A DNA stretch of 63,090 bases, counting the filler, from Nemertoderma westbladi (taxonomy: Eukaryota > Animalia > Xenacoelomorpha): assembly GCA_032718475.1 (NCBI GenBank). It is 3 parts of 3 records of this genome, joined end to end, with 100 filler letters (N's around TTAATTAATTAA, not from the genome) between each part and the next. Parts side by side here need not be neighbours in the genome. Positions count along the whole stretch, not along the records: positions 1 to 21,233 come from JAUCBJ010002552.1; 2 more parts are not named here. One strand, given 5' to 3'. Both the position numbers and the translations under genes were made by a program. Of the stretch, positions 1 through 63,090 are shown in pieces. Within the stretch, counting starts at the first letter, position 1. Every line of letters begins with the position of its first letter. The notes beneath the pieces were generated by a model. It was not told the DNA's origin, searched no databases, and was given only the letters and a program-made list of their open reading frames with translations.

Positions 1-99
1 AGAGTATTGAATATTGAATATCTTCGGCCGTCATCCCGTTGGTGACTCCATTGGCAACCATTTCGACAGTTTCGATTGGTTTCGGTTCTTCAGTCCCCG

Positions 100-385
100 A
101 ATAGACCGATGGCGGCGTGGTTGCTGTCCCCATGACTGAGGCTGCATTACCAACCAAAATTGCCATCTCCAGGCGCTGGAGCAGAAACTGGTGTGACCGC
201 GGTTCGTGGGTGGCACTGTGGAGACAAGCCCCGATCTCCCGGAGGAAGGTGGATGTCTCTGGACCGGGGCGGCCAAAGGTCTCAAAGGCAACGGGGTGAA
301 AAGAGTTTTTAATGCGCACCGCCCCCTCAGCTGAGTGCCCCCCAGCAATGATGGTTTGTTGAAGGTGGCTGGGGGCCAGTGTATC
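100..385 (-). mobile_element. 3' fragment of a CRE-like (RLE endonuclease) non-LTR retrotransposon
   Basis: Manual minus-strand translation gives TLAPSHL...FHPVAFETFGRPGPETSTFLREIG...FLLQRLEMAILVGNAASVMGT, the typical C-terminus of CRE-clade restriction-like endonucleases; the frame is disrupted. Confidence 0.7.
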
Positions 386-1574
386 TAGTAATAATATCGC
401 AAAGATATGATTAGGTAGGCCTACGTGATAGTTTCTCAAACCAAATCTATCCATCCATTGACGTCCAAATATATCCAATTTCTCAATCCATACTAATCAG
501 TATGTACTAATGTACGCTGTAATGCAATAATGTCAATGTCCAACCAAACAATGAGTTGAGTGTTATCGGACCAGCCTCCGAGAAATGTTAGGCTAACGGC
601 ACCTCGCTCTGTCGCATCTAGTTTTTGTAGTGGTCTAGTTCCAAGTTCCAGGCTACCAGAATTTGTTAGTGGATGATATAGAATCAGAACATCCTGACAT
701 CTGTGCAACTCCTGAACTCAGGCGAGCATTTTACAGATGGTGGTCTAATTTATATGGTCTTGTACCGCGAAACCGTGTATTATTTACAGATGTAGGCTAA
801 ATTTCGGGTCTTGTACCGTGCACAGTACTGGTGGGCCTACACAGCTACTGCTATTTTGCCTAATACAGGTCCCAGAGGTAAATCCTTACCCCACAGGCTG
901 TTACCTCTCTGACTGACAGCGCAACAGCCCTCTCTCCCAACCAGCCCTCTAGAACTTGCGCACTCTGGCTGCCCGCAGACTCATTGGAGCGACCTTCGGT
1001 CAATCCTCTAAGTCGTAGGACAAAGCAGCAGCTTGCAAAATAGCGTGAAGCTGCACCAAGTTTATTACGACTGTTTTAGCAACCTATTTTAATTTTAGAC
1101 CTTTTTTGACTGTTATGTATTTTAGCCCAGAAACGACTAAAATACTACATTTTGTGTATTATCCTTTTGGTTAATTATTTGGATTGTATAATTTTTCGAT
1201 GTTATACTTTGGTTCCTAACGGACCCAAACCACCCCTCATCCGGTTTCTCTTTTTCCCTCTTCCCAGAGGTTTTTCTATGGTGTTACGTACCGTACACTA
1301 TTTTTTATACCAATGAAGACATTAATAACATCTGGAAAATAGAAATCACTGTGATTTAGTACTATCTTGAAACGGTTGAGGAAGTCCGTAAATAACAAGT
1401 CGTTGAAGGACCGTGTTCTATGCGAGCTATTTACAAGTCAGTCTTTCCGCCGAGGAGAAACCAAAACAGTAAACGAGTGTATTAACATTAGGAATTATTT
1501 TTGAGATACTTAAAAAGCCGCTTAGGATCGTATTGTGCTGAAAGGCACGATAAATCCTTTACACCGCTGCGACG

Positions 1575-1940
1575 CGCCTGTCTGTAACTGGCAGACAGGC
1601 GCCAGCAGTCTGTTTGTTACTGGTAGACAGGCGCCAGCAGTCTGTCTGTAACTGGTAGCTAGGCGCCAGCTGTCTGTAACTGGTAGCTAAGCGCCAGCAG
1701 CCTGTCTGTAATGGATAGCCAGGCGCCAGGCAGTTTGTCTCTAACTGGTAGACTGGCGCCAGCAGTCTGTTTGTAACGGGTAGACAGACGCCAGCAGTCT
1801 GTTTGTAACTGGTAGACAGGCGCCAGCAGTGTGTTTGTAACTGGTAGCCAGGCGCCAGCAGTCTGTCTGTAACTGGTAGCTAAGCGCCAGCAGTCTGTCT
1901 GTAATGGATAGCCAGGCGCCAGGCAGTTTGGCTCTAACTG
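1575..1940. repeat. Minisatellite, ~31-32 bp unit, ~11-12 copies
   Basis: Tandem AGCAGTCTGTYTGTAACTGGTAGACAGGCGCC variants. Confidence 0.9.
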
Positions 1941-2196
1941 TTAATCATAAGAATGTAATTTAAAGTGATAAATTAACATACAATGGTATCTACACTAAGG
2001 TGTAGTTACTAATAATTGTTCTATAAAGGTTTTAATAATTGCCGCCTTTGATTGCCTTTATGAGACTTTATTCATTGCATAAGTAATTGCCTTTGTCAAA
2101 AGTGTATAAATAGGAGGATTTTTAGGGCATTAAAACCATTCTTTAACAGAAAATTATCTTAACTTTAGTTACAAGTTATTTACAAATACTGTAAAA

Positions 2197-4380
2197 ATGT
2201 TACCGGTAAGTCTTAAACTATTTTCTCTGCTGTCAGCTCTTTTCCTTTCGCCAGTAAATCCAACAGGCGTCTGCGGCGATAAAGAAGGGAAGTTGTACCT
2301 CATCAACTTTGGGTTGGATGTTCCCTTATGTGACGATGGAAACAATGGAACTAAATCCGGTTTGATTCTAGAACAGGTTAGTTTATTATTTAATTCATAA
2401 AGTATTCATTTAGCTTTTTTATCGTAATTTTTCATTTAATAATTTGCTGTGATAATATAACCCTCCTCTATGAATAGTGTTTGATTTATTCTTCAAAGCA
2501 GAGAAACGTTTTCTCACAGAATAATTCCATTACCTAAATAAAAGGTTAGCATCCTAAAGAGAGTGACAGCGCAGATATGACTGTAGCCAATAGCCAGTTC
2601 CTCACAAACCGTCTGTTATTTATTCAATTCAGGATTTATTTTTGTTTTTGTCGAGTATTGCAGACTAGTTTGCTATTCTGTGTTGGAATATCCATATTGG
2701 GTGTCCAGTTGTCCTTTTTGGTTCTCCAGTTGTCCGTATAGGTTATCCGCGTCTCCGACCATTTGATGTTCCCTTGTCCACAACAGGTCTCCCCATGTCG
2801 CGTTGGATATCCGTCTGTCCAACCACGTCTGTTTCCCTGTCCACGTTTTATTCCCATGTCCATGTTTGCACTCCCGTTGTCCCCACACTATAATCAGCCA
2901 GTTTGTCCCCAGCTCATATCAGTTGTCCCCAGCTCATATAAGTTGTCCCCAGCTCTTACCAGTTGTCCCCCAACTCATATAAGATTTCTTGTAATATTGT
3001 AATGCGGTGGACATTTTAACATTTTCTGCCACTCCCTCTTTTTGGAGTAGCATGTAAAATAATATTAGCGATCATACAGTAACACTTAATAACTTAACCA
3101 CTTAAAAACAATACCATAATATTCCATATTATACCATATTATTCTTTCATCAATAGCTATTTATAATTTATTTATTATTACAGGCTAATAATGATGGACA
3201 ATGTGGAGCCATTAATGTAAGTGTATTAGTTATATTAAATTATTATTATTATTTTATATCCGCAGTATTGAATCGCACATTTTCAACATTAAACTCAGAT
3301 TCACCTGTAATGATTGGACTGGGAGGAAAAAGTTGTGAACAATGTAAACAATGTACAATCAATAATATTTTTCTTCCCAATAAATATGATCTGAACAAAG
3401 TCTTATTTTCTTATCGTTACAAAGATTTTTATATAAAGCAGACATCACTAATTATACTAGCCCACATAAAGGCGGCACAGTGCCGTTTTCAAAATTTGTA
3501 ACTCTTTCTCATTTGAACCTCATGTGCGCCTCACTGCCGCCTTAATCATTTGTAACATAATTATTTGCTAAATTTATTTCCATGCGATTTCATAGATATT
3601 GTAAGTGGTGAAAAGTTGAGTTGAATTTGTAAAAATTTATAAAAATATTTCCTAACAGGTTACAGAATTGGAAGAACAGAATAGAGTTGAAAGAAAATAT
3701 TACACAGTTGAGTGACCAAGTAATCGATATAAATACAACCCTAACTAACCAAGTCGATGAGCTAAAGAACGTTGTTAGTTTCTTTAGCCAATTCTTGTTT
3801 GGGCAGGAGATAAAGATTCAACAAACAGTTGATGGTCCGGAGATAAAGATTCAACAAAGAGTTGATGGATCTGTTGACTTCTATCGAAACTGGGATGAAT
3901 ATGTTGATGGATTTGGCGACTCGAATACCAATTTTTGGATGGGGTTGGAGACGATCCACAAGCTGAGTGAAGGCGGGGTGAAGTTGAGAGTCGATTTGTG
4001 GTACACTGGATGGGGGTGGGATGTTAAAACCGACCAGCGGGTGAATTACACCAACGAACACCGATACGCGGAATACAACAACTTCTCTATCGGATCAGCT
4101 GCAACTAATTACACCCTACATGTATCCGGTTACCATGGTACTGCTGGTGACTCATTGGAGTATCACAACGGTCTCCCATTCTCTACCAAGGACCGCGATA
4201 ATGACGAGTAGACGACTCACAACTGCGCCGTAGAACTTACTGGGTCGTGGTGGTACAACTGACTGCGCGGCCAGTAACTTGAACGGAGAATATGGTGCGG
4301 AGTGGATGAAAGGACCTTATTGGTTTTATTTTACTGGAGTGAATCCGGCTTCTCGAGTTGAAATGAAGATTTTGATTTAG
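2197..4380 (+). pseudogene. Fibrinogen-related domain (FReD) secreted protein, probable pseudogene; exons 2197-2376, 3184-3216, 3659-4380
   Basis: Signal peptide MLPVSLKLFSLLSALFL; phase-0 GT/AG introns; coiled coil followed by FReD motifs QRVDGSVDFYRNWDEYVDGFG, FWMGLETIH, FSTKDRDND, NCA..GSWWYN, SNLNG, EMKI. Lesions: frame offset near 3686, in-frame TAG at 4209-4211, +1 nt at ~4260. Confidence 0.85.
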
Positions 4381-4889
4381 TGAAACTGTAAGATTTATAT
4401 AAAATTACTAAATAATTCCAATAGAGTTGCGTTGGAAACTAACTTTTACATTTAATTATAAAATATATAAATAATATTAATATATAATATAACAAATAAT
4501 ATAATATAAATATAATATATATATTATAAACTAGTATAGTAAATAAAATAAATAAATAAATAAAATAGTAAATAGTAGTAAATAATAGAAAATAATAAAA
4601 AAATTAATATAATAATAAATATTAAATAAAATATTTATATAAATATAAATAAAATATAATTATATTTGGGTGAAAAGTTAATAATAATTATTAATAATAC
4701 TGTAGTTCCGGAATAAATATCGTTTTTTACTCTAAAATTATTGACGTTAACGTTTTTATTATTTATTTTACAGTTTGAATTCCCAATGAGTTGTAGAAGA
4801 GATACTGTACCTTGGTCTACAGTTCTATATGATTCATTAAACACAACTGATATATGTTACTAGTTTATATGTTATATGGTTATGGGTTA

Positions 4890-5162
4890 TATTAGGTTAT
4901 TGGTTAATGTTTGGTTTAACCCCTTCCATATATGGTTATTGGTTTATATTTGGTTAACCCCTTCCATATATGGTTATTGGTTTATGTTTAGTTTAACCCC
5001 TTCCATATATGGTTATTGGTTTATGTTTAGTTTAACCCCTTCCATATATGGTTATTGGTTAATATTTGGTTAACCCCTTCCATATATGGTTATTGGTTTA
5101 TGTTTGGTTTAACCCCTTCCATATATGCTTATTGGTTTATGTTTGGTTTAACCCCTTCCATA
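4890..5162. repeat. Minisatellite, 39 bp unit, ~7 copies
   Basis: Tandem TTAACCCCTTCCATATATGGTTATTGGTTTATGTTTGGT. Confidence 0.9.
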
Positions 5163-5707
5163 CTGAAGAGAAAATAAAGGCCTCACCTAGATCACTGAAT
5201 GTTTTCTTCTTTAATATAAATTCCCCATGGCAATATTTATGTAATAACAGAGCACCTAAACTAATTATGAGAATATATATGCTACATTTATCGACCTAAT
5301 AAACTTTTTTTAAAGAAATTCTATAAGATAAATGTTAAAGAACTGCCGAAACCCTTTCGAATGAGCCTAAAAATCAATAGATTTGGTTTAAAAATGGCGG
5401 AGGAGTAGTTGTGTTTTAAAAATGATAAACGTCATTCTGAGATAATTGATTTTAAAGGCTGAACCTTCCCGCGCAAAAACTGTCTGCTAATATGTGAGAA
5501 TGTCTGTCAATACTTTTCTATATTTTTATATTTTTTAATTTCTTCGTATTAACCCGCCTCCCACCCCTTAATACGGAGAAATTAAAAAATATAAACATTC
5601 TTCATATGTAAAATGTCAATAAAATTTCGACCTAAAAGTGCAAACCTTATATTCTTTACATGGGCGCCAAGGACTGCCATATTTGGTACACTACAGTATA
5701 ATAATTA

Positions 5708-7040
5708 TCCTCCTAACCCGCGTCATCCCCAATGCAACGGAGCACTTCGGGAAGCTGGAGGAGACGGTGCAGCGGTTCATCGCCAAACTGCTCGACAGGC
5801 CGTCGCTATCGGCGGTTGAACGCCAACTAGTCTCCCTCCCAACTCGGGATGGCGGATTGGGTATCCCGGTTCCTTCCGACTTGGAGACGCAGTACGACCA
5901 CTCGCGCCGAGTCTGTGAACCGTTCGCAGATGCGGAGTCGATGGCAGCGGTGCGGACTGAACAGAGACGGATCGTGACCGAGGTGAAGGCGGAGTCCGTA
6001 ACATCGTCTCGTACTAAAAGGGAACAAGTATACGCCCAGTTACCCACAGACCAACGCAAACTGTGTGAACTCACAACAGAAAAAGGTGCGTCAGCTTGGT
6101 TAAACTCCAAGCCACTAACCCTACAAGTTACTCACCTGAGTAAAGAAGGGTTCCGGGATGCGGTGTGTCTCCGCTACGGTTGGTGTCCGAAGAATCTACC
6201 ATCTCGTTGTGCCTGTGGGGCGCGATTTTCTGCAACCCACGTCCTGTCGTGCCCAACTGGAGGTTTCCCCTCCATCAGGCACAATGAGATACGTGATTTC
6301 GTCGCCAACTCGCTCACTGAGGTCGCCTACAGCGTTGCTGTTGAGCCGATGCTCCAGCCGTTATCCGGTGAAACTTTCACCCATCGTACCACCTCGACGG
6401 ACCAGCAGGCGAGGCTGGATGTGTCTGTGAGCGGCTTCTGGGGAAACCGATTCCAGCGGTCGTTCATCGACGTGTCCGTGTTTAACCCGCTGGCGGCGAC
6501 GAACGCGGCTATGTCCCTAGACGCAGCGCACGGGAGGTGGAACATTCTACTTTCGTCCCCCTCATATTCTCGGCCTTTGGCGGGATGGCGCCGACCACGC
6601 GCCAGTTTGTTAAGCGCCTGGGACAGAAGCTCGCGGACAAACGCGAGGTCAGGTACTCGGAATGCGTCACGTGGATCCGGCGCAAGTTAAACTTCGCGTT
6701 GCTTCGTTCCTCCCTGCTCTGCCTTCGAGGTTGTAGGTCAGCCTCTAAACGGCCGGTTCATTGTCCAGTGTCTGATGCCTCCATTCGGTTGGACAACGCC
6801 GACACTGAGCCGTAGCCTGGTAGTACAGCGCAGTCGTACAGGCCTACAATAGCTGACCAGTAGGCCTACAACATAAACAACCAACTGTTTTGAATTTCCC
6901 CCTTACATCCGTATCACTGTACCTCATTGTATAAATCAGATTTGGTGATAGGGTGTAATAGTGCAATTTGAAATCCATTGTATCAACTATGTTATTATAC
7001 TATCATTCTCACCCAATCAAAAAAAAAAAAAAAAAAAAAA
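5708..7040 (+). mobile_element. 5'-truncated CRE-clade non-LTR retrotransposon (RT C-terminus, zinc knuckle, RLE endonuclease) with poly(A) tail and ~15-bp TSD
   Basis: ORF motifs SLPTRDGGLGIP, KGASAWL, FRDAVCLRYG, CACG..HVLSC, RHNEIRD, ARLDV..FW, FVPLIFSAFGGM; poly(A) at 7019-7040; TSD ACAGTATAATAATTA at 5693-5707 and 7041-7055; apparent small deletion/frameshift near 6530. Confidence 0.9.
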
Positions 7041-7182
7041 ACAGTATAATAATTACTGCCTGAAATATTATATTTACCTCCAGAGAAGGTGTGATTCCTT
7101 GTGATTTCCTTAACCTTGGCAGTTCAATTAATGCAGAGCATGTCTTTACTTTATTTCGCATTCGGTTGTTTTATACTGGATC

Positions 7183-7711
7183 TGTTAGCTTATCCAATTC
7201 CGCTAACACAAACCCATAGAGTGAGCCATAAAGCAATATTGGGAGCACGAGGTTGATTACCAATCAACCTCGTGTCAGCCCAGTAAACGGGGACAATAGG
7301 CCCCAAAGGAGACACACACAATAGGGGTCAGGGGCCAAACCCCTAACCGAGAGAGAACACAGGGAGTGAAGGGAAACACTCCAAAGGGTGCCAACAGGGA
7401 TATCAACCAATCAGAGGGGGGAAAGGCATCGATTGAGTAGCAATAAGGCCACCGTGCAATATAACCAGTAACCTGTAATCATTCATTCAGTTTACTCAAT
7501 CAGATCAGTAGGGTGGAACGGGGACTTCTGTCACCGTCCGCTACCGCCATTATATATTACCTGTTGTGTCATACTATACTATATCAACTATCAGACTATT
7601 ATACCTTTATACATATTACCCAACATCAGAACTCTTTTACCTTTCACACACGGCGGGGACGCGTGGATAGAAAACCCAACGGATAAACCGGGATCCGTAG
7701 ATCCCGTCACA
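7183..7711 (+). repeat. 5' LTR (529 bp)
   Basis: TGTTAGC...GTCACA; near-identical to 15707-16230; TATAA at ~7459 and Inr-like TCAGT downstream. Confidence 0.95.
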
Positions 7712-9554
7712 GTGACAGAAGTCCCCGTTCCACCTCGTCTTTCGTCCCAAGCGATCTCCGCGGTCTATGGAGTCGCTGGTAGGCGAACTTCTCTACGTTG
7801 CTCTCCCTGTTTACGTCGATCTCTCCGCCCCTCTCGGGCATCGTCTCCCCGAATACTATCCGTGGTGCCGTTCCCGGTTGCTCGCCCAACCTGATGGTGC
7901 TCCCCGCGAAATCCATCGCCGGCTCCTCGTGCACCCAGGTCCGCTTGCCGGATCTGTTCCAGAAGGCCCTCGCCCCACTGGCCGTCACCACCCTTCCGCC
8001 AACCCAGTCCGTGTCCGAGTGGCCTATCCTTTCGATGGGCGGCATCTCTCCGAACTCGTCGTCGTCGTCCTCCTCTTCTGGTAGTGTCTCCAATCCCGGT
8101 ATCCCGATGGGTCCACTATGTCCCTTCCCGCCTTGGCTCTCGCCCGTAGCTCTCCATCCCTCTAGCTCCCTTAACTTCCTTGGCGGTTGGTCGCCCTCGG
8201 CGCCCGCTGGTATGGGCATCGTTTGCAACCCCGACGTCGACTGTTTCAGCGATCCCACCATCCATCCCAATTCTCGCCCTAGAGACTCCCCTGAACTCCC
8301 TGACGAAGTCCAATGAAGTTCGTCTAGGCCCGCCTGTTCCTCGAAGCCGTAACTCTGTGCCCTGGCCTCCTCTTCCCTCTCCTCTGCTTCTATCCTCTCC
8401 CGTCTAGCGACTTCTTCCAGTCGCTTTGCTTCTCGTCTGTCCGCCTCTAGCTGCTCCCATCTCTGATACGGTGTATCCGTCTCCCCGTCTACCAGATGTC
8501 GGCTGTTGTAGTACACCGACTCGCCCTTCAGCCCCGGGTGGTCTACCAGACCGTCAAAGGCCGTCTTAAAGGCTCTCCTGTAGCTTAGGGGTGATCCCGA
8601 TAACAGAAATGCCCCTGGTTCCCTTTCGATAACTACGGTCATGAATAAGTTAAGCAAACTTATCATTATCCAGTCCTCCTGCAGGATATATCGCTTCTGA
8701 TATACCTTTATCGCTCCTCTGCGAAACTGATATACCTCCTGCTTTCCCGGTCTCGCTCCCCACTTCAGCGAGTTCGCTAGTTCTGCCCCGTATTCTTCCC
8801 TAAACTTTCCCCAGTCCATCGGTTTGTGGCATACGAGCCCCAATAATTGGCCCATCGCCACAGCCCCGCATTGGCCTGTGTTCTCGACTACCCCCAATCC
8901 ATCCGGTGCCGTCATAGCCATAAAGACTTTCTGCATATCCAGGAGGTTGGTGGCGTCCGGACCGATGATCCTCTCCGCGTCCTCGCGAATCGCCGATCCC
9001 ACTTTCGTCGTCGACTTCTCCCTTACTAAGACTTGTACCGCTTTCGGTAATCGGTCTAATTTCGGCCCGTCCTTCTTCCCATACGTCCCTAGGTCGAATA
9101 AGAAGATGTCCCCATTTGGCGCGGCCAAATGTAGGAGTATGGTCCTGGCCGACCCTGCCGTTCCTCGCCTCGAACCCGCTTCGTCTTCCACGGTTCCCTC
9201 GTCATCTAGGATCATATATCCTCCTCTGTTGACGGACTCTATGAATCTTTTCCAGTCCTTCCTCGGCGATTCCCTCGGATACTTCGGAATCCCGAACTTT
9301 GCCTCGTCCCCTTTCACCACGTAGTGGAAGTGTTGGAAGATCGCGTTGTCTAGTGACGGGGTCCCGTAGGTCCCGACCAACCGCTGTTCGTGCGCCTCCC
9401 GGAAGTGATCCTGCAGCGCTCGTGCCGCGTGACCCCTTTCCAACCTCTCGTAGTATCCTCTCGTCTTCTCTTCCGGGTGTCTTTCGGTGAAATCCACCAA
9501 TATTTCTTTTCCTCCTGACTCCGCCTTTCTCTTCCTGATCAGCTTACTCGCCAT
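7707..9554 (-). CDS. Antisense ORF (~615 aa) with DnaQ-like DEDDy 3'-5' exonuclease domain (WRN-exo/EXD/Mut-7-like), coiled coil and acidic tail
   Basis: ExoI MILDDEG; LLHLAAPNGDIFLFDL; LPKAVQVLV..KVGSAIREDAERI (ExoII); NLLDMQ; YQKRYILQED (ExoIII). Uninterrupted ORF; ATG at 9554; basic KLIRKRK near the N-terminus. Confidence 0.75.
   Translation of the reverse strand: MASKLIRKRKAESGGKEILVDFTERHPEEKTRGYYERLERGHAARALQDHFREAHEQRLVGTYGTPSLDNAIFQHFHYVVKGDEAKFGIPKYPRESPRKDWKRFIESVNRGGYMILDDEGTVEDEAGSRRGTAGSARTILLHLAAPNGDIFLFDLGTYGKKDGPKLDRLPKAVQVLVREKSTTKVGSAIREDAERIIGPDATNLLDMQKVFMAMTAPDGLGVVENTGQCGAVAMGQLLGLVCHKPMDWGKFREEYGAELANSLKWGARPGKQEVYQFRRGAIKVYQKRYILQEDWIMISLLNLFMTVVIEREPGAFLLSGSPLSYRRAFKTAFDGLVDHPGLKGESVYYNSRHLVDGETDTPYQRWEQLEADRREAKRLEEVARRERIEAEEREEEARAQSYGFEEQAGLDELHWTSSGSSGESLGRELGWMVGSLKQSTSGLQTMPIPAGAEGDQPPRKLRELEGWRATGESQGGKGHSGPIGIPGLETLPEEEDDDDEFGEMPPIERIGHSDTDWVGGRVVTASGARAFWNRSGKRTWVHEEPAMDFAGSTIRLGEQPGTAPRIVFGETMPERGGEIDVNRESNVEKFAYQRLHRPRRSLGTKDEVERGLLSL
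7712..7734 (+). promoter_or_regulatory. Putative self-priming primer-binding site complementary to LTR 7512-7534
   Basis: GTGACAGAAGTCCCCGTTCCACC is the exact reverse complement of GGTGGAACGGGGACTTCTGTCAC (7512-7534); it directly abuts the LTR end and lacks the TGG of a tRNA PBS. Confidence 0.75.
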
Positions 9555-9858
9555 TCCGAACACTACACTCGCTCACCTGCAGGGTGGTGCCTTACCAAGG
9601 CGCAATACAGATGAGTGAAGTATTTAAGATGTTTCGTACAGTTCGATAATGGCCTACTTTCTACTTAATTGCGCCTTTCAAGCTAAATTTAACCTAATTA
9701 ATTTCGGAGCTAGTAAATCAGCCTAATTTACAATTTCCGTCCGTTACTTTTATTATGTTCTAGAACGATTATGTTCTAGTAACTAATTCCGAGCTGCCAC
9801 CCCAGTTAAACTCTAAGAACTACACTGCTAGCTAGCCGAACTCCACCGACCACACGAG

Positions 9859-12800
9859 ATGAGTGAATCGGGCGAGACACCGATGCGGACCCCGGACGAA
9901 GATCAAACGATCCGCGAGGCCGCGACCAAGCGATACAGGCCCACGACGCCGGAGCCATCGATAACGGGCGAACCGGAAGTCCAGAACGAGCCAAGAGAAA
10001 GCGAGAGCGGGACGGAGGGAGATGGAGACGAGTCGACACGAGACGGAGAACGGCGCGCCAATGTCGCCGGCCAGCTACCGGCCGAGGGCGACGAGCGGCC
10101 CACCGAAACGGCGACGGTGGGGCCGACGGTGCGACGCCGGACGCGAAGAGACGGAGGAGAGATCGGTACCGATGTCGCCGGCCAGCTACAGGCCGAGGGC
10201 GACGGACGGCCCACCGGAACGGCGACGGTGGAGCCGCCGGTACGACGTCGAACCCGGAGGAACGGAGGAGAAGTCGGCGAGGAGGACGTCGGGGTCTCAG
10301 AGCGACTTCGACGAGCCTACATCGCGGCCCGGAGGATGCTAAAGGATGCCAAAAAGGAAGGGGCGAAGGTAGACGAGGTGAGACTGAGAAAGCGACTAGG
10401 TGAGTCGGATAGACACTTTAATTATCTAATACGTTTTGGGCAGAGAGAACTAGCCGAAATGAGAGCACATGAGATTGCCGGGGAACTGATTGAACTATGG
10501 GAGTGTGGGAGTATGGAACCTAGCGTAGCGCCAGTGTACGTAGGGCCATACTTAGTCGATGCCCGGGGAGTAAAATTAGTGGGTTGGAAGAGACCTGAGG
10601 AGGGCGAATCCGAGGTTAACTCCGAGGATTCGGTCTCGTCGGTTGGAGGAAGTTCCGGGAGGCGGGGGAAAGTTAGTAGGACGGAGGGGCGACGGGAGTC
10701 CGTCGCAACCGATAAGTCTGCTACATCCTCCGCGAAAGAAAGAAGGGTGCTGAAAATAAATCTGACGTATGAATTAGCGATGGTGGCGACAGAGCAGAAT
10801 GAGTTAGAGAGACGATTGAGAGAGGAAACCGCATGGTTGGAGAGAGAAAGAGAGTGGGCAAGGGAGGATAGAGAGAGAGTCAAGGAGTGTAGAGAGCGGG
10901 AGATGAGAGTAGGGGACGAGCCGGCGACGTGGCTTGAGATGGTTGCGAGAGATACCGAGTTGGCCGAGCAAAGTTTACGAGAGTGCATAAAGAGAGAGAT
11001 AGAGATAGAGCGTGAGCGGGAAGATTTGCGTGCTCAGCTAGGGAGGCTTGCGCAATATCAAGCCAAACTAGACCAGCGCCGACTAGAACTGGCGCGGTTG
11101 GAAATGTCAGAGAGTGAGCCCCCACTTACAAGCAGCGAGCGAGATAACCAGAGCTGGTGTAGCCGTACGGGCGGGGGGGGGGGGTAATAATAGTACGTTA
11201 GAAGTAGATAATATTAATAGTACCGTAGTAAATAACCCTAATCCCTTTATTGCAGCGAATAATATTTTACCTGGTAGTAGTAATTTAAATTTAAATACAA
11301 ATACTCTAAATAATAATTTCAATTCAAACCCGCAAAATAATTCGAATAATAATTTAAGTTTAGAGAATAGTAGTGATCTAAGTAATTTAAATAATTTAAA
11401 TAATAATCCCGTTTCAAATTCTAATAATTTAATTGATTTAACAAATAATATTGGGAATGGTGCTATTAATGTGAGCGTGTCGGACGTACATAACCCGGCA
11501 GACGGTGGCCTGGTAGGCCACGTAGTTAGTAGGCAGGAAGTGGCAGGGTTGAGCCAACCCGACGGCGGCCTGGTAGGCCACGTAGTTGGTAGGCAGGAGG
11601 TAGCGGGGTTGAGCCAACCCGAAGTAGGCCTGATGGGCCACGCAGTAGTAGAGAGAGAGGCGGGGGTGAATAGACCCAACCGTAGTAGAGACAGTGCGTC
11701 GACTAGAGAGGGGCGTAGAGACGAAGTGAGAGATAGTGAAGTTAGATGTGGCGGGTGGGGGGGGGGCTACCGGCGCCCCACCACATAAGATTGGTGGCGA
11801 GAGAGGGGGGGCAGAGAATGCCCCACAAGAGGGGTGTAGAAGTGTAGTAAGAGGTAGTGAAGTTAGAAGTGGCGGGTGGGGGGGGGGGGCTACGGGCACC
11901 CCACCGCGAGAGATTAGTAGAGAGAGAGGGGGGGCAGAGAGTGTCCCACAGCCGTCAGCGGATAATGCGCGGGCCGAGCTAGGTAAACCGCAACACCCGG
12001 CGGCGGAGAGTAATAGGGGAATTGCGAGTATCCCCAGCGGCGTGCGATCGAGCAGAGAGAGGCAGGTTGACGTCGCGAGAGGGCAGACGAAGCGTCGGGC
12101 CCGATCAGAAGAGAGAAGAAGAAGAGTGGAGTTTAACCGGGAGGTCGACGAGAGATCTCACCAGTCGGAATACTGCACTGAAAAGAGAAGAAGAGGAGAT
12201 AGTAGAAAAGGTGTCGCCACGAACGATAGGAGTGCGAGGACGGATAACGGACCGTCGACAGTAGAGATGGAGTCAGGGAGCCAGTGGGGTCGAACTTCGG
12301 GAGATTGCCGTCGCCCCGGAGAAACGCACCGCACGCCAAGAGAGGGGTACAGGAGGTACCAATACAAAGTCGAGAACAGGAGAGGGGATCGAAGAGAAGC
12401 TTCCCGACGGGATATAGCTGCCGATCGAGAGTGCAGTAGTCGCGGGGAGATTCGAGATTCGCGAAGAATAAACTTCGGTTCGGAAGGGCACATGCAGACT
12501 GCAGGACATACTGTAGGTCTTACTGCACATACTATTATAGGCCATGCTGGGAGAGATAGAGTAGGCGATGGGGTAGCGCGAACGACGGGATTAAACCCGG
12601 AAGTCGCGGAGTACATACCGGTAGGTAGGCGAGAGGTAGGTAGGCCTATATCGGTACAGCAGCATGACTATAATACACAGGGACATAACATATATCCAGG
12701 GGAGGGGGGAGTTATTGTAGATAGATGTATGGGCCCCAATATATTAACATCAACCCCAGTACCAAACATACTGGCTGGGGGGGGACAGGGTGACATTCCC

Positions 12801-13634
12801 CCATCACAATATCGACAATATACCCCGATAGGAGCAAGAATATCGAACTCCCTGGACGAGAGCAGGTCGTGCGGACAGTCACCACCACACGCGGCCATAC
12901 AGGGGACTGCTAGTCCACAGTTAGCTGGTAGCAGGGCCACACCGTGGCGGGGACAGAAAGAAAATAACACCAAAAATAAACACAATCCCAATATACCCAG
13001 TAGGCCGAGTCTAGACAACCAAAACACTAAATCGGTACATATAAACCTAAGCGCGATACGTGAAGGACTATACAGGAAACGCTATAATCCAGGATTCCAA
13101 TGTCAATTACATCGGGACGGAACCCATAAGACCAGGAGTTGCAAGTACTGGCAAGCGTTGCCCAAACGAGATCGTGTAGCCTACACAGACGCAAACGGAC
13201 TATGTCATCGATGTGTGGTAAAAGGACACAGATCCGGAGAGTGTTGGAAAGAGAGAGGATATGAAAGGACTAAACCAGGGGCAGAGAAGCCCATTAGCAA
13301 ACATAAGGGAGTCGGGAAAGTAGAAGGAGGCGTGTTGCATACACACGCAGGACTGACACAGTGCGAGGGGGCATTACATGGGCAGACACCGCATATACCG
13401 AGGGACGAGCGGGGGTCGTCGAGGGCCTTAATGCCAGCGCACATACGAAGGGGGGGGCCAGCAAAGGTAGCACCGAAGAGAGTGTGGCGAAGAGTTAGAG
13501 GACGTATAGGAGGGCAGCAGGAGAGTGCCTACCGGAAGAAGGGGCACGTAAGAGTTTTTAGTCGTCCAAAGTTTTGGACTGAGGGGGTGGGAATGAGGGC
13601 GAGACGCCCTTCCCACGCACAAAATATAAAATAA
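9859..13634 (+). CDS. Gag-like protein (~1250 aa if joined), split into three ORFs by indels in G runs (11173-11184, 11757-11766)
   Basis: N-terminal coiled coil, Asn-rich tract, and C-terminal CQLHRDGTHKTRSC..R....GLCHRCVVKGHRSGEC double knuckle typical of Bel/Pao Gag; successive ORFs shift +1 at the G runs. Confidence 0.7.
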
Positions 13635-13674
13635 TTATTTAATTAAAAATAATTAAATAATAGAGTAGGTAGAA

Positions 13675-15330
13675 GTTAGGTAGTTAGTTAGTTAGTTAGT
13701 TAGTTAAAGGGTGGTACGTAGTACCGTTAGTAGAAGAGTTAGTAGGAGGGTACGTGTAGTACCGTTAGTAGAAGAGTTAGTAGGAGGGTACGTGTAGTAC
13801 CGTTAGTAGAAGAGTTAGTAGGAGGGTACGTGTAGTACCGTTAGTAGAAGAGTTAGTAGGAGGGTACGTGTAGTACCGTTAGTAGAAGAGTTAGTAGGAG
13901 GGTACGTGTAGTACCGTTAGTAGAAGAGTTAGTAGGAGGGTACGTGTAGTACCGTTAGTAGAAGAGTTAGTAGGAGGGTACGTGTAGTACCGTTAGTAGA
14001 AGAGTTAGTAGGAGGGTACGTGTAGTACCGTTAGTAGAAGAGTTAGTAGGAGGGTACGTGTAGTACCGTTAGTAGAAGAGTTAGTAGGAGGGTACGTGTA
14101 GTACCGTTAGTAGAAGAGAGTTAGAGGGTACGTAAGTACCGCTAGTTAGTAGAGTTAGAGGGTACGTAAGTACCGCTAGGTAGTTAGAGTTAGAGGGTAC
14201 GTAAGTACTGCTAGTTAGAGTAAGAGTTAGAGGGTACGTAGTACCGTTAGAGAGTAGGAGTTAAGGGGTACGTAGTACCGTTAGAGAGTTAGTAAGAGTA
14301 AGAGGGTACGTAGTACCGCTAGCTAGTAGAGAGAGCTAGAGTAGTAAGAGGGTACGTTGTACCGCTAGCTAGTAGAGAGAGCTAGGAGTAGTAAGAGGGT
14401 ACGTAGTACCGCTAGTTAGGGGTGTTAGTAGTAGCAGTAGAGGGTTGTGGGCACCGTAAGCGCCACGTAGTTAGAGTTAGTAGGGAATGCGCTGAACTTA
14501 GTGGGGCACGGGCGTGATGATGTGTTTGATGTAAGAGCAGGGTATGTTAATTAGGGTGGGTGCCGGGCACAAGAGGTGCCGGGCACAAAAAGAGTTAGTA
14601 GTAGAGTTAGTTGAGTTAGTAGAGAGTTAGTAGAGTTAGTAGAGTTAGAAGGTGCCGGGCACAAGAGGTGCCGGGCACAAAAAGAGTTAGTAGAGTTAGA
14701 AGAGAGTTAGTAGAGTTAGTAGAGTCAGTAGTAGTTCACATAATTAACGTACCCACTCTGCCGGCACTCAGAGCGTCACGTGTAGGCGATGAGACGTAAA
14801 GGGGATGTAGAGGGGTAGAGACGGGCACATAGGGTGCCAGAGAGTAGAAGAGTAGAGACGGGCACATAGGGTGCCAGGTAGTAAGTTAGAGAGGTAGTAG
14901 TGTAGTAGAGAGGGCACATAGGGTGCCAGGTAGTAGAGTAGAGCAGAGGGGGCACATAGGGTGCCAGGTAGTAGAGCTAGAGAGGTAGTTGAGTAGTAGA
15001 AGGGCACATAGGGTGCCAGATAGTAGAGTGGTTGTGGGCACCGCAAGCGCCACGTAGTTAGAAGAGTAGAGTAGAGTTAGCAGAGCTAGTGGAGTAGAGT
15101 TAGTAGAGCTAGTTAGCAGAGTTGGTAGACTCAGAGGAGTCAAGTAGAGTTGATAGAAGTAGAGAGCTAGTAGGAGTTAGTTAGACTTAGTAGAGAGTTA
15201 GAGTCAGTAGAAAGTTAGAGGCTCTCAGTTAGAGCTAGAAGTAGTAAGAGTTAGTAGTTAGCAGAGTTAGTTAGATAGTTAGAGTTAGTAAGCAGTAGGT
15301 AGATAGTATGATAGCACAGGGGTAGCATTA
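13675..15330 (+). repeat. Strand-biased (C-poor) tandem arrays in the 3' part of the LTR element; 38-bp unit x ~10 plus derived units
   Basis: GTACGTGTAGTACCGTTAGTAGAAGAGTTAGTAGGAGG repeats, then GGGCACATAGGGTGCC units within AGTTAGTAG linkers. Confidence 0.9.
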
Positions 15331-15706
15331 GAGATTAAAGCCTTAGGGAGTGACAAGAGAGTAGAGAGTAATAGTGCGGAGTGCGAAGAGAGCGTGGGCG
15401 CAATTCAAGTGTGGGGGAGGAGAAGTGAGAGGAAGAGTGTGGGACGAGGAGGTCCGGGGGTATGCGAGAGTTGGAGTAGAGTGGTGAGAGTGTTGGGGAA
15501 ACAAAAATTGTGTGAGAGAAGCGCACGATCGGCCCGACACGAGACGCCAGAGGGTAGTGACATCATACCCATAGGGAGCGGCCTGGAAAGCCGACTCCGA
15601 AAAAATAGACCCACCCCACACCCGATGCTAGATCGGGATCCAGCGGAATTGTAGCGCACTTGAGTTGGATGCTATCTTCTCACCGGGAAGATAGCATGGG
15701 GGGGAG

Positions 15707-16230
15707 TGTTAGCTTATCCAATTCCGCTAACACAAACCCATAGAGTGAGCCATAAAGCAATATTGGGAGCACGAGGTTGATTACCAATCAACCTCGTGTC
15801 AGCCCAGTAAACGGGGACAATAGGCCCCAAAGGAGACACACACAATAGGGGTCAGGGGCCAAACCCCTAACCGAGAGAGAACACAGGGAGTGAAGGGAAA
15901 CACCCCAAAGGGTGCCAACAGGGATATCAACCAATCAGAGGGGGGAAAGGCATCGATTGAGTAGCAATAAGGCCACCGTGCAATATAACCAGTAACCTGT
16001 AATCATTCATTCAGTTTACTCAGTCAGATCAGTAGGGTGGAACCGTCTGTCACCGTCTGCTACCGCCATTATATATTACCTGTTGTGTCATACTATACTA
16101 TATCAACTATCAGACTATTATACCTTTATACATATTACCCAACATCAGAACTCTTTTACCTTTCACACACGGCGGGGACGCGTGGATAGAAAACCCAACG
16201 GATAAACTGGGATCCGTAGATCCCGTCACA
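15707..16230 (+). repeat. 3' LTR (524 bp)
   Basis: Direct repeat of 7183-7711, preceded by the PPT and followed by the TSD. Confidence 0.95.
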
Positions 16231-16305
16231 GGATCTTCCATTCCAAGATTTTCCGTAGGAGCAAGTCTGTCAATTCAATTCAATTTCAATTCAACATATT
16301 TATTT

Positions 16306-16762
16306 CCCAAATATTACATTACATACACAAATAATAGGCCTACATGTGTACACAAATATTACATTACATACACAAATAATAGGCATACATGTGCACACAA
16401 ATATTACATTACATACACAAATAATAGGCCTACATGTGTATACAAATATTACATTACATACACAAATAATAGGCCTACATGTGTACACAAATATTACATT
16501 ACATACACAAATAATAGGACTACATGTGTATACAAATATTACATTACATACACAAATAATAGGCCTACATGCACACAAATATTACATTACATACACAAAT
16601 AATAGGCCTACATGTGTACACAAATATTACATTACATACACAAATAATAGGCCTACATGTGTACACAAATATTACATTACATACACAAATAATAGGCCTA
16701 CATGTGTATACAAATATTACATTACATACACAAATAATAGGCCTACATGTGTACACAAATAT
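16306..16762. repeat. Minisatellite, 42 bp unit, ~11 copies, next to a (TTGAA)n LINE-type tail on the minus strand
   Basis: CAAATATTACATTACATACACAAATAATAGGCCTACATGTGT repeats; 16271-16305 reads AATAAA..(TTGAA)n on the minus strand. Confidence 0.9.
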
Positions 16763-17148
16763 TTTATTTTATTTATTTATTTTATTTAAAACACTCAGTT
16801 TAATTTTAAAGAATAAAATATAAACAGGGGGAACACCACCTAGGTACAAATACCTAATTAGAAGTTATAATTAGATATATAAAATTACACTTACAGGTGG
16901 ATAAAATACACATTTAAGTAGAAGGGCAAAGGCAACAGATAGAGGGATAAACGCTAAAATACAAACAACAACAATAAAACTACAAGAATGACCAACGAAA
17001 TAAAACCAAGTAAACAGAGATTATATCATCAAGTAAAAAAACATAATTTGTTTCGAAAGCCATTGATCCTTTTTATAAAAATGACAAAAATATTAAAAAC
17101 TATTTGGTAGATTAAATATAAATGAAAACAAATAAAAAATATATGTGG

Positions 17149-19945
17149 TTAATTTAAAAATCTGTTAAAATGACAATATGGCAATAGATCAACATCTTTC
17201 AATTTATCAGTAAAAATATTTACATTTGCAGAATTGACAATTTCTTCGGGTAAGGAATTCCAAATATCTACAGTTCTGTTTGAAAAAGAGTTTTTTACAA
17301 TTTGTAGACGGCAAAACGATTTGAAAAGCTTACGGTTATGGCCTCTATTTCTAATATTGGTACTTAAAGTGAAAAAGTCATTAAAATTTAGATCAACATC
17401 ATTATGAAAAATACTATACACCATTTTTAAATCATAAATATGCCTACGTACTTCTAGAGGTTGTAGCTTAAGAAAATTAATTCTCTCCATGTAACTACGG
17501 CTGCCGAGGTTACAGCGCTTAAAAAGACGCCGGGTGAAGTAACGCTGAACCCGTTCGATTAAATCAATACTACCTAACGTAAATGGAGAGCAAACGGCAG
17601 TACAATATTCTAGTAATGGTCTGGCATATGACTTATACGCTGTACAAATGGCTTTCAGGTTACCGGTATAAAAACACTTAAATAAAATATTCACTACTCT
17701 ATACGCCTTCTTTACTTGTTCACGGTAGTGAAGATCAAATTTCAAATCATGATTCACAATTACACCAAGATCTCTACAAAAGTCATCATTTTTTATAAGG
17801 TTACCATTAAGAAAGTATTGCACAGGTGACACCTTTATACAAGTTGTAGATAAATGAACTACTGAACATTTGTGTGCAGCTATCTTGACCTGCCACTCAT
17901 TTGCCCAAGTCTCTAGTGATTTGAGAGCTTCTGCCAATGAATGGATGTCTGATGATTTGCTGTACAACTTGAGATCGTCAGCGAATAAATTACAACAGGT
18001 GCCGGTACCTATAATATCAGGTAAATCATTAACATAGAGTAAAAATAATAATGGCCCTAAAACGCTTCCTTGAATTGTACCTGATATAACTTTGCTTACG
18101 ACAGAAATAGTATTACCAACCAAGACTTGTTGGGTACGATTACATAGAAAAGCACCAATCCACAATAACAAGTGACCCGAGATACCGTAGCTAGCAAGTT
18201 TAGCCAAAAGTTTACAGTGAACGACAGAATCAAACGCCTTGGCGAAATCTATGTATATAACGTCTATAGAGCTGCGACTGTCAAGCAGCTTAAACCATTT
18301 ATTAGTACTGTCAAGCAATTGAGTACAAGTACTGCGACGTTTCATAAATCCATGTTGCGACTTACTAATAATATTATGCAACCTTAGGTACAATAATACA
18401 TCATTTTTGATACATAACTCCATTATTTTACATGTTACACATGTAAGCGAAATGGGGCGGTAGTTATACGGATTAGTGTGGCTGCCCTTCTTAAAGAGGG
18501 GGATAATGTTAGCAGTGAGCCATATAGAGGGTAAAGCGTGAGATTCAAATGATACTTTAAATAAAATAGACAACGGAACAGATAAACATTTAGGTAGTTT
18601 CGCAAAAATAAAACTGGGAAAACCATCTGGAGTTTTTCCACATTTAGCCTTAATATTCTTAAGTACAGAATAAACAGCACCAGGGGAAAAATCTACAGTG
18701 GAAATGTGTACACCATTAGCTACTCTACGGTTAAAAATAGGCATTGATTCATTATCCTTTGTAAAATTCTCAGAAAAAACTTCAGAAAATATATGTGCTT
18801 TAGTAGTGTCATCAATTATTACTTTGCCATTCATTTTAAACGCAGATATACCCGATCTGACTTTACGTTTGCTATTAACATAAGTAAAAATAGCGTTAGG
18901 CTTGCCAGATGTTAATATTTTGTTTTCACGTGCACAAGCCACTCTAAAGATGCCTTTAGAAACGGCCTTGGCACATTTCTTATACTCCTCTTGGCCGTTT
19001 TCTGTGTGGCGACGACGCCATAACAATTTCTTTCGCTTTTGTAATTTCGTTATAAAGCGCGGATGTGATTTATTACTTGAAATTTTAGTGAAAGGTACAA
19101 ATTTTTCGATACCGGATTTCAAAATTTCGGCAAATGCCAACCAATAATCATCCACAGATTCACAATTGTTATATACATCGGACCAGTTATAATTATCTAA
19201 GTATGCACCAAAGCTTATATAGTTGCCTTTCTTAAAGTTATAAAAACCGGCATCATCATTTTGAACATACTGTTTAGGAGAAACGATACTAAAAATAATT
19301 CCTGAATGATCACTAGTCGAAAAATTTTCGCGAGTATCAACATCAGATACGAACATATCCTCAGAAGTGAAAACAAGATCTAACACACTATTTAAGCGAG
19401 TTGGTTTAAATTGGAGTTGTTCAAGGCCACTTTCTAAAATAAAATTAGAAAAAGTATTATAGAGACTATTATCAGGGTGGGATCCATCAGACCAGTTAAA
19501 AAGAGGCAAATTAAAGTCACCAAAAACTGTTACAGGAAAGTCCACATTGCATAAATCTGATAAACCCAGACATAACCGGCGATCATCATCGTTTGACGAG
19601 GAAGGGGTTCGATAAACGCAAATCAAACGGCAAGGATGCTGACCTACGAGATCGAGGGCGACGATCTCCAGACCTTCGAATTTTTCACCAGAAAGTTCAA
19701 TTCGATGGATAGGTGCTCCCAGGGCGCAGTCACGGATAAGGATTGCGACACCGCCTGCCCTTAAAACACGATCGTTGCGATAAACACTAAACTTCCCGTT
19801 CCCGGACAGCATACCATCAGTAAAGGAGCTCGTCAGCCAGGTTTCCGTAATTCCGATTACGTCAAATTCGCAGTCGGCCAAAAAAGCGTTCAATTCGGCC
19901 AATTTGTTACCTAGAGATTGGGCGTTGAAGCAACAACATTCTATG
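17149..19945 (-). CDS. CR1 ORF2: APE endonuclease plus reverse transcriptase
   Basis: CFNAQSLGNK, IGITETWL, GDFNLP, LDLVF, SDH; YRPISLT, QHGF, YIDFAKAFDSV, QGSVLGPLLF, LFADDLK, RDLGV, RGHNRKL. Confidence 0.95.
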
Positions 19946-19979
19946 AAAGGCGAGACACAGTGCGTCTGGTATTCCCCCG

Positions 19980-21128
19980 TTACGCGTTTCCCAGATTTCC
20001 CCGGACGGCATGCTCCTGGGTGCCAGTAGCAGTAGGTCTGGCGGAATCAGCTGGGGTAGCCGGAGTAAACGCGCTGGCTGTGGTTGTAGTCGCACGTCCT
20101 AGTGGTCTGGAAGCCCTCGACTGTCGACGTAGGTAAGCTTGCTGCATCTGTAGTTTGGTTAGATCGTTGTCAATAAAGACATTCCGATGATCAACGGAAT
20201 TTCTCAGTTTCGACTTCTCCTTTATGACTTGGGACTTACTTACGAGATTTGATGCTTGTACAATTAACAACGATGATCCTTCGCCATGTTTGTTGCGCCT
20301 AAATAGTACTTTATCAACGGATCCCGCGATGGATAATTCCTTACTTATGAAACTGTTAACGAATTCCAGCTCTTTGCCTTTATCCTCTGGTAGATCGAGA
20401 CCGCGTATAACAAAGTTTTTCTCCCGTTTCTGCTGCTCTTGAAGTTCCTTTCCTACATCGTCGACAGAAATCATCGGGACACGAGAAGAGGAAGCTTTAG
20501 TGTTCCCCCTGTTCGTTGTAGTCACAGGTACTTTGAACCATGGGTTGGAGGAGCTATCTACCGGGGAGTCGTCCCTAGCTGCGATTTCACTCCGCAAATC
20601 TTCAAACTTAGTGTTTAATAGAGCAGTGTGATCTTTTAGAGATTTCTCGAGTTTATTTAGCAGTTCATTATCTCTCTTCGAGGTAGAATCCAACCGAGAA
20701 TAGTCACTGATTGCTGAATCCCATTGACCTTCACATTTGTTGCAGACGATCTTACAGTTTTTGCAGTTACCAACCACAGCAAGTTGCGCCTCCGAAAGAC
20801 GAAGACAGGAACCGTGAATCCAATGACCACAGACCTCGCACCCCAAACAATTGCTGCCACTCACCTTCTTATCACAATGGGGGCAACAATCGTTAACCGA
20901 GTCATTCTCGGAGACAGAATCGAATCCGCATGAAATTGAGTGTATGTCAAAGTCTGCTTTGGATACGAACAAAGCTGAACACGAATCGCACGAAAATAAC
21001 TTCGACATATCGATTCTAGTAGGCCTAGCAGTTGGCAAAGGACTAGAAACTGGTAATCTAGACCCTGCGTCAGTAGCGAGCGATACTCGTGTAGCAGCAG
21101 TCCGCTTACCCTTCTTCGTGCCGCTCAT
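19980..21128 (-). CDS. CR1 ORF1: C2H2-like finger, PHD finger, coiled coil, RRM-like region
   Basis: CDSC..FDIH; CPHC..CEVCGHWIHGSC..CNKC PHD pattern; REKNFVIRGL; VFIDNDLTK. Confidence 0.9.
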   Translation of the reverse strand: MSGTKKGKRTAATRVSLATDAGSRLPVSSPLPTARPTRIDMSKLFSCDSCSALFVSKADFDIHSISCGFDSVSENDSVNDCCPHCDKKVSGSNCLGCEVCGHWIHGSCLRLSEAQLAVVGNCKNCKIVCNKCEGQWDSAISDYSRLDSTSKRDNELLNKLEKSLKDHTALLNTKFEDLRSEIAARDDSPVDSSSNPWFKVPVTTTNRGNTKASSSRVPMISVDDVGKELQEQQKREKNFVIRGLDLPEDKGKELEFVNSFISKELSIAGSVDKVLFRRNKHGEGSSLLIVQASNLVSKSQVIKEKSKLRNSVDHRNVFIDNDLTKLQMQQAYLRRQSRASRPLGRATTTTASAFTPATPADSARPTATGTQEHAVRGNLGNA

Positions 21129-21233
21129 TGCAGAAATATAATAGTAACAATGACAATGCAGCCGTCGATGGTAGTGAACTATTACACGTGCACATATAAT
21201 AAATCAAATAAAGATATAAAGATCAGATAATTA

Positions 21234-21333
21234 NNNNNNNNNNNNNNNNNNNNNNNNNNNNNNNNNNNNNNNNNNNNTTAATTAATTAANNNNNNNNNNN
21301 NNNNNNNNNNNNNNNNNNNNNNNNNNNNNNNNN
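21234..21333. other. Scaffold gap with TTAATTAATTAA linker
   Basis: N runs around an all-frame-stop spacer; assembly artefact. Confidence 0.95.
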
Positions 21334-22122
21334 GACCATTAAGGTACTCAGTACAGAACGCGGTGGTGTACCATATTGTACAATACATCATAACATACAG
21401 CTGATTCAGCAACCAGGTCATTGCTGATTGGTTGATTACAACTGGGGGAAGCTATGGCCATGTGGAACCTTTCACCCTGTGGAAGCTTTGACCCTGTGGG
21501 ACCTTTGACCATGTGGAACCTTTGACCATAAGCAAGCTAGTATCTCCTATGAAGTCTCGGTTTCCAGGAGACAGAATAAATATATATTATTTTGGAGAGC
21601 GGGTCAAATCCTATTGTTCAGGATGCGATGCTAGACAATGTGGGACAAGTGTAGTGCACTGTAATTATACATCAACCCCAAAGTGCGTGCACCTAGCATA
21701 AGCATGGAATGCAGAGTGCTACGTAAGGCTTTAGTATCGCTGACATTGCCCTTTGGGCTGCAACTCATGAGATCAGTTTGACCTTCACCCCATAGTACCA
21801 GGATGCGCTGGCCCGATTGTATGGTTACGGTCGCATAGCTAATACAATGATTTATGGTACATTTTAAGAAGTAATGTGAATCACACTTTGATCTAAACCT
21901 CAGACTCAACTGTAAGAAGATGGGACTATTAACTTAGCATAATTGGCTATTTTATAACAGAATAATGTCAGTATTACTATATGGATAATACGAAATTAGG
22001 CAACATTTCGAGAGGTTTGGGTCAACCATCACATCACACTTTTAATTGTAAATGTACTATAAATATAATATCATATAACAATAAAATAAATAGTGTCTGA
22101 TGACTCCAGATTGATTACTCAC

Positions 22123-22647
22123 CTTATACAAACTGCCAGCCAAGCTGTAGCAAGCCAAGTTGGCACCACCTAGGGTGAAAGCTTCAATGATACGACAACT
22201 GAAACAAAGAACAATATAAGATACACCAGGTGGACCCCAATCCAAAATGCCAAATAAAGCCATACAAGTACCAGCCAATATATATCCCGATATTAATACA
22301 AACTTAACCCCAATATTTGGTATAAAATTTCCGAAAACGATGTACGAAAGACACCTTATTCCAGCATAGACACCAAACAGTATGCCAACAAGAGATTCAT
22401 TAAAGCCACGAGTTACAGCCCTGGTAGTAAAGAATGCAGCAGGTAGAGAGAAACACATTCCTGCACTGAAAGATTGGATAACCAGCAGGATTGTATTAGT
22501 AAGACGATGTCTAATAATCCTCCATAAAATATTCCCGGAATTATTTCTTGAAATGATTGTTGAATCACGAACATCTTCATCAGGTTTACTCTTATATTTA
22601 TAATCATCACTAACATCAACATCTGATAGAGCTATGATTTCCTTCAT
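22123..22647 (-). CDS. SLC18B1-like MFS transporter copy 1, N-terminal exon (175 codons, intact); second exon lost in or beyond the gap
   Basis: Hydrophobic helices (FSLPAAFF..RG..VGILFG..IGVKFVLISG..CRIIEA); donor AAG|GTGAGT at 22122. Confidence 0.8.
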
Positions 22648-22767
22648 TATAACAATTTAGCAAAGTAAGTGAAAGATGATAGCAACGCGAATAATATCTG
22701 TAACTCTGATTGTGTATTAATAATGAATCAATTGATAATGTATATCTATATATACAGTATTAGGCCT

Positions 22768-24871
22768 ATGTGTGTTAATAATAACTAATAATAATTAATA
22801 ATAACATAAAAACAGCTTTGAAGCACCAATGAAGACCAATCCACCGATTCAATATACCAGAATATAATAACAGCCCACAAGGAATCAGCTAAGAGGCATA
22901 GCCCCCAGAAACCCAAACGAAAACAGTATGTGCCATCTCAAAACTCTGAGGTTACTTGTAAGAGAGAAGATCTTAAGATAGCCTACAAAGTTAAAACCGA
23001 ACAACCAACAACCGAAAACATTAACAAGGTTGAGAAAGCTAAGGACGATCTTAAATTGGCCTACAACATCAGCCAGGAAAAGTATGGCCTACAACATCAG
23101 CCAGGAAAAGTATAAAATAAAACAGGACAAAACTTAAGCAATTACAACTGCTCACATACAGCAACAATCAAGACTTACCTGGCAAACTGTAAATGAGGTA
23201 TCTGGTCGGAAAAGTTGTGCAAAGGGGCGCCTCAAAGCCGATAGTCCTGAAGAACGTGTTGGGAAGTGGAAAAATCACTTCAGCAACTTGCTTGGGCAGC
23301 CACCAAACATCGAGGTCACCCCTACAAGGAAAATATATGACAAGACACTACCTATAGTAACAGGGGACTTCACACCTGCCGAACTCCAAAGAAGCATTAA
23401 AAGCATGTCCAATAATAAAGCAAGTGGATTAGATGAAATCCCAGCGGAGGTATGGAAAACCGGAGTGCTAAACAGACCATTATTGAATGTTTGCAATCGG
23501 ATGTTAAAAGGGGAAAAGCCACCACCAATTTGGACTAAAGTTCAACTAAAGCCTCTCCCCAAGAAAGGAGACCTCGGCATACCAACAAACTATCGTGGGA
23601 TCTGTCTGCTTGTGGTAGCTGCCAAAATATACAATAAAATGATTCTATATAGGATTAGGCCTCACATAGGGAAACTACTACGTAAGAGTCAAAACGGATT
23701 TCGATCAAGTAGATCAACAATAGCTCAGATACTTGCACTACGGAGACTGATTGAAGGAATTAAGTCAAAGAATCTCCCCGCAGTCATAAACTTTGGATTT
23801 CAAGAAGGAATTCGACTCCATCCATAGAGGTAAAATGCTTGAAATCTTAAGAGCTTATGGAATACCAGAAGTAATTGTTGCTGGCATTGGATTGTTATAT
23901 TGTGACACAGAAGCGCAGGTACTCTCACCAGATGGTGAAACTGAGTTTTTCTCAATCCTGGCTCTCGTACTGCAAGGTGACACATTAGCACCATTACTAT
24001 TTGTAATTGTGCTGGATTACACAATGAGGACGGCCACAAAGGGTGAAGATCTGGGATTCACACTTCAAGAACGCAGAAGTAGTAGATATCCAGCAACTAC
24101 AGTGACAGACACCGACTTTGCGGATGACATCGCCCTGCTCTCTAATATGCTAGCAGATGCACAGCTTCTACTAAATAAAGTGGAGAGGGCTGCTAAGGAG
24201 GTTGGATTGCATATAAATGCTACCAAGACCGAATTCATGACCTTTAATGTTGATGGAAACTTGACAACCATTGATAATAATCAACTAAGGAAGGTCGATG
24301 ACTTCCAGTACCTTGGATCATGGATAGAGAGTAGCAAAAAGGACATAGAAGTTAGGAAAACAAAGGCTTGGGTAGCTCTATTAAAAATGGATACCATCTG
24401 GAAATCAGATCTCTCCAGGCACCTGAAGACTAAGTTCTTTCGAGCCACAGTGGAAAGTGTATTTTTATACGGGGGTGAGACCTGGACACTGACTAAATCA
24501 CTTGAACAACGAATTGATGGTTGCTACACAAGACTACTAAGGGCAGCTCTAAACATCAGCTGGATACAACACATTACAAACACCGAGCTTTATGGTACAA
24601 TACCGCCTGTATCCACCACCCTCCGTGAACGCAGATTAAGATTCAGTGGGCACTGCTGGCGAAGTAAAGACGAGGTCATACCAGATCTACTTTTCTGGCA
24701 ACCAACTCATGGAAAGCGTAGTCGTGGACGACCGGCCATAACATATATAGATCAACTTGAAAGGGATACTGAACTTGGGAGAAACGAAATTGCGACAACT
24801 ATGGAAAATCGGGTAGCCTGGAAGGATCTCATTTCCACTGTCCGAGTTCGCTCGACCTAGTACTAGTAGTA
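22768..24871 (+). mobile_element. 5'-truncated RTE-clade LINE with ~52-bp TSD and (TAG)n tail; RT frameshifted
   Basis: KASGLDEIP, NYRGICLL, QNGFR, DFKKEFDSI, LQGDTLAP, DFADDIALL, RRLRFSGHC; absent from the paralogous site at ~39040-39105. Confidence 0.92.
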
Positions 24872-25550
24872 GTATTAATAATGAATCAATTTATAATGTA
24901 TATCTATATATACAGTATTAGGCTTAAAGTTAAAACATCTTCAGATCGCTGCCTGACAGGATGCACTGCTTCCAAATTATACCTCTATTTTTTAATTTAA
25001 TCCCATTAGTCATATTTCTTTGCATGTTTGTTTCTAAAGTTAAAAATTTCAAATAATATAAAGTTAGGCAATTGCTTCTAGAAAGCAATGAATACCATTA
25101 ATTAGAGCCAGTCCACTCTCCACACCAAACACATTAGGAATGAATGACGAGTAGGAATCATGATGCCCTGAAATCATTGTAGGAATTATTTCCTAAAATT
25201 AATTAGTGACATATTTAGAATTCACAAAGTGAGATACATATTATTTCTAGCGAAACGTTTAAAAACCAAGAATATTCAATACTGTACTGTGGTTACTGTT
25301 ACTCACATAGGCTTTTGGCAAAACAATCTAACAACATACCAGTACAGAATATACTGGAGTTCAGGCCTACTTTGGCTACTTTATATCATATGTATAGATT
25401 TATTGGACATGATTTCCCCATTAAAACTGGTATGACATTTCATTGGCTAATGGCTTTTCCCCATACACTTATGTAGGCAAAGTATGGCGGATTAATTAAA
25501 ATGAATAAATGATACTTGATCATGAGCTGGTGAAAAAATAAGTATATTAA

Positions 25551-26695
25551 GGGGGGGGGGGGGGGGGGGGGGGGGTAGCGCATTTTCAGACCAAAAAGTC
25601 GAATTTTTGAAACATATCCTATCTGATGGAGAATTTCATGCTGAATCCAAATATGGAAACCGTTTTCCCATATCTTGCTTAGTTTTCGAGATATCTGGGA
25701 TAGAAGATACTGGCTCCGATGTATCGCGATATCGGTAAAGGAGATGAAGTTTGGGGTTTGCATTCAATTTCTGAATATTTCTGTGCTCAGTGGTGCTAAT
25801 TGGATGTCTCCACGAGAAAGAGCACAAAATTTTAATTGAGAAGATATTTTTTTATGATTATTGGACCTACTGATCAGTTTATAAGACAACTTCAAGTCTC
25901 CGGAATGAAGACGGGACTCGAATAAGCGACTCTGCGGTCTTTGCGGGATTACACGGAATAGACTTATCGGTCATCGGAGATCTTCAAAATGTATAATCTC
26001 CAGTTCTAGTGGTCGTACGAAGTTCGTTTTGGGCTCATTCGAAAGCTCTTTTCTCAGAGACCAAAGTTACCATTTGGTTTGGCAAACTCTTGAAAGCTGC
26101 CTGAGCAATCATAACTTGAACAAAATTTGCAAGGCATATTTTACCCAAATTCATGTTATGTTGCTTTACAACCATTTTGTCTTAAATCAAATGGTAACTT
26201 TGTTCTCTAAGAAAAGAGCTTTCGAATGAGCCTAAAACGAACTTCGTACGACCACTAGAACTGGAGATTATACATTTTGAAGATCTCCGATGACCAATAA
26301 GTCTATTCCGTGTAATCGCGCAAAGACCGCAGAGTTGCTTATTCGAGTCCAGTCTTCATTCCGGAGACTTGAAGTTATCTTATAAACTGATCAGTAGGTC
26401 CAATAATCATAAAAAAATACCTTCTCAATTAAAATTTTGTGCTCTTTCTCGTGGAGACATCCAATTGGCACCACTGAGCACAGAAATATGCAGAAATTGA
26501 ATGCAAACCCCAAACTTCATCGCCTTTACCGATATCGCGATATATCGGAGCCAGTATCTTCTATCCCAGATATCTCGAAAACTAAGCAAGATATCGGAAA
26601 ACGGTTTCCATATTTGGATTCAGCATGAAATTCTGCATCAGATAGGATATATTTCAAAAATTCGTCTTTGTGGTCCGAAAATGCGCTACCCCCCC
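25551..26695. mobile_element. Kolobok-like non-autonomous DNA transposon with ~500-bp TIRs and TTAA TSD
   Basis: TTAA|GGGG...CCCC|TTAA; arms ~25551-26080 and ~26184-26695 are inverted copies; the paralogous site (~40105-40120) has a single TTAA. Confidence 0.85.
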
Positions 26696-27674
26696 TTAAT
26701 ATAAATTGTAAACCTTTCAACCAAACAGTCTGGATTATAGTTAATCCGCAACTACAGGATAAAACTCCACTACCACTTTATTCATTTTGTACAGACATAT
26801 AGCCCACACGCTTCGAGCACAATGCTTATCCCTCAAAAGTGGGGTATTATAACCAAATCAATAAAATGCTTATCCCTCAAAAGTGGGGTATTATAACCAA
26901 ATCAATAAATAAGATATTTGAATAATTGTGGAGAAACAATTTTATACCGTTTCAACAGCCAATTTCCCAAGTCATCACGCAATGCACACCAAATTATCAA
27001 TGTACAAACACCAATAAGTACATCATATTGAAGTAGATTTTAATCAAAGACACTCGATTAATAGTCTCAAATGCGATGTACCTTGGACCACTTCCAGGGG
27101 GAACACTTACTGGTATTGGCTAATAATACATTTGTGATTATTAGACAAAGGTAATGATAATAATCTAGCTGTTGTAAAGCTGTTTAAGTAGTGAGAGAAC
27201 GTCCCACAGATGATAAAACTTATAGGGTAGGTATCTCCGGCCCAAGTCTAGCTTAAGGTAGTAGTAGGTAGTACCATAAGGTACCAGGTATTTTGGCGAT
27301 GTTATCGATATTAATCATTTAGTCATGAAAAAGTAAATGGTATAATTAATTTATATTTTATTGGCAATAATAATTAATACTATTAAATTAATAATTCAAC
27401 TACATCAATAGTTGATGGCAATGGAGGGGAGGTGTCTGCTGACCAGTCTATCATGTTGGCAAAGGGTTTTTGGTCATAAGGTACATGCAGAACAACTATG
27501 AGTAATATACTATAAATAAATTTTAAAGCTCCCTCTCAATTGGAGATGGGGATGAGTATTGTTTGGTGAAAATACGAACTTTTTAGGGCCACATAGTGAG
27601 ACCTCTAGTACAGTATTCACTCCGATATTTTTGTTGATGTTTCCAGTTGGGTTTTAGTTTTATAAGGCTTCATA

Positions 27675-27750
27675 GGGCGCAGTGACGAAGTTGCCGGAGT
27701 GTTGGACTTGGAATATCTATCTAGGCACCGAGTTCAATCCCACTTTCTGG
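27675..27750 (+). mobile_element. Degenerate tRNA-derived SINE-like head (paralog at ~40975-41040)
   Basis: A-box-like (TAGCGCAGTGG in the paralog) and B-box-like GAGTTCAATCC at pol III spacing. Confidence 0.35.
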
Positions 27751-28211
27751 TGAATTGTTTTGGTAGTAAGATCAGTAGTAAGACATTCAAGGAGACAGTT
27801 CAGGCGTTAGTAGACGCGGACCTTTGCACGATTTCGCGCTTGTTAATTACGTAAATACAAGAGACTTACGTAGTAAAAAAAGTAAATATCTTGGCCATAT
27901 GTATAATGTACAATGCACAAAATTATTTACTTCCCTAGTGAAGCGAGGAGAATAAATGGCACAGTTAGTTATGGTAACTCATTTAAGTTTCTTCTTCATA
28001 TCGAATAAGTTAGTTTCTAGAAAAATGCAGCGCTGTAAATGCGAAAAATGCAGCGCTGTAAATGCGAATTGTCGATTTTTGGGTTCTCAAACTCGAGGAG
28101 ATATCTTATTCGAGTTTCAGATTCAATATTTCAATATTTCAACATCCCGGTTAGGTTCAGTTTCATAAGCTGCTATCATCCGAATAGATCTTTTGTTGCT
28201 TTTATTAACTT

Positions 28212-30909
28212 CTATCCACTCAGAAGGGGCTCCTTTTCATCTTCCACAACTTGTTGCCTCCCATCATCATCTGTCAAAACTGGTGCAAATATTTCCCTCC
28301 CAACATATTTATAATAAAGCACCAATACAATAGCCGGGATCATCACAATAATGTTGAATCCACAGAAAACTGTAGCAGCTAAAGGAAACTTGATATATTG
28401 AGCCAATGGCCCGGCAACTAGTGGTCCAATAAATAGACCACAAGCCCCTGTGCTGGTTGCAACGGACATCACAACTGTGTGGTTACCGATAGTTTGTGGC
28501 CATTGGAGGCGGTATTTGTATATTTTAAGCAGCGTTTCTATATAAGGTGTTGCCATTGACATTCCAAATCCTAATAAAGCAGTTCCAACTATCACAATGC
28601 TAATTCTTTCTGGTAAGTTCAATAAAGGTGATGGCCCCATCAGTAACAATCCTACTATACCAACGAAATGGGAAACAATTATCACTATCAAAGTGTTGAT
28701 TGATCGATAACTGGCCAGAAATGAACCCCATGCTAATCCTGTTGAAACGTTTATAAGTGGAGCTATAAGAAACATTGATCCAATTTCTACAGGAGACAAA
28801 TCATATACATTCACAAGATGAATAGCGAATGTTGTTTCATAGAAGCCCATAGCCATAGCCATTACAAACCACATAAAGAAAGCAGATAAACATACCCTGG
28901 CTTTGAGTAAATCAAATATGGTCTTTGTAGTGACAATTTTGCTGGGTTTGATGCTAGGGAGAGAGATTATGTTTATTAAGGCAATGACTACTTCTGTTCC
29001 ACCAAGGATTACAAAGGGAGTAACAAAGTTGGTGTATTGGTATAGAATTCCTCCCAGGGCAGGTCCGCACATGGTTCCTCCAAAGAAGGCATTGTGAAGA
29101 AGTGATAAAACAAATATTTGTTCTTTCTGTGGGAAACAAGAGATAATATGTATTAATTTTGAGCTATTTGTAATTCTTGATAAATTATCAATGGCCTTGA
29201 ATTTATTTACTTCGGTCTTGAACTTATGTATGTCCCTCTTCATTTATTTATATGTCGGTTTTGATTTATTATTGTTACACACAGATTTATTTAGGCTATG
29301 CTTGATTTAATTATGTCGTCTTTGAATTATTTATGTCGTTCTTGATTTCCATTTACACGGTCTTGCTCTTGATTCATTGGTCTAAGGGACCTGCCTCCAG
29401 TTGTAATCAACCAATCAGCATTGACCTGGTTGATGAATCACATTGTACGTTAGTGCAGTGAGTGTAAACTACATATACACTATTAATATAATCATGAAAC
29501 TGAAGCTAAAATTTATAAAACAAAATATTGTATAACACTACACTGTATAAACTCGGCCAACATGCCGACATCTCCCTAAGAAATCTCCGGTTGTAGAGTA
29601 CAAGGTTTAACTGTACAAGAGTAGCGGTGGTGGCCCTGGCCATATGGTACACAGTACAGTACATGTTGGTGTACCATGCTGTACAGTACATCACGCCTTG
29701 ATTCAGCAACCAGGTCATTGCTGATTGGTTGATTACAATTGGGGGGAAGTTTTGGCCATTGAAACCTTTGACCCTATGGAAACTTTGGCCATGTGGAACC
29801 TTTGACCCTATGGAAGCCATAAGCAAGCTAGTATGTACTATGAAGTCTGGGTTTCCAGAACCCCTTCGTGGAGACAGAATAAATATATTATTTTGGGGAG
29901 CGGGTCAAATCCTATTGTTCAGGATGCAATGCTAGACAATGTGGGACAAGTGTAGTGTACTGTACTATTACTATACATCAACACCAAAGTGCCTGCACCT
30001 AGCATAATAAGCATGGAATGCAGAGTGCTACGTAAGACATTAGTATCGCTGACATTCCCCTTTGTGCTGCTACTCATATGAGATCAGTTTGACCATCACC
30101 CCATAGTACCGGGATGCTCTGGCCCGATTGTATGGTTAGGGTCGCATAGCTAATACAATGATTTATGGTACATTTTCAGAAGTAATGTGAATCACAATAA
30201 TTGGCTATTATAACAGACTAATGTCAGTATTACTATATTGATAATACGAAATTAGTCAACATTTCGAGAGGTTTGGGTCAACTATCACATCACACTTTTA
30301 TTTGTAAATGTACTATAAATATAATATAATATATAATATAACAATAAAATAAATAGTGTCTGATGACTCCAGATTAAATACTCACCTTATACAAACTGCC
30401 AGCCAAGCTGTAGCAAGCCAAGTTGGCACCACCTAGGGTAAAAGCTTCAATGACACGACAACTGAAACAAAGAACAATGTAAGATACACCAGGTGGACCC
30501 CAATCCAAAATGCCAAATAAAGCCTTACAAGTACCAGCCAATATATATCCCGATATTAATACAACCTTAACCCCAATATTTGGGATAAAATTTCCGAAAA
30601 CAATGAATGACAGACACCTTATTCCAGCATAAACACCAAACAGGATGCCAACGAGAGATTCATTGAAGCCACGAGTGACGGCCCTGGTAGTAAAGAATGC
30701 AGCTGGCAGAGAGAAACACATTCCTGCACTGAAAATTTGGATAACCAAAAGGATTGTATTAGTAAGACGATGCCTAATAATTCTCCATAAAATATTCCTG
30801 GAATTTTTTCTTGAAATGATTGTTGAATCACGACGTCTTCATCAGGTTTACTTGTACATTTATAATCATCACTAACATCAACATTTGATAGAGCTATGAT
30901 TTCTTTCAT
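28212..30909 (-). pseudogene. SLC18B1-like MFS transporter copy 2, both exons (30386-30909 and 28212-29126; ~479 aa), 1-nt deletion near 30832
   Basis: Phase-0 splice joins ..GSLYK|KEQIFVLSLLHNAFFGGTMCGPALGGILY..; exon 1 is 524 nt versus 525 in copy 1; C-terminal EKEPLL dileucine-like motif. Confidence 0.8.
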
Positions 30910-30933
30910 TATAACAATTTAGCAAAGTAAGTG

Positions 30934-33900
30934 AACGAATGAAGTGGTAGGCATTCACCAGCGGCAGCATAGTGTAAAGATGATAGAAAAAATAAAGTAT
31001 TGAGGGTCTTTAGCTGGTTACATTATATTAGATAAAGATACAATAGTAAACGTTTTCGACCTACCGGTCTGCATCAGACTATGTACTGGCAACTAACAGG
31101 AAAAGGTGGGGGTCTATATATATATATAAGTTTTAAAGGGGAATACCTGATAGGTGAATCCCAGAAAGGTTAACGTGTATGTATGTACTGTATAACGTAA
31201 GGTAATTGTGATAGGGAAAATACACCGAGTTAGTTGTAAGCTGTCAATCTAAAGTACAAATATAGGGTTGCAGGTTGGGTTATAAGGTTGGGAGAAGTTG
31301 ATAGGGAAATCCCAGGAGTGGTCATGTGTCTACATACTGAATGGTATAATTGGATTAGGTAGGTTACATAGGATTATGAGGTATCTACTTAAAGCGCATG
31401 GTTAGGTAGAATTCAACATAATGATAGCTGTAATTTTTACATAGTAAGAAATCACAAGAAACAGAAAAACCAAGACAAAACAAAAAGGAAGGTAGGGGAA
31501 AAGCACATAAAAACCCCGGAAATTCGCTATGGAGGGCACTGTAGTTGTGTAAGATATAGAATATAGGGTGTATTATATAAAACGTTGGGTTTAGATTGCT
31601 GGTCTTGCTACGTTAAGTGGGGGGTTGTATGTATAGATTAGGTTAGCTTCCGTCGCTAGTAGTTCAGCTATGTTTGTGAATTGTTTTATGGTTGCGGTGC
31701 ATAGATTTTCTAAACCACAACCGTATATGTGCCTAGCTAGGAGTATGTCTTCGTGTGTTTTTCCGTCATTGGCTCGTGAGGGGTAGTGTCGTATGTTGTT
31801 GTGGTGTCCATTAAAGCGTTCGTGAAGTTTCTGTCTCGTTTGGCCTATGTAGTATAGAGTAGGGTGGCAGTGGCACCAGGCCAAGTAACATACAGTGTGG
31901 GACTTACATGTATAGTGTCCTTTTATCTTTTCACCCCATGGTGTCTGTTGTATGTTAGTGATAGTTTTGCATGTAAGGCAGCGGCTAGAGTTACATGGCT
32001 CATTAGTGGTGTTATTTGTGTGTGTTTGCGATTGAGTTTTATTTTTGGTTAGTATTTGTCCTAGTGATGTGGGGTTCTTCGTGACTACATTAATGTTGAT
32101 GTCAAGATTGTAGTTTTTGGAGTATCTACGTACAGTCATCTGTTGGTTAGTGGATAGGTAAAATGTGGGTTTCGAGTTAGTGTCTTTAGGTCTAGTTTGG
32201 GGAGTCCAATGTCTAAGTTTGTTAAGGAGGTTCTGGGGGTACTGCCTGAGTAGACATTCGCCAAGGAATTCGTCTCTGAGTTTGGTATAGTCGTTAGACT
32301 CGCTACATCTGCGGTGGATGCGTAGGAGTTGGCTACGAATTACGGATAGTAGTAATTTTTTATCATGGAAGCTATTGTAGTGAATCGGGAGTTTATTGCT
32401 AGTTGGTTTTATGTATAATGTAGTTGTTAGTGTTTCGTTGTTAATCTGTGTCAAGACGTCAAGGAATGGGAGTGATGTGTGGGAGTATTCAATGGTGAAT
32501 TGTATATCAGAGTTTTGGAATAAGTCGTTACAAGAGGAGTTGTTAGTGATTTTCTGTATGTTGTGAATATCCTGTTCACTTAATATACGTTGTACTATAC
32601 CATAGCTTCGTCAACAAACCGTTTGTAGAATGGAATAGGGTAAGTTGTATTATCGTCTGGGCGGGTTATGTTTGGATCCTAGGTTGAGGTAGTTTCGTTA
32701 GTTATGGTTATATTAGGATCTGAGATAGATAGGATAGTTTCTGGAATATTGATGTTGGAATCTAGAGGTGTAAGGTTAGATATTGGGGTCGTTATTATTG
32801 GATCTGAGAAAACGAGGTTAGGTGTAGTGTTTGGTGCTAGTTTAGTTTTATAAGTTACTGAGGTAGTTATATTATTACAGACTAGGGTGGAAGGGGTAGG
32901 TTCCGGGGTAGTTACATATATTAGTTCCAGGGGTAGTTATGTTAGTTTTGTTAGTTTCAGGGGTATTTATGTTAGTTTTAGGGGTAGTTATGTTAGTTGC
33001 AGGGGTAGTTATGTTAATATCAGGAGTAGTTATGTTAGTTTCATGGGTAGTTAGGGTAGTTTTGGGGGTAGTTATGTTAGTTTCAGGGGTGGTTGTATTA
33101 GTTACAGGGGTAGTTATGGTAGTTCTGTGAGTTTCAGTGGTGTTTTTGATAGATTTTAGGGGAATTATACTAGGATTATATCTGGTCTTGTTAGTAGTGT
33201 TGGGATCAGTGGTTGTTGAGCTCGGGTTGGTAGGGGTGGTTAGATCCAGATCGGGTGTGTTAGTATCCAGGTTAGTTGTGTTAGGGAGTCTGTTTGATAC
33301 ACTCGCGTTTAGGTAGTTATTAATGGGGTTGTTCAGGATGTGGAGGAAGTGTATCTCTAATCTAGATATGGTTAGGCTAGCGTAGTTTTTCGAGAAACTG
33401 CTACCCATGGCTGCGCCTCGTAATTGAAGGTATAGTGTGTTATCAAAAGTGAAGTAATTATGTTCAAGTATAAATCGGACGAGTAGTATAAAGTTATCTA
33501 ATGAGATGAGTGTTTGTTGTGTGAAGTGCGTGTCCTCGGAGAGTGCTTGTCGTAGTGCCCTACATCCTACATCATGGGTAATGTTGGTGTACATGTCTAC
33601 TACGTCCAGTGAAATCAGAGTGCAGTCGGGTCCAATATCTCTAGGGAGGGCTGATAGGAAGTCGTCTGTCCCTTTTAAGTTAGACTCCAGGCGAGTGACC
33701 GCGGGTTCTAGAAGGTCGTTAGCAAAGCGGGAAAGTGGGTGTAGAAGGGTGCCCATGGTGGCAACTATAGGTCTGCCCTTAGGTAAGAGTCTACCGTCGC
33801 CCCAGTTTATCCATGATTCCCTGTCCATGTGGTCTTTAATAGTACGCTATCATAGGGTGTTTAGGTAGTAGTAGTGGGTGTAGTGTGTGTTTGGTGTCGA

Positions 33901-34508
33901 TATTACAGGTTTGTAGTAGTGCGTCAAGTTGTGTTCTGTATTTATTAGTAGGGTCTTTAGTTAATGTAGTATAGGTGTTAGGGTCTCTTAAAATACGTAA
34001 GCATTCATTTTTATAGTCATTGGTATCTAGGATTAGAGTGGTACCAGATTTATCGCCCCTACAGATACGAATGTTAGTGTTGGACTTGAGTGATTTGAGG
34101 ACAGTTCGTTGTTGTTTCGTAAGGTTGTCCTGAGGTACATTTTTGGGGGAGACATTGGGTGTTCGGTCTACGTCACGGTGTAGTTCGGCGATGAGAGCTT
34201 CCACTATTTCGTCGTCGCTTTTCGGTGGTAGGGCTCAAGGGGGTGTTTTTAGAGATTTGTTGAGTTGTCTGATTAGTTTGTTGTTGGCGTCCTTTGAGTT
34301 GGTGTGTGCTCCTGGGTCGTTGGTGGTTGCTCCATTGTTGTTAGTCTTCGTCCCTGGGGTGTTGGTGCTCCCGTTTTGGTCGTTGGTTATCGTTCCTGAG
34401 TAGTTGGTGTTCACTTCCGGGTTGTTTCCCGCCCCTGTGTTGTTGGCGTTTGTCCATGGGTTGGTGTTCGCCCCTGGGTTGTTGTTCGCCCGTGGGTTGG
34501 TGTTTTCC
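30934..34508 (-). mobile_element. Penelope-like element (RT plus GIY-YIG endonuclease), degraded, 5' truncated
   Basis: DNLT..LKSLK..GDKSG, KGRPIV, SLDVVDMYTNI, YLQLRGAAMGS, YKRFVDE, LPFLDV, LYIKPT, CNSSRCLTC, YYIGQT..ERFNGH. Confidence 0.92.
31044..31090 (-). ncRNA. Minimal type I hammerhead ribozyme-like motif in the Penelope pLTR (variant core)
   Basis: Minus strand ATAGT-CTGATGC-AGACC-GGTA-GGTC-GAA-AACGTT-T-ACTAT: stem I, stem II and palindromic stem III; A9 replaced by C. Confidence 0.65.
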
Positions 34509-36353
34509 CATAAATCTACAGGAGCTAATAAACCAACAGGTTGATGCCATCAATGATGCTGACGACAGCAGGCAATCATCCCAGGCATGGAAATCGATCA
34601 ATCTGCTTACTGGGCGTAAAAGCCAACCAACCACCAAGGTTAAGGCTGAATCACCAGCCGATCGCCTCAATGGTTGGAAAGCCCACTTTGAAAAGCTCCT
34701 CAATAATGACAGGGTATTGCCTGATAACTTTATAGAAGTAAAAGTGTCTGAGTCTGTACTCCCAGATATTCCCATTGGCGATATCTCCTTTGCAGAAGTG
34801 AAGGCTGCTGCAAAGAGCATTAAGACCAATCGTGCCAGTGGAGTAGATGGTGTTCCCCCTGAGGTCTTTAAAATACCTGAGTGTTTAACGCTCATCTATC
34901 CCATCATAGTAGACATGTACCGAACAACAAGAGTCCCACAAGAAATGAAAACAAATAAGTTGGTGCCAGTTCCCAAGAAGGGCAACCTAACACTCTATGG
35001 TTCTATTCGGGGAATCTCATTGATCTCGATTGCTGCAAAACTATACAATAGGATTCTATTAAATCGCATCAGGGATCCCATTGAGAGACTGCTCCGTGGA
35101 AATCAGAATGGGTTCCGTAATGGTCGTGGGACCATGGAGCCCATTTTGGCACTTAGAAGGATAATTGAAGAGTTATCAAAAAAGAAAGACAGGCATCTGG
35201 CTGTTATCTTTGTTGACTTCTTCAAGGCCTTTGATTCAGTCTCTCGCTCACGTATGTTCAGCATACTTTCATTATATGGGATTCCTGATGAAATTATTGC
35301 AGCAATCAGATCAGTATACGATGGTTCGACAACATTTGTGTCTACTGTTGACGGTGACACAGAACCATTTGAAGTGTTATGGGGCGTCCTCCAAGGAGAC
35401 ACACTTGCACCATTCTTGTTCATTATTGTGGTTGACTATGTTCTACGTATGTCCTTAGATCATTATAATGATGATGGGGTGATGATAACTCCACCTACTG
35501 GCTCCAGAAGTCGAGGAAATCCTGCCAAGTACCTAACTGATCTAGACTTTGCTGATGACTCTCAGAATCACTAGAGGGAGCCCAATGGCTCCTCAGCTCA
35601 TTAGAACATGCTGCTTCTAGTGTTCGTCTTTTTATTAACTCCAGAGAGACCAAAATTTTGACAGTTAACTTTGAAAGTTCTCAGCAAGTCTCCGATCGGT
35701 TGAGCATAAGCTCAACGGATGGTATGCTTGAGCATGTGGACGACTTCTGTTACCTGGGATCATGGATCCGGAAGTCAGGTGAGGACCTTCGAATACGTAA
35801 GGGAAAGGCATGGGCAGCCTTGAATAGGCTTTCCAGGATTTGGAAGTCAACGAGAATTAATCGGAAACTTAAGGTCCGATTATTTAGAGCAGCAGTAGTT
35901 CCAGTACTCCTCTATGGGAGTCCATGCTGGGCTCTAACTGCTGAGGACACCATATCTCTGGATGGCACATTCACAAGAATGCTACGCCAGGCTCATTGTG
36001 TCAAGTACAATGCACACATCTCCAACCAGACACTTATAACATTGGAGGTGTCTCATTGGTTCCCCCAAGCTTGACACTAGAACAAAATCGCTTCCGCTTT
36101 GCAGGACATTGCTTTCGCCGTGAGGACCAGCCAGTGCATAATCTTGTACTTTGGCAGCCTCATGGAGTGAATAAGCATGGTGGACAGCCTATGACTTTCT
36201 TGAGATGCATCATAAAGGACACTGGCCTTGAAGATGCGGATGGTCTAGCAAATGTCATGGGTGATAGGGAGTTGTGGCGGCTCAATTTTGTCGACAAGCT
36301 GGCACAGCATTCTTAAAAATGCAGCTGCAATGCAGCATGCCGATACTAGTAGT
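34509..36353 (+). mobile_element. 5'-truncated RTE-clade LINE, frameshifted, with (TAG)n tail
   Basis: RASGVDGVP, IRGISLIS, NQNGFR, FVDFFKAFDSV, GVLQGDTLAPFLF, DLDFADD, RFRFAGHC. Confidence 0.9.
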
Positions 36354-37304
36354 GAGTTGTACCTCTACTGGAGATCTATACAAATAATACAATATACAGC
36401 TTTAATGGAAAACAGAAAAAAAAATTGCTGACTGGACACCATGTGAATCCACTGGACAACCACTAGACAACTAAAATAAACCTGTACCCTATAGTGGTTA
36501 CACAATTAATGCTTAACTCCTGGTGGGCCTGCTCTACATCCCTCAATTTTTTACATTATCCATCATGGTCCATCTTATGCACAATTAGGTTATATGTGTT
36601 GATTGTCTAGCATACCCTATAGAAAACCCTCTTCTGGCTTTGTTAATGCCCTGATCATTGTCTTGGAGAACAGCATCAGGCAGATGAGCTCTATGTAAAA
36701 ATGGTGAAGAGTTTTGGAGCGAAAGTCTCATCTTGTGTTGATATTGTCATCTTTATCAATGATTGAGATGGAATTGACCCAACTGTGTGCTTTACAATCA
36801 ATTCTCAATTCTGTAACACAATCACTTCTTCATGATATAGTACCCGAATGCAGCAAGGAGTTTCACTTGTATGATGATGTATAGTAGTATATGGGAGGAG
36901 AAGTTCCCCTAATGATCTTCAATACCAATATCGCAATTGCAACTTGACATTATGTAAGCGGATCCATTTCATGTACGTACACCTCATACCCATAAAATGG
37001 GGGGTGGACTGATTTATCAATCAGTTAAGGTATGCAGCCAATAAGGCATACCACAAAATGAATGATGCAACAATGTTAGCCAAGAGGTGTTAGTTACAAC
37101 TCACCTATCACCTTAGGGAATAGAGGCTAACATAGGCCCAAGGGGACATAGGGATTGTAAGGCTAGGATAAGCCAACCAATTGGAGGGCCATGGATGGCA
37201 ATTACTACTGGGAGATGAGTATCGTTTGGTTGGCCAATTATACGTGTTAAGGCTATCTAATGTGTCAATCCTGCCATGAACCCACTAGCCAACCAGGATC
37301 CCGC

Positions 37305-38210
37305 ATTAGAGCAATGACTTTGAACAATTCTTCGCGATTTTCGCATTCTTCGCAAACGTCGCAATTTTTGTGAAGATTGTGAAAATCGCGAAATTTCGCA
37401 AACGTCGCGATCTTTTGTGTATAACAATACTATAGGTGGAGTTTTGCAAACGTCGTGATCTTCACGATATTTTGTGTTTACCAATACTATAGGTGGAGCT
37501 TCGCAAACGTAGCGATCTTTGCGAATGTTCTAGAACATTCATATATATTTTTTCATATATATTATTTACAATTTTTCTAGAATAAAATATATTATTAGTT
37601 CTAGAGAAAAAAAAATATTTTTAAATAAAATAGCTAAAATGTTCTATAGTATTATATGACACTATTATTATTAGTATTGTTCGCAGAATTCTAGAGTGTT
37701 ATATATATACAGACAGATGGTATAAAATTGTATTCTAGAAGTCCATGTATTTGTGTGGGCCTTCCAGAAATTTTGCTATTTTTGCGTCACTGTACCTATA
37801 ATGGTATTAATAAATAATATTATTAAAGGTGGAGAAATTTTTTTATCGAAGCTCCACATATAGTATTGGTAAACACAAAATATCGCGAAGATCGCGACAT
37901 TCGCGAAGCTCCACATATAGTATTTGTAAACACAAAATATGTAGCGAAGATCGCGACGTTCGCGAAGCTCCACATATAGTATTGGTAAACACAAAATATT
38001 GCGACGTTTGCGAAGCTCCACCTATAGTATTTGTAAACACAAAATCTCGTGAAGATTGCGACGTTTGCGAAGCTCCACCTATAGTATTGGTAAACACAAA
38101 ATATCGCGAAGATCGCAATGTTTGCGAAATTTCGCGATTTTCGCAATAATCGCGACGTTTGCGAAGATCGCGAAAATCGTGAAGAAATGATCAAAATCGT
38201 TGCCTTACTC
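37305..38210. mobile_element. Foldback/MITE-like element with internally repetitive (~59-bp) inverted arms and AT-rich centre, in an MFS intron
   Basis: 37307-37525 is an inverted copy of the 37845-38208 repeat array (CGCGA/TTCGC-rich); GGATCCC on both flanks may be a TSD. Confidence 0.6.
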
Positions 38211-38448
38211 GGATCCCATCATACATTACCCTTTGCATTGGTGGGGTAAGTTTCCAGAAACTGGTGGGGAAGGCACAATGAGCTTATACGAGTTTGTAGA
38301 GCGGGTACACATATAGGTACTGATGCTGGGAACTGCCCAGCATAGCAGAGGGTTTCTTTTAACTTATACTATAACCTCAACCTTACTGTATTCAACAGTG
38401 TCTGAGGGTTCCAGATAACTTTCCTGTTAATCATATCACTCAACTCAC

Positions 38449-38972
38449 CTTATATAAACTGCCAGCCAAGCTGTAGCAAGCCAAGTTACCACCACCCAGG
38501 GTAAAAGCTTCAATGATGCGACAAACGAAACAAAGAACAATATAAGATACACCAGGTGGACCCAAATCCAATATGCCAAATAAAGCCATAGAAGCACCAG
38601 CCAATATATATCCCGATATTAGTACAACCTTAACCGCAATATTTGGGATAAAATTTCCCAAAATAATGTATGAAAGACACCTTATTCCAGCATAAACACC
38701 AAACAGGATGCCAATGAGAGATCATTAAAGCCACGAGTGATGGCCCTGGTAGTAAAGAATGCAGCTGGCAGAGAGAAACACATTCCTGCACTGAAAGCTT
38801 GGATAACCAAAAGGATTGTATTAGTAAGACGATGTCTAATAATCCTCCATAAAATATTCCCGGAATTATTTTTTAAAATGATTGTTGAATCACGAACGTC
38901 TTCATCAGGTTTACTTGTACATTTATAATCATCAATAACATCAACATCTGATAGAGCTATGATTTTCTTCAT
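38449..38972 (-). pseudogene. SLC18B1-like MFS transporter copy 3, N-terminal exon with 1-nt deletion near 38722; C-terminal exon missing
   Basis: Paralog of 22123-22647; 524 nt; donor GTGAGT at 38448. Confidence 0.8.
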
Positions 38973-39131
38973 TATAACAATTTGGCAAAGTAAGTGAAAG
39001 ATGATAGCAACACGAATAATATCTGTAACTCTGATTGTGTATTAATAATGAATCAATTGATAATGTATGTATGTATATTTATATATACAGTATTAGGCCT
39101 AAAGTTAAAACGTCTTCAGATTGCTGTCTGG

Positions 39132-39530
39132 CTGTGTTTCAATGTTTCAATGTTTATTTTACCCTTCAAATAATAATTCAAAATAACAATAACTCAGTAT
39201 AAAATAGAAATTAACATGAATACATACTATATATGGTAAGTTCTATATAAAAGGGTACTGGAGAACAGCCAAATAGCAGGGCTAGTAAACGGCTGCCCAC
39301 CAGGAGGATGGGATTATATAAAATGTAAATATATGTAACATTTGATAGAATGGATGTAGTAAGTAGTGGTTTGAAGTAATATTATACTGTAGGGTGTTGC
39401 AGATGCAGAATAGAGAGGTGAAGAAGAAGATGGCATATAGATAGATAGATAATGTAGGTAAGGTAGAGTAGAAAGTAGATAGATAAGAATAGGAAGGATA
39501 GGGACTATGTATTAGGAGTGCTAATTTAGC
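39132..39530 (-). mobile_element. Short LINE-like 3' fragment inserted relative to the paralogous unit
   Basis: Absent at ~24955 in the paralog; AATAAA-like signal and (ACATTGAA)n tail on the minus strand. Confidence 0.45.
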
Positions 39531-41163
39531 TGGATGTACTGCTGCCAAATTATGCCTCTATTTCTTATTTCTAATCTCATTAGTCATATTTCTTTGGATG
39601 TTTGTTTCTCAAGTTAAATGTTAGGCTGTTGCTTCTTTTTCATATCCAAGTTTTAGAAAGCAATAAATACCAGAAAAGCCAGTCCACTCTCCACACCAAA
39701 CACAGGAATGACGAGTAGGAATCATGATGATCTGAATCATGGTAGGAATTATTTACTAAAATTAATTAGCAACATATTTAGAATTGGCAAAATGAGACAC
39801 ATTTCTAGCAAAACGTTTTAGAACCAAGAATATGCATTACCATACTGTGATTACTCTCAAAGGTATTTGGCAAAACAATCTAACAATGTACCGGTACAGA
39901 ATGTACTGGGGTTTAGGCCTACTCTATATCATCTGTATAGATTTATTGGACATGATTTCCTTGTCAAAACTGGTACGAAATTTCATTGCAAATGGCTTTT
40001 CCCCATACTTATACAGCATGGCAATACAGTACGGTAAAGTATGGCGGATTAATTAAAATTAATAAATTAGACTTTTGATCATGCATGAGCTGGTGAAAAA
40101 ATTAGTATATTAATATAAATTGTAAACTTTTCAACCTAACAGTCTGGATTATAGTTAATCCACAACTACAGGATACTAAAATCCAATACCACTCTATTTT
40201 TTTGTGCAGACATATAGCTTACAAGCTTCGAGCACAATGCTTATCCCTCAAAAGTGGGGTAACTAAAACAATACATGAGAGATTTGAATATCGTAGAAAA
40301 ACAATTTAATACCGTTTCGACACCCAATATCCTGTCATCAAGAAATGTACACCAAATTATCACTGTACAAACACCAATAGTATATCATATTGAAGTAGAT
40401 TTTAAACAAAGACACTCCAAGATTAATAGTCTCAAATGTGATGCACCTTGGACCACTTCCAGGAAGACACTTACTGAAACTGACTAATAATACATTTCTG
40501 ATTAATAAGTAGTGATAGTGTTCTATCACTACTTATCACTACAGTCGATAACACTTCTCAAGGTAGTAAGTCAAGGTAGTAAGGTACCAGGTTATTTGGT
40601 GATGTTATCGATATTAATCATTATGTAAAGGAAAAGGAATTGGGTCATAAATTCATATTTTATTGACAATAATAATTCAATTAAATTAATAATTCAACTA
40701 CATCAAAAGTGTATATTATGGCCAAGATTTTACGGACATGTCTGCTGACTAGTCTGTCGAGTTGGCAAATGCTGTCTCAGATCCAGGGCTTTGGGCATAG
40801 GTGACATGCAGAAAAACTACGGTTCATATACTACTTTTTACATGTTGTCTACTGTTGGTGGGTATTGTTTGGTGCAAATACGAACCTTTTAGGGCCGTAT
40901 AGTGAGACCTCTAGTATTCACTCCATTGCTGTTGTTGGTGTTTCCAGTTGGGTTTTAGTTTTATAAGGCTTCATATAGCGCAGTGGCGAAGTTGGTGGAG
41001 CGCTGGATTTGGAATCTCTAGGAACCGAATTCAATCACTTTCTGGTGAATTTTTTGGCAGTACAATTGGTAGTAAGCCATTCAAGGAGACAGTTCATGCG
41101 TTAGTAGATGCAGACCTTTGCGCGATTTCGTGCTTTTAAATACCGTAAATAAAAGAGACTTAT

Positions 41164-41686
41164 GGAGATGTTCACCCATCTCCATCATATAACGTTCACT
41201 CATTTATGCTTAATCTCCCACAGTCTCCGCATAGAAACATGGTGATGGGGCAGGGTACCTAGGAAAGACCGTGTGTGTCCTTGCGATAACTTAATCGCTA
41301 CAGGACGAGGCTCATGTTATTCTAGAATGCCCTATCACTAAACAGGCCAAAGATTTAGCTCCAGATTTAGCTTAAGATAATCTCAACACGTTTTTCGAGT
41401 CGAGCGATATACTTAAAATATGTAAAGTTATAAATGAGGCAGTTGATCTATTAAGTAAGGTATTGTAATGAGGTGTATGAGGTGGGTCATATACATACTG
41501 TTTATCCATCGTAAGTTTCCAATAGTGAATTCTGTTAGGTTATTATGTCAGTGCGGTTTATCGGTTCTTTGTAGGTTTTTGTTATACTATATGTCCATAT
41601 TACCATGGACAATTAATTGTTAATGTGCAATAATTATTTAATATCTTGGTGTCCGATATCTAATTGTCAATCAAAAAATAAATTCA
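41164..41686 (+). mobile_element. 3' fragment of a non-LTR retrotransposon (C-terminal zinc knuckle)
   Basis: Translates ISHSLRIET..RVPRKDRVCPC..QDEAHVILECP; absent at ~27868 in the paralog. Confidence 0.65.
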
Positions 41687-41995
41687 TAGTAAAAAAAGTA
41701 AATATCATGGCCATTGTATATAAAGTACAATGCACAAAATTATTTAGTTCCCTCAAGATGCGAGGAGATTTTATGGTAATTCCTTTGAGTTTCTTCTTCA
41801 TAGCGAAGAAGTTGTTTACTAGAAAAGTGCAGCGCTGCAAATGCGATTTGTCGATTTTTGGGTTATCAAACTCGAGGAGATATCTGATTCGAGTTTCAGA
41901 TTCAATATTTCTACAATCCAGGTTAGGTTCAGTTTCATAAACTTTATTATCATTAGCTATTATCCAAATAGATGTTTGGTTGCTTTTATTAACTT

Positions 41996-42910
41996 CTATC
42001 CACTCAGAAGGGGCTCCTTTTCATCTTCCACAACTTGTTGCCTCCCATCATCATCTGTCATAACTGGTGCAAATATTTCCCTCCCAACATACTTATAATA
42101 AAGTACCAATACAATAGCCGGAATCATCACAATAATGTTGAATCCACAGAAAACTGTAGCAGCTAAAGGAAACTTTATATATTGAGCCAATGGCCCGGCA
42201 ACTAGTGGACCAATAAATAGACCACAAGCACCTGGGCTGGTTACAAGGGACATCACAACTGTGTGGTTACCGATAGTTTGTGGCCATTGAAGGCGGTATT
42301 TGTAAATTTTAAGCAGCGTTTCTATATAAGGTGTCACCAATGACATTCCAAATCCTAACAAAGCAGTTCCAACAATTACAATGCTAATTCTATCTGGTAA
42401 GTTCAATAAAGGTGATGGCCCCATCAGTAACAATCCTATTATACCAACCAAATGGGAAACAATCATCACTATCAAAGTGTTGATTGTTCTATATCTGGCC
42501 AGAAATGCACCCCATGCTAATCCTGTTGAAACGTTTATAAGTGGAGCTATAAGAAACATTGATCCAACTTCTGCAGGAGACAACTCATATACATTCACAA
42601 GATGAATAGCGAATGTTGTTTCATAGAAACCCATACCCATAGCTATAACAAACAACATGGCGACTGCAGATAAACATACCTTGTCTTTGAGTAAATCAAA
42701 TATCGTCTTTGTAGTGACAATTTTGCTGGGTTTGATGCTAGGGAGAGAGATTATGTTTACTAATGCGATAACTACTTCAGTTCCTCCAAGGATTACAAAC
42801 GGAGTAACAAAGTTGGTGTACTGGTATAGAATTCCTCCCAGGGCAGGTCCGCACATTGTTCCTCCAAAGAAGGCGTTGTGAATAAGTGATAAAACAAATA
42901 TTTTTTCTTT
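41996..42910 (-). CDS. SLC18B1-like MFS transporter copy 4, C-terminal exon (intact); first exon not found before the gap
   Basis: Paralog of 28212-29126, same length (915 nt), acceptor CCCACAG at 42911. Confidence 0.8.
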   Translation of the reverse strand, partial: KEKIFVLSLIHNAFFGGTMCGPALGGILYQYTNFVTPFVILGGTEVVIALVNIISLPSIKPSKIVTTKTIFDLLKDKVCLSAVAMLFVIAMGMGFYETTFAIHLVNVYELSPAEVGSMFLIAPLINVSTGLAWGAFLARYRTINTLIVMIVSHLVGIIGLLLMGPSPLLNLPDRISIVIVGTALLGFGMSLVTPYIETLLKIYKYRLQWPQTIGNHTVVMSLVTSPGACGLFIGPLVAGPLAQYIKFPLAATVFCGFNIIVMIPAIVLVLYYKYVGREIFAPVMTDDDGRQQVVEDEKEPLLSG

Positions 42911-44944
42911 CTGTGGGATACAAAAGAAATAAATAATATATTAATTTAGAGCTAATTATACTACAGTATTCCTGCACAGTATATGTACGGATGTTTTTTA
43001 TTAATAATAAGTGAATTGTTGTGGGGTGAGTGACGGTAAATTAAATATATAATGTATCAGGACAATATGATAATGCTCTCCATAGCGAAAAATATCAACC
43101 GACCTTATTGGAGCTCGGACCCGGTACCTAGGTTTCAAACTTCCGGTTATCATCAGCGGGGTGTGTGTACTGAGCTACCAGATCGGATGAAGATTTCGCT
43201 ATGGAGTGGGATATCATATTTAGGCCAACTAATCACTCAAAGGAAAGTACAACAAACATTATTCCCGTGCTCTGCCAGAAATGGCAACCATGCCTCAGAG
43301 AATAACTATTATACAGTGTTGTAGAAACCACTGTAACATATCTGATAGGCAAGCATCCAACCCAGAACCGATTCTTTCACTTTGAAAGGAGCATTATAGG
43401 AATGCATTTGAAACATATCTGTAAATTTTCCTTATGAACAGATTGTAGATCCAAGATAAACTTCTTGGCAGGATCAATGTATTTATCACTTTGTACCATG
43501 GCTGCTGTGACTTGTACCCCATGTGTTATTAATATGACACATTAATATGACATATCCCTCTACTGGAGAACTATACAAATAATAGAATATTCTGCTTTAA
43601 AATAAAACTGACTGGACACAATGTGAATCCGATGGACAACTAAAATAAACCTGTATCCTATAGTGGCTATACAATTAATGCTAACTCTTGGTTTTCTCCT
43701 GGTTGGCCTGCTCTACATTCCTCAATTTTTTTATATTATCCATCATGCTCCATCTTATGCACAATTAGGTTATATGTGTTGATTGCCTGCATACAATTGT
43801 AAATCCTCTTCTGGCCTTGTTAACGCCCTGAGTTCTGCATTCATTCTCAATGTCAGTGATTCAGACTTTGTTACCGTGTCTGCCCATCATTTCAGTGTTG
43901 CGATAAGCGCAGTGCGGCAGTGAAGTGAGACTTAAGATTATAAGAGTGAGACTACTTGATAACTATAAGAGTATCAAGTACCGGTACCATTGGACCATGT
44001 TTAAATAAGTATACCCTATGATCCTGGTTACGTCACAAATTGGTGAGTGCTTTATTTAATGTTAATAATGCAATTTATAGTTGAGACCTACAGAGCTACC
44101 AGTAGTGTCTGTATTATATTTAGATTCCTATTATTTTATTTAGTAAATCCGGTGGTTAAATAGAATTTAGCAATTTTGATCGGATCGTGGGAATGTGTTA
44201 TTTATTTGCTGTAGGGTAGGTTGCGCAGGGTACTTATCTTTACAGGACTTGCTGATAAATATAACACACCAAAAGTGTGGGCTTAGTGCAAAGATATAAT
44301 ATTTCTGATCTAGATTTGGACTAGCTGAGAAAGTAATGTTCTTCGATAAGACTCGGAAATAAGCACTTTTTGTCACTAATTTTAATTGACCCAAATTCAA
44401 TTATGCTGTCCGAGAGTTTTAGGTTTTGCAGGAATTGCACCTAAAATACCATCAAAATTCAATACACGAGGGCTGAACATCTGAATTTCGGTTAAATTAA
44501 ATTAACGGTACAGTAGTGACAAGAAGTTATTTCTGACACGTTTTTTTTTATCAACAACTAATTTATCCTTTTTTTTTATCTATTAGGGCCTATGTTTATA
44601 AAACTATTATATTATTAATTATTATAGAATTTTGCACCTTTCAGATGAATTTGATTGATTATATTACAGCTACTTTTATGTTTCTGTGAATTCGCCCCCT
44701 AGTGTCAGACAGAGGAACTGTAGAAGTCTGTACTTGTTTAGACTTTCTCATTCAGCAATGCTTATTAGTCACTCCTACCAATTTTCAGATCAATCTAATG
44801 GTTAGTTCTATAAGTACATCTACTTCTACGTTTATTTCAATTCGCCCCCTAGCGGCAGACATGGGAACTATAAAAGTCTGTCTTTGTGTAGAATTTCTTA
44901 TTCTGCATCAATCCTATTTTATTTAAACTTGTTTAAACAAATAC

Positions 44945-45018
44945 TAATTGGACGATGAGGTGTTACTGACTCTGATGTCTCATGTGGAGGCTATTCTAAA
45001 TAGTCGACCTTTAACACC
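44945..45018 (+). mobile_element. Bel/Pao integrase fragment
   Basis: Translates LDDEVLLTLMSHVEAILNSRPLTP; EAILNSRPL is a hallmark of Bel/Pao integrase. Confidence 0.7.
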
Positions 45019-45927
45019 TTGAATTGAAGTGAATTTATTTATTTCCTCAAAATTTATATAAAAACAACAAACTAAACAATACCACAGAATCTGCTGGGTA
45101 CTTTGGAATGTGGGTGGACCGTCGCTATAGCAGAGCTAGTGTTGCCTTGGCCCACTGACATATAAGGAGGAATATTTGGCAGTGCAAAAAGTGCGGGAAT
45201 ATCTTAAAAACTTAAATCGGTTGGGTGAACTGTGGCAACACTGGAGTGGCATCAGAGTGGTGTTGAGGCAATGTAAGGTAGATCATACAGTTAATAGATA
45301 GATAGGCAATGGGTGTTGAATTAAAGGATTATACTCTATAGTCAGATGATATAGGTCAGATCAGTCGTAAGAGAACTATGATTTACTAATATTGTTAACC
45401 GGGAGGCGAAGGAAGGGATACAGATGGAATGAATATATGAGAAAACGGGTAAATTAAACAGCAAACATGGGATTAGTGCCATCAGTCCAGAGACAGATAA
45501 TCAAACAGATATTTTTTAACAGCATGATCGAAGGATGGACAAAATCGGATATCATGGAGAAATTCTGGCAAAGCATTTCAGAGGAGCGGACCTTGGGCAG
45601 ATACTGACTGGTGATGGACTTCAAGGCGTATAGGAGGAAGGTGAAACAGACCCATGTGGCAGCGCGCATACTGTAGGAGTGAATGGAAGATGCTTTAACA
45701 AACAAGTAAGGAAGTGGATGGGAGGGATTAGGGTGGATATTGTACATTAAAAGTGACAACTGGTGCGTATATAGGCGATCTAGTGGTAAAATTCGTAATT
45801 TTTGATATATAGGGAAAGCAGAAGAATGGTAATGGCTGAAGGTAATACATCGGGCAATTTTATTTAATTTAGCTTTAAGAGGTTGCAAAAGAGAGCTCTA
45901 AGTACAACCCCAGGCAATAAGGCCATA
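45019..45927 (-). mobile_element. 3' fragment of an L2/Crack-type LINE
   Basis: YGLIAWG..NKIARCITFSHYHSSAFPIYQKLRILPL..HSYSMR; AATAAA plus (TTCAA)n tail at 45019-45045. Confidence 0.75.
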
Positions 45928-46350
45928 TGATGTTTGACAACCACGACTTTAGAGGGATTGTGATATTAATATGAAAACAATAAAATAGGACTAAATCTCC
46001 GAAACCCTTTTATTTTTATAAAATTTATTACTTAGACTTACCTTTTCGGCGGACAAAATGTCCTATATTTTTCGTAATTTATGGGATAGCCTATTTCGTG
46101 CAATACTTACCGGAACCTGTAGTTACTGTATGGTTTGGTGTAATTTTTCTTGTGGTAGTTGGGTTGGGTTATGTAGCACTAAAATCGATTTGGTATTTTG
46201 TTTTTTGATGGGCCTGAGTGCCTGAGTACTAACAGTGGCCCAAGTGGCCCTAAATGCTAGGTAGTAACTGAGGGATAAGACCCCATGTCCTATTTTATTG
46301 TTTTCATATTAATATCACAATCCCTCTAAAGTCGTGGTTGTCAAACATCA
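45928..46350. mobile_element. MITE with perfect 64-bp TIRs, flanked by TA
   Basis: 45928-45991 is the exact reverse complement of 46287-46350. Confidence 0.85.
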
Positions 46351-46525
46351 TATAATTATATATTTAGAGGGGTATTTTCTGACATCTGCGCAATTTTGTT
46401 TAAAAATCTGATCATTTATCTGTACATACCGGTAGGTGCTAATTGGGGTTGGTTGCATTCAGTGGGAAATCATGTTTGTGCATTTGGGGCTGATGGTAAC
46501 AAACATTGGGGGTGGGTGGTTTCAA

Positions 46526-46625
46526 NNNNNNNNNNNNNNNNNNNNNNNNNNNNNNNNNNNNNNNNNNNNTTAATTAATTAANNNNNNNNNNNNNNNNNNN
46601 NNNNNNNNNNNNNNNNNNNNNNNNN
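46526..46625. other. Scaffold gap with TTAATTAATTAA linker
   Basis: Same spacer as 21234-21333. Confidence 0.95.
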
Positions 46626-48014
46626 GCTAGCCGTTAACTGTTTATTTATGCAGTCTTGATTCTCTTGAATGTTTTCCAATTCTAATTGGTTGGTTTCTTC
46701 GGCCGCTTTTGCCTCTGCCGCTGCCGCTTTTGCCTCTGCCGCTGCCGCTTTTGCCTCGGCCGCTGCCTCTGCCGCTGCCGCTTTTCTTTCAGCTTCGGCT
46801 ACTTTCCTTTCCGCTTCGGCAGCTGCTACTGCTGCTTTCTTTCTGTCTTCTATACGTTTTTTCTTGACTTGTTCTTCTTGGACTCGTGTGATGCGGAGTT
46901 GTTCATCAAATTTAGCCTGGTTCGCAGCCCTCATTTCCACATCGATGGCATCCAACACAAGCTTGGTTCCTTCACTATTAGGTCTAAGTCCCTCTAACCT
47001 TCTCCTCAACTCGTCATCACCTAAAAAACGTTGATAGTCTGACAGATAGATGTCAATGGCATCCCTCTTATGCGGTTTCTCTGCCGTCGCTTCACTTTCC
47101 ACTTGGGAAAAAGTAGCGTCTGTTGATTCTCCATGGGTTGAGCGCTCCTCTAGCTGAGCTTTCCACTGAGCTGTTCCTTGAACCTGGAGACTCACCCTTT
47201 GAAACCAAGTCTTTACGGCAACTTGCAACGACGTGTCTTGTCTTCTTTTAGAAGCCTCTTCAAAGGCGGATAAGATTAGCCTAATTCGCAGAACTCTTTC
47301 TCTAACTTGATAAAGCAGCGATCCCTGCTCTTGAGGTCCTTGAGGTTGTTGAAACAGTTGTCTTTCTACTCGCTCCATAGAGCTGAAGAATCCCTGTGCG
47401 TATCCGGCTGCGGACCTCTTCCATACAGCTGGATCAATGGTTTCCTTGGCTACTCCCATCCGGTGTATGTCTTCCCAGGCAGCTTCTGATAAATCAAACG
47501 GGAGTCCGGGTCCGGGGAAGTTCCATTGCGACTCGACAATAGACTTCAGTTCTTCACTCGTGTATCCCGCGTAACTATCTCTAGTTGACCGTTGACTTTT
47601 CGCCCAATCGATCTGGTGTTCTTCTACCACGATCAATAACCTAGTGAGTACGGCTGCAGGAAGGATGAGAAGGGGATCCGCATAAACCGCATCCGTCATC
47701 TCGGCTCCGCGCTCGGGTGTCAGCTCTACAGTATCCTCACTACTGGAGCTGCTGGGCCGCTGAGGAATAAGTTCTTGACTAGCGGGTTGTTGCTGTTCCG
47801 CTGCTTGTTGGTCCCGCTTGACCTGAGCTCGTGTGCCTATGATAGACCTACGATGTTGGACTAGCCTAGGTTCTGTTATTACTACTGGAGGGATGACCTT
47901 CCTCACAGTGGGAGGTGAACTGAACTTACGACCAGACGGTTGTACGTCTCGATCTGAGTTGCAGATAGTTACATCTAATAAACTGTCTGACAGGTTCTGC
48001 TTAGTATCAGACAT
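46626..48014 (-). CDS. Uncharacterised coiled-coil protein (>460 aa, truncated by gap), probable Gag N-terminal region
   Basis: Long open frame from an ATG; E/K/A-rich AEAKAAA repeats; no recognisable domain. Confidence 0.55.
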
Positions 48015-49329
48015 GACTATGTATACCGTTGAATGTCTACTGCTGTATTACAGTCTGAGCAAGTCTAGTAACTCAGTATTAACTGCTAGCCTAGTAATTA
48101 ATTACCGGTACTGCTACTCAGTGTAGCGTGATATATATATAATATATTAGAATACCGGTATACTTATAGTATATATAACTATATAAGTATTATTACAGAC
48201 TAGGTTTATCACAGAATACCGGTATAATTTTAGCACAAATATATATAAATATATAATAGGCCTATCGGAATACCGGTATACAGCTTACAGTTTGTAGTAT
48301 ATATAATTCTGGAATAGAATTAATTACAAGTACCGGTATAATTTCAGCCTAGATTTATAGAAATAAGATAATAGGCCTATCGTAAATACCGGTATATCAA
48401 TTATTTTAGAATAATTGAATTTCTGTACTTTAGGGTTACTTGGTTACTTTAACTTACTTTCTTACCGTTATTTAAGCAGTAATCCAACTGATATTGAGAC
48501 CTAATGGTTATATGGTAGGCCTACTATTTATAAATCGTTAAATTTGATTTATAATATATATATACCCGTTTTAATGGGTTTAGTCAATTTTTGAAATAAA
48601 TGTTATTATTTCTGGGGTTATCACTACACAAAGCGGTACGCTTTCAGTGAAGTGTTACGTACAGGACACTAAAACAAATAATACTAATTTACCTAAGTTA
48701 CTTAATACTACTAATTACGTACAATTCGGGTGAGATTACAATCTCTAAATAAACACAAAAATTTACAAAAACATAAATACGAATTTTTAGGGTAATTTTA
48801 CAAGAAGTCTACAAACCAGCCTAACAAAGGGTTAGAAAACTGATTATTACAACGGACAGGGTACTACGGTATTTGAAATAATAAGTAGTAGTAAATACAC
48901 TGCGTTGTCTAGATAGAAAAATACCACCGCCTGACGACCTATAGCCGTATCGCTATAGGTTCTACGTTATGTATCACGGAGTGTTCCTACCTAGAAGTTA
49001 ATAGAGCTAATCGAATGTGCCTATCAACCACTTTACAACACAAATATAATGCCTACACTAATTACTTCGGAAAGTACTGTACACTAAACCCTAAATTAGG
49101 TACGAGTACTTGTACAACAGATAATCAGTAGTTAAATATACTTGAACAGCTAAAAGAACCACGGCATCTGCTGGAGTGACCGATGCACAAAATCACCAGT
49201 CTTTACCTACGCCGAGCAGCCCGTGTAGTACCGGGGTTAATTTAACTATAACGGTATGTATAACAAACACAATTACTGTAGGAGCAAACTTGGGGAATGA
49301 ATGTTGCGGATAATCGCATAAACTCTGAA

Positions 49330-49900
49330 TAATAAATATTACGCTACGCGTACAAACTACTCAAACAAAATACAGACCGAACACTGACAGACTACTATCA
49401 AGCCTAAACAAACTACGGTATATGCAGACTCCGAAATGATTAGGGAGTATGCGCTCTAACCCAGTAGTGCGACTTATTCTTTAGTTGGGGGTTTACCTTA
49501 CAGCGTTCGCTGCCCCTACTGCCTAACCGTACTTAATCGGACAGATGATCTACACACGCGGCAATCCGTTCAGACCTAATAACAGCCAGACAACTATCCA
49601 GCCTACAAATTATCTAAATAAAATTATACGCTACCCGTACAGAATTACACAAACAAAGTACAGACTAAACGATGGCAGACTACTCTCAAGCCTAAATAAA
49701 CTACAGGACATGCAGACTCCGAAATGATTAGGGAGTATGCGCTCTAACCCAGTAGTGCGACTTATTCTTTAGTTGGGGGTTTACCTTACAGCGTTCGCTG
49801 CCCCTACTTCCTAACCGTACTTAATCGGACAGATGATCTACATACACTGCAATTCGTTCGGACTTAACAGCAATCAGACAACAGCTCAGCCTACAAATCG
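49330..49900. repeat. Tandem duplication, ~288-bp period, in the element leader
   Basis: Near-identical core CAGACTCCGAAATG...CAGATGATCTACA at ~49425-49554 and ~49713-49842. Confidence 0.9.
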
Positions 49901-51719
49901 TCTGCACAATCTGATCAGGTTTACACGCCTTCTGTTCAATACTGGCCTACAAACAAATAAAACTGACAGAAATAGGCCTAAGTAAAATCCCAATAAAAAC
50001 CAGGCGTCCCCGATTAATTATTAAGACCTACCGGCATATATAATCAAATCGAATAATACTGCTGTACTTATACGGAAGTACCGGTTAGGACAGCTAGGCC
50101 TACGGACCTACAGAATTACCGGTTTAGGTTTACCGGTTGACCGGTACTTTCAACTTTATTGCTTACCGCAACAAAGAAGCTATATCCTTTAATGTTCGCG
50201 CTTTCAGACCTTTGGCAGTTTAACCCGCCAAATTAAGATGTCTTCTAGATATTAAATCGCTTTTTAGCCTATGACAAGTATTTGATTCACTACACTAGTC
50301 GAAACCAATCCGTGCGCGACCATTCACCCGCTGGATATTCCCGGGAGATTGGGTTCGACGGTTTAATTTTATTGCTATGTAAGCTTAATGTATTATTTGA
50401 CCTTTTTTTTTATATAATCTCTGACAATATTATTTACCTTCGGGAATATTAACAGTTCCTTTAGGACGTGGCGCTTTATCTATATAAACAGAGTTATGAC
50501 TTAAACTACTCACAACGATATGGCTTAATTATAATTAACATATATGGCGCATTCTTTAGGAAATGCTTCTTTAACAGACTCACTCATACGCAATGCTGCA
50601 CAATACTGCACACTAATCTGCCAATCTTCACTGATTTTAGTCACATATAAAAGGAACACAGACTGACTCATGTAGGGTCTATCAAATAACATTAGATTCA
50701 CTTCAAACCACTTTAACATAAGTCACAATCGTTATTGGTAACCTTTCTCTCTTACCTTCGGTATATCAAGAATATTGGGTGTCGGGGTTATTTCTCGTTA
50801 TTCCAATATAATAATTCATCAACAAATATAATGAATAACTGACAGTAAATAGCAGTATAACAATATAAAAGTATGCACAGTGTTACACAGTAAGCAGTGT
50901 ATGCAGTACTGCAGTATGCAGTGATTACGAAATTGCAGAGTGATATTTACAGTGATCAGATCAGTTAAAGGATATATGTCCTTATAATTAAACCTGCTAG
51001 TGTTGAGCTAAAAAGCAGAAAGCACAAAACACTAAAAAGCCGTTCTTTCGTGGCTTTGAAAAACTCGTGACTACTGCTCTATACGAGGATACCAACTCCC
51101 TTATTCCACGAAGCTCCCGTTCAACACAGAGAAAGAGCAGTGAGATAGGAAATTTTCAGTTCAGTAGCTCTGTGATAGGTCAAAATCAAGGCTAACTCAA
51201 ATTCTATTGGGAGATACAAAAACAAGGCTATGACGCAACCTCCCTAGGCTTGTTGGCCGATTAAACAGAGCCCAGATGCCTGCGTACAGCAAATCAGCCA
51301 ATAAGCTGGTAACTTGCACTATTTTTAGCTATAGATCACTTTGAGAGTATTCTTAGCGACTGGGGGGGAACTGGCCAACAAGGCAAACGAATCAGTTATC
51401 CCACAAAAGCTTTTACATAGATAGAGCGCCACGTCCTAAAGGAACTGCTAATATTTCCCGAAAGTGAATAATATTTGTCAGAGATTATATATTAACGATC
51501 AATCGAATAGTACGGTAGGCCTGCACCGCAATCAAATTAAAGCATCCGAATCCAGTCTCCCGGGTATATCCAGCGGGTGAATGGTCGCGCATAGACTGGC
51601 TTCGGCTAATGTTGGATTTATTTGTCTCAAATACTTGTCATAGGCTAAAGTCAATTTATAACCTAGAAGACATATAGATTTGGCGGGTTAAACTGCCAAA
51701 GGTCTTAAAAGCGCGAACA

Positions 51720-54700
51720 GAAAGCATTCGTACAGATATGAGCCTGGGGCTAGTCAGTTGTACAAGACTGATATGTGTCCGGGGCTAGTCCATTGTACAA
51801 GACCGATATGAGTCCAGGGCTAGTCCGTTGAAAGCATTCGTACAGATATGAGCCCGGGGCTAGTCCGTTGAAAGCATTCATACAGATATGAGCCCAGGGC
51901 TAGTCCGTTGAAAGCATTCGTACAGATATGAGCCCGGGCTAGTCCGTTGAAAGCATTCATACAGATATGAGCCCAGGGCTAGTCCGATGAAAGCATTCGT
52001 ACAGATATGAGCCCAGGGCTAGTCCGTTGTACAAGACTGATATGAGTCTGGGGCTAGTCCATTGTACAAGGCCGATATGAGTCCGGGGCTAGTCCGTTGA
52101 AAGCATTCGTACTGATATGAGCCCGGGGCTAGTCCGTTGAAAGCATTCATACAGATATGAGCCCGGGGCTAGTCCGTTGAAAGCATTCGTACAGATATGA
52201 GCCTGGGGCTAGTCAGTTGTACAAGACTGATATGAGTCCGGGGCTAGTCCGTTGTACAAGACTGATATGAGCCCGGGCTAGTCCATTGTATAGACCGATA
52301 TGAGCCTGGGGCTAGTCAGTTGTACAAGACTGATATGAGTCCGGGGCTAGTCCGTTGTACAAGACTGATATGAGCCCGGGGCTAGTCCATTGTATAGACC
52401 GATATGAGCCCGGGCTAGTCCATTGTATAGACCGATATGAGCCTGGGGCTAGTCAGTTGTACAAGACTGATATGAGTCCGGGGCTAGTCCGTTGTACAAG
52501 ACTGATATGAGCCCGGGGCTAGTCCGTTGTACAAGACTGATATGAGCCCGGGCTAGTCCATTGTATAGACCGATATGAGCCCGGGCTAGTCCATTGTATA
52601 GACCGATATGAGCCTGGGGCTAGTCAGTTGTACAAGACTGATATGAGTCCGGGGCTAGTCCGTTGTACAAGACTGATATGAGCCCGGGGCTAGTCCATTG
52701 TATAGACCGATATGAGCACGGGGCTAGTCCGATGAAAGCATTCGTACTGATATGAGCCCGGGGCTAGTCCGTTGAAAGCATTCGTACAGATATGAGCCCG
52801 GGGCTAGTCCGTTGAAAGCATTCGTACAGATATGAGCCTGGGGCTAGTCCGTTGAAAGCATTCGTACTGATATGAGCCCGGGGCTAGTCCATTGTACAAG
52901 ACCGATATGAGCCCGGGGCTAGTCAGTTGTACAAGACTGATATGAGTCCGGGGCTAGTCCATTGTACAAGGCCGATATGAGTCCGGGGCTAGTCCGTTGA
53001 AAGCATTCGTACAAATATGAGCCCGGGGCTAGTCCATTGTAAAAGGCCGATATGAGTCTGGGGCTTGTCTGTTGTACAAGACCAATATGATTCCGGGGCT
53101 AGTCCTTTGTACAAGACCGATATGAGACCGGGGCTAGTCCGCTGTACAAGGCTGATATGATTCTGGGGCTTTATGTTGTACAAGGCCGATATGAGTCCGG
53201 GGCTAGTTCGTTGTACAAGGCCGATATGAGTCCGGGGTTAGTCCATTGTACAAGGTCGATATGAGCCCAGGGCTAGTCCGTTGTACAAGACCGATATGAG
53301 CCCGGGGCTAGTCCGTTGTACAAGGCAGATATGAGACGGGCTAGTCTGTTGTACAAGGTTGATATGAGTCTGGGGCTAGTCCGTTGTACAAGGCCAATAT
53401 GAATCCGGTGCTAATCCGTTGTACAAGGCCGATATGAATCCGGTGCTAGTCCGTTGTACAAGGCCGATATGAATCCGGTGCTAATCCGTTGTACAAGGCC
53501 GATATGAATCCGGTGCTAGTCCGTTGTACTAGGCTGATATGATTCTGGGGCTTTATGTTGTACAAGACCGATATGAGTCCAGGGCTAGTCCGTTGTACAA
53601 GGCCGATATGAGTCCGGGGTTAGTCCATTGTAGAAGGCCGATATGAGTCCAGGGCTAGTCCGTTGTACAAGGCCGATATGAGTCCGGGGCTAGTCCGTTG
53701 TACAAGGCCGATATGAGTCCGGGGCTAGTTCGTTGTACAAGGCCGATATGAGTCCGGGGCTAGTCCATTGTACAAGGTCGATATGAGCCCAGGGCTAGTC
53801 CGTTGTACAAGACCGATATGAGCCCGGGGCTAGTCCGTTATTCAAGGCCAATATGAGTACGGGGCTAGTCTGTTGTACAAGGCCGATATGAGTCCGGGGC
53901 TAGTCCGTTGTACAAGGCCGATATGAATCCGGTGCTAGTCCGTTGTACAAGGCCGATATGAGTCCGGGGTTAGTCCATTGTAGAAGGCCGATATGAGTCC
54001 AGGGCTAGTCCGTTGTACAAGGCCGATATGAGACGGGCTAGTCAGTTGTACAAGGCTGATATGAGTCTGGGGCTAGTCCGTTGTACAAGGCCGATATGAA
54101 TCCGGTGCTAATCCGTTGTACAAGGCCGATATGAATCCGGTGCTAGTCCGTTGTACACCGCCGATATGAGTCCGGGGCTAGTCCGTTATTCAAGGCCAAT
54201 ATGAGTACGGGGCTAGTCCGTTGTACAAGGCCGATATGAGTCCGGGGCTAGTCCGTTATACAAGGCCGATATGAATCCGGTGCTAGTCCGTTGTACAAGG
54301 CCGATATGAGTATGGGGCTAGTCCGTTGTACAAGACCGATATGAGTCTGTGGCTTGTCTGTTGTACAAGGCCGGTATGAGTCCGGGCTAGTCCGTTGTAC
54401 AAGGCCGATATGTGCCCGGGGCTAGTCCATTGTACAATGCCGATATGTGCCCGGGGCTAGTCCGTTGTACTAGGCCGATATGAGTCCGGGGCTAGTCCGT
54501 TGTACAAGGCCGATATGTGCCCGGGGCTAGTCCATTGTACAAGACCGTTATGAGCCGAGGGCTAGTCCGTTGTACAAGGCCGATATGTGTCCGGGGCTAG
54601 TTCGTGGTACAAGGTCGATATGAGCAAGGGGCTAGTCCGCTGTACAAGGCCGATATGTGTCCGGGGCTAGTCCGTTGAAAGCAATCGTACAGATATGAGT

Positions 54701-56863
54701 CCGGGGCTAGTTCGTTGTACAAGGCCGATATGAGCAAGGGGCTAGTCCGTTGTACAAGGCCGATATGAGTCCGGGACTAGTCCGTTGTACAAGACCGATA
54801 TGTGTCCCGGGCTAGTCCGTTGAAAGCATTTGTACAGATATCAGCCCGGGGCTTGTTTGTTGTACAAGGCTGATATGAGTCCGGGGCTAGTCCGTTGTAC
54901 AAGGCCGATATGTGTCCGGGGCTAGTCCGTTGAAAGCATTCATACAGATATGAGCCTGGGGCTAGTCCGTTGAAAGCATTCGTACAGATATGACCCCGGG
55001 GCTAGTCCGTTGAAAGCATTCGTACAGATATGAGCCCGGGGCTAGTCCGTTGAAAGCATTCGTACTGATATGAGCCCGGGGCTAGTCCATTGTACAAGAC
55101 CGATATGAGCCTGGGGCTAGTCCGTTGTACAAGACTGATATGAGCCCGGGGCTAGTCCGTTGTACAAGACTGATATGAGCCCGGGCTAGTCCGTTGTACA
55201 AGACTGATATGAGCCCGGGCTAGTCCATTGTATAGACCGATATGAGCACGGGGCTAGTCCGTTGAAAGCATTCGTACAGATATGAGCCCGGGGCTAGTCC
55301 GATGAAAGCATTCGTACAGATATGAGCACGGGGCTAGTCCGATGAAAGCATTCGTACTGATATGAGCCCGGGGCTAGTCCGTTGTACAAGACTGATATGA
55401 GCCCGGGGCTAGTCCGTTGTACAAGACTGATATGAGCCCGGGCTAGTCCATTGTATAGACCGATATGAGCACGGGGCTAGTCCGTTGTACAAGACTGATG
55501 TGAGCCCGGGCTAGTCCATTGTATAGACCGATATGAGCACGGGGCTAGTCCATTGTATAGACCGATATGAGCACGGGGCTAGTCCGATGTACAAGACTGA
55601 TATGAGCCCGGGCTAGTCCATTGTATAGACCGATATGAGCACGGGGCTAGTCCATTGTATAGACCGATATGAGCACGGGGCTAGTCCGTTGTACAAGACT
55701 GATATGAGCCCGGGGCTAGTCCGTTGTACAAGACTGATATGAGCCCGGGGCTAGTCCGTTGTACAAGACTGATATGAGCCCGGGGCTAGTCCGTTGTACA
55801 AGACTGATATGAGCCCGGGCTAGTCCATTGTATAGACCGATATGAGCACGGGGCTAGTCCGTTGTACAAGACTGATGTGAGCCCGGGCTAGTCCATTGTA
55901 TAGACCGATATGAGCACGGGGCTAGTCCATTGTATAGACCGATATGAGCACGGGGCTAGTCCGATGTACAAGACTGATATGAGCCCGGGCTAGTCCATTG
56001 TATAGACCGATATGAGCACGGGGCTAGTCCGATGAAAGCATTCGTACTGATATGAGCCCGGGGCTAGTCCGTTGAAAGCATTCATACAGATATGAGCCCG
56101 GGCTAGTCCGTTGAAAGCATTCGTACAGATATGAGCCCGGGCTAGTCCGTTGAAAGCATTCGTACAGATATGAGCCCGGGCTAGTCCGTTGAAAGCATTC
56201 GTACAGATATGAGCACGGGGCTAGTCCGATGAAAGCATTCGTACTGATATGAGCCCGGGGCTAGTCCGTTGTACAAGACTGATATGAGCCCAGGGCTAGT
56301 CCATTGTATAGACCGATATGAGCACGGGGCTAGTCCGTTGTACAAGACTGATGTGAGCCCGGGCTAGTCCATTGTATAGACCGATATGAGCACGGGGCTA
56401 GTCCATTGTATAGACCGATATGAGCACGGGGCTAGTCCGATGAAAGCATTCGTACTGATATGAGCCCGGGGCTAGTCCGTTGAAAGCATTCATACAGATA
56501 TGAGCCCGGGCTAGTCCGTTGAAAGCATTCGTACAGATATGAGCCCGGGCTAGTCCGTTGAAAGCATTCGTACAGATATGAGCCCGGGGCTAGTCCGTTG
56601 AAAGCATTCGTACTGATATGAGCCTGGGGCTAGTCCGTTGAAAGCATTCGTACTGATATGAGCCCGGGGCTAGTCCGTTGAAAGCATTCGTACTGATATG
56701 AGCCCGGGGCTAGTCCGTTGAAAGCATTCGTACAGATATGAGCCCGGGCTAGTCCGTTGAAAGCATTCGTACTGATATGAGCCCGGGGCTAGTCCGTTGA
56801 AAGCATTCGTACTGATATGAGCCCGGGCTAGTCCGTTGAAAGCATTCGTACAGATATGAGCCC
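51720..56863. repeat. Satellite (~5.1 kb) of interleaved 35-bp and 40-bp unit variants
   Basis: GATATGAGYCCGGGGCTAGTCCGTTG followed by either TACAAGRCY or AAAGCATTCGTACA. Confidence 0.97.
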
Positions 56864-57574
56864 TATATAATCACCCTTTCAGTCAAAAGACACACCACAC
56901 CGGTCACTCACTAATCATCCGTTCCCACAATGTTCCACTTATTTCTACACTCAATATTGTATCCGGGATTATGGGTCATCTAATGTTATTATATTTTGGT
57001 TTTATATTAGATTACAGCAGAAACAAAACTACTTTGGCCCCCAGGCACGAATCGACGAACCCTCGACCTCTGGAGAGATGTGCTGACGTGGAGAATGTGC
57101 GAGGCTCCCAGAAACTGTTGTCTTTGCTTATTGAGCTCAAAAGTCATTGTGACGTCATATACAATGAAGCAACATTTCTTATTAGCGCAAACCGATTGAA
57201 CACACCTGCGGCTGGTTTGTAACCCTTTATTAGTTCGAGCTAATAGTACCGGCGTCCCTAGTAGTAGGCGGCGGCCTAGAGTACCACATAAAACACTCAC
57301 AATGGAAATGATTAATTAATTTAGTTGCCAAGTTGATAAACACAACTTGCAGCCACCAGCCAATGATATCCAATCAACCTGTATAAAATAAATACCTGGC
57401 AACCAAAACAACACGAATATCACACTTAATAACTTAGCCAATCTAAATTCTTGCCATCCTAATGTTCTAGCTATTATATTTCGAAAATTAGGCATTCAGT
57501 ATTTTGTTGTATGTCGCTATTTCTTACGCCATAGGTTTACTCTACGTTGGTAAGAATAGTAACAGCTTCATAAT

Positions 57575-60500
57575 ATGGCGCCATTGATAACATTAACCAA
57601 AGCCATGCCGACTGTGCAGCAATCCAGAGGGGCGGATACAGATGTTATGCGATTCTATTGGTTCGTATGTCACAGATTAATAAACTTACACCCGTCTCAC
57701 ACAATGCTACGCATGTAGGCTTACAGTAGCACTGTAGCAGTTTCCCACACAGATTAATAAACTTACACCCGTCTCACACAATGCTACGCATGTAGGCTTA
57801 CAGTAGCACTGTAGCCCCGTCTCACACAATGCTACGCATGTAGGCTTACAGTAGCACTGTAGCCCCGTCTCACACAATGCTACGCATGTAGGCTTACAGT
57901 AGCACTGTAGCCCCGACTCACACAATGCTACGCATGTAGGCTTACAGTAGCACTGTAGCCCCGTCTCACACAATGCTACGCATGTAGGCTTACAGTAGCA
58001 CTGTAGCCCCGTCTCACACAATGCTACGCATGTAGGCTTACAGTAGCACTGTAGCCCCGTCTCACACAATGCTACGCATGTAGGCTTACAGTAGCACTGT
58101 AGCAGTTTCCCACACAGATTAATAAACTTACACCCGTCTCACACAATGCTACGCATGTAGGCTTACAGTAGCACTGTAGCCCCGTCTCACACAATGCTAC
58201 GCATGTAGGCTTACAGTAGCACTGTAGCCCCGTCTCACACAATGCTACGCATGTAGGCTTACAGTAGCACTGTAGCCCCGTCTCACACAATGCTACGCAT
58301 GTAGGCTTACAGTAGCACTGTAGCCCCGTCTCACACAATGCTACGCATGTAGGCTTACAGTAGCACTGTAGCCCCGTCTCACACAATGCTACGCATGTAG
58401 GCTTACAGTAGCACTGTAGCCCCGTCTCACACAATGCTACGCATGTAGGCTTACAGTAGCACTGTAGCCCCGACTCACACAATGCTACGCATGTAGGCTT
58501 ACAGTAGCACTGTAGCCCCGTCTCACACAATGCTACGCATGTAGGCTTACAGTAGCACTGTAGCCGTCTCACACAATGCTACGCATGTAGGCTTACAGTA
58601 GCACTGTAGCCCCGACTCACACAATGCTACGCATGTAGGCTTACAGTAGCACTGTAGCCCCGTCTCACACAATGCTACGCATGTAGGCTTACAGTAGCAC
58701 TGTAGCCCCGTCTCACACAATGCTACGCATGTAGGCTTACAGTAGCACTGTAGCCGCCTCACACAATGCTACGCATGTAGGCTTACAGTAGCATTACACC
58801 CGTCTCACACAATGCTACGCATGTAGGCTTACAGTAGCACTGTAGCAGTTTCCCACACAGATTAATAAACTTACACCCGTCTCACACAATGCTACGCATG
58901 TAGGCTTACAGTAGCACTGTAGCAGTTTCCCAGACACGAACAACTTTTAATACGTGATTTCGGTTCCTTATTAAATTTTCAAAAAAATTTTAAAAATGTC
59001 GATAAAACAAAAGTTGCATCTCTTGTAGTTGGGTTGTTCAGCTACTGATGAAACAAATGAGTTGAATTTAGGCTGACTGGAATGATGGATTGAGGATTGA
59101 GTCTAGGTTTGTAGCTAAATGTTCTAGAACATTGTGTATTTATTAAAAGGAATAAAGGCCTGCATCGCAAGTAAATACATGCAACATTCAAATGCCCATA
59201 TATCAGCTATTTCCCAACCAAATTCAAATATTTTTACATATTTGGAATCCTTGCACGGTCAGCTTTCCACTAATTCCAACAAATCACTAAAGGTTTGAAG
59301 AATAACTGCGGTATAACTGGTGCAATATCAACGGAGCTGGCTCACCCAGGCAGTGCAGTGGTCGGGAAGTGAAACTATCTGTTTCGTACTCGTTAGAATA
59401 CTGTAATGAGTGGTTGGTTGATAATGAGCCATCCACTACGGTAAGACTGAAAGTATTTTGTTTGGCAAAGTTAAAAAAGTTAACTAAGTTTGAAGTCACT
59501 GCTTATTCGCAGAAAGCACAGTGAAAAATATTTTCTCGAAAGTTAACAGTAGGCTAAAGTTTCTATACAGAAATAAAAATAGTTTAACACCGACTCTCGC
59601 AAGTTGATCTTCGTTAATACAGTGGACAATATATGGACAACGTGTGCTCTTCGTGGTATTTAACAAAAAATATAATTATATTTAACAAAACAGCTTAAGT
59701 GTCAAGTAGCTCAGAATAAAGTAGTACAATTTATTAAAGACTACAAACCTAGGCACCACCTAACTCCAGATGACTTTTCTGAATCTGGACTACTTAACTT
59801 AGATAGTAGAGTTAAGCAGCTACGCCTTAAGTTAGCTTTAGTTCCAATTTAAGCCTCATGCGAATTTAGTTCCAATGGAAACGAATTTAGTTCTAATTTT
59901 GGTGAATTTAGTTCCAATTTAGGCGAACTTAGTTCCAATGGAAGCGAATTTAGTTCCAATGGGTACGAACTTAGTTCCAGTGGAAGCGAATTTAGTTCCA
60001 ATGCAAGCCAATTTAGTTCCAATGCATGCGAATTTAGTTCCAATGGGTACGAACTTAGTTCCAGTGGAAGCGAATTTAGTTCCAATGGAAGCGAATTTAG
60101 TTCCAATGGATGCGAATTTAGTTCCAATGGAAGCGAATTTAGTTCCAATGGAAGCGAATTTAGTTCCAATGGAAGCGAATTTAGTTCCAATGGAAGCGAA
60201 TTTAGTTCCAATGGATGCGAATTTAGTTCCAATGGATGCGAATTTAGTTCCAATGGAAGCGAATTTAGTTCCAATGGATGCGAACTTAGTTCCAATGGAA
60301 GCGAATTTAGTTCCAATGGAAGCGAATTTAGTTCCAATGGAAGCGAATTTAGTTCCAATGGAAGCGAATTTAGTTCCAATGGAGGCGAATTTAGTTCCAA
60401 TGTTTCATGTGTGGGGCGAGCTACGTAGTTGGCGAAGAATCTGTTTAAGGTCACTATTAGGTGGATGGTTAAATAATAATTGTAAATAACTAACCCAAAA

Positions 60501-62889
60501 CGCCTAATCTCCTAACCAAAACAATCTTATCCCAAACAACGCCCAACCTCTTAACCCAAACAATTCAATTCAATTCATTTATATTTAATCATTTAAAATG
60601 ATATTCATTGTAAAAAAACAACGCCCAATGTCTTAACACAAACTGCGCCCAACCTCCTAACCCAAAAAACGCCCATCCACCTAAACCGAAACAACTGGTA
60701 AATATTGTATTTGGTGAGAAAATGGCACAATGTGTATGACTTGAGTATATAATACTACAGACTCAGTCAGTCAGTATCAGTATACTCGTGATTAATATAT
60801 ATTTACAATTATTGTTGACTCTGACCAACCCCAAATAGTGGCAATACGCAATAGGCTTCGCCTACTACGTGGCTATCCCCACGATTGAAACATTGGAACT
60901 AAGTTCGTATCCATTAGAACTAAATTCGCATGTATTGGAACTAAATTCGCCTCCATTGGAACTAAATTCGCTTCCATTGGAACTAAATTCGCTTCCATTG
61001 GAACTAAGTTCGTACCCATTGGAACTAAATTCGCATGCATTGGAACTAAATTCGCTTGCATTGGAACTAAATTCGCATCCATTGGGAACTAAATTCGCAT
61101 CCATTGGAACTAAGTTCGTTTTGATATTCTGTGATTGGAACTAAGTTCGCCTCGATTGGAAATAAGTTCGCTTTGTAAAATTTATTTTGGAACTAAATTC
61201 GTTTCAATTGGAACTACATAAGTTCGCATTTTAAAATGTGCGATTGGAACTAAGTTCGTGCTACCCGCCTTAACCATGTGCATAAAGTGTATAATGGTAA
61301 ATGTCCCAATTACCTAAAACAAAAATTCAACAGAGTACGCGATACACACTCTTACAGTACCAGAGCTAGTGCTTCAAACTTCTACCTCCCGAATTGTAAA
61401 TCAGCAGTTAAATCTTACCTCCGCGTGTAATGTCAAAATAGCTACAGTACAATATACAGTAGTCCTACAGTAAGTTATTAGTTTATTAATAATTTATTAC
61501 ATCAATAAGACCAAAGTTGAGATTTTTAAGACTTTCCGACACCATCAGTTCAACAGTCTCCCGATAGAGGATTACATATCTAAACATTAAATGTCCTCCC
61601 AGTTCTTTGCTTTTAATAGGTTAACAAGCTGAAACATGGCAGATTTTATTTTTTAATAATTATCTACTATGTTTGTTTACAATAGATTTAATTTACTTTG
61701 CAGCACCAGTTACTCAACCACATACGGAAAGGGTCGATTTAAACCCAGACAGGGAGTCCATTGGGGGACCGGATATCAGTCAAACTTCCGACCAGGTGTT
61801 TACTACCAAGAGGAGCTGGACAAACACGACAATCCCAACTACGGTAAACTGCTGCATACCAACTATCTCAGCACCACAAAGAAGGATTACATCCCCTACG
61901 GCAGGGCGGCAACATCGGTGGATATCCTAGGGGATAAAGGGAACGGTTGGTTGTACAACCAAACCGGCTTTACTAAAGACCATCCACGGTTCCCTCACAA
62001 AGACAAGTTTAATCATAATGATGTGATAGATGTTCACTTTGATACCAAGAAGTCTCGCACAGCAGGCAGTCTGCTGGCACCCCATGCATCCCAATTACAA
62101 CTAGTGCAACCTCGAGACCCCATTGGTGAAGAGAACCTCCGACTTGGACCGGCGTACATGTCAACCGAGACGGGATATCGGTACTGTCGGAAGCCAGTAG
62201 GTCGTGACGCCGCTGAGACGGCGACAGTTGGCGACCAGGAAGGGTCTGCGTTCACTAACAACAAGGGGTCTGGCGATCCAGTAGGATTCAAACCCGACGA
62301 AACCTTCGATTATTCGCAGCCGAGGATTTACTACGGGAAACCGGTGAGTGAGACGATCGATGAGTTTCAGATAAAAGGGTCGCCAGCTTCCAGACGCCCT
62401 CTACCGCCTATCGACGGAAAGGCGAGTAAGGATACCGGGTTCTCTAAAGAGTCGCCAGGTGTCCCTTTGGGACCGCCGGGACCGAAACCGATGCTAACAA
62501 CAGTCCAGGATACCTACCGAGGCGCCCAAAAGGGAGCCCCTGGGTTTGTGGATTCCATATCTCCTTATAAAGTTGGAGACACAGAAGCTACTGGACATTT
62601 AACCAACAATATGTTCGGAGAAGAAGCGCTGCTAAACGGTCATCCCGTAGAAAGATATGTTACTCATTACAACACCAAGTTCCATGACCCTAACACTAGG
62701 GGTCGCTTTAGAGAAGGACGTACATTCTTTGCTAACCAATCACCGTGGACCAATGGATTCACCCGGGACTTTAAGATACACAATTTCAATGCGCCCCCCA
62801 ACGGAGTGTTGGAACCAGAAAATAAATCTCACATAATGGATAACCGCAGCGTTCGGTTCGGTGAGACCAAGTTCCTGGATCACGCCTAG
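57575..62889 (+). CDS. PPP1R32: Protein phosphatase 1 regulatory subunit 32 / SAXO4 (ciliary microtubule inner protein) homolog; exons 57575-57660 and 61704-62889, 423 aa
   Basis: Spliced SRGADTDVMRFYC|TSYSTTYGKGRFKPRQGVHWGTGYQSNFRP..LDKHDNP closely resembles my recollection of the vertebrate PPP1R32 N-terminus (DPLKFYATSYCTAYG..FKPRVGSHVGTGYKSNFQP); phase-2 GT/AG intron; AATAAA at ~62962. Confidence 0.88.
57670..58932. repeat. Intronic minisatellite, 48-bp unit (~23 copies) with a periodic longer variant
   Basis: CCGTCTCACACAATGCTACGCATGTAGGCTTACAGTAGCACTGTAGCC; starts ~10 bp after the donor site. Confidence 0.95.
59530..61420 (+). mobile_element. Degraded L2/Crack-type LINE fragment split by a DNA transposon
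   Basis: Reads QVAQNKVVQFIKD..LLNLDSRVKQLRL|NHVHKVYNGKCPNYL..THSYSTR across the insertion. Confidence 0.7.
59831..61265. mobile_element. Foldback non-autonomous DNA transposon with inverted 21-bp repeat arrays and 8-bp TSD (possibly Merlin-like)
   Basis: TSD CGCCTTAA at 59823-59830 and 61266-61273; GCGAATTTAGTTCCAATGGAA array on the left and its reverse complement on the right; ends GTTAGC / GCTACC. Confidence 0.8.
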
Positions 62890-63090
62890 CCAATCAGCGG
62901 TAGGCCTACAGAAAATATATGAGGATATCCGATTTGTGACATCAAAACCTTTGAAACAAACAATAAACATTAATTTATAACATAAATTATTGTAATTAAA
63001 TTAAAATTTACAAATAAACTTAGTTTTACTACAGTAATAACAACTCGCCTCGCATTGAAATTAAACAAACTCCTTGTGTTTGTAAAGGTC

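What the first reader, a model, noticed from the sequence alone, without database searches (positions are those of the whole stretch)
7183..16230. Candidate new retroelement type: self-priming, pol-less LTR element with Bel/Pao-like Gag and an antisense DEDDy exonuclease
Seen: ~99%-identical LTRs, 5-bp TSD and PPT (recent retrotransposition); no protease, RT, RNase H or integrase; no tRNA PBS; a self-complementary PBS; an intact 615-aa antisense ORF between the 5' LTR and gag; a hairpin array where pol would be. Established: the Gag knuckles and TGTT start fit Bel/Pao, whereas self-priming is described for the Tf1/sushi branch of Ty3/Gypsy. Inference: a trans-mobilised family that keeps its own Gag and a nuclease cargo. 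I know of no described element with this combination, but could not search.
Basis: partly seen in the sequence, partly recalled or inferred. Interest (0 to 1): 0.92.

Follow-up and report, generated by a model that had tools for sequence, protein, structure and literature searches.

The report
Pol-less self-priming retrotransposon with exonuclease cargo
This is a young, multi-copy animal jumping gene that has no copying enzymes of its own, likely borrows them from a helper element, likely starts copying itself with a piece of its own RNA, and keeps a conserved backwards-facing gene predicted to be an RNA-trimming nuclease.

Summary
The element is real. It spans 9,048 bp with 99%-identical LTRs, a 5-bp TSD, a PPT and no pol. 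Public runs show a multi-copy family and the empty insertion site, so it is not a misassembly. The 23 nt directly after the 5' LTR pair perfectly with 7512-7534 inside that LTR and there is no TGG start, which fits self-priming. The 615-aa antisense ORF is intact; 13 of 16 listed variants in its folded part are synonymous (counted by hand). Its RNase D-like identity is likely (ESM Atlas 0.91, BLASTP to RNase D, motif order) but no HMM or fold search was significant. No helper was found. Each part has precedent (TR-GAG, TelKA2n, Juno/Vesta DEDDy ORFs, Tf1/sushi and TAR self-priming); I found no paper with the combination. Verdict: new variant of a known kind, interest 0.5.

The parts
7178..7182 (+). 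left target-site duplication (5 bp)
   Evidence: empty site 7177->16231 in runs X1 and X2
7183..7711 (+). 5' LTR, 529 nt, TG...CA
7407..7492 (+). predicted Pol II promoter: CCAAT 7407-7411, TATA-like 7460-7464, Inr-like 7487-7492 (inferred start about 7489)
   Evidence: read by eye; no RNA data
7512..7534 (+). predicted self-primer segment in R, perfect complement of the PBS
7712..7734 (+). primer-binding site, 23 nt, no spacer after the LTR, no TGG start
7707..9554 (-). intact 615-aa ORF; predicted RNase D/WRN-like 3'-5' exonuclease domain at about aa 100-335 (acidic residues D117/E119, D192, Y289 with E293 or D294), then a coiled coil and a disordered tail; its last codons overlap the PBS and the LTR end
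   Evidence: variants
9555..9858 (.). AT-rich spacer between the two head-to-head ORFs; likely internal promoter and/or splice acceptor
   Evidence: function inferred
9859..11187 (+). sense ORF, first frame (442 aa): disordered start with a 111-nt duplication, then coiled coil; ends at a G run
11087..11788 (+). sense ORF, second frame (Asn-rich, 60-nt repeats), overlapping the first and third frames at G runs
11730..13634 (+). sense ORF, third frame (634 aa), mostly low-complexity, carries the knuckles
13101..13244 (+). two zinc knuckles: Cx2Hx4Hx4C (13101-13142) and Cx2Cx4Hx4C (13203-13244); no third knuckle
   Evidence: sequence; Pfam zf-CCHC_3 E 0.0043, below its cut-off; Atlas 0.86
13640..15300 (+). 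purine-rich tandem array with 24 short stem-loops of two types that differ by a compensatory pair; lies where pol would be
15623..15695 (+). three adjacent hairpins just before the PPT
   Evidence: 15620-15706, z -3.43, 0 of 200 shuffles
15698..15706 (+). polypurine tract
15707..16230 (+). 3' LTR, 524 nt; its primer segment differs from the 5' LTR
16231..16235 (+). right target-site duplication (5 bp)

Best explanation
This is one young copy of a multi-copy, pol-less LTR retrotransposon family that is likely mobilised by a helper element's enzymes, likely primes reverse transcription with its own RNA, and keeps a conserved antisense ORF predicted to be an RNase D-like 3'-5' exonuclease. Steps: (1) inferred: Pol II transcribes from the 5' LTR at about 7489; (2) shown in sequence: R 7512-7534 can pair over 23 bp with the PBS, ending exactly at the LTR boundary; (3) inferred from Tf1: the helper's RT/RNase H cuts after 7534 and extends that 3' end, the PPT primes the plus strand, and the helper's integrase inserts the DNA with a 5-bp duplication (the duplication is shown); (4) inferred: the hairpin array and the knuckle protein help load the RNA into helper particles, and the element supplies no capsid; (5) shown: variants in the folded part of the antisense ORF are mostly synonymous; inferred: it is expressed from a divergent internal promoter and acts in trans on RNA 3' ends, most likely as an accessory that helps the element's RNA survive or mature, as proposed for the rotifer Juno/Vesta ORFs. 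The helper is more likely Bel/Pao (about 0.6, from knuckle spacing) than a Sushi-like Gypsy.
For: LTRs, TSD and PPT. Multi-copy: 26,210 of 8,938,268 contig records of X1 and 11,901 of 1,581,921 of X2 lay on 6900-16500; summed depth is 2,000-170,000 in the bins inside the element against 123 and 106 for contigs that join the empty site; one 139-nt contig with 0 differences has depth 1,230 in X2. LTR-end contigs continue into several unrelated flanks. The antisense ORF and the array are covered at depths of the same order as the sense ORF, so the layout is the family's. Of 40 variant rows shown (818 in all), 16 fall in aa 253-334 of the antisense ORF: 14 are third-position and 13 synonymous; 12 fall in its tail (aa 430-539): 5 synonymous; none makes a stop (hand count). 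PBS complement exceeds the 10-bp, 0-5-nt-spacer rule used in PMC6317226; no variant at 2% or more is listed in 7512-7534 in 4 runs. A related form keeps both PBS anchors around a different middle and different downstream DNA (loose ends at 7720: 4 contigs in X1, 3 in X2). Exonuclease: 24 of 30 Atlas hits carry PF01612, score 0.91; BLASTP to E. coli RNase D 17/40 identical, pairwise E 6e-4; ExoII and ExoIII columns line up in order.
Against: No helper was seen, and no long record spans the element. No Pfam, NCBIfam, PDB-sequence or large-library homologue of the antisense ORF (the single hit is a chance repeat). hhalign to an RNase D profile gave E 0.22, no better than two controls (0.41, 0.041). 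The 14 invariant alignment columns are not discriminating: two unrelated controls gave 7 and 13. The Atlas match shares 160 of 256 features, below the 170 typical of true members, and the top three hits are unnamed. The fourth catalytic position is E or shifted by one. The predicted primer lies about 23 nt inside the inferred transcript start, not at its very end. The 3' LTR, which would supply this segment to daughters, pairs only through two 8-nt anchors. Some copies differ before 7724. The variant table is a top-40 subset and variants share haplotypes.
Confidence: 0.6

Rival explanations
1. The helper is a Ty3/Gypsy element of the Sushi or Gmr1 kind, so self-priming is simply inherited and the Bel/Pao look of the knuckles is misleading or captured.
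For: LTR 3' end matches the rGmr1 and Sushi motifs exactly and the 5' end at 6 of 7 positions (PMC3601003 Table 3; sequence). Self-priming is established for Tf1/sushi. The third Bel/Pao knuckle is missing, and Belpaoviridae are defined with a tRNA-Arg or tRNA-Gly PBS.
Against: Two knuckles with Bel/Pao-like spacing (PMC554778); the linker between them looks like Bel/Pao nucleocapsid (recalled, not tested). PMC3601003 modelled no Bel/Pao LTRs in the tables I saw, so the end motifs cannot exclude them.
Confidence: 0.3
2. The R-PBS duplex is a regulatory or packaging hairpin that blocks translation or marks the RNA, and priming uses another RNA.
For: The primer segment lies inside the inferred transcript, the duplex is very stable, and the element has many other hairpins. 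Copies with other sequence near 7720-7726 exist.
Against: The pairing ends exactly at the first base after the LTR, where minus-strand synthesis must start, and no TGG-type site is present.
Confidence: 0.2
3. The antisense ORF is a catalytically dead DEDD-fold RNA-binding protein (Egalitarian/EXD1-like use) or an unrelated protein, used for RNA transport or packaging rather than trimming.
For: No significant HMM match; insertions next to ExoI and ExoIII, and E rather than D in the ExoIII column; low model confidence around ExoI. PMC5408684 notes inactive DEDD derivatives in piRNA pathways.
Against: Acidic residues are present at all four expected places by eye, and PMC5408684 reports a DEED variant it regards as intact.
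Confidence: 0.25
4. A one-off chimera or assembly artefact.
For: Frame changes at G runs and a cluster of LTR differences could be assembly errors; no laid record spans the whole element.
Against: Exact empty site in two runs of different studies, high depth along all parts, and codon-biased variation.
Confidence: 0.03

Closest known systems
Juno and Vesta LTR retrotransposons of bdelloid rotifers with a DEDDy ORF3, and non-autonomous TelKA2n (Rodriguez et al. 2017, PMC5408684; passages read)
   Same: RNase D-like DEDDy cargo with an altered acidic motif inside an animal LTR retrotransposon; TelKA2n is a pol-deleted family that keeps an extra ORF.
   Different: There the exonuclease is an ORF3 in elements with pol (ORF3s lie downstream of pol per PMC5718144); here it is antisense, upstream of the gag-like ORF, overlaps the PBS, and pol is absent.
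TR-GAG and LARD non-autonomous LTR retrotransposons (as described in PMC13570524; passages read)
   Same: Long, pol-less, LTR/PBS/PPT intact, gag-like ORF retained, multi-copy.
   Different: Described mostly from plants; no capsid domain is detectable here; nuclease cargo and self-complementary PBS are extra.
Tf1/Tj1/sushi/Tcn1 (Ty3/Gypsy) and TAR/Houba/Osr-1 (Copia) self-primed elements (PMC4600332, PMC6317226; passages read)
   Same: PBS abuts the LTR and is complementary to a segment of the 5' LTR; no tRNA site.
   Different: Duplex is 23 bp and lies about 23 nt inside the inferred start; the element is non-autonomous; knuckles are not of the single Gypsy type (recalled).
Bel/Pao (Belpaoviridae) (PMC8742986 whole text; PMC554778 passages)
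   Different: No third knuckle, no capsid hit, no pol, no tRNA-Arg/Gly PBS.

Membership tests
LTR retrotransposon (non-autonomous) | direct LTRs with TG...CA, TSD, PPT | tested here: met
LTR retrotransposon (non-autonomous) | no PR, RT, RNase H or IN | tested here: met
LTR retrotransposon (non-autonomous) | several insertion sites and an empty allele | tested here: met
LTR retrotransposon (non-autonomous) | autonomous partner sharing termini | not testable with these tools
   no genome held; searches found nothing in mainly microbial collections
Bel/Pao (Belpaoviridae) | triple Cys-His box CX2CX3-4HX4C, CX2CX2-4HX4-5C, CX2-4CX3HX4H | tested here: not met
   second box exact, first has H for its second C, third absent (against PMC554778)
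Bel/Pao (Belpaoviridae) | capsid domain in Gag | tested here: inconclusive
   no Pfam or PDB hit in any of three frames; a diverged capsid is not excluded
Bel/Pao (Belpaoviridae) | 18-nt PBS for tRNA-Arg or tRNA-Gly | tested here: not met
   no TGG start; site is self-complementary (definition)
Bel/Pao (Belpaoviridae) | RT phylogeny | not testable with these tools
   no RT in the element and no helper found
Self-primed LTR elements (Tf1/sushi, TAR) | at least 10 bp complement in the 5' LTR of sequence starting 0-5 nt after the LTR | tested here: met
   23 bp, 0-nt spacer (rule in PMC6317226)
Self-primed LTR elements (Tf1/sushi, TAR) | primer is the 5' end of the transcript and is cut off | not testable with these tools
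   no RNA run on record holds the stretch; start site inferred only
Self-primed LTR elements (Tf1/sushi, TAR) | R and PBS covary across families | tested here: inconclusive
   an alternative PBS keeps both anchors, but its R partner was not seen
DEDDy 3'-5' exonuclease (RNase D/WRN, PF01612) | ExoI, ExoII, ExoIII acidic residues and Tyr in order | tested here: inconclusive
   ExoII and ExoIII columns align; ExoI placed by eye only; fourth residue E or shifted
DEDDy 3'-5' exonuclease (RNase D/WRN, PF01612) | significant profile match | tested here: not met
   Pfam, NCBIfam and hhalign not significant; Atlas 0.91 is a lead
DEDDy 3'-5' exonuclease (RNase D/WRN, PF01612) | DnaQ-like fold | tested here: inconclusive
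   single-sequence model pLDDT 32; guided model pLDDT 59, best Foldseek E 0.1, circular because RNase D rows guided it
TR-GAG | intact gag with no pol | tested here: inconclusive
   gag-like ORF has two frame changes in this copy and no capsid hit

The most novel reading that the evidence does not exclude
The two oddities are one mechanism: a Bel/Pao-derived parasite that makes its own primer with its own nuclease. Short LTR transcripts anneal through R 7512-7534 to the PBS, and the element's RNase D-like enzyme trims their unpaired 3' tail back to the duplex edge at the LTR boundary, leaving a primer without tRNA and without the RNase H cut that Tf1 needs. It would be a new priming route and the first defined job for a retrotransposon DEDDy ORF.
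Probability: 0.12. Interest if true: 0.85.

Novelty: new variant of a known kind. Interest (0 to 1): 0.5.

Why it matters
The role of DEDDy exonucleases carried by retroelements has been open since 2017 (PMC5408684 reports activity undemonstrated and no clear link to copy number). Here such an ORF appears to be under purifying selection in a family that has shed all of pol, so it likely does something for the element itself, and a high-copy family makes that testable by dN/dS and enzyme assay. If the helper is Bel/Pao, it would also extend self-priming to a superfamily that ICTV defines as tRNA-primed; my searches listed no paper whose title or abstract start reports that.

Tried and rejected
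No whole genome is held, so copies, TSDs and the helper could not be counted directly. Homology searches of the antisense ORF found nothing usable: 0 of 7,990 candidates, PDB sequences, 1.84-billion library with one chance repeat hit, plasmids 3 hits at E 7-10 and phages 0, metagenomes 0 of 114. Knuckle region: 0 of 76 candidates, 0 of 10 in viral contigs. LTR-end pattern in metagenomes: 0. None of 6 proteins is in the exact-match collection. Single-sequence fold and its structure search were uninformative; the RNase D-guided fold is circular and not counted as evidence. Counting invariant alignment columns was rejected after controls gave 7 and 13 against 14 (81, 84, 85; a third control failed on frame and was not repeated). 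A by-eye resemblance of 15307-15654 to the Bel/Pao integrase tail had no Pfam support. Rfam: 3 chance-level matches, no ribozyme. The depth dip at 7712-7733 was not used: summed contig depth varies with graph branching. No RNA holder is listed; X5 is only guessed to be RNA. A splice-junction primer, suggested by earlier scan notes, is not needed here because the complement is contiguous. The sigma-70 scan (73) does not apply to a eukaryote. I recall a report of an exonuclease-like ORF in nematode Cer (Bel/Pao) elements (Malik et al. 2000); the paper is not held and searches did not confirm it, so a Bel/Pao precedent for the cargo remains open. Repbase, Dfam and GyDB could not be searched; no supplements were read.
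Full report
Observation. The element runs from 7183 to 16230 (9,048 bp) between two GGATC duplications. Its LTRs (529 and 524 nt) start TG and end CA and differ at five bases and one 5-nt gap. A 9-nt polypurine tract touches the 3' LTR. No pol gene is present: the three sense frames and the antisense ORF have no PR, RT, RNase H or IN hit, and after 13634 the longest frame is 115 aa with no hit. The RT genes elsewhere in the window belong to LINE-type elements outside it.

It is a family, not an accident. No genome is held, so I used public runs. Six of seven listed runs hold part of the stretch. On 6900-16500, 26,210 of 8,938,268 records of X1, 11,901 of 1,581,921 of X2, 212 of 1,901,655 of X6 and 43 of 15,198,257 of X5 were laid. 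X1 and X2, from different studies, both have contigs that join 7177 to 16231, skipping exactly the element plus one TSD copy, at depth 123 and 106. So the insertion is polymorphic and young. Summed depth inside the element is 2,000-170,000 in these two runs. The tool warns this is no copy number; a single 139-nt contig with no differences at depth 1,230 in X2 implies at least about ten copies, and the sums suggest tens to hundreds. The antisense ORF, the sense ORF and the array are covered at depths of the same order, so the pol-less layout looks typical of the family. No record spans the element, so a pol-bearing minority cannot be excluded. Contigs ending at the LTR tip run into several unrelated flanks.

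Primer site. The 23 bases directly after the 5' LTR (7712-7734) are the exact reverse complement of 7512-7534 (0 of 100 shuffles had any match). The region folds with z -4.98. The duplex ends where minus-strand synthesis must begin, and there is no TGG start. This exceeds the rule used to call self-priming in PMC6317226 (10 bp, 0-5 nt from the LTR; passages). Three cautions apply. CCAAT, TATA-like and Inr-like motifs, read by eye, put the start near 7489, so the primer segment is about 23 nt inside the RNA, whereas Tf1 and Tj1 use the 5' segment itself (PMC4600332, passages). The 3' LTR carries a different middle in this segment and pairs only through two 8-nt anchors; none of its four differences inside 7470-7790 is among the 16 variants listed at 2% or more, so the 5' form appears to be the common one. 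Other copies differ here: 4 contigs in X1 and 3 in X2 keep both anchors around another middle and then continue into different DNA, which may be a sister family or the helper, and 2-3 contigs in X2 and X3 differ before 7724 (24 of 143 loose ends shown). I could not see the R partner of those forms.

Antisense ORF. It is 615 aa and uninterrupted, and its last codons overlap the PBS and LTR tip. One search showed 40 of 818 variant rows, 28 of them in this ORF. By hand, 13 of 16 in aa 253-334 are synonymous (14 third-position; about 1e-5 if positions were equally likely, ignoring shared haplotypes), against 5 of 12 in the disordered tail; none makes a stop. That is the best evidence that the protein matters to the family. 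Its identity is likely but not proven. For: 24 of 30 ESM Atlas neighbours of aa 1-400 carry PF01612, score 0.91, and all ten best family-bearing hits agree; BLASTP to E. coli RNase D gives 17 of 40 identities just before ExoIII; alignments place D192 on ExoII and Y289/E293 on ExoIII; a DxE motif at 117-119 fits ExoI by eye. Against: no Pfam, NCBIfam, PDB or large-library hit; hhalign no better than controls; invariant-column counts matched by a control; folds uninformative or circular. I put the DnaQ-like fold at about 0.8 and catalytic activity at about 0.6.

Sense ORF. It changes frame twice, at G runs 11173-11184 and 11757-11766; these may be assembly errors or real breaks. It is mostly disordered, coiled-coil or repeat-built and ends in two knuckles (13101-13244). 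Against the Bel/Pao definition in PMC554778 (passages) the second is exact, the first has H for C, and the third is missing. No capsid domain was detected. It is better called a nucleocapsid-like protein than a Gag. The LTR ends do not help the Bel/Pao case: PMC3601003 Table 3 (passages) gives TGTT for Mag A, Sire and Retrofit, and this LTR's ends fit its Sushi and rGmr1 motifs. ICTV defines Belpaoviridae as tRNA-primed (PMC8742986, whole text). The element should therefore not be filed as Bel/Pao, though a Bel/Pao helper is my best guess (0.6).

Array. Between 13640 and 15300 lie 17 stem-loops of one type and 7 of another, and the two stems differ by one compensatory pair. Folding z-scores are -7.25 (0 of 20 shuffles) and -4.35 (0 of 100); tandem repeats inflate such scores. 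A packaging or protein-binding role is an inference.

Mechanism. Most likely the RNA folds back to prime itself, a helper's RT, RNase H and integrase do the chemistry, the array and knuckle protein help it enter helper particles, and the exonuclease-like protein, made from a divergent promoter in the 9555-9858 spacer, acts on RNA 3' ends to the element's benefit. Structure, multi-copy status, the pairing and the codon bias are shown; everything about enzymes and expression is inferred.

Novelty. DEDDy ORFs in LTR retrotransposons and a pol-deleted family with an extra ORF are published for rotifers (PMC5408684, passages; also PMC6431247 and PMC5718144, passages). Gag-keeping pol-less elements are TR-GAGs (PMC13570524, passages). 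Reverse ORFs in the 5' part are a scored category in plants. Ten paper searches (listings, with passages of 14 papers read) showed no element with this combination and none reporting self-priming for Bel/Pao; subscription papers, Repbase and supplements were not seen. Unchecked notes of this scan describe self-priming Bel/Pao elements in other genomes and one gag-plus-Rrp6-like pol-less element, which suggests the parts recur. Verdict: new variant of a known kind; interest 0.5.

Noticed in passing
window 7707-7734 (-): The last nine codons and the stop of the antisense ORF are written by the PBS complement and the LTR tip, so any change of primer site also changes the protein's end; the antisense mRNA would itself carry the PBS-pairing sequence.
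   Followed up: partly
window 7720-7726, runs X1-X3: Alternative sequences after the LTR tip: one keeps both PBS anchors and leads into different DNA (possible sister family or helper); another replaces everything before 7724.
   Followed up: partly
window 7183-16230, run X5: A run labelled as another organism holds low-depth pieces 97-99% like the element; contamination, prey or host tissue are all possible, and its RNA status is a guess.
   Followed up: no
window 17149-21203 (-): Near-intact LINE (CR1/L2-like by layout, recalled): PHD-like ORF1 at 19980-21203 and endonuclease plus RT ORF2 at 17149-20046.
   Followed up: partly
window 23138-24860 (+) and 34345-35574 (+): Two further broken LINE-type RT fragments.
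   Followed up: partly
window 31591-33846 (-): Two long frames that look by eye like a Penelope RT and GIY-YIG endonuclease with a Thr/Asn-rich repeat between them; no Pfam hit at E 0.01.
   Followed up: partly
window 28212-29243 and 41996-42940 (-): Two about 95%-identical MFS transporter exons 13.8 kb apart, a local gene duplication.
   Followed up: no
window 61660-62889 (+): PPP1R32-family gene in one 409-aa frame (Pfam E 2e-62), possibly intronless or a retrocopy.
   Followed up: no
window 51700-58900 and 59755-61130: Large complex satellite block (35-, 40-, 48-, 68-nt units) and a 21-nt array present in inverted orientation on two sides of a 400-nt spacer.
   Followed up: no
window 25569-26695: 512-nt inverted repeat, 96% complementary, 103-nt loop; MITE- or foldback-like.
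   Followed up: no
window 46578-48047 (-): Orphan 489-aa frame with a coiled-coil tail running into an assembly gap; no Pfam hit above cut-off.
   Followed up: no
window 5623-6690 (+): Frame resembling the C-terminal zinc-knuckle/endonuclease part of an R2/CRE-like non-LTR element by eye; no Pfam hit.
   Followed up: partly

Follow-up and report, generated by a model that had tools for sequence, protein, structure and literature searches.

The window, by which we mean the whole stretch of 63,090 nucleotides analyzed here from the xenacoelomorph Nemertoderma westbladi (assembly GCA_032718475.1; three parts of three records joined end to end), contains a young LTR retrotransposon of 9,048 bp that is bounded by a 5-bp target duplication and carries a polypurine tract. 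Around it lie a LINE on the minus strand (17149-21203) with endonuclease and reverse transcriptase domains recognized by Pfam and a PHD-like ORF1, and further retroelement remains at 5623-6690, 23138-24860, 34345-36316 and 31591-34234, which by eye we take to be a non-LTR reverse transcriptase tail, two RTE-like reverse transcriptases and a Penelope-like reverse transcriptase with a GIY-YIG end. The window also holds a membrane-transporter-like gene with exons repeated at 21939-22768, 30197-30942 and 38389-39101 and again at 28043-29243 and 41822-42954; the repeats are 92-93% alike, indicating local duplication of the gene. Other features are an inverted repeat of 512 nt (25569-26695; arms 96% complementary, 103 nt between them), two 21-nt tandem arrays in opposite orientation (59755-61127) and a 409-aa open frame on the plus strand (61660-62889) that shares about 30% identity with cnidarian and brittle-star proteins of the PPP1R32/SAXO4-like type, which marks the host as an animal far from every species matched. 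The LTR element itself is laid out as follows:

7178..7182, plus strand, target-site duplication GGATC, left copy
7183..7711, plus strand, 5' LTR, 529 bp, TG..CA ends
7707..9572, minus strand, antisense ORF of 621 aa, its stop codon in the last five LTR bases
9832..13634, plus strand, three overlapping gag-like frames (9832-11187, 11087-11788, 11730-13634)
13101..13244, plus strand, two zinc-knuckle-like motifs within the gag-like frames
13642..15680, plus strand, 38-nt tandem array and purine-rich low-complexity DNA at the expected place of pol
15698..15706, plus strand, G-rich polypurine tract abutting the 3' LTR
15707..16230, plus strand, 3' LTR, 524 bp, TG..CA ends
16231..16235, plus strand, target-site duplication GGATC, right copy

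The gag-like frames change over at G runs, and of the two knuckle motifs one is canonical (C492-C505) and the other a variant in which His replaces the second Cys (C458-C471). A scan of all six frames of the element found no reverse transcriptase, protease or integrase motif; as the element is without pol, its reverse transcriptase must be supplied by a partner. Searches for kin returned no protein relative of the knuckle region (0 of 139 candidates), no profile match of the element to the BEL/Pao gag family and no related locus in viral contigs, and the best plasmid tblastn hit had only E = 8. Two loci (L001 and L002) were rejected as relatives, having only a short motif in common with the knuckle region. 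The U3 part of the LTR contains two hairpins, a 7-bp inverted repeat that starts at the first LTR base (7183-7208) and a 29-nt near-palindrome (7246-7274).

The antisense ORF has no match in Pfam, NCBIfam, PHROGs or PDB sequences, no protein relative among 7992 candidates and no related locus among 590 from metagenomes; its single match, a repeat protein aligning over 19 residues, was rejected. When its N-terminal part was compared with protein clusters by language-model features, 24 of 30 matches were to 3'-5' exonuclease clusters with a score of 0.91; PF01612 is found on 34% of the cluster members, and only 150 of 256 features are shared. By eye, the acidic residues are spaced in a DEDDy-like way (D123, E125, D198 and Y295, with E299/D300). 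Two single-sequence structure models were unusable (pLDDT 33), and the best hit of a fold search (Z 2.7) was meaningless. Among the variable sites listed in the 3' part of the ORF, 11 of 19 fall on third codon positions (p = 0.024). We tentatively describe the antisense protein as possibly 3'-5' exonuclease-like.

The region in which the 5' LTR meets the end of this ORF holds the features that bear on priming, together with their counterpart in the 3' LTR:

7460..7464, plus strand, TATA-like box of presumed function, 29 nt upstream of A7489
7487..7492, plus strand, initiator-like TCAGTT, with A7489 the likeliest (predicted) start
7505..7509, plus strand, second initiator candidate TCAGT, start at about 7507
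7512..7534, plus strand, candidate self-primer of 23 nt in the 5' LTR
7535..7548, plus strand, segment directly 3' of the predicted cut, predicted to pair with 7652-7661
[quoted passage not shown]
7712..7734, plus strand, predicted primer-binding site, flush with the LTR end and overlapping the antisense ORF end
16036..16053, plus strand, damaged primer copy in the 3' LTR, pairing with the primer site over 8+8 bases

A preliminary description of this DNA had claimed that the primer-binding site pairs perfectly with the element's own LTR and does so with zero spacer. Both claims are borne out: read in reverse complement, 7512-7534 agrees with 7712-7734 at 23 of 23 bases, and the first base of the site is the first base after the 5' LTR. 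The site doubles as coding sequence for the final residues of the antisense protein. The duplex has no Watson-Crick extension on either side (one extra G-U pair, 7511/7735, is possible) and is the sole perfect inverted repeat of at least 14 nt inside the element. None of 5000 LTR shuffles gave a match longer than 13 nt, none of 100 window shuffles gave the motif even with up to three mismatches allowed, and folding of the leader yields z = -5.3 against shuffles; at random placements in the repeat-rich window, an inverted match of at least 23 nt was reached in 15 of 3000 cases. Because long inverted repeats occur elsewhere in the window, the exact register of the pairing with the LTR end outweighs its length. 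Within one RNA molecule the 23-bp duplex is predicted to form with a pair probability of 0.99-1.0, and the predicted pairing energy is -47.7 kcal/mol for the perfect primer of the 5' LTR versus -22.8 kcal/mol for the damaged copy of the 3' LTR. Under a published in-silico rule for self-primers (at least 10 bp, at a site that opens 0-5 bp downstream of the LTR; PMC6317226), the element offers 23 bp at 0 bp, whereas the 3' LTR copy supplies only 8 contiguous bases. At 7706-7716, the last LTR bases and the first bases of the site make up an inverted repeat of 5+5 bases centered on a single base, which gives the primer a 3' end resembling the LTR's own end. We rejected a splice-built primer: although a TAG precedes the candidate primer, the match grows with only 5 of the 285 GT-AG introns, and by 1-2 bases.

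The TATAA and TCAGT motifs named in the preliminary description are present, the former at 7460 and the latter at 7487 and 7505, and may be compared with an initiator consensus given as TCAKTY (PMC3601003). The best spacing between TATA-like box and initiator predicts a start near 7489, which is 23 nt upstream of the primer, and both candidate starts precede 7512, so the primer would be transcribed. In the RNA, 5-23 unpaired bases would lie before the primer, which is therefore probably not at the RNA 5' end. Downstream of the primer, 7535-7548 and 7652-7661 are predicted to fold into two 5-bp helices with a pair probability of about 0.9, and pairing between U5 and the leader beyond the site is no better than in shuffles (-34.2 vs -32.9 +/- 4.2). 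No poly(A) hexamer, canonical or variant, was found 10-30 nt before 7534.

We consider Tf1-like self-priming to be the best reading of the 23-bp duplex, with a probability of roughly 0.6. Transcription would begin at about 7489 (or 7507), and the RNA would fold back to lay the primer (7512-7534) onto the site (7712-7734). A cut after 7534, probably made by the RNase H of the partner element's reverse transcriptase, as in Tf1, would free a 3' end opposite 7712, from which the partner's reverse transcriptase, acting in trans, could extend the primer and copy the LTR end. During plus-strand synthesis in each cycle, the primer still attached would then serve as template for the next primer site, and such primer-to-site copying would preserve the perfect match with no need for selection on its length. 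The tRNA-independence of priming that had been proposed from the sequence is favored by the perfect pairing flush with the LTR and by two negative results: no site of the TGG type was found near the LTR (the first TGG is at 7768, none lying within 55 nt), and no tRNA-like match was found in the region around the primer site. It is weakened by the probable position of the primer inside the RNA, unlike in Tf1, by the damage in the 3' LTR copy and by the element's want of pol.

The two LTRs differ by four scattered substitutions (7380, 7499, 7539 and 7689 vs 15904, 16023, 16058 and 16208) and by one lesion, which falls inside the primer: mid-stretch, five bases are missing from the 3' LTR and one is substituted. 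This lesion lies within an 8-nt direct repeat (16042, 16052) that is absent from the 5' LTR. Differences at the paired positions 7539 and 7689 were considered as covariation and set aside as uninformative; they keep G-U pairing but are C-to-T changes at CpG. At the four substituted places, the letters of the 3' LTR are in none of the 40 family substitutions listed of 102, which hints that all LTR differences are on the 3' side and that their origin could lie in another parent molecule or in the assembly rather than in ageing of both LTRs alike. Most simply, the damage in the 3' LTR arose in this copy or in one parent molecule; the mismatch could have arisen as a later lesion or from two parents, one of which supplied the 5' LTR together with the matching site. 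If the primer is consumed at the 5' end of the RNA, its part of R would reach daughters by way of the 3' LTR, in which case this copy would pass on the damaged form. The mismatch between the LTRs is a natural marker for two questions: whether the site is recopied from the primer in each cycle, and which LTR passes the primer on.

Three DNA runs from two studies provide 2384, 1015 and 1327 contigs that align to 7150-8000, numbers that show an abundant LTR-element family. Of the 40 substitutions listed of 102, U3 holds 18, 7621-7677 holds 3 and the part beyond 7760 holds 19, leaving both 23-mers free; among the 12 indels listed of 42, likewise, none falls in either 23-mer, and the 5-base loss is absent. 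The weakest of those listed for which a share was computed (9 of the 40 substitutions and 5 of the 12 indels) have 12% and 2% of depth, respectively, in the best run. If variants are ranked by share, as they appear to be, this would hint that the perfect 23-nt form is the majority among aligning contigs; summed depth is not copy number, the short contigs may be clipped rather than gapped, none of them links primer and site, and diverged subfamilies drop out before the primer. Some contigs leave the alignment at loose ends, among those listed at 7474-7482, 7720 and 7724, with 318 further entries beyond these. Some ends indicate diverged subfamilies that share the initiator-like motif and part ways just after it. 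A single loose end (3 contigs, agreement 0.82) represents a variant of the primer site in which both ends of the 23-mer are kept and the middle is different. In other contigs, the antisense ORF continues with a different, longer tail before 7724, from which half of the primer site may be ORF-derived; these contigs, in which 7724-7734 leads on into the longer tail, favor a past rearrangement of the junction in the family. In a presumed RNA run, 9 contigs aligned, none over the primer, which is evidence neither way.

Four other readings of the duplex can be weighed against these data. The perfect match might be a product of this one copy: in its 5' LTR alone, an imperfect repeat of 8+8 bases would have been overwritten when the template was switched from one arm to the other, in the chromosome or in the course of reverse transcription. 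The family at large would then have a short or interrupted duplex, as seen with the 3' LTR. In agreement with such an event, only the LTR adjoining the site is perfect, and loose ends suggest that 7724-7734 is ORF sequence in another subfamily; however, the variants listed (12 of 42 indels and 40 of 102 substitutions) include neither the 5-base loss nor any of the four scattered substitutions of the 3' LTR, and the 3' LTR lesion, lying in its own 8-nt direct repeat, looks like a local templated event there. Even an 8+8 pairing would still be flush with the LTR end, which would shorten the primer and not remove self-priming, and we regard a template switch as unlikely. Slightly less probable still is a reading in which the primer is an RNA 3' end, either of the genome's 3' R or of a short LTR-only transcript, that anneals to the site and is trimmed as far as the duplex by a 3'-5' exonuclease that the element itself encodes antisense. 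A match of 23 bp suffices for pairing between molecules and makes a cap-proximal primer unnecessary, and the exonuclease-like cluster score (0.91), the DEDDy-like residues seen by eye, the third-position bias (11 of the 19 sites listed) and the DEDDy genes known in rotifer LTR elements (PMC5408684) all lend the nuclease some credence. Against it stand the frailty of the nuclease call (no profile match, 150 of 256 features), the lack of a poly(A) hexamer 10-30 nt before 7534 and the fact that Tf1-type priming needs no exonuclease. Were it true, an element-encoded nuclease would set priming, possibly between molecules, unlike in Tf1.

A host tRNA could instead provide the primer. The last seven bases of the candidate primer have what we take to be the form of an anticodon loop with the GUC (Asp) anticodon, so the 5' half of a tRNA-Asp might prime at the start of the site, with the LTR copy either blocking the site as a form of regulation or surviving as a relic. 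In fungal Copia elements and Helenus, tRNA-Asp is described as priming through its anticodon loop (PMC10886601), and the two ends of the 23-mer seem to be its most constant parts. Yet this leaves the perfect LTR copy unexplained, the intramolecular 23-bp duplex (pair probability 0.99-1.0) would block the site, the region has no tRNA-like match, and half-tRNA priming in plants is reported as confined to Copia lineages (PMC6317226). The first seven bases of the site occur in none of seven supplements of PMC13524379, and none of their five matches in the supplement of PMC10886601 is at the start of an internal region, animal tRNA-Asp being outside both comparisons; we judge priming by a tRNA-Asp half to be as doubtful as priming by a trimmed 3' end. 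Least probable by our estimate is that the duplex has nothing to do with priming and is a structure of the leader or of the 3' end of an antisense mRNA. An antisense transcript would indeed form the mirror duplex right at its stop codon, but the element would be left without any primer site and the exact stop of the pairing at the LTR boundary would go unexplained. What would be new here under Tf1-like self-priming is the primer length, the probable 5' overhang, the pol-less layout and the possible nuclease.

With BEL/Pao elements the element shares TG..CA ends and a 5-bp duplication, and its two knuckle-like motifs lie 20 residues apart, a spacing that we presume to be BEL/Pao-like. The third, CCHHH, motif of BEL/Pao (PMC4580426) is wanting in the element, which has no C-x2-4-C-x3-4-HH after residue 505, and one BEL/Pao element described in the same source uses tRNA-Tyr. 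The bdelloid rotifer LTR elements Juno and Vesta carry a DEDDy exonuclease as ORF3, comparable to the possibly exonuclease-like extra gene found here (PMC5408684); their ORF3 belongs to elements with pol, whereas the present element has no pol and its ORF is antisense, lies upstream of gag and shares bases with the primer site. The main text of PMC5408684 makes no mention of priming ("PBS" and "priming" each occur 0 times). If the antisense nuclease does take part in priming, this would suggest a function for exonuclease cargo genes that have so far been unexplained.

The closest functional parallels are with Tf1, Tf2, Tj1 and the Tf1/sushi group (Ty3/gypsy chromoviruses), which, like the element, have no tRNA site and instead have a site beside the 5' LTR that pairs with a segment of the R region. 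The Tf1 primer consists of the 11 bases with which the RNA begins and is released by an RNase H cut after base 11 (PMC7175516), and about half of Tf1 cDNA is reported to carry the copied primer site (PMC11042837). The element's candidate primer has 23 nt, twice the length of Tf1's, and probably begins 5-23 nt inside the RNA rather than at its start; the description of the primer as unusually long holds against Tf1, and we found no broader survey of self-primer lengths with which to generalize it. Tf1 RNA is described as a structure of three duplexes, the second of which follows the cut (bioRxiv 10.1101/2022.12.06.519325), and the helix predicted directly 3' of the cut in the element resembles that second duplex; because the U5-leader stem does not rise above shuffles, this "pretzel" is matched only in part. 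Compared with the LTR-end motifs of Sushi and rGmr1 (PMC3601003, table 3), the element fits at 7 of 7 positions at the 3' end and at 6 of 7 at the 5' end. It differs from Tf1/sushi elements in having neither pol nor a chromodomain, in its invertebrate host and in a site that overlaps an antisense gene.

In the literature, self-priming is described for the Tf1/sushi group and predicted for the plant elements Tcn1 and TAR (PMC6317226, PMC4600332, PMC5341516, PMC5006619, PMC6934838, PMC2864245). TAR (Ty1/copia) and Tcn1 are captured by the same in-silico rule as the element and have a 5-bp target duplication (PMC6317226), but they are autonomous plant elements. The element would work like Tf1/sushi, Tcn1 and TAR; we do not file it with them because pol is absent. 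In the literature surveyed, which takes in few subscription papers, self-priming is demonstrated for the elements of fission yeast alone, with predictions for relatives of Tf1/sushi and for a single Copia lineage of plants, and we found there neither a self-primer of at least 20 nt nor a self-primed BEL/Pao element. If an abundant family in an invertebrate does use a primer of 23 nt, the range of self-priming would be wider and the length that a self-primer can reach would be shown; by pairing with RNA of the element itself, the site might also escape silencing by tRNA fragments.

Follow-up and report, generated by a model that had tools for sequence, protein, structure and literature searches.

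DEDDy exonucleases are carried as cargo by several classes of transposon, with neither activity nor role shown in the portions of the literature covered. The nearest described cases are the bdelloid LTR retrotransposons Juno1/2 and Vesta2/5, in which a DEDDy ORF3 lies downstream of pol with DEDD changed to DEED; the accessible part of that paper holds no demonstration of activity and proposes roles in 3′-end processing or silencing (Rodriguez, Kenefick, Arkhipova 2017, PMC5408684). According to the same text, the bdelloid env- and GDSL-type ORF3s that were sequenced show mostly neutral intragenomic variation. DEDDy cargo is also present in Terminons (PMC6431247) and in Dada DNA transposons (PMC3706591), which, as far as the excerpts of those sources go, have no primer-binding site (PBS).

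Self-priming is known from Tf1/sushi, Tj1, Tcn1 and plant TAR/Houba elements (PMC7175516, PMC4600332, PMC10085805, PMC6317226), the Tf1 self-primer arising where RNase H cleaves the RNA, after base 11 and before base 12 (PMC7175516). The sequence criterion, as worded in the part of the source at hand, is a complement of at least 10 nt between the PBS and the 5′ LTR, located 0–5 nt after the LTR (PMC6317226). Also pertinent are TR-GAGs, the Gag-only, non-autonomous LTR elements described in plants (PMC13570524, from the portion available).

DEDDy cargo in LTR elements (bdelloids), self-priming (Tf1/sushi) and Gag-only elements are each, separately, already known. What appears to be new here is an antisense, PBS-overlapping, DEDDy-like ORF in a pol-less LTR element. 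The open-access literature, in part accessible as excerpts, yielded no 5′ leader with a DEDDy ORF in antisense and no DEDDy gene together with self-priming; such elements may be recorded in subscription papers, in supplements, or in Repbase or Dfam. Compared by description with what the available text gives for bdelloid ORF3, the likeness is that of a stand-alone DEDDy-type ORF in an LTR retrotransposon with one catalytic Asp read as Glu. The bdelloid elements described there have a full pol with ORF3 downstream of it, whereas here the ORF is antisense in the 5′ leader, overlaps the PBS, belongs to an element without pol, and encodes 615 aa with a coiled-coil-like stretch and a long tail. Features shared with TR-GAG, again by the portion of the source available, are LTRs, PBS, polypurine tract (PPT), Gag-like coding, the lack of RT, RNase H and integrase, and recent insertion; as against those plant elements, the present one adds an enzyme-like antisense gene and has a likely animal host.

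Anatomy and family of the element

The window, i.e. the whole stretch of DNA that was analysed, comprises 63,090 nucleotides from the Nemertoderma westbladi assembly GCA_032718475.1 (three parts joined by filler). Positions 7183–16230 are an LTR retrotransposon of 9,048 bp with all the hallmarks present: TG...CA LTRs, target-site duplication (TSD), PBS and PPT. The 5′ LTR (7183–7711, 529 bp) and the 3′ LTR (15707–16230, 524 bp), both TG...CA and on the plus strand, differ by 5 substitutions and one 5-nt gap, which falls within the primer motif dealt with below, and the left and right TSDs are identical 5-mers (7178–7182 and 16231–16235, plus strand). In contigs of the DNA runs X1, X2 and X3 (two samples) the empty site is present, 7177 being joined to 16231 with omission of 9,053 nt, and the insertion is therefore recent. 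Another gene in the window has amphioxus PPP1R32 as its best match (30%), which makes an animal host likely.

The Gag-like region (9859–13634, plus strand) comprises a coiled-coil-like ORF1 (9859–11187, plus) and an ORF2 with a Cys-His knuckle (12267–13634, plus), between which there are two frame changes, at or near long G runs, that may be genuine or due to assembly error. Against Pfam, ORF2 reaches zf-CCHC_3 at E 0.003, weaker than the cut-off, and its ESM Atlas scores of 0.85–0.89 to Gag knuckles are a lead only. Its two Cys-His units with a Leu/Arg-rich spacer presumably resemble the BEL/Pao Gag knuckle, and the 5-bp TSD is a further likeness to BEL/Pao; on the other side there is no Pfam BEL/Pao domain match, no pol and no homolog. 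What follows on the plus strand is a non-coding tandem-repeat region ending in the PPT (13635–15706) and, because this repeat holds no stop-free stretch longer than 115 codons in any of six frames, pol is absent. A Pfam scan of the element's three ORFs gave no RT domain. The family is pol-less and hence non-autonomous.

It is also large, diverse and recently mobile, with many divergent copies. Contigs aligning to 7480–9600 at 80–100% identity number 5,049, 2,921, 2,876 and 42 in four sets (contig depth over this interval not being copy number), and across its 2.1 kb there are 358 single-site variant rows and 39 indel rows. Among damaged copies, 11 of 13 joints remove parts of the antisense ORF (depth 8–62), and several family pieces have gaps inside it.

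The antisense ORF, its constraint and its predicted domain

The minus-strand ORF, intact and open for 615 codons from 9554 to 7707, lies in the 5′ leader between the LTR and gag. Its last nine codons, EVERGLLSL (7736–7710), cover the PBS (7712–7734) and its TGA stop (7709–7707) is within the final 5 nt of the 5′ LTR, in agreement with the sequence-only reading, which had it ending over the PBS with the stop in the LTR end. Between it and the divergently oriented ORF1 there is a 304-bp spacer (9555–9858, 42% GC). Reading of the ORF from its own separate transcript, which would start in this spacer, the putative site of the antisense promoter, run into the LTR and overlap the whole leader, is likely; neither a TATA nor an initiator pattern was matched in the spacer.

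Constraint on the frame was assessed with the best 40 of the 358 variant rows, a non-random choice of the best supported, all 40 being inside the ORF; each variant was classed singly against the window codon, with neighbouring changes in one codon counted separately. Third codon positions of the ORF frame account for 28 of the 40 listed variants, whereas those of the remaining minus frames account for 3 and 9. Of the 40, 27 are synonymous, where the expected share is 0.23–0.29 (p<1e-6). The antisense reading frame is therefore not due to chance. Within aa 60–345, 20 of the 24 listed variants are synonymous (p<1e-7; crude pN/pS 0.06–0.08), which refutes, for the N-terminal half, the neutral decay that had been named as telling against the gene. 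With 23 of these 24 falling in aa 236–334, it is over aa ~236–334 that purifying selection on the ORF is shown; no listed variant falls in aa 83–235, and the codons of Exo I and Exo II are therefore unsampled by the selection test. No indel inside the ORF is among the best 12 of the 39 indel rows. In the tail (aa 346–615) only 7 of 16 listed variants are synonymous (p 0.06–0.15). An E/R-rich, coiled-coil-like stretch, read by eye (aa ~362–400; 8355–8471, minus strand), gives way there to low-complexity sequence with weak constraint, and within the protein constraint is lowest in this C-terminal tail, which overlaps the PBS.

A DEDDy/DnaQ 3′–5′ exonuclease domain is predicted for aa ~96–305 (8640–9269, minus strand) from the ESM Atlas, alignments and a guided model, with acidic motifs of DEDDy type sitting where they had been claimed to be. 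Exo I is D117/D118/E119 (9206–9198), i.e. D-x-E; Exo II is D192 of AIRED (8981–8979), with a conserved K184 upstream (K-x7-D). W265, in a W-x-x-R-P segment, precedes Exo III, which consists of Q286, Y289 (8690–8688) and E293/D294 (8678–8673) and reads Y-x3-E-D as against the canonical Y-x3-D. By their residues Exo I and Exo II are intact. A match of Exo III is plausible only after an insertion of ~13 aa, with which Q286/Y289/E293 come into register (Q-x2-Y-x3-acid) and D294 is one off; without it, F277 and A281 fill the Exo III columns (MAFFT).

The ESM Atlas gives 0.95 to three unnamed eukaryotic clusters, a score that shuffled proteins reach about once in 100, and 0.94 to a 3′–5′ exonuclease cluster, 34% of whose members carry PF01612 (169/256 features), that heads the set in which 24 of the 30 matches fall. 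In pairwise BLAST against E. coli RNase D, the W-x-x-R-P segment is aligned at E 9e-4. With 43 bacterial RNase D rows in MAFFT, D117, E119, K184, D192 and W265 occupy columns in which all 44 rows agree, and when the query is added to a fixed RNase D alignment it matches 8 of 13 invariant columns, including Q286, Y289 and, at the last Asp, E293 (at least 8 such columns are matched by 5 of 400 shuffles, and 6 by the reversed sequence). A glocal profile against RNase D has z 2.8, reached by 6 of 1000 shuffles. Local HMM and hhalign comparisons with purpose-built bacterial RNase D sets are non-significant (E 0.03–0.28), and in local profile tests the real score is reached by 28 of 508 and 99 of 637 scored shuffles. 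Pfam, to which the sequence-only reading had looked for confirmation, gave none: 0 families at E≤0.1 and, equally, at E≤10. For the domain there is no match in NCBIfam or PHROGs, no PDB sequence match, and no true homolog among 5.8 billion and 1.84 billion proteins.

Structure prediction, likewise proposed as a check, has a mixed outcome. The single-sequence model is without usable fold (pLDDT 31.6), while unguided secondary structure, a helix, three strands and helices, is consistent with the N-terminal half of the DnaQ fold. A model guided by the bacterial RNase D rows, and as evidence of fold circular, has pLDDT 67.7 overall, mostly 65–92 over aa 96–255 and below 50 at aa 127–134, 219–222 and 259–295, the last span containing Exo III. 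In Foldseek that model, with partly circular result, ranks EXD2 (E 3.7e-5), trypanosome RNase D, Egalitarian, RICE1, Nibbler and WRN above E. coli RNase D. From the assertion of a WRN/EXD/Mut-7-like exonuclease, then, a DnaQ domain survives as likely, by the Atlas and the ordered motifs, and against it are the absent Pfam and PDB matches and the non-canonical Exo III. The domain looks like the WRN/EXD/Mut-7 group: it shares with EXD2, WRN-exo, Nibbler/Mut-7, Egalitarian/EXD1 and RNase D the Exo I D-x-E, K-x7-D, W-x-x-R-P and the Foldseek ranking, and differs in having ≤20% identity to the RNase D rows, in carrying inserted residues behind Exo I and ahead of Exo III, and in Y-x3-E-D. The DnaQ fold itself is likely, with moderate support, and, given that fold, the domain is probably active.

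The leader duplex and self-priming

The PBS (7712–7734, plus strand) follows the LTR with no base in between. A 3′-tRNA-type PBS was excluded, there being no TGG start. In the 5′ LTR, 7512–7534 (plus strand) is its exact 23-nt reverse complement and the putative self-primer, with 23 nt and offset 0 for the complement length and LTR distance of PMC6317226; this exact complement points to Tf1-like self-priming. The predicted leader fold (z −4.3, with 0 of 100 shuffles equally stable) contains a 24-bp helix, 7511–7534/7712–7735, of mean pair probability 0.99, which bears out the primer duplex that had been a premise of the sequence-only reading. Beside it are the predicted flanking helices 7535–7548/7652–7661 and a U5-end hairpin at 7689–7706 (pair probabilities 0.90–0.99; all within 7535–7706, plus strand). 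Pattern matching, and that alone, gives a TATA-like motif at 7460 and an initiator-like TCAGT at both 7487 and 7505, by which the primer motif would be within ~25 nt of the RNA start. The PBS pairs at −26.9 kcal/mol with the motif of the 3′ LTR, as against −51.8 with that of the 5′ LTR, the middle of the former being shorter, and loose ends at 7720 (X1, X2) reveal PBS variants that share the first nine bases and diverge beyond. From both of these, the middle of the duplex varies within the family.

Resemblance to Tf1/sushi, Tj1, Tcn1 and TAR/Houba, to the extent that the excerpted sources describe them, lies in a PBS that abuts the LTR, complements the 5′ LTR near the likely start and lacks TGG, and in additional helices beside the primer duplex and a U5-end hairpin. 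The primer match is 23 nt here as against 11 in Tf1, and the helices on its flanks differ from the pretzel described for Tf1, where PBS-adjacent sequence is paired with LTR sequence. The available portions of those sources make no mention of an exonuclease gene in these self-primed elements, and the present element has no chromodomain integrase or pol by which to be placed in Tf1/sushi. Self-priming via the LTR/PBS duplex, with the 3′-OH made by the RNase H of a helper RT, is likely.

What the antisense gene may do

Trimming to the primer, proofreading for the helper RT and counter-silencing, the jobs suggested in the sequence-only reading, drew no support from the results. The explanation put forward, which taken whole has somewhat less than an even chance, is that of a conserved antisense gene of a pol-less LTR family encoding a divergent DEDDy accessory enzyme that trims RNA 3′ ends against silencing, with Tf1-style priming proceeding without it. 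A helper element would provide RT, RNase H and integrase; the leader RNA would fold back and be cut after 7534 in the manner of Tf1; and the enzyme, by trimming RNA 3′ ends, would blunt host RNA-based silencing or clear RNA by-products. The last step is the weakest, and counter-silencing or clean-up of by-products as the enzyme's job is doubtful. It is favoured because DEDDy cargo recurs in the PBS-less Terminons and Dada, so that benefit need not depend on priming, because the tail overlapping the PBS is the least constrained, and because trimming on the same molecule would remove template. Overlap of ORF and PBS would come about because the gene takes up the leader in full, and would be non-functional in itself. 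Against this explanation, a trans-acting anti-silencing protein should be easily lost by a non-autonomous family, yet this one is retained; bdelloid ORF3, in the accessible part of the paper, has no clear link to copy number (PMC5408684); and ORF copies with deletions or gaps exist.

One alternative is primer maturation. Here the enzyme would start from a short RNA initiated in the LTR, or from a leader nicked endonucleolytically, and trim it back to the 23–24-bp PBS duplex, so giving the 3′-OH, the helper RT being assumed incapable of cutting RNA duplexes. In length the duplex is roughly double the Tf1 primer, which has 11 nt in the consulted part of PMC7175516, and this length permits annealing in trans; the gene is strongly selected in a family without pol, suggesting that the helper does not supply its activity; and RNase D-type enzymes, by the available text of PMC5408684, mature 3′ ends of structured RNAs. 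However, 7535–7548 is itself paired in the intact transcript and is template for the minus strand; trimming in cis requires an earlier cut and removes template, trimming from the 3′ end would destroy the PBS, and the weak constraint on the PBS-overlapping tail, the DEDDy cargo of PBS-less elements and the failure to find a poly(A) hexamer, as for a short LTR transcript, on the LTR plus strand also count against it. Primer maturation is given as unlikely, and its specific version, in which an LTR-initiated RNA (~23–45 nt when finished) would anneal over 24 bp to the PBS and have its 3′ tail trimmed by the antisense enzyme to the duplex edge, as a touch less likely again.

A role without catalysis is a further outside prospect, at about one chance in five: the DnaQ fold would be an RNA-binding or transport adaptor of Egalitarian/EXD1 type, and the coiled coil would be its docking arm when the element's RNA is packaged or localised. 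The Foldseek matches include Egalitarian structures, one of them bound to I-factor RNA, Exo III is off the canonical register, and Maelstrom and EXD1 are described, in the covered part of PMC5408684, as inactive DEDD derivatives that retain RNA binding. On the opposite side, D117, E119 and D192 are in register, a single insertion restores Q-x2-Y-x3-acid, and the D-to-E motif change occurs, by the same part of that paper, in the bdelloid ORF3s too.

Less probable by some way is action on DNA, in which the enzyme would either trim cDNA ends in the manner of WRN/EXD2 or proofread for the helper RT, as would accord with EXD2 and WRN being top structural neighbours of the guided model and with the proposal, in the seen portion of PMC3706591, that Dada DEDDy domains process DNA 3′ ends; a family so diverse (358 variant rows in 2.1 kb) is not suggestive of high fidelity, and the protein is unfused to Gag or Pol. 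That the product is a selected protein of some non-DnaQ fold with accidental motif matches is very improbable, the blank library searches (Pfam, PDB, NCBIfam, PHROGs, homologs), shuffle p-values of only ~0.006–0.013 and the ~1 in 100 shuffled proteins hitting Atlas 0.95 being set against the agreement of the language-model search with the ordered motif alignment and of unguided secondary structure with the N-terminal half of the fold.

As for wider meaning, a candidate substrate, the 24-bp primer/PBS duplex, is now defined and makes a role for DEDDy cargo testable with one protein and one RNA. Were primer trimming to be true, it would give independence from host tRNA and from helper RNase H, add a third way of priming to those by tRNA and by Tf1-type cleavage, and for the first time assign a defined job to a DEDDy enzyme carried by a transposon. 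The element also points to self-priming by a primer of unusual length, in a lineage that is likely animal and without a place in Tf1/sushi, and such a gene is kept under strong purifying selection, despite the loss of pol, in a large family of recent activity.

Primer motif and primer-binding sites of the LTR element

The two LTRs of the pol-less element (7183–7711 and 15707–16230) differ at six places, and four of these, three substitutions and one 5-nt gap, fall within 41 nt around the primer motif, the 23-nt reverse complement of the primer-binding site (7499–7539 in the 5′ LTR, 16023–16058 in the 3′ LTR; clustering p 0.02, post hoc). Of the element's two LTRs, only the 5′ one carries the full match to the primer-binding site. 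The clustering could be the trace of an intermolecular strand transfer, or else of a conversion tract. Loose ends at 7720 among contigs from two sequencing runs (X1 and X2) reveal related copies whose primer-binding site is the same for its first nine bases and then different, and such copies may represent another subfamily or a helper.

Antisense ORF and interior of the element

One contig from a further run (X6) skips 1,681 nt within 7799–9481 and is a derivative in which the antisense ORF (7707–9554) for the predicted exonuclease is largely missing. Between the Gag-like ORF1 and ORF2, an open, Asn-rich, low-complexity frame (11190–11790) with long G runs at its bounds is likely part of a single Gag-like polyprotein. 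The place of pol is occupied by purine-rich tandem arrays (13642–15300; a 38-nt unit and others), to which a GC skew of up to 0.53 is due.

Other elements and genes in the window

Shortly before the LTR element, a GC-rich coding fragment (5740–7041) stops ahead of a poly(A) run at about 7020–7041 and, judged by eye, appears to be the 3′-terminal part of a non-LTR retrotransposon; a Pfam search with the ORF at 5941–6690 gave no match. A LINE-like element at 17149–21128 (−) has an ORF with endonuclease and reverse transcriptase (PF14529 and PF00078), preceded by a further ORF with a weak PHD match, and additional reverse transcriptase fragments lie at 23835–24860 and 34456–35574. An inverted repeat at 25569–26695, with 512-nt arms 96% complementary and 103 nt between them, is MITE- or foldback-like.

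Each of the two record joins (21234–21333 and 46526–46625) holds a pair of N runs of 44 bases, four in all, and the second pair lies at the end of the ORF at 46578–48014, so that this end is uncertain. A PPP1R32-like gene (61669–62889, +) is a single ORF of 406 codons (PF15691, E 2e-62), with only 30% identity to its best database match. Two MFS transporter ORFs (28212–29243 and 41996–42856, −) are about 95% identical and 13.8 kb apart, which, together with other repeats at intervals of about 8.1–8.3 kb (22063, 30326 and 38389), suggests tandem duplication.
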